This document shows, piece after piece, positions 1 through 64,000 of a stretch of 64,000 nt of DNA. The notes under the pieces are model-generated. The model was not told the DNA's origin. It was given only the letters and a program-made list of their open reading frames with translations, and made no database searches. The stretch lies in IMG/VR virus record IMGVR_UViG_3300035698_022762, positions 16,389-80,388 of that record; one strand, 5' to 3'. Each line of letters starts with the position of its first letter. The stretch's first letter is position 1. The position numbers and the translations under genes are program-made. The stretch is from a virus.

Positions 1-125
1 CTTTAGATTGGGCAAAACCTAAATCTGAAAGTATAAATAAAGATATAAATGAATGGTTAGAGTTTTTGAACTACGATCTTTATGATTTAAAGACTTTAAA
101 AGAATTAATAAAATTGGACTAATTT

Positions 126-923
126 ATGCCAGCTAATCTAGACACAATAACACCTATTAATTACAATCCTCTTGATCCTTATCATCACAGTTATGATAAT
201 GCACCTTTAAATAAAATAGTTGAAAGACAGTCTCTCATCAACATAGCTGTCAATCAAAACACCAACGACATTAGAACTTCTGCTGGTACTTCTGGAAGTT
301 TGAACAACAGATTGTCCCAATCCATTGCTGACAATGGTTCGCTAAAAGTAGCAGCCGTAAACAGTATTCTTCACAACATAGCTCACCATGCCGATGGTGT
401 TATAAATATATCGGGTACCGATATTTCTTTTGTAAGAATGAAGAAAGACGAAAGAGACAAATTAGAATTAATAGCCAGTGAAGCAACTGGAATGGCTTTA
501 ACTGTAGTTGGCATATCTGAAACTGTAGAGTTTGAAGATGAAACTATAACACTTCAAGGAACTAATACTGTAAGTTGGGAAATAGAATCGCCATCAACAT
601 TAAAAGCACATTTAGCATTTCCTGCTTCTGCTGCTCATTCCCACCATTATAATATTGATCCTGTTATGGTTTCTAGTTACACGGATTACAAAACTACATC
701 TGTCGCAACAGCATTTGTAAGTGGTTCTTTAAGAGTTTACATAAATGGAACCCGTATACACACAACGGATACCGTTTATGTCCCTGATAGTACGGGACCA
801 GATGGAACATGGACGTTAACGAAAATAGCATCTGAAACGCCTATATCTGGTTTATTTAGCTTGAATAGAGCTATTACCGTCAATGATATAATAAAAATTG
901 ATTTTGATGAAAGCTTAGTTTAA
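126..923 (+). CDS. Putative virion structural protein
   Basis: 265 aa, S/T/N-rich; C-terminal SLRVYINGTR beta-strand motif typical of phage structural proteins; lies among structural genes. Confidence 0.5.
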   Translation: MPANLDTITPINYNPLDPYHHSYDNAPLNKIVERQSLINIAVNQNTNDIRTSAGTSGSLNNRLSQSIADNGSLKVAAVNSILHNIAHHADGVINISGTDISFVRMKKDERDKLELIASEATGMALTVVGISETVEFEDETITLQGTNTVSWEIESPSTLKAHLAFPASAAHSHHYNIDPVMVSSYTDYKTTSVATAFVSGSLRVYINGTRIHTTDTVYVPDSTGPDGTWTLTKIASETPISGLFSLNRAITVNDIIKIDFDESLV

Positions 924-929
924 TTAAAA

Positions 930-1478
930 ATGGAAAATTTAAATTTTGGATTTGTTGTATTGTGTCCTGAACACAATATTAGTTGTTTGAAAAGCACTGT
1001 CCGTCACATGAAAAATCGCTCTAAGAACGCATCTATAATTGCAGTTACCGATGATAGCGTGAAAAAAGATCAACTAAAAGAAATGGAAACCATATGTCCT
1101 GTTTACGTAGGAGGTAAAACTATTACTTCTTTAATAAATAAAGGAATGGAAAAAGGTCATGATGAATGGAACATCTTTGTCGTGGCGGGTGCCTTTATTC
1201 CTTATGGTATAAAAAGAAAATATTCTTTGTTTTGCGAAAACGAAAAGGACATATTGTTCCCACTAGCGTTTGAAAAAAATAGAAATGGCAGAATACAAAA
1301 TATGAATTCAGATTTCATAAATGCGACATTGAATGGATTAATGATTCATAAAGATACGTTCAAAAAAATAGGGTCGTTTTCAAACAATCCATTATGCTAT
1401 TCTAAAATGATATGGGCTGATCAGGCCATTGAACAAAAATGTAAATTTAAAGCTATATTAGGCATTAGAATTTGCTAA
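930..1478 (+). CDS. GT-A (GT2-like) fold protein, apparently degenerate
   Basis: FGFVVLCPEHN...IIAVTDDS...SLINKGME..DEWNIFVVAG follows the GT2 N-terminal pattern, but the DxD position is not conserved. Confidence 0.45.
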   Translation: MENLNFGFVVLCPEHNISCLKSTVRHMKNRSKNASIIAVTDDSVKKDQLKEMETICPVYVGGKTITSLINKGMEKGHDEWNIFVVAGAFIPYGIKRKYSLFCENEKDILFPLAFEKNRNGRIQNMNSDFINATLNGLMIHKDTFKKIGSFSNNPLCYSKMIWADQAIEQKCKFKAILGIRIC

Positions 1479-1990
1479 ATTAAATCATAAACAAAAGACC
1501 ATCTACAATGCTTTTGTTTACAGCCAGAATCCACTTCATTTAAATATTTAAACAATTCTTCCCAACCTGAAAACATGAATTCTAATGGGATGAATCCATA
1601 ATACCAAACAGGGATATTTCTTTTATCATCAGAAACGAGAAGTGTAGGCTTTTTCGCATTAGAAGAAGTTATGATCTCATGGTGAGTACCAGTCGTGGGG
1701 ATTCTGTGTGGTAAATAAGCTATTATAAAATCGCTTCTGTCTACCATGCATAAATCTTTGCGGACAAAAGAAGTGGCAATTTCTTTTATTTTACCATAAT
1801 CTTTTTCTTCTTTTGCTTTTGTAATTTCTATAGTCTTTTTTTGTTTGGGATCATCAGAAGGATCAAACAAGCTAATTGAATATTCATTTCTCAATGTGTC
1901 AACTACGTTTTTCCGCCAATTAGGATCAACACCTTCTGCATACTCTATTGGTGCAGACAAATAACATCTTTTTTTTGCTAAATAACCCAT
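1475..1990 (-). CDS. Nucleoside 2-deoxyribosyltransferase / (d)NMP N-glycosidase family protein
   Basis: CYLSAP, LFDP, DLCMVDRSDFIIAYL and TTGTHHE motifs, with the putative catalytic Glu. Confidence 0.7.
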   Translation of the reverse strand: MGYLAKKRCYLSAPIEYAEGVDPNWRKNVVDTLRNEYSISLFDPSDDPKQKKTIEITKAKEEKDYGKIKEIATSFVRKDLCMVDRSDFIIAYLPHRIPTTGTHHEIITSSNAKKPTLLVSDDKRNIPVWYYGFIPLEFMFSGWEELFKYLNEVDSGCKQKHCRWSFVYDLI

Positions 1991-2044
1991 AAAATGCCTT
2001 TTTTATACTACTTTAGTAAGAATTGTACATAAAAGGAGCATTGC

Positions 2045-2725
2045 ATGTCAAATAAATTTTTAGAGAAGATAGAAGAAATTACAAAAAACGAGGTTGTAGA
2101 CCGTCACAGTTATTTTCAATTGAAATATTTCATAATTGGCAAAGAACCAACAATTCAATCAAAACTATGGAGATGTGTGCGAGAATTGCAATCTAGAAAA
2201 GAAAGCATAAATTCTTTAAAAAACGAAATAGAAAATGGACATGATGAGAACGACCTATTAGAAATAGAAATAGATGAATTAAAAGAGAACATGGAAAATT
2301 GCAAAAGAATAAATGATCTGAAAACTCCAAAAAAAATAGAAATAAAAATAAGAAAAGCCAATAGACGACTTAAAATGAATGAAGAAAATTTGGCCAATTT
2401 GGAAAAAAAGATTAAATATGTAGAAGAAGAAGCTGAATTCATTGCACAATCTTTTGAATCTATTAAGGAAATAACAAAAGAAGAATTGTTGCCATTTGAT
2501 GATTTTGAATCTCAAACATCATATTGGAATGAAAAACTAAAACAAGAATTGAATTTAAGAAGTCTACTTGGATTAACACTAGATACAGAGTTAGTAAAAA
2601 CAGTTTTGTCATTAAAAGACGGAACCCCTATTAAAGATCAAACTGTAGATTTGTTGGAAAACATGCAGAAAAATTTATTTAAAAATAATAGAAGTTTAAT
2701 ATTGAAAGAACATAAAGATGAGTAG
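2045..2725 (+). CDS. Hypothetical coiled-coil protein
   Basis: 226 aa, E/K-rich heptad segment; AAGGAG RBS. Confidence 0.6.
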   Translation: MSNKFLEKIEEITKNEVVDRHSYFQLKYFIIGKEPTIQSKLWRCVRELQSRKESINSLKNEIENGHDENDLLEIEIDELKENMENCKRINDLKTPKKIEIKIRKANRRLKMNEENLANLEKKIKYVEEEAEFIAQSFESIKEITKEELLPFDDFESQTSYWNEKLKQELNLRSLLGLTLDTELVKTVLSLKDGTPIKDQTVDLLENMQKNLFKNNRSLILKEHKDE

Positions 2726-3719
2726 GATATCAAGTCTTGATGTTGGATACGAAACTGGCGATTTGTCAGTATATCCAGAAGCATTAGACGATAAAGAAAT
2801 ATTATACGAAGCAAAAAACAATGCTAAAACAACATTAAAACAAGCATTGTCTTATAATGCGAAATTTATAATTGTAGATGATGCATCTTCTTTTCCAGAA
2901 AAAGGATTAATTAGAATAGGATCAAACAATGTAAATGGAAATTATGAATTAATATATTATGGTTCTCGAACAGGAACGGTTTTTAAAAATCTATTGCGTG
3001 GTTTTGCTGGTTCTAAACAAAATACTTGGTCTAAAAAAAATGATGAAGGAACAATATATGTTTCCAACTCTGTAATGGCAGAACATCACAATGCCATAAA
3101 AGATGCAATAATTAATATAGAAAACAATTTAGGAATTAATGTTTTTCCAGATGCGACATCTTTAAATGGAATTTTAAAAGAATTAGAAGTTACTCATCTA
3201 GCTCCTAAAGCATTGTTCAGAGCTTACCCCCTTAAATCTCCAAGTGGAACAACAATTAGTTTTCAAAAATTATCAAGCGGAAATGTAGTGAGATATCTTT
3301 GGGATTTTGGAGATGGGACAACTTCTATTGAACGAAATCCAACACATACATATCAATCAGAAGGTATATATACAGTAAAACTAAATGTAATTACAGAAAC
3401 TGGCTCACAAGGAGTGACTGTAAAATCAAATTATATAACTATCAATGACGCAGAAAAACTCCCTTTTTTTTATGCGTCTGTAGATGCGGATGATCCAAAC
3501 ACTTATCACTTTATTGACCAAACGGATGGAGAAATAACACAACGATTTTGGGTTTTTGATGATGGAACAAATGAAAACATAATTGATCCAGATGTTCATT
3601 CTACTACTCACACATATACGCAAAGTGGAACATACAATCCTTCCTTGATACTTTTATTCTCGAACCAGAGCTTGAAAAGAGTATTTTTATCTAACCCTAC
3701 TTCTATAATAATATCATGA
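2718..3719 (+). CDS. Virion structural protein with two PKD domains
   Basis: YLWDFGDGTTS..NPTHTY and FWVFDDGT..THTYTQSG PKD motifs; N-terminal AEHHN domain shared with the next two genes. Confidence 0.75.
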   Translation: MSRISSLDVGYETGDLSVYPEALDDKEILYEAKNNAKTTLKQALSYNAKFIIVDDASSFPEKGLIRIGSNNVNGNYELIYYGSRTGTVFKNLLRGFAGSKQNTWSKKNDEGTIYVSNSVMAEHHNAIKDAIINIENNLGINVFPDATSLNGILKELEVTHLAPKALFRAYPLKSPSGTTISFQKLSSGNVVRYLWDFGDGTTSIERNPTHTYQSEGIYTVKLNVITETGSQGVTVKSNYITINDAEKLPFFYASVDADDPNTYHFIDQTDGEITQRFWVFDDGTNENIIDPDVHSTTHTYTQSGTYNPSLILLFSNQSLKRVFLSNPTSIIIS

Positions 3720-6007
3720 CTGTTACAAATTATCCAAACCAAATAGATAGCAATGATAACCTATATGAGACACATGACGCTTTAAGGGTTCGTTTATTAG
3801 AGGATTATTCTCCGGGTGATGTGTCTATCAGTATAGAAGGCAATAACTCTAATTTTCCTAGTGCCGGTATTATTACGCTAACCGAACAAAATAGCGATAT
3901 TGACAAAAGAGCATTGAGTTTTACTTATACAGGAAAAACAGATTCATCCTTTACAGGGTTAGAATTGCTGCCTAATTTTACAGACGTAGTTAAATTTAAA
4001 ACCATAACCAATATAACGCAAAATGTTATGGCTGAACACCACAACATTCTAAAAGATGCTCTTATTGCAATAGAAGACTTTATAGGAGTTAAAGGTACCA
4101 TCGATTTAGTACCGGGCGGGGCAACACTGGAAGGTAGAATAAATTTTCTTAGAAAAATGGTTCTGACTCCTAGAGCGTGGTTTACTTCTGATAAAAAAAT
4201 CGGGATCATCCCTTTAGAAGTTGTATTCACAGATAAATCTATTAGGTTAGGTGAAGGTGATGTAACATACATATGGGATTTTGGTGATCAAACTGCATCT
4301 AATGTTTCTGTATATTCTACTATTGAAGCTTACAGCGTAGTACCAACAGAAAGTCCAAACTTTATCGTAAAAGATTTAGACGGTGGATCAATTAAGAAAA
4401 GATTTGACAGACCCGGAGTTTACGATGTCTCTCTAAATGTAAAAAATCAATACGGTGAAGATACAGTCGAATTCAAAAGTATGATTGAGGCAAGAGTAGA
4501 AGCCCCAAATGAAGCACAAATAGATATCACAGCAAAATCTAGCCAAATTGTGTCTTCGGGAGATACTTCACCTGTTTTCGATAGATTAGGAACGAAAGCT
4601 GGTGGTCCTTTTGCAACGCCGCCTACTATTAGATCGAAAACTAATACCTTTATCGATCTAGAAGTCCCTGTAGGGACTCTCGTGGCAGGTACAACGGGTT
4701 TTCCCGGAAGGTCTTATTCAGGAGAGCTATACAGCACAGACGACGGCACAACGCCATTAGACCCTATAGAATCTTATACATGGTCTTTGAGTGATGACTT
4801 GGCTCATGGCACTTCCAATGCAGCTAGAGCCTCTTATTCAATTGGCGGAATCTACGACATAAAACTAAGAGCAGATACGTCATTTGGTTCTTATAGAATT
4901 ACCACATATGAGAACAGTATAGACATAATAGAAAATAGAAATTTATGGTTGTTTAACTACGCCACCACATCAACCATAAAAGGTCACGAATTTGGTCTTA
5001 ATAGTGAAACATTTAAAACTGCTGATAAGACTCAAGTATTGAGTAGAGATGATAGCTTCCTAGATGGAACTGGTGATGAAACTAGAGCGAAAAGAGAATT
5101 TGAGAGAAATACTGGATTTGCAGTTAGAGGAACTACTAATTCAGGAAACAAAGGCACTTCTATTATGACATGGGCAGAAGGGGGTTCTACACTTTCATCA
5201 CAGACAACGGCTTTGATAGAGTACGAAGGATTTAGCGATATCGTCACCGAGCATAATACAGAAGCAAACAATTTGTCAAGACCTTGGAATTGGGCTTTTT
5301 TAAGTTCGGGAGAAAAAGCATATTATGTTTTAGGTCCAGACGAAAACGAACCTTCTAATGAAAATCCTATAAATGAAACTAAACATACATTAAATCTATC
5401 TTCCAGTTTCACAGTAACAAGCACACAACTTAAAATAGACAATTATAAAAACGGTGCGGAAGAAATAAGGGACAATATTACAGAAAATTATGTTGCAGGC
5501 GAGCCTACTACTGGAAGATTTTCTGTGTATAGAACCGCATGGAAAGATCAATCCGGTTATATTTTAAGAAACAGTGGCGTTGGAGATTTTTTCCGATTAA
5601 GAAACTTCTACAAAACAGAAGGTACTGTAGTGGAGCCTTTTGTCAATATTACAAAATTAACAGATATGCCGGGAGTAACAAAAAAAGAAGGACAGTTGGT
5701 TGCATTGGTGAATGGATTGTTTTTCTTTAATAACTCTGGAAGTGTTTCGGCTTTTAACGATACATCTATGTCATGGGAAACAGGAACAGTGTCTGCAATT
5801 GCTTTTAGAGGGGTGCAAAATACTTCAACATCCAATTTTGATAATGAAGAAAACACTTTACTAGCTGCTAGTGACAATGAACGAACAGCTTATTTAAGTT
5901 TCGATTACAATACGAGTGTGTTTATAAAGTACAACGGAACAGATAATACTTTTTCAAGTATAGGAACTAGACCAACAGGAACGCAATTTATTATGGGAGT
6001 GTATTAA
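3716..6007 (+). CDS. Virion structural protein with PKD domain (tail/baseplate-like)
   Basis: 763 aa; YIWDFGD PKD motif, AEHHN domain, beta-rich C-terminus; ATGA-coupled to the upstream gene. Confidence 0.7.
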   Translation: MTVTNYPNQIDSNDNLYETHDALRVRLLEDYSPGDVSISIEGNNSNFPSAGIITLTEQNSDIDKRALSFTYTGKTDSSFTGLELLPNFTDVVKFKTITNITQNVMAEHHNILKDALIAIEDFIGVKGTIDLVPGGATLEGRINFLRKMVLTPRAWFTSDKKIGIIPLEVVFTDKSIRLGEGDVTYIWDFGDQTASNVSVYSTIEAYSVVPTESPNFIVKDLDGGSIKKRFDRPGVYDVSLNVKNQYGEDTVEFKSMIEARVEAPNEAQIDITAKSSQIVSSGDTSPVFDRLGTKAGGPFATPPTIRSKTNTFIDLEVPVGTLVAGTTGFPGRSYSGELYSTDDGTTPLDPIESYTWSLSDDLAHGTSNAARASYSIGGIYDIKLRADTSFGSYRITTYENSIDIIENRNLWLFNYATTSTIKGHEFGLNSETFKTADKTQVLSRDDSFLDGTGDETRAKREFERNTGFAVRGTTNSGNKGTSIMTWAEGGSTLSSQTTALIEYEGFSDIVTEHNTEANNLSRPWNWAFLSSGEKAYYVLGPDENEPSNENPINETKHTLNLSSSFTVTSTQLKIDNYKNGAEEIRDNITENYVAGEPTTGRFSVYRTAWKDQSGYILRNSGVGDFFRLRNFYKTEGTVVEPFVNITKLTDMPGVTKKEGQLVALVNGLFFFNNSGSVSAFNDTSMSWETGTVSAIAFRGVQNTSTSNFDNEENTLLAASDNERTAYLSFDYNTSVFIKYNGTDNTFSSIGTRPTGTQFIMGVY

Positions 6008-6015
6008 ATAGATAT

Positions 6016-8652
6016 ATGGCAGTTGCATTTCCACCTATTGTTTCTTTTCCTTTAGCTATCGACACTGACAGAACGCTATACCTCGTGTATAACACATCAG
6101 AAGCCAAACTAACACAAGCGAACGACCCTTGGGCGGAAGAAATAGCAATTACACCAGTTGCAAGCGATGCGGCAGAACAATGGAGCGAAAATGGTTTTGC
6201 TAATTTAGACGGGGAGCTTTTTTATTACGACTCTGTTGATAAAGATTCAAATGGAAAAATTGATACTCTAAAACAATGTGCTAGAAATTTAGGTGGCACA
6301 AAAACTCATTATAACGCATCGGATAAAATAGTTAGAGGATTTGTTGTAGCAGAGCATCACAATCAACTAGCTGACGCTGTAATAAATATAGAACAATTTA
6401 TCGGAGAAACGTCATCTATAAACGAAAACACTTTAGATTGGCGTATCAGAAATCTAGAAGAAGAAACAGTTTGCATAGACGATATTGGATGTCCAGATGT
6501 TATTTTCAGATTTGAAGAAGACACTGTTGAATCCAATAATTGCGAAGGAACAGTGATTAGATATGAAGCTACTATTACTGGCTCTTTTAATTTTTTCAGA
6601 ATAGATTTTGGAGATGGAAATTTCACAACTACTGAACAAATTGGCACACATAAATATGGCGTAAATTCTACTATTGATCCGATTATAACTATTTCTAATG
6701 ATAAGTGTCAAGTTATACAAACACCCATTGTTAGAGAAAATTCAGAAGAACCACAAATTCCTGCGGAACAAGAAGAATTTAGCATACCTATACCAGCATT
6801 GCCAGATTTTGCTCCTGTAGTTATACCAGAATTACAAATACCAGAAACTACATTTACTACGCCTCCAATAATTACACCTTGTTTGGACATAGGATTAACA
6901 GGACCAATTGAAATTCCAACAAAAATAGATATTGTACCACCTATTCCTAGTTTGATTACTTTGTTGCCTACAATTCCTAGTACTATTACTATAATTGACA
7001 ATATTCCTTCATTAATTTCAATAGACGGGCCTGACATCCCTTCATCTATCTCAATTAATGATCCCAATATTCCTTCGCTTATTTCAATTAGTGATCTAAA
7101 CATCCCTTCTGTAATAAGCATAGATCATGATATTCCGATATCGATTGACGTTATTGCTGATATTCCTTCAACTATATCTTTGATTACGCCAGATCAAATA
7201 TCCTTGATTGGATCAGTTATATCGGTCGAATCATTGATCATACCAGATATCCCAAATATATCTCTGATTGTGCCGACCATAGATGATATATCTTTAATTG
7301 TTCCTGCAATTAATGACATATCATTGATAGTTCCTATTATCAGTGATATATCAATAATTCCTCCTATACTCAGTGATATATCAATTATTGCTCCTGTCAT
7401 TAACGACATATCAATAGTTGCACCAACCATCAATGATATATCATTAATAGTTCCAGAATTTGGTGATATATCGTTGATAGTCCCTACGATTCCAGACATA
7501 AACGTTTCTATTCCTGCTTTTAATGATATTTCTCTTATAGTCCCATCGTTTGAAGACATTTCCTTGGTAGTGCCTGTGATGTCCAATATATCTTTAATAG
7601 CAAATATATCATCTATAGATTTAGATAGTAGCGGCTTGCCGTCTGAAATATCTCTTATAAACGCTCTTGGATTGTCTGAAATTTCGATTGTGCATAGTAT
7701 TCCATCAGTGATTTCAGTTTCTGGTGATACTATAGATTTAGATACAAGTAGTCTGCCATCTGAAATATCTCTTATAGATGCAACAGATTTATCAATCATT
7801 AGTTTAATAGATGCAACAGAACTTTCTGTTATCAGTTTGATAAACGCAACAGATTTGTCAACTATTAATTTGGTGGACGCTACTGAACTTTCTGTTGTTA
7901 GTTTAATAAATTCAACTGGTTTGTCTTCAATAAGCATTGATTGGTCCCCTGTGCCAGAAGTATCTGTTGAGTGGGGAACTCCACCCACTTTGTCTTGTGT
8001 GGTGACTGTAAGTTGTTCTGGTGCGTCGGCATTAAAAAATAATGCTAAAGGACTTTCTAAATCCCAAAGAGTCAATTCTTTGATGAATGACGAAGAATTT
8101 ATAGATACGTTGTTTGACGAAGAAGCAATACAAGTAGAGTTTGCAGATATGCCAATTCCTTCTGAAATCAAGGTCGTAGTACCAGAGTTTGATACCATAG
8201 AAGTGGTGCATGACATACCTACAGAAATAATAATAAACGCTAGTGCTATTCCTAGTGTAATAGAATTAAGGTCAACAATAAACATTCCAGAAGAAATAAT
8301 GTTGACTCACTCATTGCCTGAGTACATTGAGTTGAAAAACGATTTGCCAAAATCTATTGAACTTGACACGTCTGGATTACCAGACACAATATTATTAGAA
8401 TTGATTAATACAATTCCATCGCAAATAGAAATTATTGGAATGGTCAATGAAATCAAAGTAACAGGCATTCCTTCTACCATTGAATTAAACGGTACTCTGC
8501 CATCGGTTATCGACATTAATGTTCCAGATGGTTTGGAAATACCTTTAGTTTATAAAGGTTCACCAATTCCAATAAAATTTGACGAAAATGCATTTAAAAA
8601 TGAAGATGGTGAAGATTTACCATGCTTCGCTATTATACCTTGCAAAAGATGA
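6016..8652 (+). CDS. Virion structural protein with PKD-like domain and a long I/P/S/D-rich repeat shaft
   Basis: 878 aa; AEHHN domain, IDFGDG motif, dozens of 10-11-aa repeats such as DISLIVPxI and SEISLIDATDL. Confidence 0.65.
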   Translation: MAVAFPPIVSFPLAIDTDRTLYLVYNTSEAKLTQANDPWAEEIAITPVASDAAEQWSENGFANLDGELFYYDSVDKDSNGKIDTLKQCARNLGGTKTHYNASDKIVRGFVVAEHHNQLADAVINIEQFIGETSSINENTLDWRIRNLEEETVCIDDIGCPDVIFRFEEDTVESNNCEGTVIRYEATITGSFNFFRIDFGDGNFTTTEQIGTHKYGVNSTIDPIITISNDKCQVIQTPIVRENSEEPQIPAEQEEFSIPIPALPDFAPVVIPELQIPETTFTTPPIITPCLDIGLTGPIEIPTKIDIVPPIPSLITLLPTIPSTITIIDNIPSLISIDGPDIPSSISINDPNIPSLISISDLNIPSVISIDHDIPISIDVIADIPSTISLITPDQISLIGSVISVESLIIPDIPNISLIVPTIDDISLIVPAINDISLIVPIISDISIIPPILSDISIIAPVINDISIVAPTINDISLIVPEFGDISLIVPTIPDINVSIPAFNDISLIVPSFEDISLVVPVMSNISLIANISSIDLDSSGLPSEISLINALGLSEISIVHSIPSVISVSGDTIDLDTSSLPSEISLIDATDLSIISLIDATELSVISLINATDLSTINLVDATELSVVSLINSTGLSSISIDWSPVPEVSVEWGTPPTLSCVVTVSCSGASALKNNAKGLSKSQRVNSLMNDEEFIDTLFDEEAIQVEFADMPIPSEIKVVVPEFDTIEVVHDIPTEIIINASAIPSVIELRSTINIPEEIMLTHSLPEYIELKNDLPKSIELDTSGLPDTILLELINTIPSQIEIIGMVNEIKVTGIPSTIELNGTLPSVIDINVPDGLEIPLVYKGSPIPIKFDENAFKNEDGEDLPCFAIIPCKR
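6920..7935 (+). repeat. Degenerate 30-33-nt coding tandem repeats (10-11-aa period)
   Basis: IPSLISI, DISLIVP and ISLIDATEL units recur; the DNA copies have diverged at synonymous sites. Confidence 0.75.
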
Positions 8653-9524
8653 TAATAAAAAAACATTCAAACAGAAACGATTATTTGCTAGCAAATGATA
8701 CTTGGGTGCGAGATTTCACAAAGGAATCTGTGCCATTTATAGATTTAAATAAAAACCTAATCCCTTCTGATGATTTTCAATTGGTTTACAAAAATGAATT
8801 TAAAAATAATAAAGAAAAATATCCTAATTTTGATACAGAAAATTTTTATTATAAAAATATTTTAATAGTATCAGACGGATTTGATTTTAAAAACAAACAT
8901 AAAGTTTTATCGTCTCTACCATCTGATGTGAAAGTTTTAGCTGTAAACAATGCGCTTAAATATTGGGAGTTAGTTGGAGACAATTGTCCCGAAGAAGAAA
9001 AAAAAGCAATATTGTTTTATATAGTGAACAATCCTTATGAAGAATGCAATAATTTTTTTCCTTTGAAGAATCGTTATTGGCCTAGATGTATAGCATCTAC
9101 CAGAACAAACCATTCTTTTTTGAAAAATTATAAAAACAACAAATACATTTATTCTCCAATCAACACTTCAAGCTATTCTGGCCCTAATGTTTCATATAAT
9201 CACAAAATAGACGATTATAGAAATCCCATATGTGCAGCTATATCTATCGCATATTATTTTGGAGTCGAAAATTTATTTTTGTTTGGTTGTGATAATTGTT
9301 TTACAGAAAACAGACCTTATAGTGAGGAAACCATAAATGGTTTTAGAAGCTATCCGCAACAAATAAAGTCTTATAATTTGATAGATGCAAATTTATATTG
9401 GATGAAAAATAAAAAAATTAATATAGGATATCATAGTTCTGGAATTAAGTTTGAAAATGCTTCATATATAAATTTAGAAGACATAAACACATTCTTTAAG
9501 GAAAGAAAAGATGATATCGGTTAG
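8649..9524 (+). CDS. MAF_flag10/DUF115-like Rossmann glycosyltransferase-fold protein
   Basis: NILIVSDG, KVLAVNNA and AAISIAYYFGVENLFLFGCD pattern; likely start is the ATG overlapping the upstream stop. Confidence 0.5.
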   Translation: MIIKKHSNRNDYLLANDTWVRDFTKESVPFIDLNKNLIPSDDFQLVYKNEFKNNKEKYPNFDTENFYYKNILIVSDGFDFKNKHKVLSSLPSDVKVLAVNNALKYWELVGDNCPEEEKKAILFYIVNNPYEECNNFFPLKNRYWPRCIASTRTNHSFLKNYKNNKYIYSPINTSSYSGPNVSYNHKIDDYRNPICAAISIAYYFGVENLFLFGCDNCFTENRPYSEETINGFRSYPQQIKSYNLIDANLYWMKNKKINIGYHSSGIKFENASYINLEDINTFFKERKDDIG

Positions 9525-9804
9525 CAATTTTAGAAAATGGATGAATGAAAACAGGGACGAAGATTACAACCTTACTTTAAAAAAGCCTAAAAGTAATTTA
9601 ATAGGACTAGAAGTTGAATCTAAACTTGATAGAAGCAAATTAGTAGAGAAGTTGTCTATGAAAGAAGGAACAGATTCCGATTTAATAGCGGAAGACTTCT
9701 GTGAAAACAACGGCAAAATAATTGAAGTTATAGACAAAACTTTTTTAATCGAAGTCGATAGTGGCGTATTTAGCATCAAACGATGTCATGTTAGAAAAGC
9801 TTAA
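9511..9804 (+). CDS. Small protein with N-terminal FxxWxNE motif (putative internal head protein)
   Basis: MISVSNFRKWMNE start; CATATATA motif at 9463. Confidence 0.5.
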   Translation: MISVSNFRKWMNENRDEDYNLTLKKPKSNLIGLEVESKLDRSKLVEKLSMKEGTDSDLIAEDFCENNGKIIEVIDKTFLIEVDSGVFSIKRCHVRKA

Positions 9805-10178
9805 TTTTTACGTCTTATCATTGTTTTCTTTTGGTCTTTTTTTAAATCTATTTTTGGATTATCTATATCTGATTTGTTTTTGACAAACTTTTGTTTAGAA
9901 AACTTATACTTATTACCTGAATGTAAAGGCAAATTTCTATAGCCACGTTTTTTCAAAGAATCAACTAGATCATTGTAAGATTCCGCACCTTCAAACCACG
10001 GCTCCCACAACATGCGATTATCATATATTTCTTTTTCTATAGGTTTTTCAAGATGTTCTGGCAGATTAAGTGTAGACAAATCATTTATTTTTGTTGCTGG
10101 AAATTCCTTCCCCGGAAACGTCGTTAGAACTTTGATCCCCTTTTTGTCCCTTTTTGCCAGATAAAGATAATACTTCAT
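9801..10178 (-). CDS. Hypothetical protein
   Basis: Open frame; likely start MKYYLYLAKR at 10178. Confidence 0.55.
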   Translation of the reverse strand: MKYYLYLAKRDKKGIKVLTTFPGKEFPATKINDLSTLNLPEHLEKPIEKEIYDNRMLWEPWFEGAESYNDLVDSLKKRGYRNLPLHSGNKYKFSKQKFVKNKSDIDNPKIDLKKDQKKTMIRRKN

Positions 10179-10329
10179 TTTTTTCAAATTTTCCTTCAAA
10201 AATAATTTTAAATGCTTCTTCTAAAACTAATTTAGTACAGTCGTCCCAATTGCCAAATTGATTACAAAAATCAACTAACGATTGTTTGCCTTTTTGAATA
10301 TCGGTTTTACTTAAATTATTATTAGTCAT
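10081..10329 (-). CDS. Hypothetical protein
   Basis: 82-aa ORF; its 3' part overlaps the next gene. Confidence 0.35.
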   Translation of the reverse strand: MTNNNLSKTDIQKGKQSLVDFCNQFGNWDDCTKLVLEEAFKIIFEGKFEKNEVLSLSGKKGQKGDQSSNDVSGEGISSNKNK

Positions 10330-10935
10330 ATGCCAATCCCCTTAACACAATATATTAAAATAAAAGACAAGTATTGCATCACATACAGTGGAAGTTGTAA
10401 CGAATACGTGCTTCTTTTAAAGTATTTACGTCCTTCAATGAATAAAGAATTTGAAACCGTAGACATTTGGCTGCATTGCCAAGAAGATTCATATGAATAT
10501 CTGAAAGATGAAAAACAGACGACAAAACATTTAAACGAAAAAGAATTTGCATTTGTCAGAAAAATAAAAGGCAATTTGAAAGAACACCCTGTACAAAAAC
10601 TAATAAAGGAATCTTCCATAAAGATACTGCCATTAAAAAACACTCCTGATGAAAACAATAAAACTTTTTACATTTCCAAACACGGAATATTGCCCACTAG
10701 ATCGTTAAATGAAACTGAAATTAAAAAAATAAAACAGTTCGCTAGCGATAATGGATATAAAGAAATACAAAATTATAAAAATGCAGGATGGATTATAGGT
10801 GTAGAAAATGAAGAAATAATAAAAGGTTACATTAACAATAGCAAAATCTCATTAATTCCAACAGGGGTAGGTACTGATTTATACAAAGAATTGTTTTACA
10901 ATTTAGAAATTTTTCCAATTGCAAAAAACATTTAA
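10330..10935 (+). CDS. Hypothetical protein, possibly a degenerate GT-B (GT9-like) fold
   Basis: Weak resemblance (IQNYKNAGWIIGVEN) to the GT9 C-terminal domain of the gene at 11709. Confidence 0.4.
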   Translation: MPIPLTQYIKIKDKYCITYSGSCNEYVLLLKYLRPSMNKEFETVDIWLHCQEDSYEYLKDEKQTTKHLNEKEFAFVRKIKGNLKEHPVQKLIKESSIKILPLKNTPDENNKTFYISKHGILPTRSLNETEIKKIKQFASDNGYKEIQNYKNAGWIIGVENEEIIKGYINNSKISLIPTGVGTDLYKELFYNLEIFPIAKNI

Positions 10936-10996
10936 ATATATACACGTATATAAAATTGAAGGCAAGACACAAAAACACCTTTAATTAGGAGATATA

Positions 10997-11632
10997 ATGA
11001 GCGTATTTAAAGTAAAATTGAACAACAACAGCCAAGGGCAACTGGATCGTAATCCATCCACTGCCAGCGCAGGCAATCTAGGCGATCAATTTGGCACAAG
11101 TAAACAACGTACTGTTTACATTCTAGGCCCAAATAGAGTAAATCGTCTTTTGAGCGATGGTGAAACCTTTACCGATTGTAACTATTGGAAAAGATACGCA
11201 CCCATTTCAGAAGGTGGTCAATCCACTGATGAAAATGCGATTTTGACTATTGTTAGCGACGATGGAAGTGTTTATTCTGATAACGTGGCCGAAAACACTT
11301 ATCCAGTTGTTTGGCTCCCAAGCACTGATGGTATTGTCACGGCTGGCGAAACCTATAGTGATACTGGTATGTCGCTAGACATTGTGACCACTTATGGTGG
11401 ACATGCTGTTTTCTGCGAAATACAGAACTTGGACACCACTAGTGGTGCAGACATTAGCGTAAGACTCAACGGTTCTACAGACGCTACTTTCACCGTTGTG
11501 GCTAACTCTACTCAAGTATTCAACGCAGGCGACTTGACGATTTCTTCAATCGCTATAAGTAACCCAAACTCTGGTGTTACTGTTGATAAGGTTCAAGTTA
11601 TTCTTTCGGTAAAATCTATCTGCAATAGCTAA
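10997..11632 (+). CDS. Putative abundant virion structural protein
   Basis: 211 aa, S/T/G/N-rich; AGGAG RBS, upstream CGTATATAAAAT motif and its own terminator. Confidence 0.55.
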   Translation: MSVFKVKLNNNSQGQLDRNPSTASAGNLGDQFGTSKQRTVYILGPNRVNRLLSDGETFTDCNYWKRYAPISEGGQSTDENAILTIVSDDGSVYSDNVAENTYPVVWLPSTDGIVTAGETYSDTGMSLDIVTTYGGHAVFCEIQNLDTTSGADISVRLNGSTDATFTVVANSTQVFNAGDLTISSIAISNPNSGVTVDKVQVILSVKSICNS

Positions 11633-11660
11633 TAGTTTTATCAAAGTTCAATGATGATTT

Positions 11661-11694
11661 AAAAGCAAGCCTCAATTGAGGCTTGCTTTTTTTT
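11661..11694 (+). terminator. Rho-independent terminator
   Basis: AAAAGCAAGCCTC-AATT-GAGGCTTGCTTTT followed by a T run. Confidence 0.85.
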
Positions 11695-11708
11695 AACTAT
11701 AATAAATC

Positions 11709-12680
11709 ATGCTAAACAAATTTGTAAAATTAGGTCTAGAAAAACCTGTATTCTCTTTAAAAGATTTTGAAAAGAACAAAAATAAAATACTAATTGTTCG
11801 CAATGCAGGTGGTGTTGGCGATATTTTAATGCACATGATGATGTTTAAAGATTTTAAAAGAATAATGCCAGAAGCTAAAATAGTTTTTGCGTGTCCAAGT
11901 AGGTATCATGAACTGGTTCGTGGGCATCCATATGTAGACGAATTAATAGAATCTAGAAAAATAGAATTTAAAGATTACATTAATCATTACGATACGACAT
12001 CTGCTTGTACAAGACATGAAATAAAAGTTTCACCATTAGCAGACAAAAACAGAAGTGATATTTGGGCCAATCATTGTGGTGTAGAAATAACAGATCACAA
12101 CATGCATATTAACATTTCTGATGAAATGAAAAATTTTGGTGTGGAACAAATAAAAAAAATAAACAAAGAAAACAAACCTTCTGTTGTCATATGTCCGATT
12201 TCAGCCATGAAGTGCAAGAATTTATTGAAACATCATATGGAAGGATTGGTAGACTTTTTAAACAAAAATGATCTTTTTGCCTTTTATACGCATCTAAGAC
12301 CTATAAATGAATTAGATGATTTAAAAGTGCCGGGGATTTTTGGAGTACGATTGAAACAATGGGCAGGGGTCATTAATGCTGCTGATTATGTGATTGCTGT
12401 AGATACAGGTGCGTTTCATCTAGCAGGGGGATTGGGAAAACCTTTAACTGGAATATTTTCATTTGCGGATGGGAAAGTATATGGGAAATATTATGATTTT
12501 GAATTAGTACAAAAGCATAGAGATAATGGGGATTGGGATTGCGGACCTTGTTACAATTGGGAAAATTGCCCAAAATCTAATTCTAATCCAAAACCTTGTA
12601 TAACCGAACTCACAATAGAAATGATTACAGATGGAGTTTCTAAAATGTTAAAAAAACATGGCAAGCAAGTTTTAAAATAG
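11709..12680 (+). CDS. Glycosyltransferase family 9 (heptosyltransferase-like)
   Basis: ILIVRNAGGVGDILM, VIAVDTGAFHLAGGLGKP and a C-terminal CGPC..C..C cluster. Confidence 0.85.
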   Translation: MLNKFVKLGLEKPVFSLKDFEKNKNKILIVRNAGGVGDILMHMMMFKDFKRIMPEAKIVFACPSRYHELVRGHPYVDELIESRKIEFKDYINHYDTTSACTRHEIKVSPLADKNRSDIWANHCGVEITDHNMHINISDEMKNFGVEQIKKINKENKPSVVICPISAMKCKNLLKHHMEGLVDFLNKNDLFAFYTHLRPINELDDLKVPGIFGVRLKQWAGVINAADYVIAVDTGAFHLAGGLGKPLTGIFSFADGKVYGKYYDFELVQKHRDNGDWDCGPCYNWENCPKSNSNPKPCITELTIEMITDGVSKMLKKHGKQVLK

Positions 12681-12712
12681 AATTTGCTTACTAGTTTAGC
12701 ATAGATAATTAA

Positions 12713-12958
12713 ATGGTAGCTTTTAAAAAAAATGCAGGCGTTGTTACAAAAAATGGTGAATGTAATATTACCATTCAATTAGATTTAAATATAAATCTAA
12801 CTAGCGATGGTATAAACATAGCAGTAAGCGGACAAGAAGCGAAAAACAAAAACCAGCAGCAAATTCAAATTGAAAAAGAAGATGATGATGAAACTGGTTT
12901 TGTTGTTCCCGATTTTAAAGCTTCTAAAGATAAAATAAAGTTTGGAAAGGATGAATAG
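12713..12958 (+). CDS. Hypothetical protein immediately upstream of the actin gene
   Basis: 81-aa ORF with CATAGATA motif upstream; 1 nt from the actin ATG. Confidence 0.55.
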   Translation: MVAFKKNAGVVTKNGECNITIQLDLNINLTSDGINIAVSGQEAKNKNQQQIQIEKEDDDETGFVVPDFKASKDKIKFGKDE

Positions 12959-12959
12959 A

Positions 12960-13976
12960 ATGAGTGTAGGATTTGATGCAGGTACTTATAATTTAATTTG
13001 TTGTAAACGCAATAGCGAAAATAAATTTATTTATAAAAGAGAAGTTAATGCTTTTATAGAGCTTCCTCTTAAAAATAGATTCGTTTTCAACATGATGAAA
13101 CAAGCAGGGGTTCCTTTAATAGAAAGGCCAGATTCAGATGTTGCTTATGCTCTTGGCGAAGCAGCAGTCAATATGGCGTATACGATGAACCAATTAGATT
13201 TAAAACGACCTATGCAACATGGGTGTTTGAATCCAAAAGAAAAAAATGCACAACAAATAATGTCAATCATGATGCATAATTTGATTGGTGATGATGTTGA
13301 TCCCAAAGAACCTTTTTATTATAGCATTCCAGCAAATGCCATTAATGAAGAAACCGACGCTGACTATCACTCTCATGTACTTTCAGCCATTTTTAAGGCG
13401 TATGAAAACAAAGATGGCATGGGCATCACTCCCAATCCTATTAATGAAGCATTAGCGTTGATTTATGCGGAATTGGCTAAAACAGCTTACACAGGCATCG
13501 GCGTGTCTTGTGGATCAGGAATGGTGAATCTTTGTTTTGCTATTTTTGGCGCACCCGTATTTGAATTCAGTATGGTTAATAGCGGGGATTGGATTGACAA
13601 ACAAGCAGCTAAAGTTACTGGAGAGACACCAGCTTTTATAAATCAAGAAAAATTAAAACTTAATTTATTAGAAGATACAGATTCATTGGTAATGAATGCA
13701 ATAAAAGCCCAATACCAAATAATGATACAAAAGACAGTAATGAATATCAAAAAAGGATTAGAAAATTCAAATAATGATGCTAGAGCGGCAGACAAGCCTA
13801 TTGACATAGTGGTTGCAGGTGGCACAAGCCAACCAATAGGGTTTGATAAAATATTTAAAGAGTCAATAGAAAAGGCGAATCTGCCAATCAAGCTAGGCGA
13901 GGTTAGAAGGGCAGATGATCCATTGTATTCCGTTGCTAGAGGATGCCTTATAGCCGCCGAAAACTCACAGGGGTAA
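12960..13976 (+). CDS. Actin-superfamily ATPase, volactin-like
   Basis: Phosphate-1 GFDAGT, connect-1 INEALA, phosphate-2 GVSCGSG, GDWID, adenosine VVAGGTS and connect-2 PLYSVARG motifs. Confidence 0.85.
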   Translation: MSVGFDAGTYNLICCKRNSENKFIYKREVNAFIELPLKNRFVFNMMKQAGVPLIERPDSDVAYALGEAAVNMAYTMNQLDLKRPMQHGCLNPKEKNAQQIMSIMMHNLIGDDVDPKEPFYYSIPANAINEETDADYHSHVLSAIFKAYENKDGMGITPNPINEALALIYAELAKTAYTGIGVSCGSGMVNLCFAIFGAPVFEFSMVNSGDWIDKQAAKVTGETPAFINQEKLKLNLLEDTDSLVMNAIKAQYQIMIQKTVMNIKKGLENSNNDARAADKPIDIVVAGGTSQPIGFDKIFKESIEKANLPIKLGEVRRADDPLYSVARGCLIAAENSQG

Positions 13977-14009
13977 ACAACATAAAAAAATAAATAATAC
14001 AAAATTAAT

Positions 14010-14399
14010 ATGGGAGACAAAATAAAAAAAGAAATAGTATAAGATGAATATGGGAAACAAGTTGGAACAATAGATGTAAGAGAAGTTAATAAAAAATGGA
14101 GAAACAATGATTCTTATGTCGAAAACAGAATAAAGGCAGGTGAAACAATTCCTGAATATATTAAAAAATATATAATAGGAAATGAAAAACCTGAATACAA
14201 AGCATTTGTTGTTACAGAAGGAACAAATATTATCTGGAGTTTTTTATCAAAAACAAAAAGAAAAGATTATCTTATGGAAAAAGAATTAATAGAACTATTC
14301 GATGCATCTAAAGCCAAAAACAATTTTTCTAATGAGGAAAATTTCAATTACATAATGTCTGGATTCTTGGAACATATTAAAAATCAAAGCAAAAAATGA
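14010..14399 (+). pseudogene. 129-codon gene with one in-frame TAA at codon 11
   Basis: MGDKIKKEIV*DEYGKQVGTIDVREVNKKWRN...KNQSKK*; the frame is otherwise open and the gene is missing from the ORF track. Confidence 0.6.
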
Positions 14400-14452
14400 C
14401 TTATAATCTTAGTCAATTGCATACAAACACAGAAAAGAAAGAAAGAAAGAAA

Positions 14453-14692
14453 ATGGATAAAACGATAATAAAAAAAGTTAATGATTTAGGTGCAAGCGCA
14501 TACATTTTAATGCATGGTTATAAAGTATCTGGAAAGGATGCCGATGGAAGAACAATTTTATTTGAAATACCCGTTGCTGAGGAAAGAGAATTTGAACAAT
14601 TAACAATGGACTACTTAACCAGTGAATATCACAGATTCGATTCTTGTTTAATGTCATTAAAAAAACTAGGCAATTATAATAGTTCAAGATAA
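14453..14692 (+). CDS. Small phage protein (DUF5659-like)
   Basis: NDLGASAYILMHGY...ILFEIP pattern; likely start MDKTIIKK. Confidence 0.45.
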   Translation: MDKTIIKKVNDLGASAYILMHGYKVSGKDADGRTILFEIPVAEEREFEQLTMDYLTSEYHRFDSCLMSLKKLGNYNSSR

Positions 14693-14721
14693 TTATTATG
14701 GCATTTCATATATAAAATATA

Positions 14722-16299
14722 ATGAAAACTAATTTAAATAAAAAAGATACGTCTATAATGGAATATTCAGATAAGGAATTGTTAAATAATTTCTACGTGG
14801 ATGTTGACAAATTGGTCAATGGCCTTCAAGATGATCTTGCTAATATTTTTAGCAAAAGTGTAGATTATTTAAAAAATACTACAGCAAATGCTGGCAACAA
14901 TCCAACAGGAGGCAGCAATAAAAACACACCTTCTAACAACAACAAATCACTTCCTTGGATCAAACATGGATTGAGAGGATTTGTTAGGAAACTGTGGTAT
15001 GGAGATCACCCTAGTAATCCAGATTGGGAAAACGTTAAAGAAAACTTTTCTTTAAAAGAATATAAAATAATAAAAGATCAATCTTTAGAACTTGGCGAAA
15101 AAATAATAGAAGTTTGTTTAAAAGATTTGGTTATACAAGAATCTGAATATAAAGCTGAATTTAAAAATTTATTAGCAGATGTGACAAATAAGTTTAAATA
15201 TGATTTGAGGTCTTTGATATTTAAACATTTGAAAAATAAAAGAAATAGTGTTTCAAAAATGGATATGGAAACATTGGCAAACTACAGATCAAATATTCCT
15301 ACTTCTAATGCTTCTAGTGCTTCTTCTTCTAAAATAGATTTGCCACCCCAATCAAGCACAAGCACAAGTTCGGGTACGCCAAAATCAAGAAAGCCATTTG
15401 AAGGACCAGATGATGGCGGGTATTCTGAACCTGATATCGAAGATAGACCAATATCAGATGTGCCGAAAACAGCATCTTCTAAGCCAAAAGCTCGCCGTAA
15501 GGCCACGTCGATACCACCTTTTGAAACAGCACCAGATGTTGCAGCTTCATCTAAACCAGATGTTGAACCAAAAACTAATCGTAAAAAGGCAACGTCGTCA
15601 TCCAAAACAACATCGACGCCTCCTTTTGAGACAACACCAGACGCAGATGCAAATGTAAATACTACTGCTGAACCTGACAAGGCTCAAGCGTCTGATGGGA
15701 AAGTAGAGCCAACAAAGAGTGCCGAAAAAGCACCTACAGTTTCTAACAACAAATCAAAAGCTCAAGAAGATTCTAGCAAACCTTCTGATAGAGTGCTAGA
15801 TGAAGATAAAGCAGAAGAATTAGGCGTTAAATTGACAATTGTAGACGATGCAAAAGAAAAAAGAAATACTCTTAAAGAATATGGGCTATCTTTAAAATCA
15901 GGTCGACTTATAGGCATGGATTCTATATTGGACGCAATAATAGTTTTAAAGAAAATAATGGATGGCGTTGGTCCTTGGGACATTGATAAAAATATTAGTG
16001 AAATAAGTTCTGATTTCAAAGAACACTTAGGGGCTGATCTTACAAAAGCTGCGAAGGATTTTATTATACAAGCCAAATCTGATCCTGATATATTAGAAAA
16101 ACATCTTCCGGGCATTGATGTTAGAAAATCCGATCCTTTACCAGATATGAGTGACGTAGATGATGATTTTAGTGATTTTGATGAGGTTAAAAGAAGACTT
16201 TCAGGGGATGATCATAGACGTTACGCATATATACTAGAATCTAGAAGAATAAAAGACAAAAAAGCTAAAGTAGAATTTTTGAAAAACAAAATGAAATAA
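14722..16299 (+). CDS. Hypothetical late protein with a long disordered S/T/P/K linker
   Basis: 525 aa; repeated PPFET(A/T)PD units; CATATATAAAAT 3 nt before the ATG. Confidence 0.65.
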   Translation: MKTNLNKKDTSIMEYSDKELLNNFYVDVDKLVNGLQDDLANIFSKSVDYLKNTTANAGNNPTGGSNKNTPSNNNKSLPWIKHGLRGFVRKLWYGDHPSNPDWENVKENFSLKEYKIIKDQSLELGEKIIEVCLKDLVIQESEYKAEFKNLLADVTNKFKYDLRSLIFKHLKNKRNSVSKMDMETLANYRSNIPTSNASSASSSKIDLPPQSSTSTSSGTPKSRKPFEGPDDGGYSEPDIEDRPISDVPKTASSKPKARRKATSIPPFETAPDVAASSKPDVEPKTNRKKATSSSKTTSTPPFETTPDADANVNTTAEPDKAQASDGKVEPTKSAEKAPTVSNNKSKAQEDSSKPSDRVLDEDKAEELGVKLTIVDDAKEKRNTLKEYGLSLKSGRLIGMDSILDAIIVLKKIMDGVGPWDIDKNISEISSDFKEHLGADLTKAAKDFIIQAKSDPDILEKHLPGIDVRKSDPLPDMSDVDDDFSDFDEVKRRLSGDDHRRYAYILESRRIKDKKAKVEFLKNKMK

Positions 16300-16341
16300 T
16301 ATTATTAAAAAAGCCGCATTATGCGGCTTTTTTAATAATAT
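16299..16341. terminator. Bidirectional rho-independent terminator
   Basis: 21-bp perfect arms ATATTATTAAAAAAGCCGCAT-T-ATGCGGCTTTTTTAATAATAT between convergent genes. Confidence 0.9.
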
Positions 16342-16354
16342 AGCAAAATAATTT

Positions 16355-19300
16355 TCATCTAAGCTTAAATTTGTTTTTCAACATATCAAGCTCTACTTCA
16401 AAAGATTCATTATTATTAAACTTCTTTAATTCTAACTCTGTGTCTTTAACACCTGCTTTAAATCTTTCTTGTTCATCAGGAGTCAATCCACCTTGCATAT
16501 AAACTGGTGCTGATTGTGCAGCAGCTTTTTCTGCTTGTCCAAAATACACACTTCCTGTAAAGTATAAAGAAATGACATCTACCATCTTTTTAGGTATGTC
16601 CATTTGATGAGTAGCAAATTTTTTGCCACCTTGTGCTTGCATGCCCATTTTGTCTATTTGAGCTTTAATTTGTGGAGTCATGGCTGGTGGTGAGTCCATT
16701 TTCATATAATTATCAACAAATTGCTCTAAATCCCCTATTGATGGATTGACAGATTTAGCAATTTCATAGATTTTTTCTAATGCAAACTGCTCAAATAATT
16801 CTAAAACGTGATTGTCTTTCCATTTTTCTATTCCGTTTTCAAACGAACTTTTCACTCGATTAACAAAATCTCTCCTTATAGATAAAGAATCCGTCTGTTT
16901 TGGGGCGACTTCTTTATCAGGAGATTGTTGCGGAGTATTGTTTCCAGATTCTTGTCTTCCTTTAAATGTTTTATACATTTCTTCTTTAGCAAATTCATTA
17001 GCTTCTTTTTCATTAAAAGCCTCTCCTTTTTGCTTTTTGGCAAGTTCAAATCTTTTAACAAAATAGTGATGCATTAATGCAGCACCAGCAATATTTGCTA
17101 TCATATCTTTTTCAGACACGTTTCCCGGTGCCGAACTTTTTATATTGTTAATAGCTGCAAACAAGTTAGCAAATGAGTGTCCTGCAAAATCGGCAGATAA
17201 AGCATCAGATGCAGGAATATTCTTTCGATAAAGCATTTTCGTTTCCGAATCTAACAATCCTTTTTTATGATCGTCAAAAGCAGAACGGTCTATTTGCTTC
17301 TTTTCTTTCTGCATAACCTGCAAAGCTGTTTCCATGCCTTCGCTGCTTGATGCACTTACGTTTTTGCTTTTTAATCTTCTAGTTCCTGTGCCGTCAATAT
17401 CAAGTTGAGTAATTAACGTTAAGTAGGTCATTACTTTTGAACGAAGATGCAACCACAAATATGTGCCTGATTTATGCTTTTCAGTTGCAGAAGAACCATT
17501 TCTCATTTTTTCCAAAAATTCTTGAAATGCAGGATTGGCTGTTATTCTTCTTACATATGCAATTACATTATACATTATTTGAGGCTTGTTTATTTCTAAA
17601 GCCGCTTTCAGACTACGGTCTTTTACTTTGCCTATTTGACTATTTACAGCCTGTGCAATAGCTGAAATTTTTACTTCTTGTTCAGGATTATCATGCTCAC
17701 CTAAATTTTTATAACCTTTAGAAGTTCTCCCTAATTCATTATAGTACTTTCTAGCTAAATCAGGTACGTTTTCAGGTTCTGCTTCAATGGCAGTCTTTAA
17801 CCCTTTTTCTGCATTAGGCAAATCTTCTAAGTCATGCGCCGTTAGATTTTCCACGCCCCCATTTTCAACAAACCAATCTACGCAATCTTCATTAGAAGTC
17901 ACTTTCTCTTTTAATTTTCTTAAATATTCATTAGTATCTTTTTTAATTTCTTCTACATCATCCGATTTTAAATAAGACTTAGCAGAGCCTTCTACTGGAC
18001 CACCGAAAAAAGGTTCCAATTCTTCCCAATCTTTTGGATCAGAATGGTACATCATTTTTTGGTTTTTTCCTACGTTGAAACCACCAACTGTTCTATATCC
18101 AGACCATATATTGCCAAAGCTATATTTTTCTTTACCTATATAAAGAGGGTTCTCCATGCCAACTTTTAGAGGATCATGTGAATTTCTAACGCCACTAAAA
18201 GCTGCATGTGCATAATCATATGCGTCGAGCCTTTTAGCGTTTTTAATTACATGTTTTCTTAGAGGCATCAACCTACTATCAATATAATCATTTAAATACT
18301 TTTTGACTTCTTCTTTGTCTTTAATATTTATTTTTTTTGACTTCAACCAAAGCTTAAGCTTTTTATAAGACTTTGCTTCTTGATATTGCTGCATTGTGAG
18401 CTTAGTGGTTTTACCCGTATTTAATTGTTGCTGTATCAGATTTACAGAACTATTATAATCGGTTCTAATGAATTCATCCAAAGATTCGTCATCGCTAATT
18501 AATTTACGAATAAAGTCTATTCTGTTTTGCACATCTTCAAATCTATTAAAAGTTTTAGAATGCACTTGTTTACCGGGCAATAACGCAGGCAAATCTTTTA
18601 CATCACTTTCAACGTAATCATTGCCTTTTTTGGTTTTTCTTTCGTACCCCCAAAAAACACCACCATCAGGATGTTTTTCTGATGCCTTTTGAACATTAAA
18701 CACGGAGCTTTCTGGCACTCCTGCTTTTAACATTTGATTGCGAATGCTTTCTAGTTTATGAGAATTAAAATAAGCTGTTTCTCCTTGCTTCCCCGTAGAA
18801 TCCATTCTAATATTGTCTTGTCCAAATTTTGTTTCAGGGTCTAATAAGAGTGTGTTTCTTTTCCACCCATTAATTGCCTTGCTCATGGATTGGTAATTAG
18901 AACCACGCCATCCTTTAGCAACAGCTACGCCACCAATACCTCCACGCATTTTTGCATCGCTTAAATCGGCACCTATCAATCCACCTTTGTCTATACCTTG
19001 CTTTTTATATTCGGCGGCTTTTCTCGCATATTCTTTTTTCTGATCTGGTGTGAGTTTTTCACCCCTTAAAGGTTCTATATCAATAGCTCTTTCAAATTTG
19101 TCAAGCAAATGATTAACGAAGGTATTAACATTGTATATGTTTGTTGCCCCTCTTTTACCAGCTAAAGGTATTTTCTGAATATCATTGAACTCTCTACCTT
19201 TTTCTTGTGCTTGTTTAGCCCTAACAAGTAAATTAGTATAACGATAGTTCATGGCAGCAGCCCATTGCGGCGGCGGAAACTGATATAGATAAAATATATC

Positions 19301-19486
19301 GTATTTGTCGAAGTGAGGGGGTAAATTAGTAGAAACATGATGAACTATTTCTTCATCACCTTGTTTTATTTTTAAAGGGGGAATCGGCATTTCCATTAAC
19401 TGGATTAAGGCTGATTCCATTTGTTCATCAAACTTATCTGAACGTTTTGTATTTAACACATAATTAAAAAAAGAAGTATCTTTCAT
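16355..19486 (-). CDS. Large hypothetical protein, putative internal virion protein
   Basis: 1043 aa, charged and helical; MKDTSFFNYVLN start; TATAAATA-containing motif upstream (19502-19513). Confidence 0.65.
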   Translation of the reverse strand: MKDTSFFNYVLNTKRSDKFDEQMESALIQLMEMPIPPLKIKQGDEEIVHHVSTNLPPHFDKYDIFYLYQFPPPQWAAAMNYRYTNLLVRAKQAQEKGREFNDIQKIPLAGKRGATNIYNVNTFVNHLLDKFERAIDIEPLRGEKLTPDQKKEYARKAAEYKKQGIDKGGLIGADLSDAKMRGGIGGVAVAKGWRGSNYQSMSKAINGWKRNTLLLDPETKFGQDNIRMDSTGKQGETAYFNSHKLESIRNQMLKAGVPESSVFNVQKASEKHPDGGVFWGYERKTKKGNDYVESDVKDLPALLPGKQVHSKTFNRFEDVQNRIDFIRKLISDDESLDEFIRTDYNSSVNLIQQQLNTGKTTKLTMQQYQEAKSYKKLKLWLKSKKINIKDKEEVKKYLNDYIDSRLMPLRKHVIKNAKRLDAYDYAHAAFSGVRNSHDPLKVGMENPLYIGKEKYSFGNIWSGYRTVGGFNVGKNQKMMYHSDPKDWEELEPFFGGPVEGSAKSYLKSDDVEEIKKDTNEYLRKLKEKVTSNEDCVDWFVENGGVENLTAHDLEDLPNAEKGLKTAIEAEPENVPDLARKYYNELGRTSKGYKNLGEHDNPEQEVKISAIAQAVNSQIGKVKDRSLKAALEINKPQIMYNVIAYVRRITANPAFQEFLEKMRNGSSATEKHKSGTYLWLHLRSKVMTYLTLITQLDIDGTGTRRLKSKNVSASSSEGMETALQVMQKEKKQIDRSAFDDHKKGLLDSETKMLYRKNIPASDALSADFAGHSFANLFAAINNIKSSAPGNVSEKDMIANIAGAALMHHYFVKRFELAKKQKGEAFNEKEANEFAKEEMYKTFKGRQESGNNTPQQSPDKEVAPKQTDSLSIRRDFVNRVKSSFENGIEKWKDNHVLELFEQFALEKIYEIAKSVNPSIGDLEQFVDNYMKMDSPPAMTPQIKAQIDKMGMQAQGGKKFATHQMDIPKKMVDVISLYFTGSVYFGQAEKAAAQSAPVYMQGGLTPDEQERFKAGVKDTELELKKFNNNESFEVELDMLKNKFKLR

Positions 19487-19599
19487 ATATTCACCAAAAT
19501 CTATTTATATATCTTATCTATGATGTTGGCACTAATAATATATTTATTTTTACGTGGTGAAAGGACCAGCTAAGTCTAGGGAGCGGTTATAAAAAAAGA

Positions 19600-20010
19600 C
19601 TATTTTGATTCATATTTCAATTGTTCAGCTATTGTATTCAATTTTTTAATGTCGACAAAATTAGAATTGCTTGGGGAGCTGTTGATTTCCAATTCTTTTT
19701 CTTTCATCTTTTTAGCAGCATTTTCTTTAATGGATTTCAATTCATCAATAACTTTCTTTCCTTCTTCTGATTCTGCATCTACCATTTGTTCTTCTGCTAT
19801 ACCAACGATATGTTCTAAATTAAATGCAGTCATTTGCTCATTGCCCAATTGCTTTAAATAAAGCCACTTTGAGTCTATTTCTGTCACGAAACCTAAATAA
19901 TAATTGCTTATTTGTTTCAAATAAGTTTCAGGATTTTCCTCTTTAAAGTTCCTGTTTGTAGTAATTGTTATTATTGAGCATGGCTTGCCTTTAAAATATT
20001 CTATATTCAT
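19600..20010 (-). CDS. Sm/LSm-like fold protein
   Basis: FKGKPCSIIT...YYLGFVTEIDSKWLYL...FNLEHIVGI resembles the Sm1/Sm2 strands. Confidence 0.4.
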   Translation of the reverse strand: MNIEYFKGKPCSIITITTNRNFKEENPETYLKQISNYYLGFVTEIDSKWLYLKQLGNEQMTAFNLEHIVGIAEEQMVDAESEEGKKVIDELKSIKENAAKKMKEKELEINSSPSNSNFVDIKKLNTIAEQLKYESK

Positions 20011-21065
20011 TTTGATCTTATACTCCGTATTGATTTATTTAATATTGTGTCTTTTTCAAAACTGCGTATTTGGCTTTTAATGTACGAATCGATTAATCTT
20101 AAAGATGAATCTTCTAACATTTTATTCCAATCTTTATATTTTTTTGGCGGAAAGACATATTTCATTTTTTTAAATCCATTTTTCAACAACATGTCGCCAA
20201 TGTCCAATAATGCTTTGACCCCTGATTGATCGTTGTCCAAACATAAAACAGGCATAAGTCCTTCTATATAACCCATTTGCTTTTCCGATATAAATTTGCC
20301 ACCTAAAGCTGCACCTGCTTCTTTTGTGGCCAAGTGAAGTGTCTTTGCATCAAATTCTCCTTCGACCAAATAAACAGGACTTCCTTGTTTTGGCCAATTG
20401 GTCATAAAGACGACATCACTTTTACCAATGCCTATTTCTTTAGGTGGACCAAGATATCTTAACGCTTTTTTATTGTTTCCAATGAATCTAGTATTAAAAT
20501 ATATCAACATGCCTTTTGAATCAAAATATGGAATCAAAATTCTATTTCCGTATTGTGTCGACATGTCAGTGCAAATCATAAAATCATCAATTGGCATTTT
20601 TCTAGAATTTAAATATATTTCTGCTTCTGTTCTGAAATAGTTTTCTTCTGGCAATTCTGAAATTCGATAAGTCCCTTCTGGAAGATCAAGACCAGATTTT
20701 AAAACTTCATTTTCAACTGGTTTTTGTCTTTTGTTTTTGAAAAAGTCTTTTATTTTTTCTTCTAGTTCTTCTAGGTTGTACTCGCCAGTTCCTAAAGTTT
20801 CTAAAGCTTCATCAAATGGACACTTATCAACCTCCATTACGAGACTGACTAACGTCCCAACTTTATCGCTTTTAAAGCAACGATAAACTCCGTAGGGGCG
20901 TTCTTTGCTTCCTAATTTGCCACCATAGGGGTTGCACCATAAATGATGTTTGAAATCATCTTCTACAAAAATAGAATTTAACTTTATCTCATTTCCTTTT
21001 ACGACAACATCGCCATCCCACCTAGATTCACACCAAGATAAAAATTTATCAAATTTAATAGACAT
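20007..21065 (-). CDS. DNA primase (TOPRIM)
   Basis: N-terminal zinc-finger-like region (YRCFKS), YLNSR, NRILIP, YLVEGEFDA and LDND TOPRIM motifs. Confidence 0.85.
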   Translation of the reverse strand: MSIKFDKFLSWCESRWDGDVVVKGNEIKLNSIFVEDDFKHHLWCNPYGGKLGSKERPYGVYRCFKSDKVGTLVSLVMEVDKCPFDEALETLGTGEYNLEELEEKIKDFFKNKRQKPVENEVLKSGLDLPEGTYRISELPEENYFRTEAEIYLNSRKMPIDDFMICTDMSTQYGNRILIPYFDSKGMLIYFNTRFIGNNKKALRYLGPPKEIGIGKSDVVFMTNWPKQGSPVYLVEGEFDAKTLHLATKEAGAALGGKFISEKQMGYIEGLMPVLCLDNDQSGVKALLDIGDMLLKNGFKKMKYVFPPKKYKDWNKMLEDSSLRLIDSYIKSQIRSFEKDTILNKSIRSIRSK

Positions 21066-21077
21066 CAAAATTCCTTA

Positions 21078-21106
21078 TTGCTTTCCTAGTTTAAATAGTA
21101 TACAAT
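21078..21106 (+). promoter_or_regulatory. Sigma70-type promoter, near-leaderless
   Basis: TTGCTT-17-TACAAT with the ATG 8 nt downstream. Confidence 0.55.
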
Positions 21107-21114
21107 TTCTCACT

Positions 21115-21894
21115 ATGCGTATCAAGAGTATATCAGTAAGTCGTTTAAACATCTGGCGAGAGTGCCAGCAGAAATATAAATATCAATATCATCTAAAACT
21201 TGATTCAATAGAAGAAGAACCTTTCTGTTTCATATATGGAAAAATAGTCCATAAAATAGCGGAAATCTATGTTGAATCTAAAGGCGATAAAACCTTATCA
21301 GAAGTCACTAAAAGTGTTTTAGATGGGGATGTACCTATAGATTATGATATTGTAAAAAATAAAGATGTGTTTGCTCCAAAATTACCACCAGATTACAAAA
21401 AAAGAATGCCAGAACATTTGAAATCTGTACAGAAATTAACAGACCAAATAGGGGTTGAAGGAATGGTCGAATACGAATTCCTTTATGATATAGACCCGCC
21501 TAATGAAAGAAAAGTTAGAGGATTTATAGATAGGCTAGTGATCAAAAATGACGAGTATTTTATTTTTGATTACAAAACATCTAAAAAGAATAAATTTAGA
21601 AAAACTAGAAGAAACATAACTTCCGATCTTCAATTGCAAACATATGCAATGGTTGTGAGAAATTTATTTAAAGTTCCAGCAAAAAAAATAACGGCTGGAC
21701 TGTATTATTTAGAAGGTGGCGAGTTGCTTGGTGCCAGTTTTAGTGAAAAAACTTTAGACAACGTACAGACTTTATTATTAGATACATATAAAGAAATAGA
21801 AAACATGCCAGAAGACGATGCTTGGGGAAATGTTGGACAACACTGCAACCGATGTGACTGGCGTAAAATATGTCCTTTTTATAGGTTAACTTAA
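21115..21894 (+). CDS. PD-(D/E)XK RecB/Cas4-like exonuclease
   Basis: ISVS..C, GKIVH, RGFIDRL, FDYKT, QLQTY and C-terminal CNRCDWRKIC (Fe-S cysteines). Confidence 0.85.
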   Translation: MRIKSISVSRLNIWRECQQKYKYQYHLKLDSIEEEPFCFIYGKIVHKIAEIYVESKGDKTLSEVTKSVLDGDVPIDYDIVKNKDVFAPKLPPDYKKRMPEHLKSVQKLTDQIGVEGMVEYEFLYDIDPPNERKVRGFIDRLVIKNDEYFIFDYKTSKKNKFRKTRRNITSDLQLQTYAMVVRNLFKVPAKKITAGLYYLEGGELLGASFSEKTLDNVQTLLLDTYKEIENMPEDDAWGNVGQHCNRCDWRKICPFYRLT

Positions 21895-22326
21895 ATGATT
21901 ACTGTTACTATTCATCATAATATATTTTTAAATATTTTGGAAAGAACCAATCTTGTATCTGGAAAAACAATAGAGAAAACAGGTGTTTGCGTATCTGTTT
22001 GGTACAACAAAGGCAAAACTTCTGAACCTGCACAAGAAGTATTTGTTAAATATATCTTAACAAATACTTCTGAAGATTCTCCAATATTATTGACCAAAGA
22101 TGGCTTTAAAATTAATCTTCCAAAACCAGAAAAATTCGAAAAAAATGAAGTTCCACCCCCTAATCCATATTATCTTTTAGATGAAAAATATGGAGGCGAA
22201 AATGGGATATTGTCTTTTAAAGAATATCATCGCACCAAAGGTAAAGAAAGAATTAATTGTTGTCATACTGTTGATATCTCAACAACAGAACAGTTGGAAA
22301 ATTCTTTAACTAGGACAATCTCGTAA
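21895..22326 (+). CDS. Hypothetical protein
   Basis: 143-aa ORF abutting the nuclease stop. Confidence 0.45.
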   Translation: MITVTIHHNIFLNILERTNLVSGKTIEKTGVCVSVWYNKGKTSEPAQEVFVKYILTNTSEDSPILLTKDGFKINLPKPEKFEKNEVPPPNPYYLLDEKYGGENGILSFKEYHRTKGKERINCCHTVDISTTEQLENSLTRTIS

Positions 22327-22815
22327 AGAAAGTCCTATTCGCATACTGATAGATTCATTCGAACTTACAGATATTGGCGAAGTAAATGGCACGCTAGATA
22401 TCAATTGACCACTGTCGTCACTAGCTGTTGTCAAAAACAAATTCTTAACTGCTAATGGATATCCACTAGCACCAGCCGAAAAAGTTAATACGGGACTATT
22501 TGTTTGAGTTACGCCACTAATGGTAGTTAATGTAAACTGCCCTGTGGATGCAATAGGTCGTCTGATATAGCCTGTACTTGCAGAAGGCTCGTTAGTTATA
22601 TCTGCTATCGTATCTGTTGCTGCTAAACTACTTCTTGTGTCCAACCCAAAATAAAAATTATCAGGTATGTCATTGCCAGTAAAAACCGCACCTAACATAA
22701 AAGCTTCACCTTCTGTGTGAAATATATTTTTCAAATTGTTGTCAGACCAAATAGTGTCACCTGATTTATTCAGGTGTTTTATTTCTAATATTTTTACTAA
22801 TCCATTCCAGTTCAT
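22306..22815 (-). CDS. Putative tail/baseplate structural protein
   Basis: FYFGL..EP..GYIR..LTFSA..LFLTT pattern of small beta-rich tail proteins. Confidence 0.55.
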   Translation of the reverse strand: MNWNGLVKILEIKHLNKSGDTIWSDNNLKNIFHTEGEAFMLGAVFTGNDIPDNFYFGLDTRSSLAATDTIADITNEPSASTGYIRRPIASTGQFTLTTISGVTQTNSPVLTFSAGASGYPLAVKNLFLTTASDDSGQLISSVPFTSPISVSSNESISMRIGLSLRDCPS

Positions 22816-22835
22816 AGTACTATATATTAGTAGCG

Positions 22836-23105
22836 ATGAACATATCTTTTAAAAAATGGTTAAATGAAATATCTCATGATAGCGGGATAATAACAAAAGC
22901 CCCTATGCCACACCAGATGGGCGTAACAGGGGCTTTTCCAGTTCATTACGGTAAAGGCAACGCTGATCCTGAAAACCAAGACGGACAACTGCCTCCGGTG
23001 GTTTCTAAGAAGAATCGAAAGCACAAGAGAACAAAAGCTCGCCGGGGATTTTTTCATCCAGAAGGAGATGCTTTTCCCATAATCTCCAAATCTTCCATTC
23101 TTTAG
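22836..23105 (+). CDS. Small protein with FxxWLNE motif (putative internal head protein)
   Basis: MNISFKKWLNE start; basic C-terminus. Confidence 0.5.
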   Translation: MNISFKKWLNEISHDSGIITKAPMPHQMGVTGAFPVHYGKGNADPENQDGQLPPVVSKKNRKHKRTKARRGFFHPEGDAFPIISKSSIL

Positions 23106-23637
23106 GATGTTCGTCTAATATAAGCTTTTGTTGTTCCAACATAATCATATTATACGTACTTACAGTAAAAGAAAACAATTTACTGTATAACATCTTATTT
23201 ATCTCGGATATGTCTGGATAATATATATCGGTAAACGCATGCCACAACCATCTTTTTTTTGCTTTTAAATGTTGTTTGGATGAATTAAATTCGTCGTAAA
23301 ACTTTTCATAAAGATTTTTTGAAATAGGATTGTTGTAAGTGTTGTAGTTTGTAGGTATGGGATTTTCTAAATAACTAAATATATTATAGCCCGGAACAAC
23401 AACACGTTTATCGTTAAATGGGTCTTGTGTAAAAAATTCGATCATTTCTGGCAATGGTTGATCTTTTTTGCATTCTGAAATCTTCCACTGTTTTACATAC
23501 CAGCCATCATCTAATTTGTCTAAATGTATAACCAATCTTTCTTTCACCCATCTACCAATAAGAAATACAGTAATTGGGTATTCTACAATATTCCCAATAG
23601 TTCCAGACCTAATTAAATATTCTATTCCTAAATTCAT
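23005..23637 (-). CDS. Hypothetical protein
   Basis: 210-aa ORF. Confidence 0.55.
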   Translation of the reverse strand: MNLGIEYLIRSGTIGNIVEYPITVFLIGRWVKERLVIHLDKLDDGWYVKQWKISECKKDQPLPEMIEFFTQDPFNDKRVVVPGYNIFSYLENPIPTNYNTYNNPISKNLYEKFYDEFNSSKQHLKAKKRWLWHAFTDIYYPDISEINKMLYSKLFSFTVSTYNMIMLEQQKLILDEHPKEWKIWRLWEKHLLLDEKIPGELLFSCAFDSS

Positions 23638-23641
23638 TTAA

Positions 23642-23845
23642 CTATAAATCATTCCATTCGTCTTCTTCGTCTTCTTCTTCTTCGTCATCGTCTTCCCATT
23701 CTTCTTCATCGTCGTCATCATCAATATCATAGTAAAGATCATCTTCATCTTCATCATCATCTTCGAAATCATCATCATCAAAATCGTCACCGTCCCAAAT
23801 GCTATCTTCGTTGTCGTCGTCCCAAACACTTTTAGTATGCGCCAT
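23642..23845 (-). CDS. Extremely acidic small protein
   Basis: 67 aa, mostly D/E with spaced aromatic residues; AAGGAG RBS. Confidence 0.65.
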   Translation of the reverse strand: MAHTKSVWDDDNEDSIWDGDDFDDDDFEDDDEDEDDLYYDIDDDDDEEEWEDDDEEEEDEEDEWNDL

Positions 23846-23893
23846 TTTTTTTCTCCTTAATTTTGAATTAGTTTTTGATACATATTAAATAGA

Positions 23894-24367
23894 ATGCGAT
23901 TAACAATTTTTAAAACTATTTTTTTAATTTTTATAGCTATTTCTTTCAATGGATGCATTGCACTTACCCCATTGAAAGCAGTAGCTGGTCCCTTAATAGA
24001 TGCTTATGTGATTTGGCGAGATGGCGAAGCACACAAATTCTATTATTATGACAGTAAAGTAGTATATCGAGCAGCTAGACGTGCTTCAATAAAAATGGAT
24101 ATGGAAATAGAAAAAACATTGCCTCCCAATAAAAAAGATTATAAATTTGTGGCAGGGGGGAATAACAAATTTAAAATCCACATTGAACATTATGATCTTA
24201 ACATCACAAGATTAAACGTTAGAATAAACTTTTTAGGCGACAAACAATTTGCTGAACTGTTTTATTCTCTAGTTGATAAAGAATTAAATAGAATAGACTA
24301 TCTCCCCACAGGCCGTCCGGGAAATTTAGATGAAATAGGCACTTTAAAAGAAATTTTGAAGCTTTAA
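23894..24367 (+). CDS. Lipoprotein, DUF3568-like
   Basis: Signal peptide with lipobox FNGC; GE..VYRAA..RINFLGD pattern. Confidence 0.55.
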   Translation: MRLTIFKTIFLIFIAISFNGCIALTPLKAVAGPLIDAYVIWRDGEAHKFYYYDSKVVYRAARRASIKMDMEIEKTLPPNKKDYKFVAGGNNKFKIHIEHYDLNITRLNVRINFLGDKQFAELFYSLVDKELNRIDYLPTGRPGNLDEIGTLKEILKL

Positions 24368-25746
24368 TCGATAAAATTCCTAATCAGTTTTCCATTTTTC
24401 ACAAACCACTTTTTGTCAATGTTCAAATTTTCATCTTGGTTAAATTCTACTTCTTCGTTCTCATAAATGGAATTTAAACAATACGCAGCATCAATTAAAC
24501 AATCTTCTTCTTCGCTTCTTATTTCTTCAATTAAATTCCCATGTTGATCAAACTCAAAATAAATATCATTTGGTATTTCTATTTCCAAATTGAATAAAGG
24601 GTTTTCGTTTTTACTTAATGAGCGAACCATATAATCAGATAAAACAACAGTTTTGTTTGTAGACAATTTTGCTATAGTGCCTGTAGGATGTTCATATATC
24701 TCATTTGGTTCAAAGTCTAAGTCAGACCATTTTTTTCCAGAAAGCATAGAAACTTTTTGTTCAATAATTTTACGTTGCGTAAACACCGTTCGCATGATAT
24801 CTGAATTTTTTCCGCCATTACGACGCTCTATAGCAAGCATGGTTTTTGCAACACCATTTAAAAAATTCTTGGTTCTTGGCGCTTTTTTGGAAGCGAGTAA
24901 AAAGCATTTTAACAATTGGTTTCTAGCTTCTATTAAAGCCAATTCTGGTGATTGCGAATTCATTTCTCTTTCGAAAATCCTTACCATAATTTCATACCAA
25001 GCTCCAACGAAAACTCTGCCAAAACTGTGACATTCAGCAGCTAGTTCATCATGTGGGGCATTTTCATTTAAAAATGCAGGATTTATATAATTGAATTTTT
25101 TAGTGGCGTCTCGTAAAGAATCGTGCCAATTCCTGTTTTTGCCTTGGGTAGATTTGTATATCAATATGCCTACTTCTTCGCCTACTCTAGAAATAACGTT
25201 GGTTCCCATCAAATTACCATCTGTTTCTTTTAAAGCGTACTTTATGACTGAATCATATTCCATGATAGAGCAAATAGCTGTAATGTCAGCAAAAGCTTCA
25301 TGAAAAGACCAAGTTTCTAATGATGGCAATGCCCACAAATCTTTTCTCAATGCATCTAATATAGCATGTCCCAATTCGTGGGCAACAATGTCTGCTGAAT
25401 CCGCCGTATATATTGTTTTATCTTCAGCAGTGTGATAAAAGAATTTTAAAGATTTTCTATCATAAAAAGCATTTATGTTTTCACCGGCTCTAGGATACGC
25501 TTTTAGTGTGTCGACAGCAGCCCATTTTTGAAAAGGACGATCTAAAGTGTGTTGCATTAAATTTATGCAATTAGTTAACGTTACATAACATCCAGTTGCT
25601 TGTGATTTTTCAGACCCAAATTTTGGTATACCCTTTCTAGGCTTACCAACAACTTGAATGTTGGGGAATGTCGATTCTGGAATTTCTGTATCAATTACCA
25701 AATTGGGGGTAGTAGGGTCATTAACTAAATATTTGAATTTTGACAT
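24364..25746 (-). CDS. Zinc metallopeptidase (M4/M36 gluzincin-like)
   Basis: NAFYD, DIVAHELGHA (HExxH), HEAFAD (third ligand) and ECHSFG. Confidence 0.8.
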   Translation of the reverse strand: MSKFKYLVNDPTTPNLVIDTEIPESTFPNIQVVGKPRKGIPKFGSEKSQATGCYVTLTNCINLMQHTLDRPFQKWAAVDTLKAYPRAGENINAFYDRKSLKFFYHTAEDKTIYTADSADIVAHELGHAILDALRKDLWALPSLETWSFHEAFADITAICSIMEYDSVIKYALKETDGNLMGTNVISRVGEEVGILIYKSTQGKNRNWHDSLRDATKKFNYINPAFLNENAPHDELAAECHSFGRVFVGAWYEIMVRIFEREMNSQSPELALIEARNQLLKCFLLASKKAPRTKNFLNGVAKTMLAIERRNGGKNSDIMRTVFTQRKIIEQKVSMLSGKKWSDLDFEPNEIYEHPTGTIAKLSTNKTVVLSDYMVRSLSKNENPLFNLEIEIPNDIYFEFDQHGNLIEEIRSEEEDCLIDAAYCLNSIYENEEVEFNQDENLNIDKKWFVKNGKLIRNFID

Positions 25747-25775
25747 AAAATCTCCTTTTACTAATATCTATTAAT

Positions 25776-26366
25776 ATGAATGATAAAGAAAAAAGAATTC
25801 AAGAACAAAGAACAATAGAAGCGGCCAAAAAGAATTTGTCCATAAAGGGCATTTGTATAGCAAAAAACTTAGGACAACCAATGGTGCTTCATGATATTGG
25901 AGGATTTTCAGAAAAATATGAAGCTATGGATGTCTACAATCTAGATGATGAACCAAATGAAAATGAAATGCCTTATTATCTTGAAAGTGGCGGGACGTTT
26001 TTGGAAGAACCTTATTCTAGTGAGTGGCAAGAAAGAAATTATAACATAGATCGCACACAACCAGCAATGCTTGGGTATTATTACAATGGACTTAGAAGTG
26101 GATTTAATTTGGAAATAAAACAGTCTATTATAGAAAAAGTTTTAATTATAAGACATGCTGGAAAAGAGGTTTATAAAGACTTCGGTGGGGATTTACACAT
26201 ATACGTTCCAGACGACACATGGGAGAATATGATTAATGTATTGTACAATTCAGCATTAAAAGTAAAAAAGAATACTACTAAAATCAAAAAAGAAGAAATG
26301 AAAAAAGATACAGATAAAAAAATAAAAGATTTTTGGAATAAAATAAAATCAAAATGGGGAGTTTAG
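25776..26366 (+). CDS. Hypothetical protein
   Basis: 196-aa ORF. Confidence 0.6.
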   Translation: MNDKEKRIQEQRTIEAAKKNLSIKGICIAKNLGQPMVLHDIGGFSEKYEAMDVYNLDDEPNENEMPYYLESGGTFLEEPYSSEWQERNYNIDRTQPAMLGYYYNGLRSGFNLEIKQSIIEKVLIIRHAGKEVYKDFGGDLHIYVPDDTWENMINVLYNSALKVKKNTTKIKKEEMKKDTDKKIKDFWNKIKSKWGV

Positions 26367-26845
26367 GTTAAAATAATATATGCTAATATTCCTATTAGTA
26401 TGATTACTATCCCCCATAAAAAATCGAATTTTACAAAACTAGATTTTTTATTCTTTTTTTTCTCAATAATTGAGGAAGCAGAAACGTTGACATTTTCTTT
26501 GGTTAAAATCCTTACAACTCTAAGTAATGCTTCTTTCAAATCGTATCTAGTTACATAATTGTCTTCATCGTTTTTCAACGCACTAACGTTTTCTTCTTCT
26601 TTTTCTTCTAAAGGATGTTCAATGTGTTCTATTGAAGAATCAATGATTTGTCCATCTTCATTGTAATCAAATACTTCTCTTTTAACTATAACTGGCTCTT
26701 TGTATTCGACGATCTTTTTTTCTAGATATTTAGGCAATTCTGGTTCTACATACAATTCTACAGTTTTGGTGTTCCCATCAATAGATGTTACACGTTTTCC
26801 TTTACGACCATCTTCCAACCAAATTAATTCAATAGTTTTTTCCAT
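26363..26845 (-). CDS. Hypothetical protein with C-terminal membrane anchor
   Basis: Hydrophobic tail FLWGIVIILIGILAYIILT. Confidence 0.6.
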   Translation of the reverse strand: MEKTIELIWLEDGRKGKRVTSIDGNTKTVELYVEPELPKYLEKKIVEYKEPVIVKREVFDYNEDGQIIDSSIEHIEHPLEEKEEENVSALKNDEDNYVTRYDLKEALLRVVRILTKENVNVSASSIIEKKKNKKSSFVKFDFLWGIVIILIGILAYIILT

Positions 26846-27990
26846 TAATTAGCCTGTGTCCAATCTGGTGAAATCAAATCTGCTGCTCTCAAACGATGGG
26901 GAGTTTCGGTGATTTCAGTTGGAGCATCATTGTCTGTATCGCCAGTTGCGTATACATAAGTAATTCTTTTAGCTAAATCTCCAACTTTAGCACCAGCAGA
27001 ATACTCAATGACCTGAACGACGTTAGGTATAGTTGCCCCATCCACCCATCTTTTTCTAAAAATAAATAGTCCCGAACGTCCTGCAAGCAACTCATAATCT
27101 TTTTTCATTTTTGAATATAGATTTGCAGTTGTACCATCAGGACTTGCAAGCTCAAGTAGCCTACCTGAATTGTTTCTTGCGTTTTTCAATATTGCAATAT
27201 CGATTGGAGTGTATACTTCTGCATAATCGCCTGTTAGTGCGTCACTAGAAGTATTGCCTGTTCCACTAATTGTAATTGTATTTACGGAAGGTACGGCAAT
27301 GCTTGCATCTACACCATCTACAGATGTTTGAGAATTAGAATTCTTAACAATGACTTCCATCGTTGCAGACAAACCATGATTTGCTATTGTTATAGTTGGA
27401 GTTGTGTTTTTGTTTATAGCAGTTACCTCCAAATATAAAGGTACCAATATGTTGACACCATCAGAGTAGTTCAACACTTGGTCTACACCATGTCTATAAA
27501 AATAGTTCGGAATATCTGCTACGCCTGCTAAGTAATTGAATTTCAATAACCTTTCAAGACCTGTGTTGACAACATAAAATCTCATTCTATCTTTAGATTT
27601 TTTTTGCTTAATGGAAACGTATCTGCTGTTTGAACTTTTATTTGTCAATTCAAGAGTAGCGACAAACAAATCACTAAATCCTGAATTACTATTCAATTCA
27701 TTTACAATAGTCTCTTGATCTACTGATGAGGAACTAGTCAAGGTTACGCTTAGAGTTTGCCAATGTTTGTACTCATTTTCGCTAAATGAATATTTTATTG
27801 TCAAAACTTCTGAATCGTTACCGTTTTCATCGGTTCCAGATAAGTCATATGGCGAATCGCCCCAACTTCTAACAAAATCATCGCCACGACCAGTATTTGG
27901 TTTAACAATAAATGTTGGCTGATGATGTCTGTCGCCTAAAACTAGACTACCTACGAATTCTTGAGAAAATGGATTTTGAAAATATGGCAT
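26845..27990 (-). CDS. Putative virion structural protein
   Basis: 381 aa, S/T/N-rich; AATATATA motif upstream. Confidence 0.55.
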   Translation of the reverse strand: MPYFQNPFSQEFVGSLVLGDRHHQPTFIVKPNTGRGDDFVRSWGDSPYDLSGTDENGNDSEVLTIKYSFSENEYKHWQTLSVTLTSSSSVDQETIVNELNSNSGFSDLFVATLELTNKSSNSRYVSIKQKKSKDRMRFYVVNTGLERLLKFNYLAGVADIPNYFYRHGVDQVLNYSDGVNILVPLYLEVTAINKNTTPTITIANHGLSATMEVIVKNSNSQTSVDGVDASIAVPSVNTITISGTGNTSSDALTGDYAEVYTPIDIAILKNARNNSGRLLELASPDGTTANLYSKMKKDYELLAGRSGLFIFRKRWVDGATIPNVVQVIEYSAGAKVGDLAKRITYVYATGDTDNDAPTEITETPHRLRAADLISPDWTQAN

Positions 27991-28057
27991 TATATATCTT
28001 TCTTTATTTTGGTACTTTATATATTAAAGTTTATTCTTTAATTATTTAGCAAACAAA

Positions 28058-28100
28058 TTTAAAAAACCGCCTGCGAATTAACGCAAGGCGGTTTTTTAAA
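28058..28100. terminator. Rho-independent terminator (bidirectional form)
   Basis: AAAAAACCGCCTGCG-AATTAA-CGCAAGGCGGTTTTTT. Confidence 0.8.
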
Positions 28101-28118
28101 ACTAAATTGTCTTTTTTT

Positions 28119-28409
28119 TTAGACATTAAGATATTCTTGTACCAAAGTGGTATTAGAATATCTCGATTCTGGCGTGTTTTTTCTTAGAATGCGTCTTTTG
28201 TCAATTTGACCTATTTTGGCAATTTGACTAAGACTATATTTTTTAAATGGGGCATCATTCGGAGTGCGAACAACGTTCCCTTCACGTATTTCCACACCTT
28301 TTATGTGGGTTGCTGTTCGATCTGTTACGAGAACAGTTCGGCGAACTGGATGTGTGTGGCTGTTACCTTTGTAGAAAAATCTCGCTACGTTCAAATTCTT
28401 TTTAGACAT
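28119..28409 (-). CDS. WYL-like small protein
   Basis: RFFY..RRTV..IKGVEIRE..FKKYSLSQI pattern; AGGAGG RBS and TGnTATAAT promoter upstream of MSKKNL. Confidence 0.45.
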   Translation of the reverse strand: MSKKNLNVARFFYKGNSHTHPVRRTVLVTDRTATHIKGVEIREGNVVRTPNDAPFKKYSLSQIAKIGQIDKRRILRKNTPESRYSNTTLVQEYLNV

Positions 28410-28500
28410 GTTGTGTCCTCCTATTTGAAGTAAATTATAACATTCCAATATGAAAAAACAATGCTATTTCGTTATATAATTAAAGAAAGGTGATTTTATC

Positions 28501-30387
28501 ATGGAACATAAAAATATATATCAGTCGTTATTTAGAGAAGAAGTAAACATGGAAATAGTGACGCCGGAAGATATTCCTGTCCCTGAAATTCCATTTGAAG
28601 AATTTGTTTCTGATTATAATACGATTGAAGAAGTTGTCAACACAGAGAAATTTAAAGAAATTTATAGCCACTTTTTTGAATTCAACGAAAACGAAGAAGA
28701 AATATTTATTGGCGAAGACGAAGAAGAAGTAGAATCTTATGATCACGAAACGCAAGTTAGGGAAATTATAAAATGTGCAAATGATTTTGCTTATTTTGCC
28801 CACAAATATATAAGAATTTCCCACCCAACTAGAGGATTGATCCCTTTTAGAATGTATAAGTATCAAAAAAAGGTTTTAGTAAACTATGAAGAAAATAGAT
28901 TTAACATATTGAGCAAATTTAGACAAGGTGGGTTGACCACCCTATCTGTTCTTTGGTCTTTGTGGAGATGCATGTTTACTAACGATCAAAGAATAATGGT
29001 TCTCTCCAAAACAGACCGTGAGGCAAAATCGGCAGGAGAAATGGTCAAAAACGCTATCAAACACTTGCCTGAATGGTTAAGTCCTGCTTTAGCAAAAAGC
29101 AATGAACACGAAACGCATTTTGATGAAACTGGTTCTTATATGTGGTTCTACACGCCAGAAGCTGCTCGTGGTAAATCGCTTACTGTTTTGATAATTGATG
29201 AAGCAGCATTCGTTCCTGACATGGAAGTCCACTGGAAGGCCATGTACCCCGTTATATCCACTGGTGGTTCTTGTATAGTAGTATCAACCGTTAGAGGTAC
29301 TGGAAATTGGTACCACAGAATGTATACAGATGCGGAAGCTGGATTGAATCCATTTAATATTATTGATCTTGACTATTGGGAACATCCAGACTATGTGAAT
29401 CCTAAATGGGTAAAAGATACAAAAGCCATATTGGGAGATAAAGGGTGGGCGCAAGAAGTTCTAAGATCATTCTTAGGGTCTGGTGAAACATTCATTGATC
29501 CTAAAATCGTGGCTGCTATTCAACTGTACACCAAAAACAATGAACCTATTAGAATAAAATTTAGTGAATGGGCTAATAAAAATTATGATTCTAAAAGCGA
29601 TTGGGAGAAAGGTGCGTTTTGGATTTGGAAAGAACCTATTGAGGGACATGATTATATTTTAACGGCTGATTGTGCAGAAGGTGTTGGAGAAGATGGAGAC
29701 AATAGTGCTTTTCACGTTCTAGATGTAGCTACTTTAGAACAAGTAGGAGAGTTTTATAGCAACACAATCCCCCCTCACATGTTTGCAAAAATCATTAATG
29801 GAGTTGCGTATTATTATAACACCGCTTTAGTAGTTGTAGAAAATATAAATCAAGGTGTGGCCGTATTAAGTGGGTTGCAACACGATTTGGCATATGAAAA
29901 TATATATTTCGAGCCAAAAGGTAAAATGGAAATACCGGGTGTTAAGCCTAACAGAAATAGCAGAGCAGTATATTTAGAAACCTTGCAAAATAGAGTAATT
30001 AATGGGGTTGTAAAAATAAACAGCAGAAGACTATCAAAGGAATTAAACACATTCGTTTTTAACGCACAAAAAAAGAAAGCAGAAGCACAAAAAGGCAAGC
30101 ACGACGACGCAATCATAGCAATGGCTATAGGGCTTCATGTAAGAGACTTGCAACAAAGAAACCTTCCATTAGGGGCAGATACGCCAGAAGAAATAATGAA
30201 AGGATTTAATAAAGAAGTATATGAACAAATTAAAAAAGAAATAGAAAGTGATGCGCCAGAAGACTGGCTTTCGGATAATGAAGAATATGATCCTATTTTG
30301 AATCCTAATCAAGATGAAATTATGCCACCTGTAATGTTTGAAGTAGGTAGAAAAAATGAAAAATTACTTAGAGAATTTGGTTGGTAA
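28501..30387 (+). CDS. terL: Terminase large subunit (T4 gp17-like)
   Basis: YQ adenine motif, KFRQGGLTT Walker A variant, LIIDEAAF Walker B, VST coupling motif, LTADCAEG and HDD nuclease motifs. Confidence 0.93.
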   Translation: MEHKNIYQSLFREEVNMEIVTPEDIPVPEIPFEEFVSDYNTIEEVVNTEKFKEIYSHFFEFNENEEEIFIGEDEEEVESYDHETQVREIIKCANDFAYFAHKYIRISHPTRGLIPFRMYKYQKKVLVNYEENRFNILSKFRQGGLTTLSVLWSLWRCMFTNDQRIMVLSKTDREAKSAGEMVKNAIKHLPEWLSPALAKSNEHETHFDETGSYMWFYTPEAARGKSLTVLIIDEAAFVPDMEVHWKAMYPVISTGGSCIVVSTVRGTGNWYHRMYTDAEAGLNPFNIIDLDYWEHPDYVNPKWVKDTKAILGDKGWAQEVLRSFLGSGETFIDPKIVAAIQLYTKNNEPIRIKFSEWANKNYDSKSDWEKGAFWIWKEPIEGHDYILTADCAEGVGEDGDNSAFHVLDVATLEQVGEFYSNTIPPHMFAKIINGVAYYYNTALVVVENINQGVAVLSGLQHDLAYENIYFEPKGKMEIPGVKPNRNSRAVYLETLQNRVINGVVKINSRRLSKELNTFVFNAQKKKAEAQKGKHDDAIIAMAIGLHVRDLQQRNLPLGADTPEEIMKGFNKEVYEQIKKEIESDAPEDWLSDNEEYDPILNPNQDEIMPPVMFEVGRKNEKLLREFGW

Positions 30388-30433
30388 ATTGTGATTTTAA
30401 CTATATTATTAAAGACCATTTTAGGAGATTGAA

Positions 30434-30808
30434 ATGAAAACAGAAAAATCCCTTTCATATTTAAGACAAGCTTTAAATCATATGCCCAATAGCAATAAGT
30501 ATTCAGAAGCAAAAAACTTATTGCGACGTGCCTATGGCAAAATTCAAGATGTGGATATTAGAGAGGCAAAAAAAGAATCTACTGTTTCAGATAACGATTC
30601 CGATAATGTCTCTAAACAGTGGGCTATGGGAAACAATGGGGTAATGTCGAATCCATTTGAACAAAAGATGTTCGAACAGAAAAGTAAAGTACTACTTAAA
30701 ACAATAGAACAAATGATCCAAGAAGAAAAAGACAAATTGGATACTATTAAACAAGAAAAAAATACGCCGCAAAAGCCAACTGGACCAGTTGATATGTTAA
30801 ACGGATAA
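30434..30808 (+). CDS. Hypothetical protein
   Basis: 124 aa; AGGAG RBS. Confidence 0.6.
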   Translation: MKTEKSLSYLRQALNHMPNSNKYSEAKNLLRRAYGKIQDVDIREAKKESTVSDNDSDNVSKQWAMGNNGVMSNPFEQKMFEQKSKVLLKTIEQMIQEEKDKLDTIKQEKNTPQKPTGPVDMLNG

Positions 30809-31384
30809 CGTTCTTTGCTTCATGAAGTACAAGCTTTTTTCATAAAAATCTTCTGCTTCTAATAAAACTTCAGAAGAAATAGTGTTTTTGTGTTGAACAA
30901 TTTCTTCTGTAAAGTATTGCAAAGGTTGTTTTAATCCTAAATAATTGTCGATTAAATCCAATCCCTTATTAGAAATCAAGTCTCGATAAGTAAGCAAAAC
31001 AGAATTAGGAGTATGATTTGTCATTTCTCTTATTCTTTTTATTCTAAATAAGTAATATCTTAAAGCTGTTTTTTCGTGCATGCCTTCGTAAACTAAATCA
31101 TTTATAACCTCTTTTGGAGGCTTTATATAATAAACAAATTTACACATTTTAAAAAAAGATTTATGTCTAAATTGAAAGTTTTTCAAAAGGGTGGTCGAAT
31201 AAATCGCAGAAGAATTGTTTAATTTGTGAGGACTTCTTAATAATGCACTATATAGCATAGTAGGATGGCTAAACACATACCCATCACTGATAAGTGTTTG
31301 TATTCTTGGATTAAATTCTAGAGATTTTTCTAAGAATTGATAATTAGAACAAAGATGAGAAATTAAAAAAAGAATACGTTTCAT
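30797..31384 (-). CDS. Sulfotransferase-fold protein, degenerate P-loop
   Basis: ILFLISHLCS..L..NPRI, KFVYYIKPP and LLTYRDL..IDNYLGL follow the sulfotransferase layout without the RSG[ST]T motif. Confidence 0.45.
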   Translation of the reverse strand: MKRILFLISHLCSNYQFLEKSLEFNPRIQTLISDGYVFSHPTMLYSALLRSPHKLNNSSAIYSTTLLKNFQFRHKSFFKMCKFVYYIKPPKEVINDLVYEGMHEKTALRYYLFRIKRIREMTNHTPNSVLLTYRDLISNKGLDLIDNYLGLKQPLQYFTEEIVQHKNTISSEVLLEAEDFYEKSLYFMKQRTLSV

Positions 31385-31435
31385 GATTTACTACATTAAA
31401 AGAGTACATAAAAAGAAATTAAAGGAAAATAAATA

Positions 31436-33985
31436 ATGCCTTGGTGGGATGTTTTTAAAGTTTTTACATATGCGTTTGAGCAAGACCCCCTTTCTCGAAA
31501 AAAAGACGGGCAAGACCTCACTACAGGCGTTGGCGTTTCCCAAGCAGATGCTATACCGGACATAAGACAAGATGGTAGTTTCTCTGGTGGTGATAGTTCT
31601 AGTCTGGTGCGTCTAAGATCAACAAACGATTTTATCGATTTAACATCAGTCTCTAATAGACAAAGTAGATATAAAGAATATGAAAGACTAAGAAATCTAC
31701 CTGAAATAGAAATGGTAATGACTGTGTTTGCAGATGAGTCTTGCTTGACAGGAGATACTAAGGTAAATACTCTTTATCATGGATTGAAATCATTAAAATG
31801 GTTAACTGAAAATCTAGAACATGAAGAATTTTTAGTGTATTGTTGGGATTTTGAAAAAAACGATTACACCTTTGGATGGGCATACAATCCTAGAGTTGTT
31901 AAAACAGATAAAGTAGTAGAAGTAAAATTAGACGACGGCACAAAATTCAAAGCCACCTATGATCATAGAGTATTGAAAAATGATAATACTTGGGTGAATG
32001 CTATAGATTTGGAAATAGGAGATGATTTAAAATCTTTTTATAGAAAAGAAGCAGATACTAAGCTTTCTAGAAAAAAAGAAAATCAATTCATGAGAATATA
32101 TTCTCCACAAAGGGGATGGATTAATGAGAGACAATTCATAGAAGAATGGAAAAGCCAAAAATTTTCTGAAAAATATGAAAGAGTTAATAAAGCTAGAAAA
32201 CTAATAGCTGCTGGACTTACTACAAACGAATGTGCAAAAATAATGCAGTGTCAGTGGCGTACCATTGCTTTGATGATAGAAAAAGAAGGATTTTCTGGAC
32301 GTGAATTGAAAAAACTTGGTGAAAGCCAAAAATCAAGAAAAATTATTGGAATAAGAAAAGTAGGCAATGAAGCAGTTTATGATTTGTCCGTAAAAGAACA
32401 TGAAAACTTTTGTGGAGAATCTGCTGTTTTTCACAATTGCCAAATAGGAGAAAACAAACACCTATTTACAATAGAATGTTCAAACGATGCTGTGAAAAAA
32501 GAATTGGAATATATTCTTTTTCATAGAAAAGAATTAAACCTAGATAGAAAACTTACAAATTGGGCGAAAAATTTATATATTTACGGCGATCTTTTTGTCG
32601 AAATATGTATACATCCAGAAATGCCTAAAGCTGGAGTTTTAAGATTAAAAGAACTTCCAGTCGATACCATGTATAGATTGGAAACTACTAAAGATAGAAC
32701 TATAGAATTCCAACAAGCAAAAGAATCTCCAGATGTTCAAGCTTTGGAAATAGATATATCTCAAGCTACAGATGCAGAATTAAAACAAAGTAAAGCAATA
32801 AGATTTAGACCAGAACAAATAGTTCACTTCAAAATTGGAGAAGATAGAAAACTATTTAAACCATACGGACAATCTTTAGTCGAACCTGCTCGTGGGCCAG
32901 CACATCAATTAAGATTGATGGAAGACGCTATGGTTACATATAGACTGACTAGAGCGCCAGAGCGTAGAGTGTTCTACATAGATACTAAAACCTTACCACC
33001 ATTTAAAGCAGAAGCTTTTATGGAAAGAATTAAAGACCAATTCCGTAAAAAGAAAGTGGGCAAAAGGGGCGGTGCAGGTGGAGCTAACAGCGTAGAAGAA
33101 AGATGGCACGCACCCGCACAAGACGAAGATTTTTGGGTTCCAATTCAAGGGCAAAGCAATACTAGGATTGAAACTCTACCGGGTGCGTCGAATCTTGGCG
33201 AAATAGATGATGCTGTATATTTTAGAGATAAGCTATTTACTGCTCTCAACTTCCCTAAAAACTATTTTAGCAACGATGATCCACAAGCATCTAGAATTGC
33301 TCTTTCTGCTCAAGATGTGAAGTTTGCAAGGATGATAGAAAGACTTCAAAGAAACATAGAAGACGGTCTTTATATTATTGCAGAAAGACACTTATCTCTT
33401 AAAGGTTTTCCAGAAGAAGACTATGAAGATTTAATAATCCGCATGACTCCCCCTTCTGATTGGCGTGAAATGAGCCGTGCAGAAATTATATCTAATAGAA
33501 TAAACAATTCTAATAGCATTAAAGGATCAATGCTAATGTCAGACTTTGATATTTTGACAAAATGGATGAAATATACGGACAAAGATACAAAAGAAATAAT
33601 GTCCAGAAACAAAATTCAAAAACTAGAAGAATTGAAGATACAAGTTATCGCACAAAACCCTCAACTAATGGGTGTAGGTATTCCCGGAAACGAAGATGGT
33701 CAAGAAATAGGTGCAGAAGCTGGTGGATTAAACCCACCATTAAATCCAGATCAGCCTATGGGACAACCAGACCAACAATCTTTAAACATGGATAATGAAC
33801 TGAATCCTCAATTAGATCAAGGTCAAGGAATGTCTGGTGGGGGTGCTACTAATAATGAACCAAGTGTTAAGCACCAACCATTACCAGAACCTTCTGATGA
33901 AGATTTGAAAAAGTATGATCTTCAAGTGCAAAACTATAGTCAAGAATTAGATAGAGAAGAAATAGACTACAACTACGAAAATTAA
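31436..33985 (+). CDS. gp20: Portal protein (T4 gp20-like) containing an intein
   Basis: LRLMEDAMVTYRLTRAPERRVFYID, EDFWVP and IETLPGASNLGEIDD motifs. Confidence 0.93.
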   Translation: MPWWDVFKVFTYAFEQDPLSRKKDGQDLTTGVGVSQADAIPDIRQDGSFSGGDSSSLVRLRSTNDFIDLTSVSNRQSRYKEYERLRNLPEIEMVMTVFADESCLTGDTKVNTLYHGLKSLKWLTENLEHEEFLVYCWDFEKNDYTFGWAYNPRVVKTDKVVEVKLDDGTKFKATYDHRVLKNDNTWVNAIDLEIGDDLKSFYRKEADTKLSRKKENQFMRIYSPQRGWINERQFIEEWKSQKFSEKYERVNKARKLIAAGLTTNECAKIMQCQWRTIALMIEKEGFSGRELKKLGESQKSRKIIGIRKVGNEAVYDLSVKEHENFCGESAVFHNCQIGENKHLFTIECSNDAVKKELEYILFHRKELNLDRKLTNWAKNLYIYGDLFVEICIHPEMPKAGVLRLKELPVDTMYRLETTKDRTIEFQQAKESPDVQALEIDISQATDAELKQSKAIRFRPEQIVHFKIGEDRKLFKPYGQSLVEPARGPAHQLRLMEDAMVTYRLTRAPERRVFYIDTKTLPPFKAEAFMERIKDQFRKKKVGKRGGAGGANSVEERWHAPAQDEDFWVPIQGQSNTRIETLPGASNLGEIDDAVYFRDKLFTALNFPKNYFSNDDPQASRIALSAQDVKFARMIERLQRNIEDGLYIIAERHLSLKGFPEEDYEDLIIRMTPPSDWREMSRAEIISNRINNSNSIKGSMLMSDFDILTKWMKYTDKDTKEIMSRNKIQKLEELKIQVIAQNPQLMGVGIPGNEDGQEIGAEAGGLNPPLNPDQPMGQPDQQSLNMDNELNPQLDQGQGMSGGGATNNEPSVKHQPLPEPSDEDLKKYDLQVQNYSQELDREEIDYNYEN
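31742..32437 (+). mobile_element. Intein (232 aa) in the portal gene
   Basis: Block A CLTGDTKV, block B ATYDH, block F VYDLSV and terminal HN followed by Cys+1. Confidence 0.92.
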
Positions 33986-34332
33986 ATATCATCTCCATCA
34001 TCAGGACTTCCTGCGCCATCAGCAGGTGAAGCTATGAATTCATCTTTGTCTTTACTATCTACAGCATGGCTCATTTTACTAGCAGCTTGGCTCAAATTAG
34101 ATAGGTTGTCATCTACACTATCTAAAAGGTGTGATATTTCCTCATCTTTAGTTGCCAGCTTCCTGAAAAAAGATAAAGTTTCATTACGATATCTATCAAA
34201 GGCCATTCTGGATATTTTAAATAAAGAAGAAGTACCTTCTCTTTCTGGTTCTGATAGTGATGCATTACCTACAACGTCATCACCTACATCATTAGAATTG
34301 CGTTCTGTATAGAATGACTTAAAAGATTTCAT
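33982..34332 (-). CDS. Small protein with T4 IP-like N-terminus (putative internal head protein)
   Basis: MKSFKSFYTE resembles the T4 capsid-targeting sequence; AGGAG RBS. Confidence 0.55.
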   Translation of the reverse strand: MKSFKSFYTERNSNDVGDDVVGNASLSEPEREGTSSLFKISRMAFDRYRNETLSFFRKLATKDEEISHLLDSVDDNLSNLSQAASKMSHAVDSKDKDEFIASPADGAGSPDDGDDI

Positions 34333-34479
34333 ATTATAACTCCTGTTTTTTGTTTCTGCTGCATACTATATCTATAGCTAAGTGAACGATTTGTGTCAAT
34401 AATTTGTTCTGCTTTTCTAATTTAGTGGAGAAGCTTTAAAAGGTAACAGGACAATTAAAAATAATTTAGGAGCTAAAAT

Positions 34480-36306
34480 ATGAAAAGAAAACTAGTTAAC
34501 TTCGAAATCTTCGAAGAAATGCAAAAAAATTCGCTCACTGCAGCCGAAATGGAGCTTCAGGAAGCCAGTCCAATAATTGCTGCTGCAACAGGAGCAGACG
34601 AATTGGAATTAGTTAGTTTTGGACAAGATAATGTCATCTATGAAAATCTAGATGGTACATATGTTCAAGCTAACTATGAAATTAAAAATGGAAAAATCTT
34701 CCTAGAAAATATTTCCCAATTGGTTGTGGATGAGGAAAGTGAAGTTACTCATAGAAAAGAAAAAATTTCCGAAATGGTTGATGCCATATTGGATAGCAAG
34801 AGCGAGAAAGCTAGCTCTATTTTCTCTGAAATCGCCTTCAAAGTAACTAGCTCTAAACCCAAGAGCGGCGACAAGAAAAGAAAAAGTTCTAAACGTGGAA
34901 AAACTATTGGTGGGTCTTCTGCTAGAAAAAGCTGGATCACTCGTAGAAAGAACAAAAAGAAGTTCAGCACTGATAATCCCGGTGTTAAAGCACAAATAGA
35001 CAGAGTGGCAGATCGTGAAAAAAGAAAACTTGGTAGAAAACCACGTACTACTAAAGGCACTCAACATATTAGAACTTACACAAGATTCGGTAAGAATATG
35101 AAAGAATGGACCATGATGGTAGAAAACGTATTTGATTACGTTGACTACAAAACTTATGGTCCTGTGCTTAAAGAGTCTGTAGTTAGTAGAGATGAAGATG
35201 GCAACGTAGTTGCACTTCAAATTCCTACAATGAAATTAAGAAATGAAGCTAAATTACTTAGCTTTGATTGGAAAACTCCTGACACCAAAGTTACTGTGCT
35301 TAGAAATGGCGCAAAAATGATTGGTGAAAGCGAAAACTTCTGCAAGGCAGTAGCTGAACTAAAAAGACACAACGCTCTTTCAGATAGTAACGCACTAGAA
35401 GAAACTCTAGGAGATATAGTTTCCAAATGGTCAGACATAATTTACTTGACCGAAAATGAATTGTCTAAAATGATTAAGAAATCTTTGGATACCATTGGTA
35501 CCAAAAACTACGACGATCAAACTTGTCAGTTTATGGCCGAAGGTATTTTAAGAACTGCACATGAAATATACACAGAAAAAGTCGCTGCCATTATAACTAT
35601 GGCTGGACAAACTATTAGTGAAGAATCAGAAGATCAATATGCTGATTTCAGAAAAGTTGCTGATGAATTGTTTAGTAACCTAGACGAAAGCAACATGACT
35701 GAAATGCAAGTCTATGTCGATCTTTATAATGCTCTAAGAGAAGTGTATCAAGGTGCAGATAGTGATGCACTATTGGATGAAGCAGAAATGCATCTTTCCG
35801 AACTAGCAGCAATTATTAATAAAGAAATTGCACCTTCTCTAGATGTGGCAGCAGATGCTGCTGATTTCTTGGCAGATGTCATCGAAGAAACTAATCTCAA
35901 TACTAAAGATTGGCAAGTTTCCAATAGCACGCACACATCCATTAATGGTGATCACCCTGCTATGAAAGAAAAAGCTAATTCGTCATACACCCCTTCCAGA
36001 GACTTCTCTGGTGACTACAACGATCCTGCCCCTGTAAGTGACGGAGATTGGCGTATAGGCAAAGGTAGTGATGATGCAGAAGAAATGAGAGGAAGATCAC
36101 ACGGAAACATAGGCGGAAATGACACCTATCCATCATTAAACAACCCATACGTGCCAAAACCATATGGTGATTACACTATGAAGAATGAAAAAGGTGTTGA
36201 TAAAGACAATGATCCGAATGGACAATGGGGCAGTGGCGATACGTGGCCAAACTTGAAAAACCCATATGTTCCACAAGCTGTGACTCCCCAACCTGTAACC
36301 GAGTAA
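34480..36306 (+). CDS. Putative prohead core protein
   Basis: 608 aa between portal and protease; acidic helical body, K/R-rich insert, C-terminal DT(Y/W)PxLxNPYVP repeat pair. Confidence 0.6.
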   Translation: MKRKLVNFEIFEEMQKNSLTAAEMELQEASPIIAAATGADELELVSFGQDNVIYENLDGTYVQANYEIKNGKIFLENISQLVVDEESEVTHRKEKISEMVDAILDSKSEKASSIFSEIAFKVTSSKPKSGDKKRKSSKRGKTIGGSSARKSWITRRKNKKKFSTDNPGVKAQIDRVADREKRKLGRKPRTTKGTQHIRTYTRFGKNMKEWTMMVENVFDYVDYKTYGPVLKESVVSRDEDGNVVALQIPTMKLRNEAKLLSFDWKTPDTKVTVLRNGAKMIGESENFCKAVAELKRHNALSDSNALEETLGDIVSKWSDIIYLTENELSKMIKKSLDTIGTKNYDDQTCQFMAEGILRTAHEIYTEKVAAIITMAGQTISEESEDQYADFRKVADELFSNLDESNMTEMQVYVDLYNALREVYQGADSDALLDEAEMHLSELAAIINKEIAPSLDVAADAADFLADVIEETNLNTKDWQVSNSTHTSINGDHPAMKEKANSSYTPSRDFSGDYNDPAPVSDGDWRIGKGSDDAEEMRGRSHGNIGGNDTYPSLNNPYVPKPYGDYTMKNEKGVDKDNDPNGQWGSGDTWPNLKNPYVPQAVTPQPVTE

Positions 36307-36323
36307 TTTAAGAAAGGACGCTT

Positions 36324-37067
36324 ATGGAAATTTTATTATCAGAAAGTGCCTTTTCACCCGGTCATGTTTTCAAAAATGAATGCTTGATATACGGTGACAG
36401 TAGTGGGGCAATATTAAATGAAATGGTCAACTTAAATGAAAGTACTGACCCTGCTAACTCTGTAGTTAAATTTAGAGGCAAGTTTCAAGAAGCAGAAGCT
36501 ATCAACAAAAATAAAAGATCATATCCGTACAATGTTCTTGATAGCAATGTTAAAAGATTAGAAGAATCTGTAAAGAATGGCGCACTATGTGGTGAGCTAG
36601 ACCACCCTACAGATTCAATCGTACACTTTTCAAGTGTCTCACATAAAATCACAAAATTATGGTGGGAAGGAAAAGTTTTAATGGGAGAGGGAACAATACT
36701 AAACACACCTTGTGGAAAAATCCTTCGATCATTAATTAACGATGGAGTTAGAGTTGGAATCAGCAGCCGGGGAGTCGGAACTGGACGTGTTGATGAAAAT
36801 GGCATCCTTCAAATTGCTGAAGGATACAAACTCATAACTTTCGATGCCGTGGCCGATCCTAGTACTCATTCAGCCTTCCAAGAAAAAATTAAAGGAAGCA
36901 AAAATGAAATGGCACACGAACATCAAACCCCTATAGCTAATTTAGAAAATAATACTGCGAAAAATAACGCTAGTGGCATATATAAAATTAATAAAGAGCT
37001 ACTTTTAGCTTGTGTAGGTGGCGAAATCAAAAAACAGACAAGTAAACTCAAAGAGAGGTTAAGCTAA
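36324..37067 (+). CDS. gp21: Prohead protease (T4 gp21-like)
   Basis: NKNKRSY, GELDHP, GISSRGVG and FDAVADPS motifs. Confidence 0.93.
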   Translation: MEILLSESAFSPGHVFKNECLIYGDSSGAILNEMVNLNESTDPANSVVKFRGKFQEAEAINKNKRSYPYNVLDSNVKRLEESVKNGALCGELDHPTDSIVHFSSVSHKITKLWWEGKVLMGEGTILNTPCGKILRSLINDGVRVGISSRGVGTGRVDENGILQIAEGYKLITFDAVADPSTHSAFQEKIKGSKNEMAHEHQTPIANLENNTAKNNASGIYKINKELLLACVGGEIKKQTSKLKERLS

Positions 37068-37068
37068 T

Positions 37069-37998
37069 ATGGATAAACTAACAGAAGCATTGAGCAAGCT
37101 TTTACCAGAAGATCAAGTTCAAGAAGTAGCATCAGCCGTTGAAGAAATGTTCAACGAAGGGAAAGAGGAACTTGAAGCTGAATACAACACCAAGCTGGAA
37201 GAAGCATACGAAGAACTTTCTAAAGAAAAAGAAGATGCAGAAACAGTAGCTGAAAAAGGCTACCAAGAAGCATACGAAATAATTCAAGACCTTAGAAGTA
37301 GACTCGAAACACAAAAAAATGAATTCGATGTCGCTCTCGAAGAAGGATATGAAGAAGCATACCAAATGCTTAAATCTGAAAGAAGCAAAAACGATAATAT
37401 CGAAGTTGAACTTTATGAAGAGTATGAAACAAAACTCAAAGATATGAAAGAATACTTTGTAGATAAAATCGATGAATTCCTAGAACATAAAGGTGATGAA
37501 ATTTACGAACAAGCAAAGAAAGATATACTCAATGACCCAAGAATGGTTGAGCATAAACTTACTCTTAGCAAAATCGTTGATACCGTCTCTGGATACATAT
37601 CTGATGAAGATTATGCACATGTTTCTAACTCCAAGTTAGAAGAAGCACATAGAGCTTTTGAAGATATTAAAGGACAAATGAAAATACTTGAAGCTAAGAA
37701 CATTCGTGTCTCAGCCGAAAATAATAAACTTAATGAACAAGTGAGACAAAGCTCGCAAGTCATTAAGGAACATCAGGAAGCTAATACAGTTTCTGATAGA
37801 AAAGAAAGAAAAGAATTGAAAAGAACTGTGCAGGGGAGTGGAAAAACTGTATCTGATGATCAAATTGAACTTATCAAAGAACATCAAGAAACAGAAAGAC
37901 CTGACGCCGTTGTAAATGAGGATGATAACTTCTTCGACGAGAAAACGTTGAGTGAATGGACCAGACTCTCAGGTGTTAAAGGTGCTGATCAAGACTAA
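37069..37998 (+). CDS. Prohead scaffold protein (T4 gp22-like)
   Basis: E-rich coiled coil between the protease and capsid genes. Confidence 0.8.
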   Translation: MDKLTEALSKLLPEDQVQEVASAVEEMFNEGKEELEAEYNTKLEEAYEELSKEKEDAETVAEKGYQEAYEIIQDLRSRLETQKNEFDVALEEGYEEAYQMLKSERSKNDNIEVELYEEYETKLKDMKEYFVDKIDEFLEHKGDEIYEQAKKDILNDPRMVEHKLTLSKIVDTVSGYISDEDYAHVSNSKLEEAHRAFEDIKGQMKILEAKNIRVSAENNKLNEQVRQSSQVIKEHQEANTVSDRKERKELKRTVQGSGKTVSDDQIELIKEHQETERPDAVVNEDDNFFDEKTLSEWTRLSGVKGADQD

Positions 37999-38046
37999 GA
38001 CCAATAGTCTGTCCCGTAAAAAAAGAATTTAATTAGGAGAAAATAA

Positions 38047-48379: not shown

Positions 48380-48941
48380 AATTGAATTTGTACAATTTTC
48401 CAAAAAACTTATTAAAGAAATCAACTCTTGTTACGACATGCATAAATTTGTCATGTCTGCTTTTCCTGATATGATGAAAACTAAAATTTTATTCAATGTG
48501 AATAAAAAAGGAATAATCGTACAATCAGAAATAAAGCCAGATTGGGAAAAAGCTAGAAATTATAGAGATTATTTTGTTAGTTCTACAATTGAAGAAATGG
48601 AATTGAATTTTGAGAACGATCAAGTCTTACAATTTTCTTTATTGGCCAATCCGACAAAAAGAGAACAATCAGGCAAAAGAAGATTTATTAGAACTGAAAA
48701 CGAGTTATCTGAATGGTTCGTTCGCAAATCCAATCTAGGGGGGTTTGCCCTTTTAGAATTGTCCATAAGCCCTACTAAGAAGAACATTTCAAAGAAAAAA
48801 GGCAACGAAATAACGATTGGCAGTGTGGTTTTCAATGGAAAACTAAAAGTCAAATCGGTGGAAGAATTTTCAAAAACAATTGTAGAAGGTATAGGAACAG
48901 CCAAATCGTTTGGTTTTGGGTTGCTAATGGTAAAATCATAA
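48366..48941 (+). CDS. cas6e: Cas6e (Cse3/CasE) pre-crRNA endoribonuclease
   Basis: YDMH, VQS..PDW, ANPTK and C-terminal GIGTAKSFGFGLL glycine loop. Confidence 0.93.
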   Translation: MYRSKIEFVQFSKKLIKEINSCYDMHKFVMSAFPDMMKTKILFNVNKKGIIVQSEIKPDWEKARNYRDYFVSSTIEEMELNFENDQVLQFSLLANPTKREQSGKRRFIRTENELSEWFVRKSNLGGFALLELSISPTKKNISKKKGNEITIGSVVFNGKLKVKSVEEFSKTIVEGIGTAKSFGFGLLMVKS

Positions 48942-48944
48942 TGG

Positions 48945-49811
48945 ATGAGAAACATGAAAAACCTCCATCAAATATCCAGAGCAGAAGATAGATCACCATT
49001 TCTATTCGTTGAAAAGTCTAGGGTATACGTAGACGGTAACAATGTTAGAATCGTAAACAAAGAATATAACATATCAGTTAATCCCAATTCAATAAGTGGT
49101 TTGTTGTTAGGACTGGGAACATCCATAACGCATTCTGCTGTGAAAACTCTTACAGAGTACCACGTCACAATTCAATGGATCGCTAGTGATATGCTGCATA
49201 CATATGCACATACATTCGATTCAAAACAACGCACTAAAAACCTTTTAAAACAAGCGGCGTTAATGGCAAACGACAACACAAGAATGTTGGTTGTCAGGAA
49301 AATGTACAAATTGAGGTTTGAAGAAGACGTTTTAGAAGATTCTTTATTTTCCATTCGTGGGAAAGAAGGTGCTAGAGTAAGAAAAGCATACGAAAACATA
49401 GCTAAAGAAAAAGGGATAGAATGGAACGGAAGACATTATGTCCCAAACCATCCTGAAAAATCTGATCTCCCTAATCGATTATTATCTTTGGCTAATTCTT
49501 ATTTGTATGGATTGTGCTTGTCGGTTATAATTCAATTAGGTTATTCCCCTTCTATTGGGTTTATCCATTCTGGATTTGCCTTATCTTTTGTATATGATGT
49601 AAGCGATTTTTATAAAACAAAATTTATCATTCCTATTGCTTTTGAAATAGCATCTTTGGAAAACGCAATTCACGATCTAAAATTAAAAAATGATATTGTG
49701 AAAATGTTTGAAAAAGAAAAGTTTACAGAAAAAATAGAAAACGACATAAAACATGTTATGAATGTAGAATACAAACAATCAATAGAAAAAAATGGACTTT
49801 GGACGCCATGA
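48945..49811 (+). CDS. cas1: Cas1 (type I-E)
   Basis: LLLGLGTSITHSA, RGKEGARVR, GFIH and FVYDVSDFYK; catalytic E/H/D present. Confidence 0.95.
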   Translation: MRNMKNLHQISRAEDRSPFLFVEKSRVYVDGNNVRIVNKEYNISVNPNSISGLLLGLGTSITHSAVKTLTEYHVTIQWIASDMLHTYAHTFDSKQRTKNLLKQAALMANDNTRMLVVRKMYKLRFEEDVLEDSLFSIRGKEGARVRKAYENIAKEKGIEWNGRHYVPNHPEKSDLPNRLLSLANSYLYGLCLSVIIQLGYSPSIGFIHSGFALSFVYDVSDFYKTKFIIPIAFEIASLENAIHDLKLKNDIVKMFEKEKFTEKIENDIKHVMNVEYKQSIEKNGLWTP

Positions 49812-50068
49812 TGATTTTAATTGTTAATAAAATAAGTGAAAAATTTCATGGAGAATTGAAAAATACTTTATTAGAAATAAAACACAATGTATTTGTAGGC
49901 AGTCCATCTAAAAGAATAAGAGAAATTATGTGGAGTAAGGTTGTAAAAAATGCTGAAAGTGCTGTAATGGCCAATTCAGACAAAAAACATATAAACAAAT
50001 ATGAAATAAATATACATGGAGACACAAATATCGTAGAAATAAATGGAAGATATTTTTCAAAATTATAA
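49808..50068 (+). CDS. cas2: Cas2 (type I-E)
   Basis: GEL..LLEIK.NVFVG..SKRIRE.MW; ATGA overlap with cas1. Confidence 0.9.
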   Translation: MMILIVNKISEKFHGELKNTLLEIKHNVFVGSPSKRIREIMWSKVVKNAESAVMANSDKKHINKYEINIHGDTNIVEINGRYFSKL

Positions 50069-50190
50069 AGTAAAAATGCTCAATCGACAAATACAGAAGC
50101 AATGTGTCGTTAAGTCTCTTTATTGTTGGTACTTACATCAAAAGCACAATATATTGTGCTTTTGATGTACTCATAGTACAATATGATGGT
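50069..50190 (+). promoter_or_regulatory. CRISPR leader with 36-bp perfect palindrome and putative promoter
   Basis: Palindrome at 50134-50169; TTGTGC(50154)-17-TACAAT(50177). Confidence 0.75.
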
Positions 50191-51101
50191 TTGTTCCCCA
50201 TGTAATGGGGGTGTTCCCACAGACAAGATAACGAAGGTAATATTGCCTATTTGTTCCCCATGTAATGGGGGTGTTCCTATGGAAAGCCGATGCTGTCTTT
50301 CAAGTACTTGTTGTTCCCCATGTAATGGGGGTGTTCCTAGAGATAAAGAGGAAGGCATCTATACATCCAATTGTTCCCCATGTAATGGGGGTGTTCCTTT
50401 GCGGATGAGTACGTTAATCGCCCGTTTGATTGTTCCCCATGTAATGGGGGTGTTCCTCTGGTAAAAAAATGCCTCAGCATGGTTAGCTGTTGTTCCCCAT
50501 GTAATGGGGGTGTTCCTTGCCGAAATGGACAATGTAAAGAAGTGGGCGATTGTTCCCCATGTAATGGGGGTGTTCCTTGCACCTTGCTTGATACCATTGC
50601 CAGAAGTTATTGTTCCCCATGTAATGGGGGTGTTCCTTAAGCATGAGCTAAAAGATTTAGTCAGGGGCATTGTTCCCCATGTAATGGGGGTGTTCCTATC
50701 TATCCGCCCGAAACCCTTGAAAATGTCATTTGTTCCCCATGTAATGGGGGTGTTCCCATCCACGTCGTACCCCAAGGCAACAAGTGGGCTTGTTCCCCAT
50801 GTAATGGGGGTGTTCCCATCCACGTCGTACCCCAAGGCAACAAGTGGGCTTGTTCCCCATGTAATGGGGGTGTTCCTTATTCCAGCAGCATAAGCCGATT
50901 TCCAGATATTGTTCCCCATGTAATGGGGGTGTTCCTAGCTGTATGGCAGCCCTATCGCACCTATCATGTTGTTCCCCATGTAATGGGGGTGTTCCTCAAT
51001 CGCATCCGCCGCATTTATTCCCCATGTAATGGGGGTGTTCCTAATCTTATGCCAGTATTTCCCATTGTCATCGATTATTCCCCATGTAATGGGGGTACTG
51101 A
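50191..51101 (+). CRISPR. Type I-E CRISPR array, 16 repeats and 15 spacers
   Basis: Repeat TTGTTCCCCATGTAATGGGGGTGTTCC(Y) with 59-60 nt period and a CCCCAT/ATGGGG hairpin; the last two repeats are variant and the last is degenerate, so the leader is on the cas2 side. Confidence 0.98.
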
Positions 51102-51201
51102 TCTAGAAGGTTTCTTCAAAGAAAAATAATTTCAGAAGTCTCTCTTTCATAACAGTTCCAAGTTCCATACAAGAATGAACATCATTGGCTTTGCAATCTA
51201 A

Positions 51202-51230
51202 TTTACAAGATTAAAAACTCATGGTATAAT
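51202..51230 (+). promoter_or_regulatory. Sigma70 extended -10 promoter for the small-gene cluster
   Basis: TTTACA-17-TATAAT with TGn. Confidence 0.65.
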
Positions 51231-51273
51231 GGCAGACAATCTTAGGAAGATTGTTCAGAGCAAAAAGGGAATC

Positions 51274-51771
51274 ATGAAATACGATAAAAAAACAATTGAT
51301 GAAAAAAGAAGCCAAGTCAGAAAGGTGTTACACAGATTCTGGCATGTTGATGTATTTGACAAAAATGGTGCCAAATTAAAAATTAACGGAGAGGAAGCGT
51401 ACAACAACCATAGTTGGAACAAAAATTATGATTACGATTATCATGATGACATAGACATGAGTACGTTATCAATAAAAGATAATTTAGAATTGTTTAATAA
51501 AATCGTAAAAGAAAACGAAAGTTATCATGACATTCGCTTGGTGGAATCTTCTACTTCTATTTACAATGAGTATTATTCCTTTCCTGAAATTGTAGGTATA
51601 AGAAAAGAAACAGATGAAGAAGTTATCGAAAAACTAGACAACAACAAACTAGAAGAAGCAAAAGCCAAAAAGATTAAAGAAGCTAAGAAGATTAAAACGC
51701 TAAAATCTAAAGAAGAAAAAGAATACCGTTTATACAAGAAGCTACAAGAAAAATTTGGCGAAAAGAAATGA
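51274..51771 (+). CDS. Hypothetical protein
   Basis: Likely start MKYDKK with AAGGGA RBS. Confidence 0.6.
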   Translation: MKYDKKTIDEKRSQVRKVLHRFWHVDVFDKNGAKLKINGEEAYNNHSWNKNYDYDYHDDIDMSTLSIKDNLELFNKIVKENESYHDIRLVESSTSIYNEYYSFPEIVGIRKETDEEVIEKLDNNKLEEAKAKKIKEAKKIKTLKSKEEKEYRLYKKLQEKFGEKK

Positions 51772-51812
51772 TTGGCTATAAAGGAGAATGTATAAACATT
51801 TAAGGATTTAAA

Positions 51813-52070
51813 ATGAACGAAGATTGCAAAAAAGTATTAAATTATTTAGGTCAAGAACGAGACGAATTTGGCTCTGGTTATATTCCACTTGACATTATTT
51901 CAGAAAAAGTCAAAATTCCTATTGATAAGCTGTATGATTTCGACAACTTTCAAGAAGGAATTTTGAACAATCTTGAGAATGAAGGATATGTTATTGTAAA
52001 TAGAAATGGCAGAGATGATAGTTCTGCTGTTGCCACAGAAGAAGGGCTTCAAAAATATTGGAGATTTTGA
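51813..52070 (+). CDS. Hypothetical protein (winged-helix-like)
   Basis: 85 aa; LNNLENEGYV...ATEEG pattern. Confidence 0.5.
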   Translation: MNEDCKKVLNYLGQERDEFGSGYIPLDIISEKVKIPIDKLYDFDNFQEGILNNLENEGYVIVNRNGRDDSSAVATEEGLQKYWRF

Positions 52071-52073
52071 TAA

Positions 52074-52340
52074 TTGAAAAAACGAGAATTTAATAAACAT
52101 TTGAATGCTTGTCGCACAAAAGACAAAAAAAGGCTTGATTTATCGAAACTAGAGGCACTTTCAAAAGAAATACGATTAAAAATGGCTCATTATGTAGTGT
52201 GTCAACGTGGCCCACTCATAATGCCTTTGGCTGCATGTTGTGATTCACAATGGCTGCATTCAATGGGATATATGTATAAGACTATTGGCAAGACATCAGG
52301 TTTGAAATTTCAGCATACTTGCGAGCATATTATCAATTAA
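52074..52340 (+). CDS. Hypothetical protein
   Basis: 88-aa ORF with TTG start. Confidence 0.45.
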   Translation: MKKREFNKHLNACRTKDKKRLDLSKLEALSKEIRLKMAHYVVCQRGPLIMPLAACCDSQWLHSMGYMYKTIGKTSGLKFQHTCEHIIN

Positions 52341-52473
52341 CTTACCAGAGAGAGCCGTAAAGACACAATTTTTACTGAAAAATGGCTAGACAAGAAGGCT
52401 TTAAAACCTTCTTGTCTATGTTATAATACTAGTGAGCGGTTTTTAGAATCAAATAGAAAGCGAGATAATTTAA

Positions 52474-52725
52474 ATGCCATGTATTGAAGAATTTAAAAAT
52501 AAAATATCAAAATATTCGGATGATGAATTGCTTAATGAAACAGTAGATTACTGTATGGGGCGTAGGCAGGGAGTTTTAGACAAAAATGGGTTAACCGAAT
52601 TAGAAATTTTAAGAGAAGAATGCAAGAAAAGATGTGTGAAGCTGCTTATGGATTCAGCAAAAACAATAACCGAATTTGAAAAACCACTTTCGTCACAAGG
52701 AAAAAACCATGAAGATGGAAACTAA
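52474..52725 (+). CDS. Hypothetical protein
   Basis: 83-aa ORF downstream of TGnTATAAT. Confidence 0.5.
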   Translation: MPCIEEFKNKISKYSDDELLNETVDYCMGRRQGVLDKNGLTELEILREECKKRCVKLLMDSAKTITEFEKPLSSQGKNHEDGN

Positions 52726-52894
52726 AATGAAACCAGTTTTAGATCGAATTATAAGTTCAATTCAAAACGATCCAGATGCTGATATCGTTTCTGACATCAG
52801 AAGAATTTCTAAAGAGTTTGATCTTGATTCAACAGAATCATCGTGGCTTAAAACAGAATTGATAAAACATATTCCTTCTTATCGTGGAGAATAA
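52709..52894 (+). CDS. Hypothetical protein
   Basis: Small ORF in a chain of overlapping genes; start uncertain. Confidence 0.45.
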   Translation: MKMETKMKPVLDRIISSIQNDPDADIVSDIRRISKEFDLDSTESSWLKTELIKHIPSYRGE

Positions 52895-53138
52895 AATGGC
52901 AATTAGAGTAACTAAAGGACATAGAGAACGAGAAGAAAAAAGAATTCCATTGGAAACCAATCGTAATTTATATGACGAGTTAATGGAATTGTCTATGGGG
53001 GATGATTATGATGGGTGTTTCACTCCTATCGGGAGAATTACTCATGGATTGCTAAAGGAAGAATTTGAAAAGAGATTGGCAGATTGGCTAGATGATGGAG
53101 GTTTGTCACATTTAAACGATAGTTGCACAGGCACATAA
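52884..53138 (+). CDS. Hypothetical protein
   Basis: Small ORF; GGAG before MAIRV suggests a slightly later start. Confidence 0.5.
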   Translation: MENKMAIRVTKGHREREEKRIPLETNRNLYDELMELSMGDDYDGCFTPIGRITHGLLKEEFEKRLADWLDDGGLSHLNDSCTGT

Positions 53139-53161
53139 TTATATTTAAAAGGAGATTCATC

Positions 53162-53344
53162 ATGAATACATCTAGACAAATGTGGGATGCTTTTCAAAAG
53201 TCCATATCATATGATAATTCAATGGGTAGTTACAATCATTACATTTGCGAATATTTTTTGAAAAAGATGAAAGATTCTGGATGTGAAATTCCAAACAAAA
53301 AAGAGTTCATGGAAGAAATGAAAAGCATTATTGAGGGAGAGTAA
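53162..53344 (+). CDS. Hypothetical protein
   Basis: AAGGAG RBS before MNTSRQ. Confidence 0.5.
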   Translation: MNTSRQMWDAFQKSISYDNSMGSYNHYICEYFLKKMKDSGCEIPNKKEFMEEMKSIIEGE

Positions 53345-53382
53345 TTCTTTTTTGAAGAACTCAAACTTACTTTCCCTATGTC

Positions 53383-53790
53383 TTAAAAAGGCATGATTTT
53401 GCCCAAAACTTCTTTTTCCCAATTATAATCTTTATATTTTTTCCCCCAATCATCAGCTTCTTGACAAAGAGTTTTAATTTCTTTATCAATTTTCTTATAT
53501 GCTTGCGATTGTTCAATCTTTTGAATAATATAATCTTGAAGGTATTCGTTATTCCAACATGGGTAGCCTTCCCCCAAAACAAGTTCCATCAGTTTATTGC
53601 GTGTCAAACTACCTTCAATAATTTTATAACTGTGGACATGAGGCGTGTCGTCGCTTTCCCATCCAATTAAAGACAAAATAGTACGTTTACCAAGTGGGAC
53701 TTCTATTGCTCTATTTTTTACAATAATGTTTTCTACTTGGCGAAAATGACGAGCGTGTTGCTTTTTAGGAGGCAAGTTGAGTTTAGTCAT
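53383..53790 (-). CDS. Hypothetical protein
   Basis: 135-aa ORF. Confidence 0.55.
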   Translation of the reverse strand: MTKLNLPPKKQHARHFRQVENIIVKNRAIEVPLGKRTILSLIGWESDDTPHVHSYKIIEGSLTRNKLMELVLGEGYPCWNNEYLQDYIIQKIEQSQAYKKIDKEIKTLCQEADDWGKKYKDYNWEKEVLGKIMPF

Positions 53791-53909
53791 AGTGGCTGCT
53801 ATCTGAAATACTTGTGGGTTTATTCGTTTAGTTGCACCATCTCATGATGATGTAACAAGTGTTTGCGTTTTCTCAAACTTTTAAATCACGCATCGAAATT
53901 AATTTTTCT

Positions 53910-54478
53910 CTAAACTATTGTTAAATGAAAATGATAGACTGAATCATAACTATCTGATTCAAAAGTTTCTTCTTTACAAGTAACGCTGCAATTATGATAA
54001 GACAACGTTTCTAATGTTTCACCTAGTGCATTCATTTTAGCAAATTTAATATTTGAAAGAGAGGCTATATGCTGTGCAGTCTCTTTTACTTTTAACATAT
54101 CATCTTTTGAATCACACATTAAGTTACAAAGTTCAAAAACAACCTCTTGGGAATTATGTTTGATCATTTTCACGAATGAAATATCAGATATCACCCATCT
54201 AGTTTTGCCTTTAAATATTGCATTTTCTTTGAGGTTTGCCGAAAGCGGTTCTGTTATTATTTGATCTATTTTACCATATAAACGTTCTAAATAATCTTGT
54301 CTACTATATGCATCTTTTTCTTCTAATATGTATTCGTGTTGTGTAGAATTAGCTAAATCGTGATAAAAATCATCATTAACTTCTATTGGATGAACTCTAA
54401 AATCAGTTAAGTCGCCTTCTTTTAGATTGACTATTCCAGTGCCAATTACGCTATTATTGTCTTTTATATGAACTAATA
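53910..54478 (-). pseudogene. 3' part of a phage gene interrupted by the IS607-type element
   Basis: The frame of the 94-aa ORF stays open, with no start codon, for ~95 more codons up to the element boundary (..LVHIKDNNSVIGTGIVNLKEGD..). Confidence 0.75.
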
Positions 54479-54640
54479 CCGTTCTAAAAAACTTACAAAA
54501 ATCTACAAGTAGCAGATTTCACGTTTTCTTCTTGCTTCACAGAAGACAGTTTCGTAATAATAATAGTCTTATTACCAGAGCTTTCCTCTCCACAAGCATT
54601 TATATTCTCTGTCGAACTGACAGCGAGATTCTCTAAATTC
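54460..54640 (-). ncRNA. Predicted TnpB omega/reRNA (scaffold overlapping the tnpB 3' end plus flank-derived guide)
   Basis: The tnpB stop lies 12 nt from the element end; GCTTGTGGAG...GAAGCAAGAA motifs typical of tnpB 3' ends; boundaries approximate. Confidence 0.55.
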
Positions 54641-55719
54641 TTAGCAGCATTTAAATCTCGATCATGAACAGCACCACAAGCACATGTCCACTCTCGATCT
54701 GCTAATGTTAACTCGTCATTCAAACAACCACAAAAACGACATAACTTAGAACTTGGGAAAAATCTATCAGCAACTTGGATATCACAGCCATATAGTTTCC
54801 CTTTATATTCTAATTGCCTTCTGAACTCATACAAACCAACATCTGAAATTGCTTGAGCTAATTTATGGTTTTTCATCATTCCAGAAACATTTAAATCTTC
54901 AATTACAATAATTGACTTGTTTTTCGTCAACTCAGTTGTAATTTTATGTAGTGTATCTTTACGAATGTTTCCAATCTTATAGTGCAGTTCCGATACCTTT
55001 CTTACAGCTTTTTTTCTATTTTGAGAACCTTTTACTTTCCTACTCATTGAACGTTGTAGCATCTTCAACTTTTTCAATCTAGTTCTTAATGCTTTAGGGT
55101 TCTGATATTCTTTTCCATCACTACAAACAGCTAATGTCTTTATACCCAAATCAATTCCAACTACATTTTTCTTCTTAGTTTTCGGTTCTTTGATTTCTTC
55201 TTCAACTTGGATAGACACAAACCATTTTCCTGCTTTTTCGCTAACTGTCGAAGACAGTATTTTCGCATCATTTGGAAAATATCCGTTTTCCTTGAGTCTT
55301 AGCTTTCCTAGTCTTGGAAGTTGAATAGTATTTTCTGTGACTTTTATTGTTCCAGTAAATCTACTTGAGCCAATGCTTTTATGTTTATTCTTTCGTCTTG
55401 GATATCCAACTTTTCCTTTGAACTTGCCTTTTTTCTTGTCTTTACACTTTCTAAAAAAGTTCTTAAAGGCATTTTCTAAATTTCTAAGTGACTCTTGAGG
55501 GCTACATTTTGATACATCTTTATACCAGATAGCATTATCTCTTTTCCAGACGTTCCACTCTTTATGAAGTTGGATAGCGTTTGGTTTAGAGACTTTGCTT
55601 TCGATACGGCTTAGTGCCCAATTCCAGACATAGCGTGCTGTCCCTGCGTGTTGCAGTAATGCAGAACGTTGTTTGTTGGAAACTTTTAATTCAGTTTTAT
55701 AACCCCGAATCACTTTCAT
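54493..55719 (-). CDS. tnpB: RNA-guided endonuclease TnpB
   Basis: HTH N-terminus; RuvC-I GIDLG, RuvC-II IEDL, Zn finger CRFC..CAC and RuvC-III DRDLNAA all intact. Confidence 0.96.
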   Translation of the reverse strand: MKVIRGYKTELKVSNKQRSALLQHAGTARYVWNWALSRIESKVSKPNAIQLHKEWNVWKRDNAIWYKDVSKCSPQESLRNLENAFKNFFRKCKDKKKGKFKGKVGYPRRKNKHKSIGSSRFTGTIKVTENTIQLPRLGKLRLKENGYFPNDAKILSSTVSEKAGKWFVSIQVEEEIKEPKTKKKNVVGIDLGIKTLAVCSDGKEYQNPKALRTRLKKLKMLQRSMSRKVKGSQNRKKAVRKVSELHYKIGNIRKDTLHKITTELTKNKSIIVIEDLNVSGMMKNHKLAQAISDVGLYEFRRQLEYKGKLYGCDIQVADRFFPSSKLCRFCGCLNDELTLADREWTCACGAVHDRDLNAAKNLENLAVSSTENINACGEESSGNKTIIITKLSSVKQEENVKSATCRFL

Positions 55720-55860
55720 TTAATTTCCTCTGCGTGTTTCCCACGCTTTCTTAGCAGCCGCCTTTCGTCGTCTGGTTTTCCATGCTTTATGTGCTGACTC
55801 GCTTCTTTGATTGGCTCTGCGAGTATCCCACGCCTTTAATGCTGCTTCTCTAGTTGCCAT
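55720..55860 (-). CDS. 46-aa basic peptide with three KAWxTRR repeats (not in the ORF track)
   Basis: MATREAALKAWDTRRANQRSESAHKAWKTRRRKAAAKKAWETRRGN; AAGGAG RBS; its TAA abuts the tnpB ATG. Confidence 0.75.
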   Translation of the reverse strand: MATREAALKAWDTRRANQRSESAHKAWKTRRRKAAAKKAWETRRGN

Positions 55861-58800
55861 GTTAATCTCCTTTGTAAAGAAGGGTTATTTTGTACAAAAC
55901 AACCCAATGATCTTTCTTTTTTATCCTCACTTCTTGCATTTGGTTTTCTTCTGTTCTTATCTACAAAACTACACAATTCATTAAGCCTATTTGTGTATCG
56001 TTGTTTTTTATCGAATCGATCAAATAAATTTTCACAACCTTGTTCTTTAATAATGTCACATAAATCATTATCCCATATATATTTTTCTTTTCTACTTTTC
56101 ATGTGAGCAATAAAAATTCCTAAAGTTTTTTCTAATTCATCTTTACTATTTTGTTTTGGAGTTTTTTTATGCTTATTAACAAAACTGCACGCTTCATAAC
56201 ATAATTCAATATGTCTTTGTTTAGTCCTGTCTTTATAATCATTAAACACATCTGGACTCCCAATATCTTTAACCATTTCATCTAATAAAGAATTCCACTT
56301 TTTATCTTGTTTTAATCCTTGTTTACATTGCCTAAAATCTAAAATGTATTTTGCTAACGATCTCTCTTTCATTCCACTACCATTTTGTTGTGGAACTTTT
56401 TCATAAGTTTTTATATATTCACATATCTCTCTGCACTTATCTATATCTATTTCGTCTTTGTCAATTAAATTAAACAAATTTGGATGGTTGTCTTGGCAAG
56501 CTATTTTATCTAATCCAAAACTTCTACCAAGCTTTAATTGATTCTGTTTTCTCATTTTGGCATTATATAAAAAACTAGCTAGTTTTTTCTCTTTTTTGTC
56601 TGGGCTTGTACCTAAAGGCATTCTGCCATTTTTATCTATAAAACTACATAATTCATGACATTTTTGAATAGATAGCTCTTCTTTCTTATCAAATACACCA
56701 AAATGACCACGACCTTCACATATTTTATCGTGTGCAAAACTCCAAATATTTTTACCTTGGCCTCTTTTATCTTTTTTTCTATCAATAACCCAATATGCCA
56801 AACTTTTTTCATGATTATTTTCACTATTTACGCTTGGTGTCCTGTCATTTACGTCCATAAAATCACAAAGTTCATGACATCTTTTAACAGCCACTTCTTC
56901 ATTGTCAACTGAATTGAATAAATTGGGGTATCCTCTATCATTAGCTATCTTATCTAAAATAGAATAAAATATACCCCATCCCCCACCTCCTTTAGCTGAT
57001 TTTATTTTGCTAATCCAATCATATAATGATTTTTCTTCTTTGCCTTTAAGATAACTAGGCAACCTGTCATTTGCGTCTATAAAATCACATACCTCATGGC
57101 ATCGTTTTACAGCCATTTCTTCGCTGCTGACATAAAGATCACGAATTGTTTCCCAATCTTTTTGAGAATACACACCAGACCACATATTGCAATGCTCAAG
57201 TATTTTATCAAATCCCATTTCTCGCAAAAAATTAGCGTTAATGTCTAACTCACGAAGTTCTTTAGACATAATCCGAAATATCAAAGTCTTTACAGCCATA
57301 ACAATTTCAATATATTTTGGATTACTATTAGTAACGCCATACTTGGGCAATATAAATTCAATAATATTTTTTAATTTTTCTTTAGTGAGATTTTGCGTCT
57401 TTAAAAGAATCATAGATAATTCCTTTTTTAAACTTTGATAATTATCCCCAAAAACTTCTGCTAAAGATATTTTGGAAAGGCTATAAGATTCCCCCTCTTT
57501 TTCGGAAGATGGGTCTGGAATAATTGGCAAGAAGATAGGACTAAACATCTCATTCAATTGCATAGATAGCAACAATGCATTTGTTCTATCAGATAAGAAT
57601 TCTCTCTCAGTCACATCCTTACTTGGAGAAACAAATTTCTTAACATAATAAACAACTTTTACCGAAGTTTTGCCGCCAACGATCTGTCCATCCTCTTCTA
57701 TTACAAAACGCCTGAAAGCTCGTCCTAGAGTCTGTACGGCAAGCGTAATGCTACCCTCAATAGAAGCATTATGTATTCTAGAACAAGGACACCAGTCTGT
57801 TCCTTCTCGTCCTAACATACATGACACTACAATATCGAATTTAGACTTATTTATCTCTCCAGTTTCAGAGTCAGAATCAATTTCTTTAGGATGTTTTGGC
57901 TCATTCAGTAATAATTTCTTATTTTGATTTTGCGTACTTTGTGTTACTAGATCAAGAATGTTTAATTTAGGGAAAGATTCCCGTAATTGCAAAAACAATT
58001 CTTTTACTTCATTGTCGTCTCGCCATTTATTTCCAGTAGAAGGAACAAATATAAAATGCTTTTCTTTTGGCTCAGCTTTAATATTAGATATTATTTGCTT
58101 GATTGGGTCTGTATCATATGCTTCAAACCTCATTTCGAAGTCTTTTATGCCTAAAGTCTTCCAGTGATCGCACCAATCAACGCTATATACTTTGAATTTT
58201 TTTAATATTTTCTTCGTTAATATAATGCCTCTGTCTCCCCTGTATGGAGTCGCAGTAGTAAAATGCAACCTAACAGTACGAGATTTGCTATCAAGTATAT
58301 ATTTACAAATTTGTCCTAAATTATTAGCCTCTTCCTCTAAAACTATTTTTTGAATATCAGATAAACTATCATCCTCTACATCAAATACGCCTTTAACGTG
58401 ATGAGCTTCATCGACTCTCAAAGATAAATTTTTAATTGCTAATTTCTTCTCTGCGTCTGTAAAAGCATTCCATACAATACTTAATGCTTGATGTGAACAA
58501 ACTGCATTTAATCCTGTTATTATTTCATTCCCGTATGATTGCGACAATTTTTCTGCACTATTAAGAAGCCATTTTCTTAAATTGTTTAGTATATGTTGGC
58601 TTTTTTCATCGCAGAAATTATGATGAGTTTGTATAGTCCAATTATACTTAGCTCCGTCAACCATAATTTGGATATAATCTCCCATATTGTCACCAATAAA
58701 ACCTTTACCAATATGGGATTGAGGCACAATAAATAATTGTTTTTGTGTATAATTATTTTCTACAACTTCATGAATAGCCAATGAAACTTGAAGTGTTGAT

Positions 58801-58988
58801 TTCCCCCAACCACAAGGAGCGACCAAAAGAGTTTGCTTGCTGCTTTTAAGTCTATTATAAACATCAGGTTGATTATTCCTTAATTCTTTATATTCTTTCT
58901 TTGGCCCATCCATATAGCAAGGTTTGTTATATTCTGGATTTGAACCTTTGCTTCCTAATGCACCAATAAATGTATCGTACTTCGCCAT
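55836..58988 (-). CDS. SF2 (DEAH) helicase/ATPase with six C-terminal helicase-associated (HA)-like repeats
   Basis: APCGWGKS, VDEAHH, TAT, GREGTDW and QTLGRAFR motifs; repeats CHE(V/L)C.F..N.R.P....EK.L..W. Confidence 0.85.
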   Translation of the reverse strand: MAKYDTFIGALGSKGSNPEYNKPCYMDGPKKEYKELRNNQPDVYNRLKSSKQTLLVAPCGWGKSTLQVSLAIHEVVENNYTQKQLFIVPQSHIGKGFIGDNMGDYIQIMVDGAKYNWTIQTHHNFCDEKSQHILNNLRKWLLNSAEKLSQSYGNEIITGLNAVCSHQALSIVWNAFTDAEKKLAIKNLSLRVDEAHHVKGVFDVEDDSLSDIQKIVLEEEANNLGQICKYILDSKSRTVRLHFTTATPYRGDRGIILTKKILKKFKVYSVDWCDHWKTLGIKDFEMRFEAYDTDPIKQIISNIKAEPKEKHFIFVPSTGNKWRDDNEVKELFLQLRESFPKLNILDLVTQSTQNQNKKLLLNEPKHPKEIDSDSETGEINKSKFDIVVSCMLGREGTDWCPCSRIHNASIEGSITLAVQTLGRAFRRFVIEEDGQIVGGKTSVKVVYYVKKFVSPSKDVTEREFLSDRTNALLLSMQLNEMFSPIFLPIIPDPSSEKEGESYSLSKISLAEVFGDNYQSLKKELSMILLKTQNLTKEKLKNIIEFILPKYGVTNSNPKYIEIVMAVKTLIFRIMSKELRELDINANFLREMGFDKILEHCNMWSGVYSQKDWETIRDLYVSSEEMAVKRCHEVCDFIDANDRLPSYLKGKEEKSLYDWISKIKSAKGGGGWGIFYSILDKIANDRGYPNLFNSVDNEEVAVKRCHELCDFMDVNDRTPSVNSENNHEKSLAYWVIDRKKDKRGQGKNIWSFAHDKICEGRGHFGVFDKKEELSIQKCHELCSFIDKNGRMPLGTSPDKKEKKLASFLYNAKMRKQNQLKLGRSFGLDKIACQDNHPNLFNLIDKDEIDIDKCREICEYIKTYEKVPQQNGSGMKERSLAKYILDFRQCKQGLKQDKKWNSLLDEMVKDIGSPDVFNDYKDRTKQRHIELCYEACSFVNKHKKTPKQNSKDELEKTLGIFIAHMKSRKEKYIWDNDLCDIIKEQGCENLFDRFDKKQRYTNRLNELCSFVDKNRRKPNARSEDKKERSLGCFVQNNPSLQRRLTWQLEKQH

Positions 58989-58991
58989 CAA

Positions 58992-59588
58992 CTAGCCTCT
59001 CTTATGAAAGATATATGTTCTAAGAAATGTTTTTCCAGTAGCACTATAGTCATAATTTGGTATTTCATAATCCCATTTGTCAAATTCAAATGGTGGAAGT
59101 TTTTTAGGCATATTTTTAATAATCTTGTCTTCTAAAAACTTTTTGCTACTTCTAGGATCATTAAGCAATGCATTGACAAACAAAACTGTTCCAACAGGAC
59201 ACATCATCATTGTTGGTACAACCATATTCATAATGATTCTATTATCTGCAAAACTTGTTGAATCTAAATAAACGAAAGAAGGTTTAAAACTTACACTTTC
59301 AATAACATCAACCCACTCGCCTGCATACCAACTAGCCTCTGAGTGCCATACTCTATTTTTTACAATTATATCTTCATCACGATCAACACCATGAAACTGA
59401 CTTTTCTTAATCAAACCGCTTTGAATAAGTTGGCATATTTCTGACCCATCATCTACAGGCTGCTCATTACACAGACACCAATAAGATCGATCTGGCGGTA
59501 TCTTGTCACCTACAATACTCTTGTATGCTTTAATATTTTCAGCACGAGCTTTAGACTTATACTCAGAATGTGTGTAATCTGGTTGCAT
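58992..59588 (-). CDS. Class I SAM-dependent methyltransferase-like protein
   Basis: FHGVDRD (motif II), WYAGEW (III) and FVYLD (IV); atypical motif I. Confidence 0.5.
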   Translation of the reverse strand: MQPDYTHSEYKSKARAENIKAYKSIVGDKIPPDRSYWCLCNEQPVDDGSEICQLIQSGLIKKSQFHGVDRDEDIIVKNRVWHSEASWYAGEWVDVIESVSFKPSFVYLDSTSFADNRIIMNMVVPTMMMCPVGTVLFVNALLNDPRSSKKFLEDKIIKNMPKKLPPFEFDKWDYEIPNYDYSATGKTFLRTYIFHKRG

Positions 59589-59592
59589 ACTA

Positions 59593-60231
59593 TTATCCTG
59601 CTGTCTGTTTTTCTTTTTCTAACTTTCTTTGACGACGATTTTCTGCGGAACGTTTCCCATAGATTTTAGCTGAAAACGATGACATCAAAGAAATCATATC
59701 ATCAACTAACTCTTGCTCATACGTCTTTGATCTTTTATCGCCCATATGCTCAATTACAACGCCATGAGAGTTAAAATACGATTCATAAACGCCAAAATTG
59801 AACCTCGCCAATCTGTCTTTATGCTCAACTATAACTTTGGTTATTTGTTTAGTTTCAACTAAAGTAAATAATTTTCTCAATTTAGAGCGTTTATCGTTCA
59901 TTCCAGAACCAACTTCTGATAAAGAATGAACTACATTGTACTTTTTCTTGAGACAAAAATCCAATACTCGTGATTTTTGTCTATCTAAATCACCTTTTTT
60001 CTTTTGGTCTGATGATGAAACTCTACAATATAGACAAATTTTATCTTTTACAGGAGCATCATCATGTTTAATTCCTTGAAGGTCTTCGATATCTCTAAGA
60101 CGATATCGACGATGACCGCCAGCGGTTTTAACAGCTTCAAACTTTCCTGATTCATCCCAATAACGAAGGGTATTTTGACTCACACCAAGCATTTCAGACG
60201 CTTTTTGTATATTTAACAGCCGTTCACTCAT
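59593..60231 (-). CDS. tnpA: IS607-family transposase TnpA (MerR-type HTH plus serine recombinase)
   Basis: ASEMLGVSQNTLRYWD..GGHRRY HTH; YCRVSS catalytic motif; EHKDRLARF; ELVDDM. Confidence 0.96.
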   Translation of the reverse strand: MSERLLNIQKASEMLGVSQNTLRYWDESGKFEAVKTAGGHRRYRLRDIEDLQGIKHDDAPVKDKICLYCRVSSSDQKKKGDLDRQKSRVLDFCLKKKYNVVHSLSEVGSGMNDKRSKLRKLFTLVETKQITKVIVEHKDRLARFNFGVYESYFNSHGVVIEHMGDKRSKTYEQELVDDMISLMSSFSAKIYGKRSAENRRQRKLEKEKQTAG

Positions 60232-60409
60232 TATCTCCTAATCCCATTTGTTTAAATATTTCCCACCATTGGTCGTATATTTTCTGGAACTCCTCAATAG
60301 TTGGCACTTTCTCAAGGGGTTCGTTATGCTGATACGCCGATCCGTCACTTAGTTCGAAATCGGTTTTTGTGACCTTGACCACTTTTAAACGATGTTTTGG
60401 AAAAGTCAT
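60224..60409 (-). CDS. Small hypothetical protein, first gene inside the element
   Basis: AAGGAG RBS; overlaps the tnpA start. Confidence 0.6.
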   Translation of the reverse strand: MTFPKHRLKVVKVTKTDFELSDGSAYQHNEPLEKVPTIEEFQKIYDQWWEIFKQMGLGDNE

Positions 60410-60502
60410 AATTATCATGCTCCTTATATATTCAGCATGTTAACAAAAATACCTTCATTTTTTGTAAAAATTTGTAAATTTTGTTAAATTTTTATGGAAC
60501 GG

Positions 60503-60608
60503 TCGTCAACCCTCGATATATCCAAGAACCGCCGAAACAATAGGATAGAAGTTTGCATTTTGGCAGGGTTGTTTCATTTAAAATAGAAAATAATTTGCGT
60601 TTCTTCAT
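60503..60608 (-). pseudogene. 5' part of the gene interrupted by the IS607-type element
   Basis: The ATG at 60608 or 60577 joins in frame with 53910-54478, depending on the junction model. Confidence 0.65.
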
Positions 60609-60651
60609 GTGTCAATTCTCTGTAATGATTTTAATTGTTCGACAGTGGTAT

Positions 60652-60679
60652 ATTATACCAGATAGCTCTAATCAGACAA
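60652..60679 (-). promoter_or_regulatory. Sigma70-type promoter of the interrupted gene, now facing into the element
   Basis: TTGTCT-16-TATAAT with TGn. Confidence 0.55.
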
Positions 60680-60755
60680 CTGTTTTAAATTTCACTAGCA
60701 AACGTTTTGATGCAAGTTTTTCATTAAACAATAAAAAATAAACCATATATAAAAT

Positions 60756-61589
60756 ATGAGTTTTAAACAATGGTTATTAAACGAAGTCCCTTTATCTGAT
60801 ACGCAGTTCATAGGTAAATGGGGAGATAAAGACCCCAAATATGGTTATAAAAAAAGCGATATAGGAATTCTTACGCAACCAAATATAAAAGAAAAATTGA
60901 AAAAGTCTTGGTCTAATTCCAAATATGATTTTGATCTATATTTTGTCAAAAGTTTCAAAGCAATGCAACATGTAGAATTAGGTGAAAGAAGTAAAGAATG
61001 GGTTAAGGAAAATTTAGATTTAGATTTAACTCCCAAAGAAGATCATATTACAATTATATTTACTCAAAATAAAGCAACCCCGCACATGCCAATGACCCCT
61101 TGGATAATAGCGCATAGAATAAGTCATGCTGTAAGACAAAATCGAATATTCGAAGAATACATTACAAGAGAATTGAAAAAAGATTTTTCGTTGTTGTTAA
61201 AAGACATATATGGAATTGAAGACAATTCTAGAAATCACGACTATCCCTTGAGAAACAAGTACAATAAAGACATGAAAGCCCTTGCACAAGAAATAGGGTC
61301 GTTTAGATCAGCACGTAAAAAAGAAATAAGAAACTTTTATGAATTCGCTCATGAAATGATCGCTCAATGGATTATAACAGGGAAAGTTGAGTTCAACCCT
61401 CCACCAGCTTCTTTTATCAGACAAGCAAGATTTGCTTGGGGTAATCCAGCCCACGATTACGCAAAGAAAAATATATCTGGTGAAGATTTCGAAGACATTA
61501 AATATTATGTTTCAAATATGGCTGAAAAATACGAAATGAACATTTTAAATGCGTTTTCTGGATTTGTTAACAAAATATTTGTTATGTGA
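60756..61589 (+). CDS. Protein with FxxWLxxE N-terminus and HxxxH motif (putative internal head protein)
   Basis: MSFKQWLLNE; WIIAHRISHA; CATATATAAAAT directly before the ATG. Confidence 0.6.
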   Translation: MSFKQWLLNEVPLSDTQFIGKWGDKDPKYGYKKSDIGILTQPNIKEKLKKSWSNSKYDFDLYFVKSFKAMQHVELGERSKEWVKENLDLDLTPKEDHITIIFTQNKATPHMPMTPWIIAHRISHAVRQNRIFEEYITRELKKDFSLLLKDIYGIEDNSRNHDYPLRNKYNKDMKALAQEIGSFRSARKKEIRNFYEFAHEMIAQWIITGKVEFNPPPASFIRQARFAWGNPAHDYAKKNISGEDFEDIKYYVSNMAEKYEMNILNAFSGFVNKIFVM

Positions 61590-61646
61590 AATGTTGAACC
61601 TTTACCAATAATCTAATTATGCTACAATGGTAATGGACTTTCAATT

Positions 61647-61832
61647 ATGAACATAAAAACCAATTACAAAAAACCAAAACTAGATTCTTTTAATTGTTCA
61701 GAAGAAGAAAAGAAAATAGCAGAAAAGCATACTAGAACAACTTGTTTAGATGGGATTCATGAAGCATGGTTCCAAGCATTAACAGATCAAAAACGCTTAA
61801 TGAGAAGTATCTTTCACGCAAAATTCCAATGA
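61647..61832 (+). CDS. Hypothetical protein
   Basis: 61-aa ORF with TGnTACAAT and GGA upstream. Confidence 0.4.
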   Translation: MNIKTNYKKPKLDSFNCSEEEKKIAEKHTRTTCLDGIHEAWFQALTDQKRLMRSIFHAKFQ

Positions 61833-61938
61833 GAATAAAATTCGCTGACTACCATTCTTATTGGAATTTCACTGAAAATAGTTCATTAAAGAATGATTTT
61901 ATGAAAAAACCCACAAGATCAGAAGTGGTTTTTAGATA

Positions 61939-62856
61939 TCAACTATAGAAATCTATTTTTTCCATTATAGACCTGCAATTTTCTATCATTTTATTTGGAT
62001 ATTTTTCATATTTGTCTATTTCTAAAGGCCAAAGATCAATGGTTCTTCTTTGTCCCATTATCAAAGCGTTTTCATAAAAGACAACTGATTTACCGTAATT
62101 TTTAGTATAGTAATATGTATCACCTAAAACACACCAAAATTCAGCCATTAACGGGTTGGCTGACAGACTGGACAGAGTTTTATTAATACTTTCTTGAGGT
62201 TTGTTTAAAAAATATAAATATATCATTGCAGAATAATAAGTAGTCATGACAGAAGCCATGCCTTTTTTTCTTCTAAATAGAAAATGTTCAGCCACGTTGA
62301 TATATTCTTTATATTTTTTTTGACCTAAAAGTATGCAAGATTTATAATACAAAACATCAGCATTATGACTTTCTTTCAACTCCCATTTATTTATTTTTTC
62401 AATGTCATCATCCCAATTTATTTTATTTTGAGATGAGAGTACGACATCTAATACTATTTTGGAAGAATGATCTATTGTTTCGAAAATAGGGTTTATAAAC
62501 TTTTCTTTTTTTGTAAAAATTCTTATTTCTTTTGTCAATACATTATTTGAAATTATTTGCACATTAGACACTTGTTCTTTTATGTTATCATGCCCATAAA
62601 CTATTGACTCCCAAGGATTAACACTGAAAACGAAATCTGTTTTAGCCAACAAGTTCAATTCGTTTTTCATGTCACTAATTGATTCAGAATTGTCAATATG
62701 TTCTACTTTGCATTGATATTTTTTAAACACATCTTGTTGATCGTATATTGATGCACCTATTAAAATAGGTGCATTTAGTATCGACAAAGATTCCAAACAC
62801 TTTTCTAAAAAAGGTTCAAACTTTGTTATCAGGATGCAAATTGTTAAATTTTTCAT
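61939..62856 (-). CDS. GT2-like plus TPR protein, degenerate DxD
   Basis: LTICILI..FLEKCLESL, KNELN..AKTDFVFSVNPWE (usually DADE); TPR helices (AEFWCVLGDTYY). Confidence 0.6.
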   Translation of the reverse strand: MKNLTICILITKFEPFLEKCLESLSILNAPILIGASIYDQQDVFKKYQCKVEHIDNSESISDMKNELNLLAKTDFVFSVNPWESIVYGHDNIKEQVSNVQIISNNVLTKEIRIFTKKEKFINPIFETIDHSSKIVLDVVLSSQNKINWDDDIEKINKWELKESHNADVLYYKSCILLGQKKYKEYINVAEHFLFRRKKGMASVMTTYYSAMIYLYFLNKPQESINKTLSSLSANPLMAEFWCVLGDTYYYTKNYGKSVVFYENALIMGQRRTIDLWPLEIDKYEKYPNKMIENCRSIMEKIDFYS

Positions 62857-62989
62857 TAATTAGATGTTCGAAAGCTTCGGCTTCTTTTTCTTTACCTTGT
62901 TCTTTATAATAATCAGCTAATATCTTATAAGGCTTTTTACCCCAAGGATTTTCCAATAAAAACATAAAATTTTGTATTATTTTATCCAT
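62816..62989 (-). CDS. 57-aa TPR-like small protein (not in the ORF track)
   Basis: MDKIIQNFMFLLENPWGKKPYKILADYYKEQGKEKEAEAFEHLINEKFNNLHPDNKV. Confidence 0.5.
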   Translation of the reverse strand: MDKIIQNFMFLLENPWGKKPYKILADYYKEQGKEKEAEAFEHLINEKFNNLHPDNKV

Positions 62990-63090
62990 ATAACTACACT
63001 ATATTCATAAACTGTGCTTGCTAGTATAGTTAGAAAGAGAGAAAGAATGAAAAGAATAAAACAAAGCTCTTTTTTGGAGAAAATCCCTAT

Positions 63091-63642
63091 ATGGCAAAAG
63101 CTAATGAGTACTTAAACAATAAGCAATTAGAAGAAACGATAAACCAATATCAAAGTTCTAAAAAGGATAAAGATAAATTTAAATTAATTGTAGAAGATTT
63201 AGAAGGAACAAAAAAAAGAAAATCTATTAGGAAAGTGTACACGCAAGAAGACAAAGATCATTTAAAAGAAATGCAGAGAAAGTGCAATGAATCAGAAATG
63301 GACTTTTTCACATCTAAAAACAAGTTGGCAACTAGCTTTTACACTTTATCAGAAAATTTAATTCGTTACACTAAATTCAAGCTTATTGACCCTGATGATG
63401 CTGTTCAAGAAGGCGTTATGATTTGCTTTGAAAAAGTAGGACGATTTGATAGTGAAAAAGGAAAAGCTTTTAATTACATGACAACATGTATATTCAATCA
63501 TTTTAGACAACTATACAGGTCTGCCAGAAACTACAATGAATTAAAGAAAAAGTATCATGATTATGCTCAAGTAAAATTCAGAGATAGTTTGCCCAAACAT
63601 ACCAAAGACATGTCAGCATATAGAAACAACGAAAGAGACTAA
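63091..63642 (+). CDS. gp55: Late-transcription sigma factor (T4 gp55-like)
   Basis: YLNNKQL start; DDAVQEGVMICFEKVGRFDSEKGKAFNYMTTCIFNHF region-2 pattern; no region 4. Confidence 0.75.
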   Translation: MAKANEYLNNKQLEETINQYQSSKKDKDKFKLIVEDLEGTKKRKSIRKVYTQEDKDHLKEMQRKCNESEMDFFTSKNKLATSFYTLSENLIRYTKFKLIDPDDAVQEGVMICFEKVGRFDSEKGKAFNYMTTCIFNHFRQLYRSARNYNELKKKYHDYAQVKFRDSLPKHTKDMSAYRNNERD

Positions 63643-63647
63643 AGGAA

Positions 63648-63839
63648 TTAGTCAAATGTACTATTAACTATTGCATTTTCCAATTCTTCGACAGTTTTGC
63701 GAATAGCATTCCTTGCAGCCACATACGAATCTTCTGACTTCTTTTTAGGCTGTACTTTTGTAATATACAAGCTTATATTTTTAAGTTCTCGTAAAATCTT
63801 TGTAGATTCATCGAAGCTTAGAATGGTATTATCGTTCAT
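63648..63839 (-). CDS. Hypothetical protein
   Basis: 63-aa ORF. Confidence 0.4.
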   Translation of the reverse strand: MNDNTILSFDESTKILRELKNISLYITKVQPKKKSEDSYVAARNAIRKTVEELENAIVNSTFD

Positions 63840-64000
63840 TTTACCAATTGCTAATCTTACACTTCGTTCGATTGTTTCTTTGTCTTTTTTATATGCTTTT
63901 TTTGAATCTTCTAAAGTGCCAATAATAACATTACTAGAATCAAACCTTGTTTCATTTGTAAAAACATATTTGTCTTTTATTTTTACAAATTTTATGCCGC

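What the first reader, a model, noticed from the sequence alone, without database searches (positions are those of the whole stretch)
54479..60512. IS607-type TnpA/TnpB transposon carrying a methyltransferase-helicase-peptide cargo between its two core genes
Seen: six tightly coupled minus-strand genes with gaps of 4 nt or less, or overlaps: small ORF, tnpA, 198-aa SAM-MTase-like gene, 1051-aa SF2 helicase with six HA-like repeats, 46-aa basic peptide, and tnpB with intact RuvC D-E-D. All lie inside one pair of element ends. Established: IS607 elements are normally ~2 kb with adjacent tnpA-tnpB, and TnpB is an RNA-guided nuclease. Inference: this is a 6-kb self-mobile cargo transposon in a phage. 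The MTase+helicase pair is either an R-M-like or superinfection-defence module spread by TnpB homing, or a set of TnpB partners (compare Cas3 or DinG assisting RNA-guided effectors). I do not know of this arrangement being described.
Basis: partly seen in the sequence, partly recalled or inferred. Interest (0 to 1): 0.88.

Follow-up and report, generated by a model that had tools for sequence, protein, structure and literature searches.

The report
Split IS607 transposon around phage module
A huge salt-lake phage carries an IS607-type transposon whose two core genes lie 3.9 kb apart around a methyltransferase-like/helicase gene pair; that pair is an ordinary conserved module of large phages, and nothing here shows that the 6-kb segment has moved as one piece.

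Summary
Six tightly packed minus-strand genes (orf64, tnpA, a 198-aa gene here called p198, a 1051-aa helicase, a 46-aa gene here called pep46, tnpB) lie at the stated coordinates. Comparison with related phage IS607 copies shows one left-end core (60512-60498) and one right-end core (54491-54479) in the 9 kb scanned. They bracket all six genes (about 6.03 kb; relatives are about 2.2 kb).

- p198 (class-I methyltransferase fold) and the SF2 helicase form a conserved module. It occurs in 12 other large-phage records, never with tnpA or tnpB within 8-10 kb.
- The right arm (pep46-tnpB-right end, 1.4 kb) is exchanged separately. It is 88% identical in a second phage found in the same salt-lake samples, in a 99-kb record with no tnpA.
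- No second copy, empty site or excision joint of the 6-kb segment was found.
- Nothing links the module to TnpB function or to known defence systems.
- Rare cargo, including a helicase, in serine-recombinase TnpB transposons has already been published (PMC10691335).

Best reading: a structurally complete composite IS607 with a phage module in the tnpA-tnpB slot. Mobility as a unit is inferred, not shown. Other first-stage notes of this scan cover the same stretch.

The parts
60652..60679 (-). Best sigma-70-like promoter match of the region (TTGTCT-16-TATAAT with TG), in the left flank outside the element
   Evidence: It is a consensus match only.
60510..60514 (-). GAGGG at the left junction: a TAM-like motif and the (G)GG crossover site
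   Evidence: Sequence. GAGGG/AGGAG TAMs and the GG crossover are taken from PMC11061315 and PMC6188088. Relatives also have (A/G)GGG here.
60440..60512 (-). Left end: GGG, a GACCGTT core (60504-60498) and three direct TTTACAAA-type repeats about 10 bp apart (60488-60461)
   Evidence: L042, L007 (two copies) and L033 have the same architecture. The inverted similarity to the right end was reached by 1 of 500 shuffles.
60224..60418 (-). orf64, a small conserved protein that precedes tnpA in this IS607 clade
   Evidence: tblastn and alignment A5. No Pfam or PHROG match.
59593..60231 (-). tnpA, an IS607-type serine transposase (N-terminal MerR-like HTH plus resolvase catalytic domain)
58992..59588 (-). 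p198, a protein with a class-I SAM-methyltransferase fold; first gene of the conserved large-phage module
55836..58991 (-). SF2 helicase (core about residues 1-620) with five and a half HA-like repeats; the last 12 codons lie inside the shared pep46-tnpB block
55882..55905 (-). Terminator-like hairpin (10-bp stem plus T-rich tail) in the last codons of the helicase, 9 nt before the block boundary
54476..55873 (-). 1398-bp block (pep46-tnpB-right end) shared without gaps at 87.7% identity with a second huge-phage record (L009)
55720..55860 (-). pep46, a basic peptide with three KAWxTRR repeats; member of a family of 42-64-aa peptides
   Evidence: It has 1 mismatch in 141 nt against L009.
54493..55719 (-). 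tnpB, an RNA-guided nuclease homologue whose RuvC D/E/D and Zn ribbon are present
   Evidence: Differences from L009 fall mostly at third codon positions (104 of 168).
54529..54596 (-). RAGATH-18-like element (candidate guide-RNA scaffold) overlapping the 3' end of tnpB
   Evidence: 28.1 bits, below the 44.9 gathering score, E 0.0046 for the 701 nt searched. The fold has z -2.2.
54479..54491 (-). Right-end terminus: T-run followed by GAACGG
   Evidence: L009, L042, L007b, L033, L041 and L049 have the same terminus.
54459..54478 (-). Right flank that would supply the TnpB guide
   Evidence: Inferred from the published TnpB model. Not tested.
   Evidence: codon-usage score 0.445 against -0.7 in the other frames. 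It has no homologues.

Best explanation
The locus is a structurally complete but atypical IS607-family element of about 6.03 kb (left end at 60512/60510, right end at 54479) in a huge phage. Its order is left end-orf64-tnpA, then [p198-helicase], then pep46-tnpB-guide RNA-right end.

TnpA is a serine transposase that acts on the two ends and crosses over at GG. Everything between the ends could therefore in principle be excised as a circle and re-inserted. TnpB, guided by RNA read from the right flank, would cut an element-free site that carries GAGGG.

The interposed p198-helicase pair is not transposon machinery. It is a copy of a module conserved in large phages, sitting in the tnpA-tnpB slot that related phage IS607 copies also use for extra genes.

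The right arm (pep46-tnpB-right end) is also exchanged by itself between phages found in the same samples.

Shown: the gene content, the cognate ends, the conservation of the module elsewhere, and the separate spread of the right arm. Inferred: that the 6 kb moves as a unit, how the module got in, and what it does.
For: Ends:
- There is exactly one left-end core and one right-end core in 9 kb, and they bracket the six genes.
- Canonical relatives of 2.2 kb have the same end architecture.
- The inverted similarity between the two ends was reached by 1 of 500 shuffles.
- GAGGG at the left junction equals a published IS607 TnpB TAM, and GG termini are as published.

Genes and slot:
- The order orf64-tnpA...tnpB matches the clade.
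- In L041 a DUF4238 gene, and in L047 two small ORFs, sit between tnpA and tnpB.
- Rare helicase cargo in serine-recombinase TnpB transposons is published.
- tnpB is under purifying selection, and a RAGATH-18-like RNA is present.

Flanks and assembly:
- A strongly coding frame without a start codon abuts the right end. The canonical GG junction with the left flank gives it an ATG.
- The junctions are bridged by contigs of other runs from the same salt-lake metagenomes.
Against: - Only one copy is known. No empty site, second site or excision joint was found.
- The module occurs in 12 other large-phage records, never with tnpA or tnpB. It could therefore be resident rather than carried.
- The pep46-tnpB-right end block has a sharp left boundary at 55873 in two contexts, and a hybrid allele exists. 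This fits an independently arriving right arm.
- That block sits next to a diverged module remnant in the second phage too.
- All three frames of the left flank are open with an ATG, so the restoration of an interrupted gene is not discriminating.
Confidence: 0.55

Rival explanations
1. There is no single transposon. The p198-helicase module is resident in this phage, and two IS607-derived fragments landed separately on either side of it: a tnpB-less left arm (left end-orf64-tnpA) upstream, and a tnpA-less right arm (pep46-tnpB-right end) in or just after the 3' end of the helicase. Their canonical order would be a coincidence, or the result of deletions in two full copies.
For: - The right arm occurs alone, with the same left boundary, in a second phage record that has no tnpA in 99 kb.
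- A contig of run X5 joins the window's helicase flank to the other phage's allele of the block.
- The module is otherwise never inside IS607.
- tnpA loci without tnpB, and tnpB loci without tnpA, are common among the relatives.
- Removing the 1398-bp block puts the helicase frame in frame with the start-less downstream frame.
- The sixth helicase repeat stops half-way, exactly at the block boundary.
Against: - No right-end core follows tnpA, and only 4 nt separate it from p198. No left-end core precedes pep46. Neither arm is a complete element, so neither should transpose alone.
- The in-frame result has a 1-in-3 chance. It fails for the canonical GG crossover (1390 bp) and for a boundary placed after AGGAG (1391 bp).
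- The downstream frame does not complete the sixth repeat. It scores -20.7 against +10 to +13 for true repeats, and 22% of shuffles do as well. The repeat profile stops at the junction.
- A terminator-like hairpin lies just before the boundary. This suggests that the helicase gene naturally ends there.
Confidence: 0.3
2. One reading: the methyltransferase-like gene, the helicase and the peptide are working partners of TnpB (as Cas3 or DinG assist RNA-guided effectors), or a restriction-modification-like or superinfection-defence module spread by TnpB homing.
For: - The genes are packed tightly on one strand.
- pep46 abuts tnpB and travels with it in both contexts, identical in amino-acid sequence.
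- A diverged methyltransferase-like gene and a repeat protein also lie upstream of the block in the second phage.
Against: - All 12 other records that hold the module lack tnpB within 8-10 kb.
- About 45 related tnpB or tnpA loci lack the module.
- No PADLOC model matches any of these genes.
- No nuclease domain was found in the helicase.
- p198 lacks a recognisable glycine-rich SAM loop.
- The KAWETRR motif is widespread in unrelated phage proteins that are not near tnpB.
Confidence: 0.05
3. The arrangement is an assembly chimera of two phages that share the 1.4-kb repeat.
For: One metagenome contig (L054) joins the window's helicase to the other phage's allele of the block and to that phage's right flank. 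Mis-joins across the shared block therefore do occur.
Against: In runs X3-X6, short contigs identical to the window bridge every junction of the locus, including right end/right flank (54174-54534) and left end/left flank (60185-60570).
Confidence: 0.02

Closest known systems
IS607 family insertion sequences (IS607, IS1535; serine-transposase TnpA plus TnpB)
   Same: - TnpA has an N-terminal MerR-like HTH and a resolvase catalytic domain.
- TnpB lies downstream on the same strand.
- The termini are GG and there is no target duplication.
- Subterminal direct repeats lie about 20-50 bp inside the left end.
- The left flank is G-rich.
   Different: - It is 6.03 kb instead of about 1.7-2.5 kb.
- tnpA and tnpB are 3.9 kb apart.
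- There is an extra small gene before tnpA (shared with its phage clade) and a peptide gene before tnpB.
- Only one copy is known.
IS607 TnpB guided by RAGATH-18-derived RNA (ISFba1 type, PMC11061315)
   Same: - TnpB is about 400 aa with the RuvC D/E/D.
- A RAGATH-18-like element overlaps the 3' end of the gene.
- GAGGG lies at the left junction and AGGAG at the inner block boundary; both are published TAMs.
   Different: - The RNA match is below Rfam's gathering score.
- Neither the TAM nor cleavage has been tested.
Rare cargo-carrying serine-recombinase TnpB transposons (branch Ser-3 in PMC10691335)
   Same: There are extra genes inside a TnpA(Ser)/TnpB locus, and the paper names an ATP-dependent RNA helicase among such cargo.
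   Different: - I could not check whether it is the same helicase family or the same slot.
- Here the cargo is a two-gene module that is conserved in large phages.
- Here the host is a huge phage.
Composite transposons, and homing-endonuclease islands of T-even phages (co-conversion of flanking genes)
   Same: - Resident genes are flanked by mobile-element parts and could be carried along.
- A nuclease-bearing cassette is exchanged between phages found together.
   Different: - The two arms here are the complementary halves of one IS, not two complete copies.
- The cassette has sharp boundaries and there is no homology in the flanks.

Membership tests
IS607 family | Serine-recombinase TnpA with an N-terminal HTH | tested here: met
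   Pfam MerR_1 (residues 7-56) and Resolvase (residues 66-205). phrog_6620 transposase, 2e-51.
IS607 family | TnpB (OrfB_IS605 with a RuvC fold and a Zn ribbon) downstream of tnpA on the same strand | tested here: met
   D/E/D and CxxC...CxC were read.
IS607 family | tnpA and tnpB adjacent; element about 1.7-2.5 kb | tested here: not met
   There is a 3.9-kb gap and the element is 6.03 kb between its ends. Relatives are about 2.2 kb.
IS607 family | GG at both termini, no terminal inverted repeats in the strict sense, and no target-site duplication | tested here: met
   GGG at 60512-60510 and GG at 54480-54479. The flanks differ.
IS607 family | Subterminal repeats that bind TnpA | tested here: inconclusive
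   The left end has three TTTACAAA-type repeats about 10 bp apart, and the right end has inverted copies. Binding was not tested.
IS607 family | Mobility: several copies, or an empty site | tested here: not met
   There is a single copy in the 80-kb record. No empty-site or excision joint appeared in four runs of contigs. No second context of the 6 kb was found. The record is only about 11% of the genome, so this test is weak.
RAGATH-18 / IS607 reRNA | Match to Rfam RF03064 at the gathering score | tested here: not met
   28.1 bits against 44.9. There was no hit at the gathering threshold. The position and strand are as expected.
Class-I SAM-dependent methyltransferase (p198) | Rossmann-like seven-strand fold | tested here: met
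   AlphaFold pLDDT 88. The top Foldseek PDB hits are all methyltransferases, with E about 2e-7 and TM 0.52-0.62.
Class-I SAM-dependent methyltransferase (p198) | Glycine-rich SAM-binding loop (motif I) and catalytic motif | tested here: inconclusive
   There is no GxGxG after strand 1. The invariant residues are FHGVDRD and YLDxTxFAD. There is no Pfam match.
SF2 helicase | Motifs I, II, III and VI | tested here: met
   Invariant G61/G63/K64, D194/E195/H197, T246-A247-T248 and Q420/G423/R424/R427 in 30 homologues. ResIII match.
Known anti-phage defence systems (PADLOC) | Match to any model | tested here: not met
   There were no matches for the helicase, p198, pep46 or orf64.

The most novel reading that the evidence does not exclude
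The 6-kb segment is an active cargo-carrying IS607. TnpA moves it, and TnpB homing copies it, between huge phages infecting the same cell. It would thus act as a natural RNA-guided drive for a methyltransferase-helicase module. The 1.4-kb pep46-tnpB cassette would be a by-product, made by recombination at an internal GG.
Probability: 0.2. Interest if true: 0.75.

Novelty: new variant of a known kind. Interest (0 to 1): 0.42.

Why it matters
If the 6 kb moves as a unit, IS607/TnpB elements in huge phages could carry kilobase-sized phage modules, not only their own genes. TnpB homing could then spread those modules between co-infecting phages.

The spread of the pep46-tnpB cassette between two huge phages found in the same samples rests on stronger evidence. 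It is a concrete natural case for studying how tnpA-less TnpB units move.

The methyltransferase-fold/helicase/repeat-protein module is widespread in large phages and has no assigned function.

Tried and rejected
1. Helicase continuing into the downstream frame. Removing the 1398-bp block puts the helicase in frame with the start-less downstream frame, and a G and an F fall at the spacing seen in the repeats. I rejected this as support. A profile of the five full repeats stops at the junction, and the downstream residues score like shuffles. The frame argument fails for the canonical GG crossover.

2. Excision restoring an interrupted gene. All three frames of the left flank are open with an ATG, so any junction restores an ORF. 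The 60608 frame shows no codon-usage signal.

3. Relatives have different dinucleotides there at the left and right ends, whereas GGG upstream is conserved.

4. Group-I-intron/IStron or intein reading of the tnpB block. There is no intron match in Rfam, and the block contains stop codons.

5. Homologues of the downstream frame. There are none in 1.8 billion representative proteins.

6. Close relatives of the flanking 277-aa gene, to find an empty site. There are none.

7. Close relatives of the helicase or p198 in the viral contigs. There are none.

The genomic contexts of the protein hits, including the pep46-like peptides, could therefore not be read.

9. Runs X5 and X6 held only small shares of the stretch. 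No excision joint was seen in the contigs. Contigs cannot show rare joints.

10. The helicase core, as a single sequence and as a profile, has no relative among solved structures.
Full report
**Context.** The window is 64 kb of an 80-kb IMG/VR virus record that CheckV rates 11% complete. It encodes a large terminase, a T4-type portal with an intein, and Cas3 and Cse1 of a type I-E CRISPR system. It is therefore a fragment of a very large tailed phage. Near-identical sequence occurs in salt-lake metagenomes from several studies.

**Observation.** The six minus-strand ORFs are at the stated coordinates, and their spacing is a 25-nt overlap to a 4-nt gap.
- tnpA is a serine recombinase with an N-terminal MerR-type HTH.
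- tnpB has the three TnpB Pfam domains.
- The 1051-aa protein is an SF2 helicase, with motifs I, II, III and VI invariant across 30 homologues.
- Its tail holds five full HA-like repeats and one half repeat.
- The 198-aa protein has no Pfam match, but it models confidently as a class-I SAM-methyltransferase fold. It lacks a glycine-rich SAM loop.
- Contigs from other runs of the same salt-lake metagenomes bridge every junction.

**The ends.** Related phage-borne IS607 copies have the order orf64-tnpA-tnpB. They share an end architecture.
- The right end stops with a T-run and GAACGG.
- The left end starts with (G)GG, then a core AACNGTT after 5-9 nt, then three direct repeats about 10 bp apart.
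- These canonical copies measure about 2.2 kb.

In window 53000-62000 there is exactly one left-end core (60512-60498, followed by three TTTACAAA-type repeats) and one right-end core (54491-54479). No right end follows tnpA, and no left end precedes pep46. The two ends show an imperfect inverted similarity that 1 of 500 shuffles reached. The left junction reads GAGGG. This is one of the two TAMs found for IS607 TnpBs, and IS607 recombines at GG. A RAGATH-18-like element overlaps the 3' end of tnpB, as expected for this TnpB class, but it scores below Rfam's threshold.

**The genes between tnpA and tnpB.** The helicase core has more than 170 homologues of about 625 aa, many on contigs of 300-640 kb. 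p198 has few close homologues, and several share a longest-contig length with a helicase homologue.

In every locus fetched through p198 or through the helicase, both genes lie within 3 kb of each other. These are 13 loci from 12 records, all from 33- to 572-kb viral contigs. Proteins made of a related repeat usually lie beside them. None of these loci has tnpA, tnpB, orf64 or pep46 within 8-10 kb. Conversely, of about 45 loci fetched through tnpA or tnpB, only L009 has any part of the module, a distant p198 homologue.

The pair is therefore a conserved module of large phages. It is not IS607 equipment, and it is not a regular TnpB partner. It matches no PADLOC defence model, and its function remains unknown.

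**The right arm travels alone.** A second huge-phage record (L009; 99 kb, 20% complete) shares one gap-free 1398-bp block with the window, at 87.7% identity. The block spans 55873-54476, that is pep46, tnpB and the right end. The two records share nothing else at the DNA level. That record has no tnpA and no helicase core.
- Differences in tnpB fall mainly at third codon positions (104 of 168).
- The pep46 stretch has only 1 mismatch in 141 nt. This could reflect a DNA-level constraint or a recent conversion tract.
- Contigs with the second phage's right flank appear in the same sequencing runs as the window phage, with the break exactly at 54476.
- One contig of run X5 joins the window's helicase flank to the other phage's variants, 7 and 51 nt inside the block.
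- One JGI contig joins the window's helicase (2164 nt, no mismatch) to the other phage's allele of the block.

The cassette is therefore exchanged between phages found together, at a fixed left boundary (AAAGGAG). That boundary contains a GG and the second published TAM, AGGAG.

In the second phage the cassette also lies just downstream of a diverged methyltransferase-like gene and a helicase-tail/repeat protein. I cannot explain this association.

**The flanks.** A frame of 187 codons with strong codon-usage signal abuts the right end and has no start codon for 93 codons. It is a 5'-truncated gene without homologues. Joining it to the left flank by the canonical GG crossover yields an ATG-initiated ORF, downstream of the best promoter match in the region. 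Every possible junction does the same, because all three flank frames are open. Joining it to the helicase by removing the 1398-bp block is in frame. The downstream residues do not complete the sixth repeat, and a terminator-like hairpin lies just before the boundary. The flanks are compatible with one 6-kb insertion into a phage gene, but they do not prove it.

**Precedent.** Two relatives carry extra genes exactly between tnpA and tnpB: a DUF4238 gene in L041, and two small ORFs in L047. A published survey notes rare cargo, including an ATP-dependent RNA helicase, in serine-recombinase TnpB transposons (PMC10691335).

**Verdict.** The most likely reading (0.55) is a composite IS607 with intact cognate ends, an intact TnpA and TnpB, and a large-phage module in the tnpA-tnpB slot. 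It is mobilisable in principle, but no evidence shows that it has moved as a unit. The main rival (0.3) is that two incomplete IS607 arms flank a resident module. The proposal that the module assists TnpB, or acts as a defence system, has no support.

Noticed in passing
L049:6709-9582: In a 436-kb viral contig, an IS607 tnpA is split by a 321-aa LAGLIDADG_2 ORF (L049:7085-8050, Pfam 3e-16). This looks like an intein- or intron-like insertion inside a serine transposase gene.
   Followed up: no
L041:8648-9610 and L047:8624-8985: Related phage IS607 copies carry a DUF4238 gene (320 aa), or a 71-aa ORF plus a 48-aa Zn-ribbon ORF, exactly between tnpA and tnpB.
   Followed up: partly
L007:7154-11747 (also L008): Two different IS607 copies (47-57% protein identity to the window's genes) lie in tandem, each with its own left-end core and its own orf64-tnpA-tnpB.
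   Followed up: no
window 60224-60418 and alignment A5: orf64 belongs to a conserved family of small proteins (VVRVTKTEFEL..DG...P..F.LDE.PT.EEFQK.YD.W) that precedes tnpA in this IS607 clade. It has no match in Pfam or PHROGs.
   Followed up: partly
window 55720-55860; window 34921-34950; L065-L077: The motif AALKAWETRR occurs once at the N- or C-terminus of many unrelated phage proteins. Free-standing peptides of 42-64 aa with two or three copies exist (P0140-P0144). One of them shares its longest-contig length (338,107 bp) with helicase homologue P0046.
   Followed up: partly
L009:7518-7562: About 330 bp upstream of the shared block in the second phage, a 45-nt stretch is 82% identical to the block's left edge. 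It covers the stop of the methyltransferase-like gene and the start of a 96-aa membrane-like ORF. It may be the remnant of an older copy.
   Followed up: no
window 56273-57357 and 60469: Run X6 holds a 90-95% relative with a 1083-bp skip inside the helicase repeat region, that is a variant in repeat number. One contig of run X3 leaves the window at 60469, inside the left end, and continues into unknown GC-rich sequence.
   Followed up: no
window 41875-51100: Cas3 (HD plus helicase) and Cse1 are confirmed by Pfam. A GC-rich stretch at 50250-51250 is where another first-stage note places the CRISPR array. This would be a type I-E system in a huge phage.
   Followed up: partly
window 31436-33985: The T4-type portal gene carries an intein splicing domain (Pfam Intein_splicing, 7.5e-12).
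   Followed up: no
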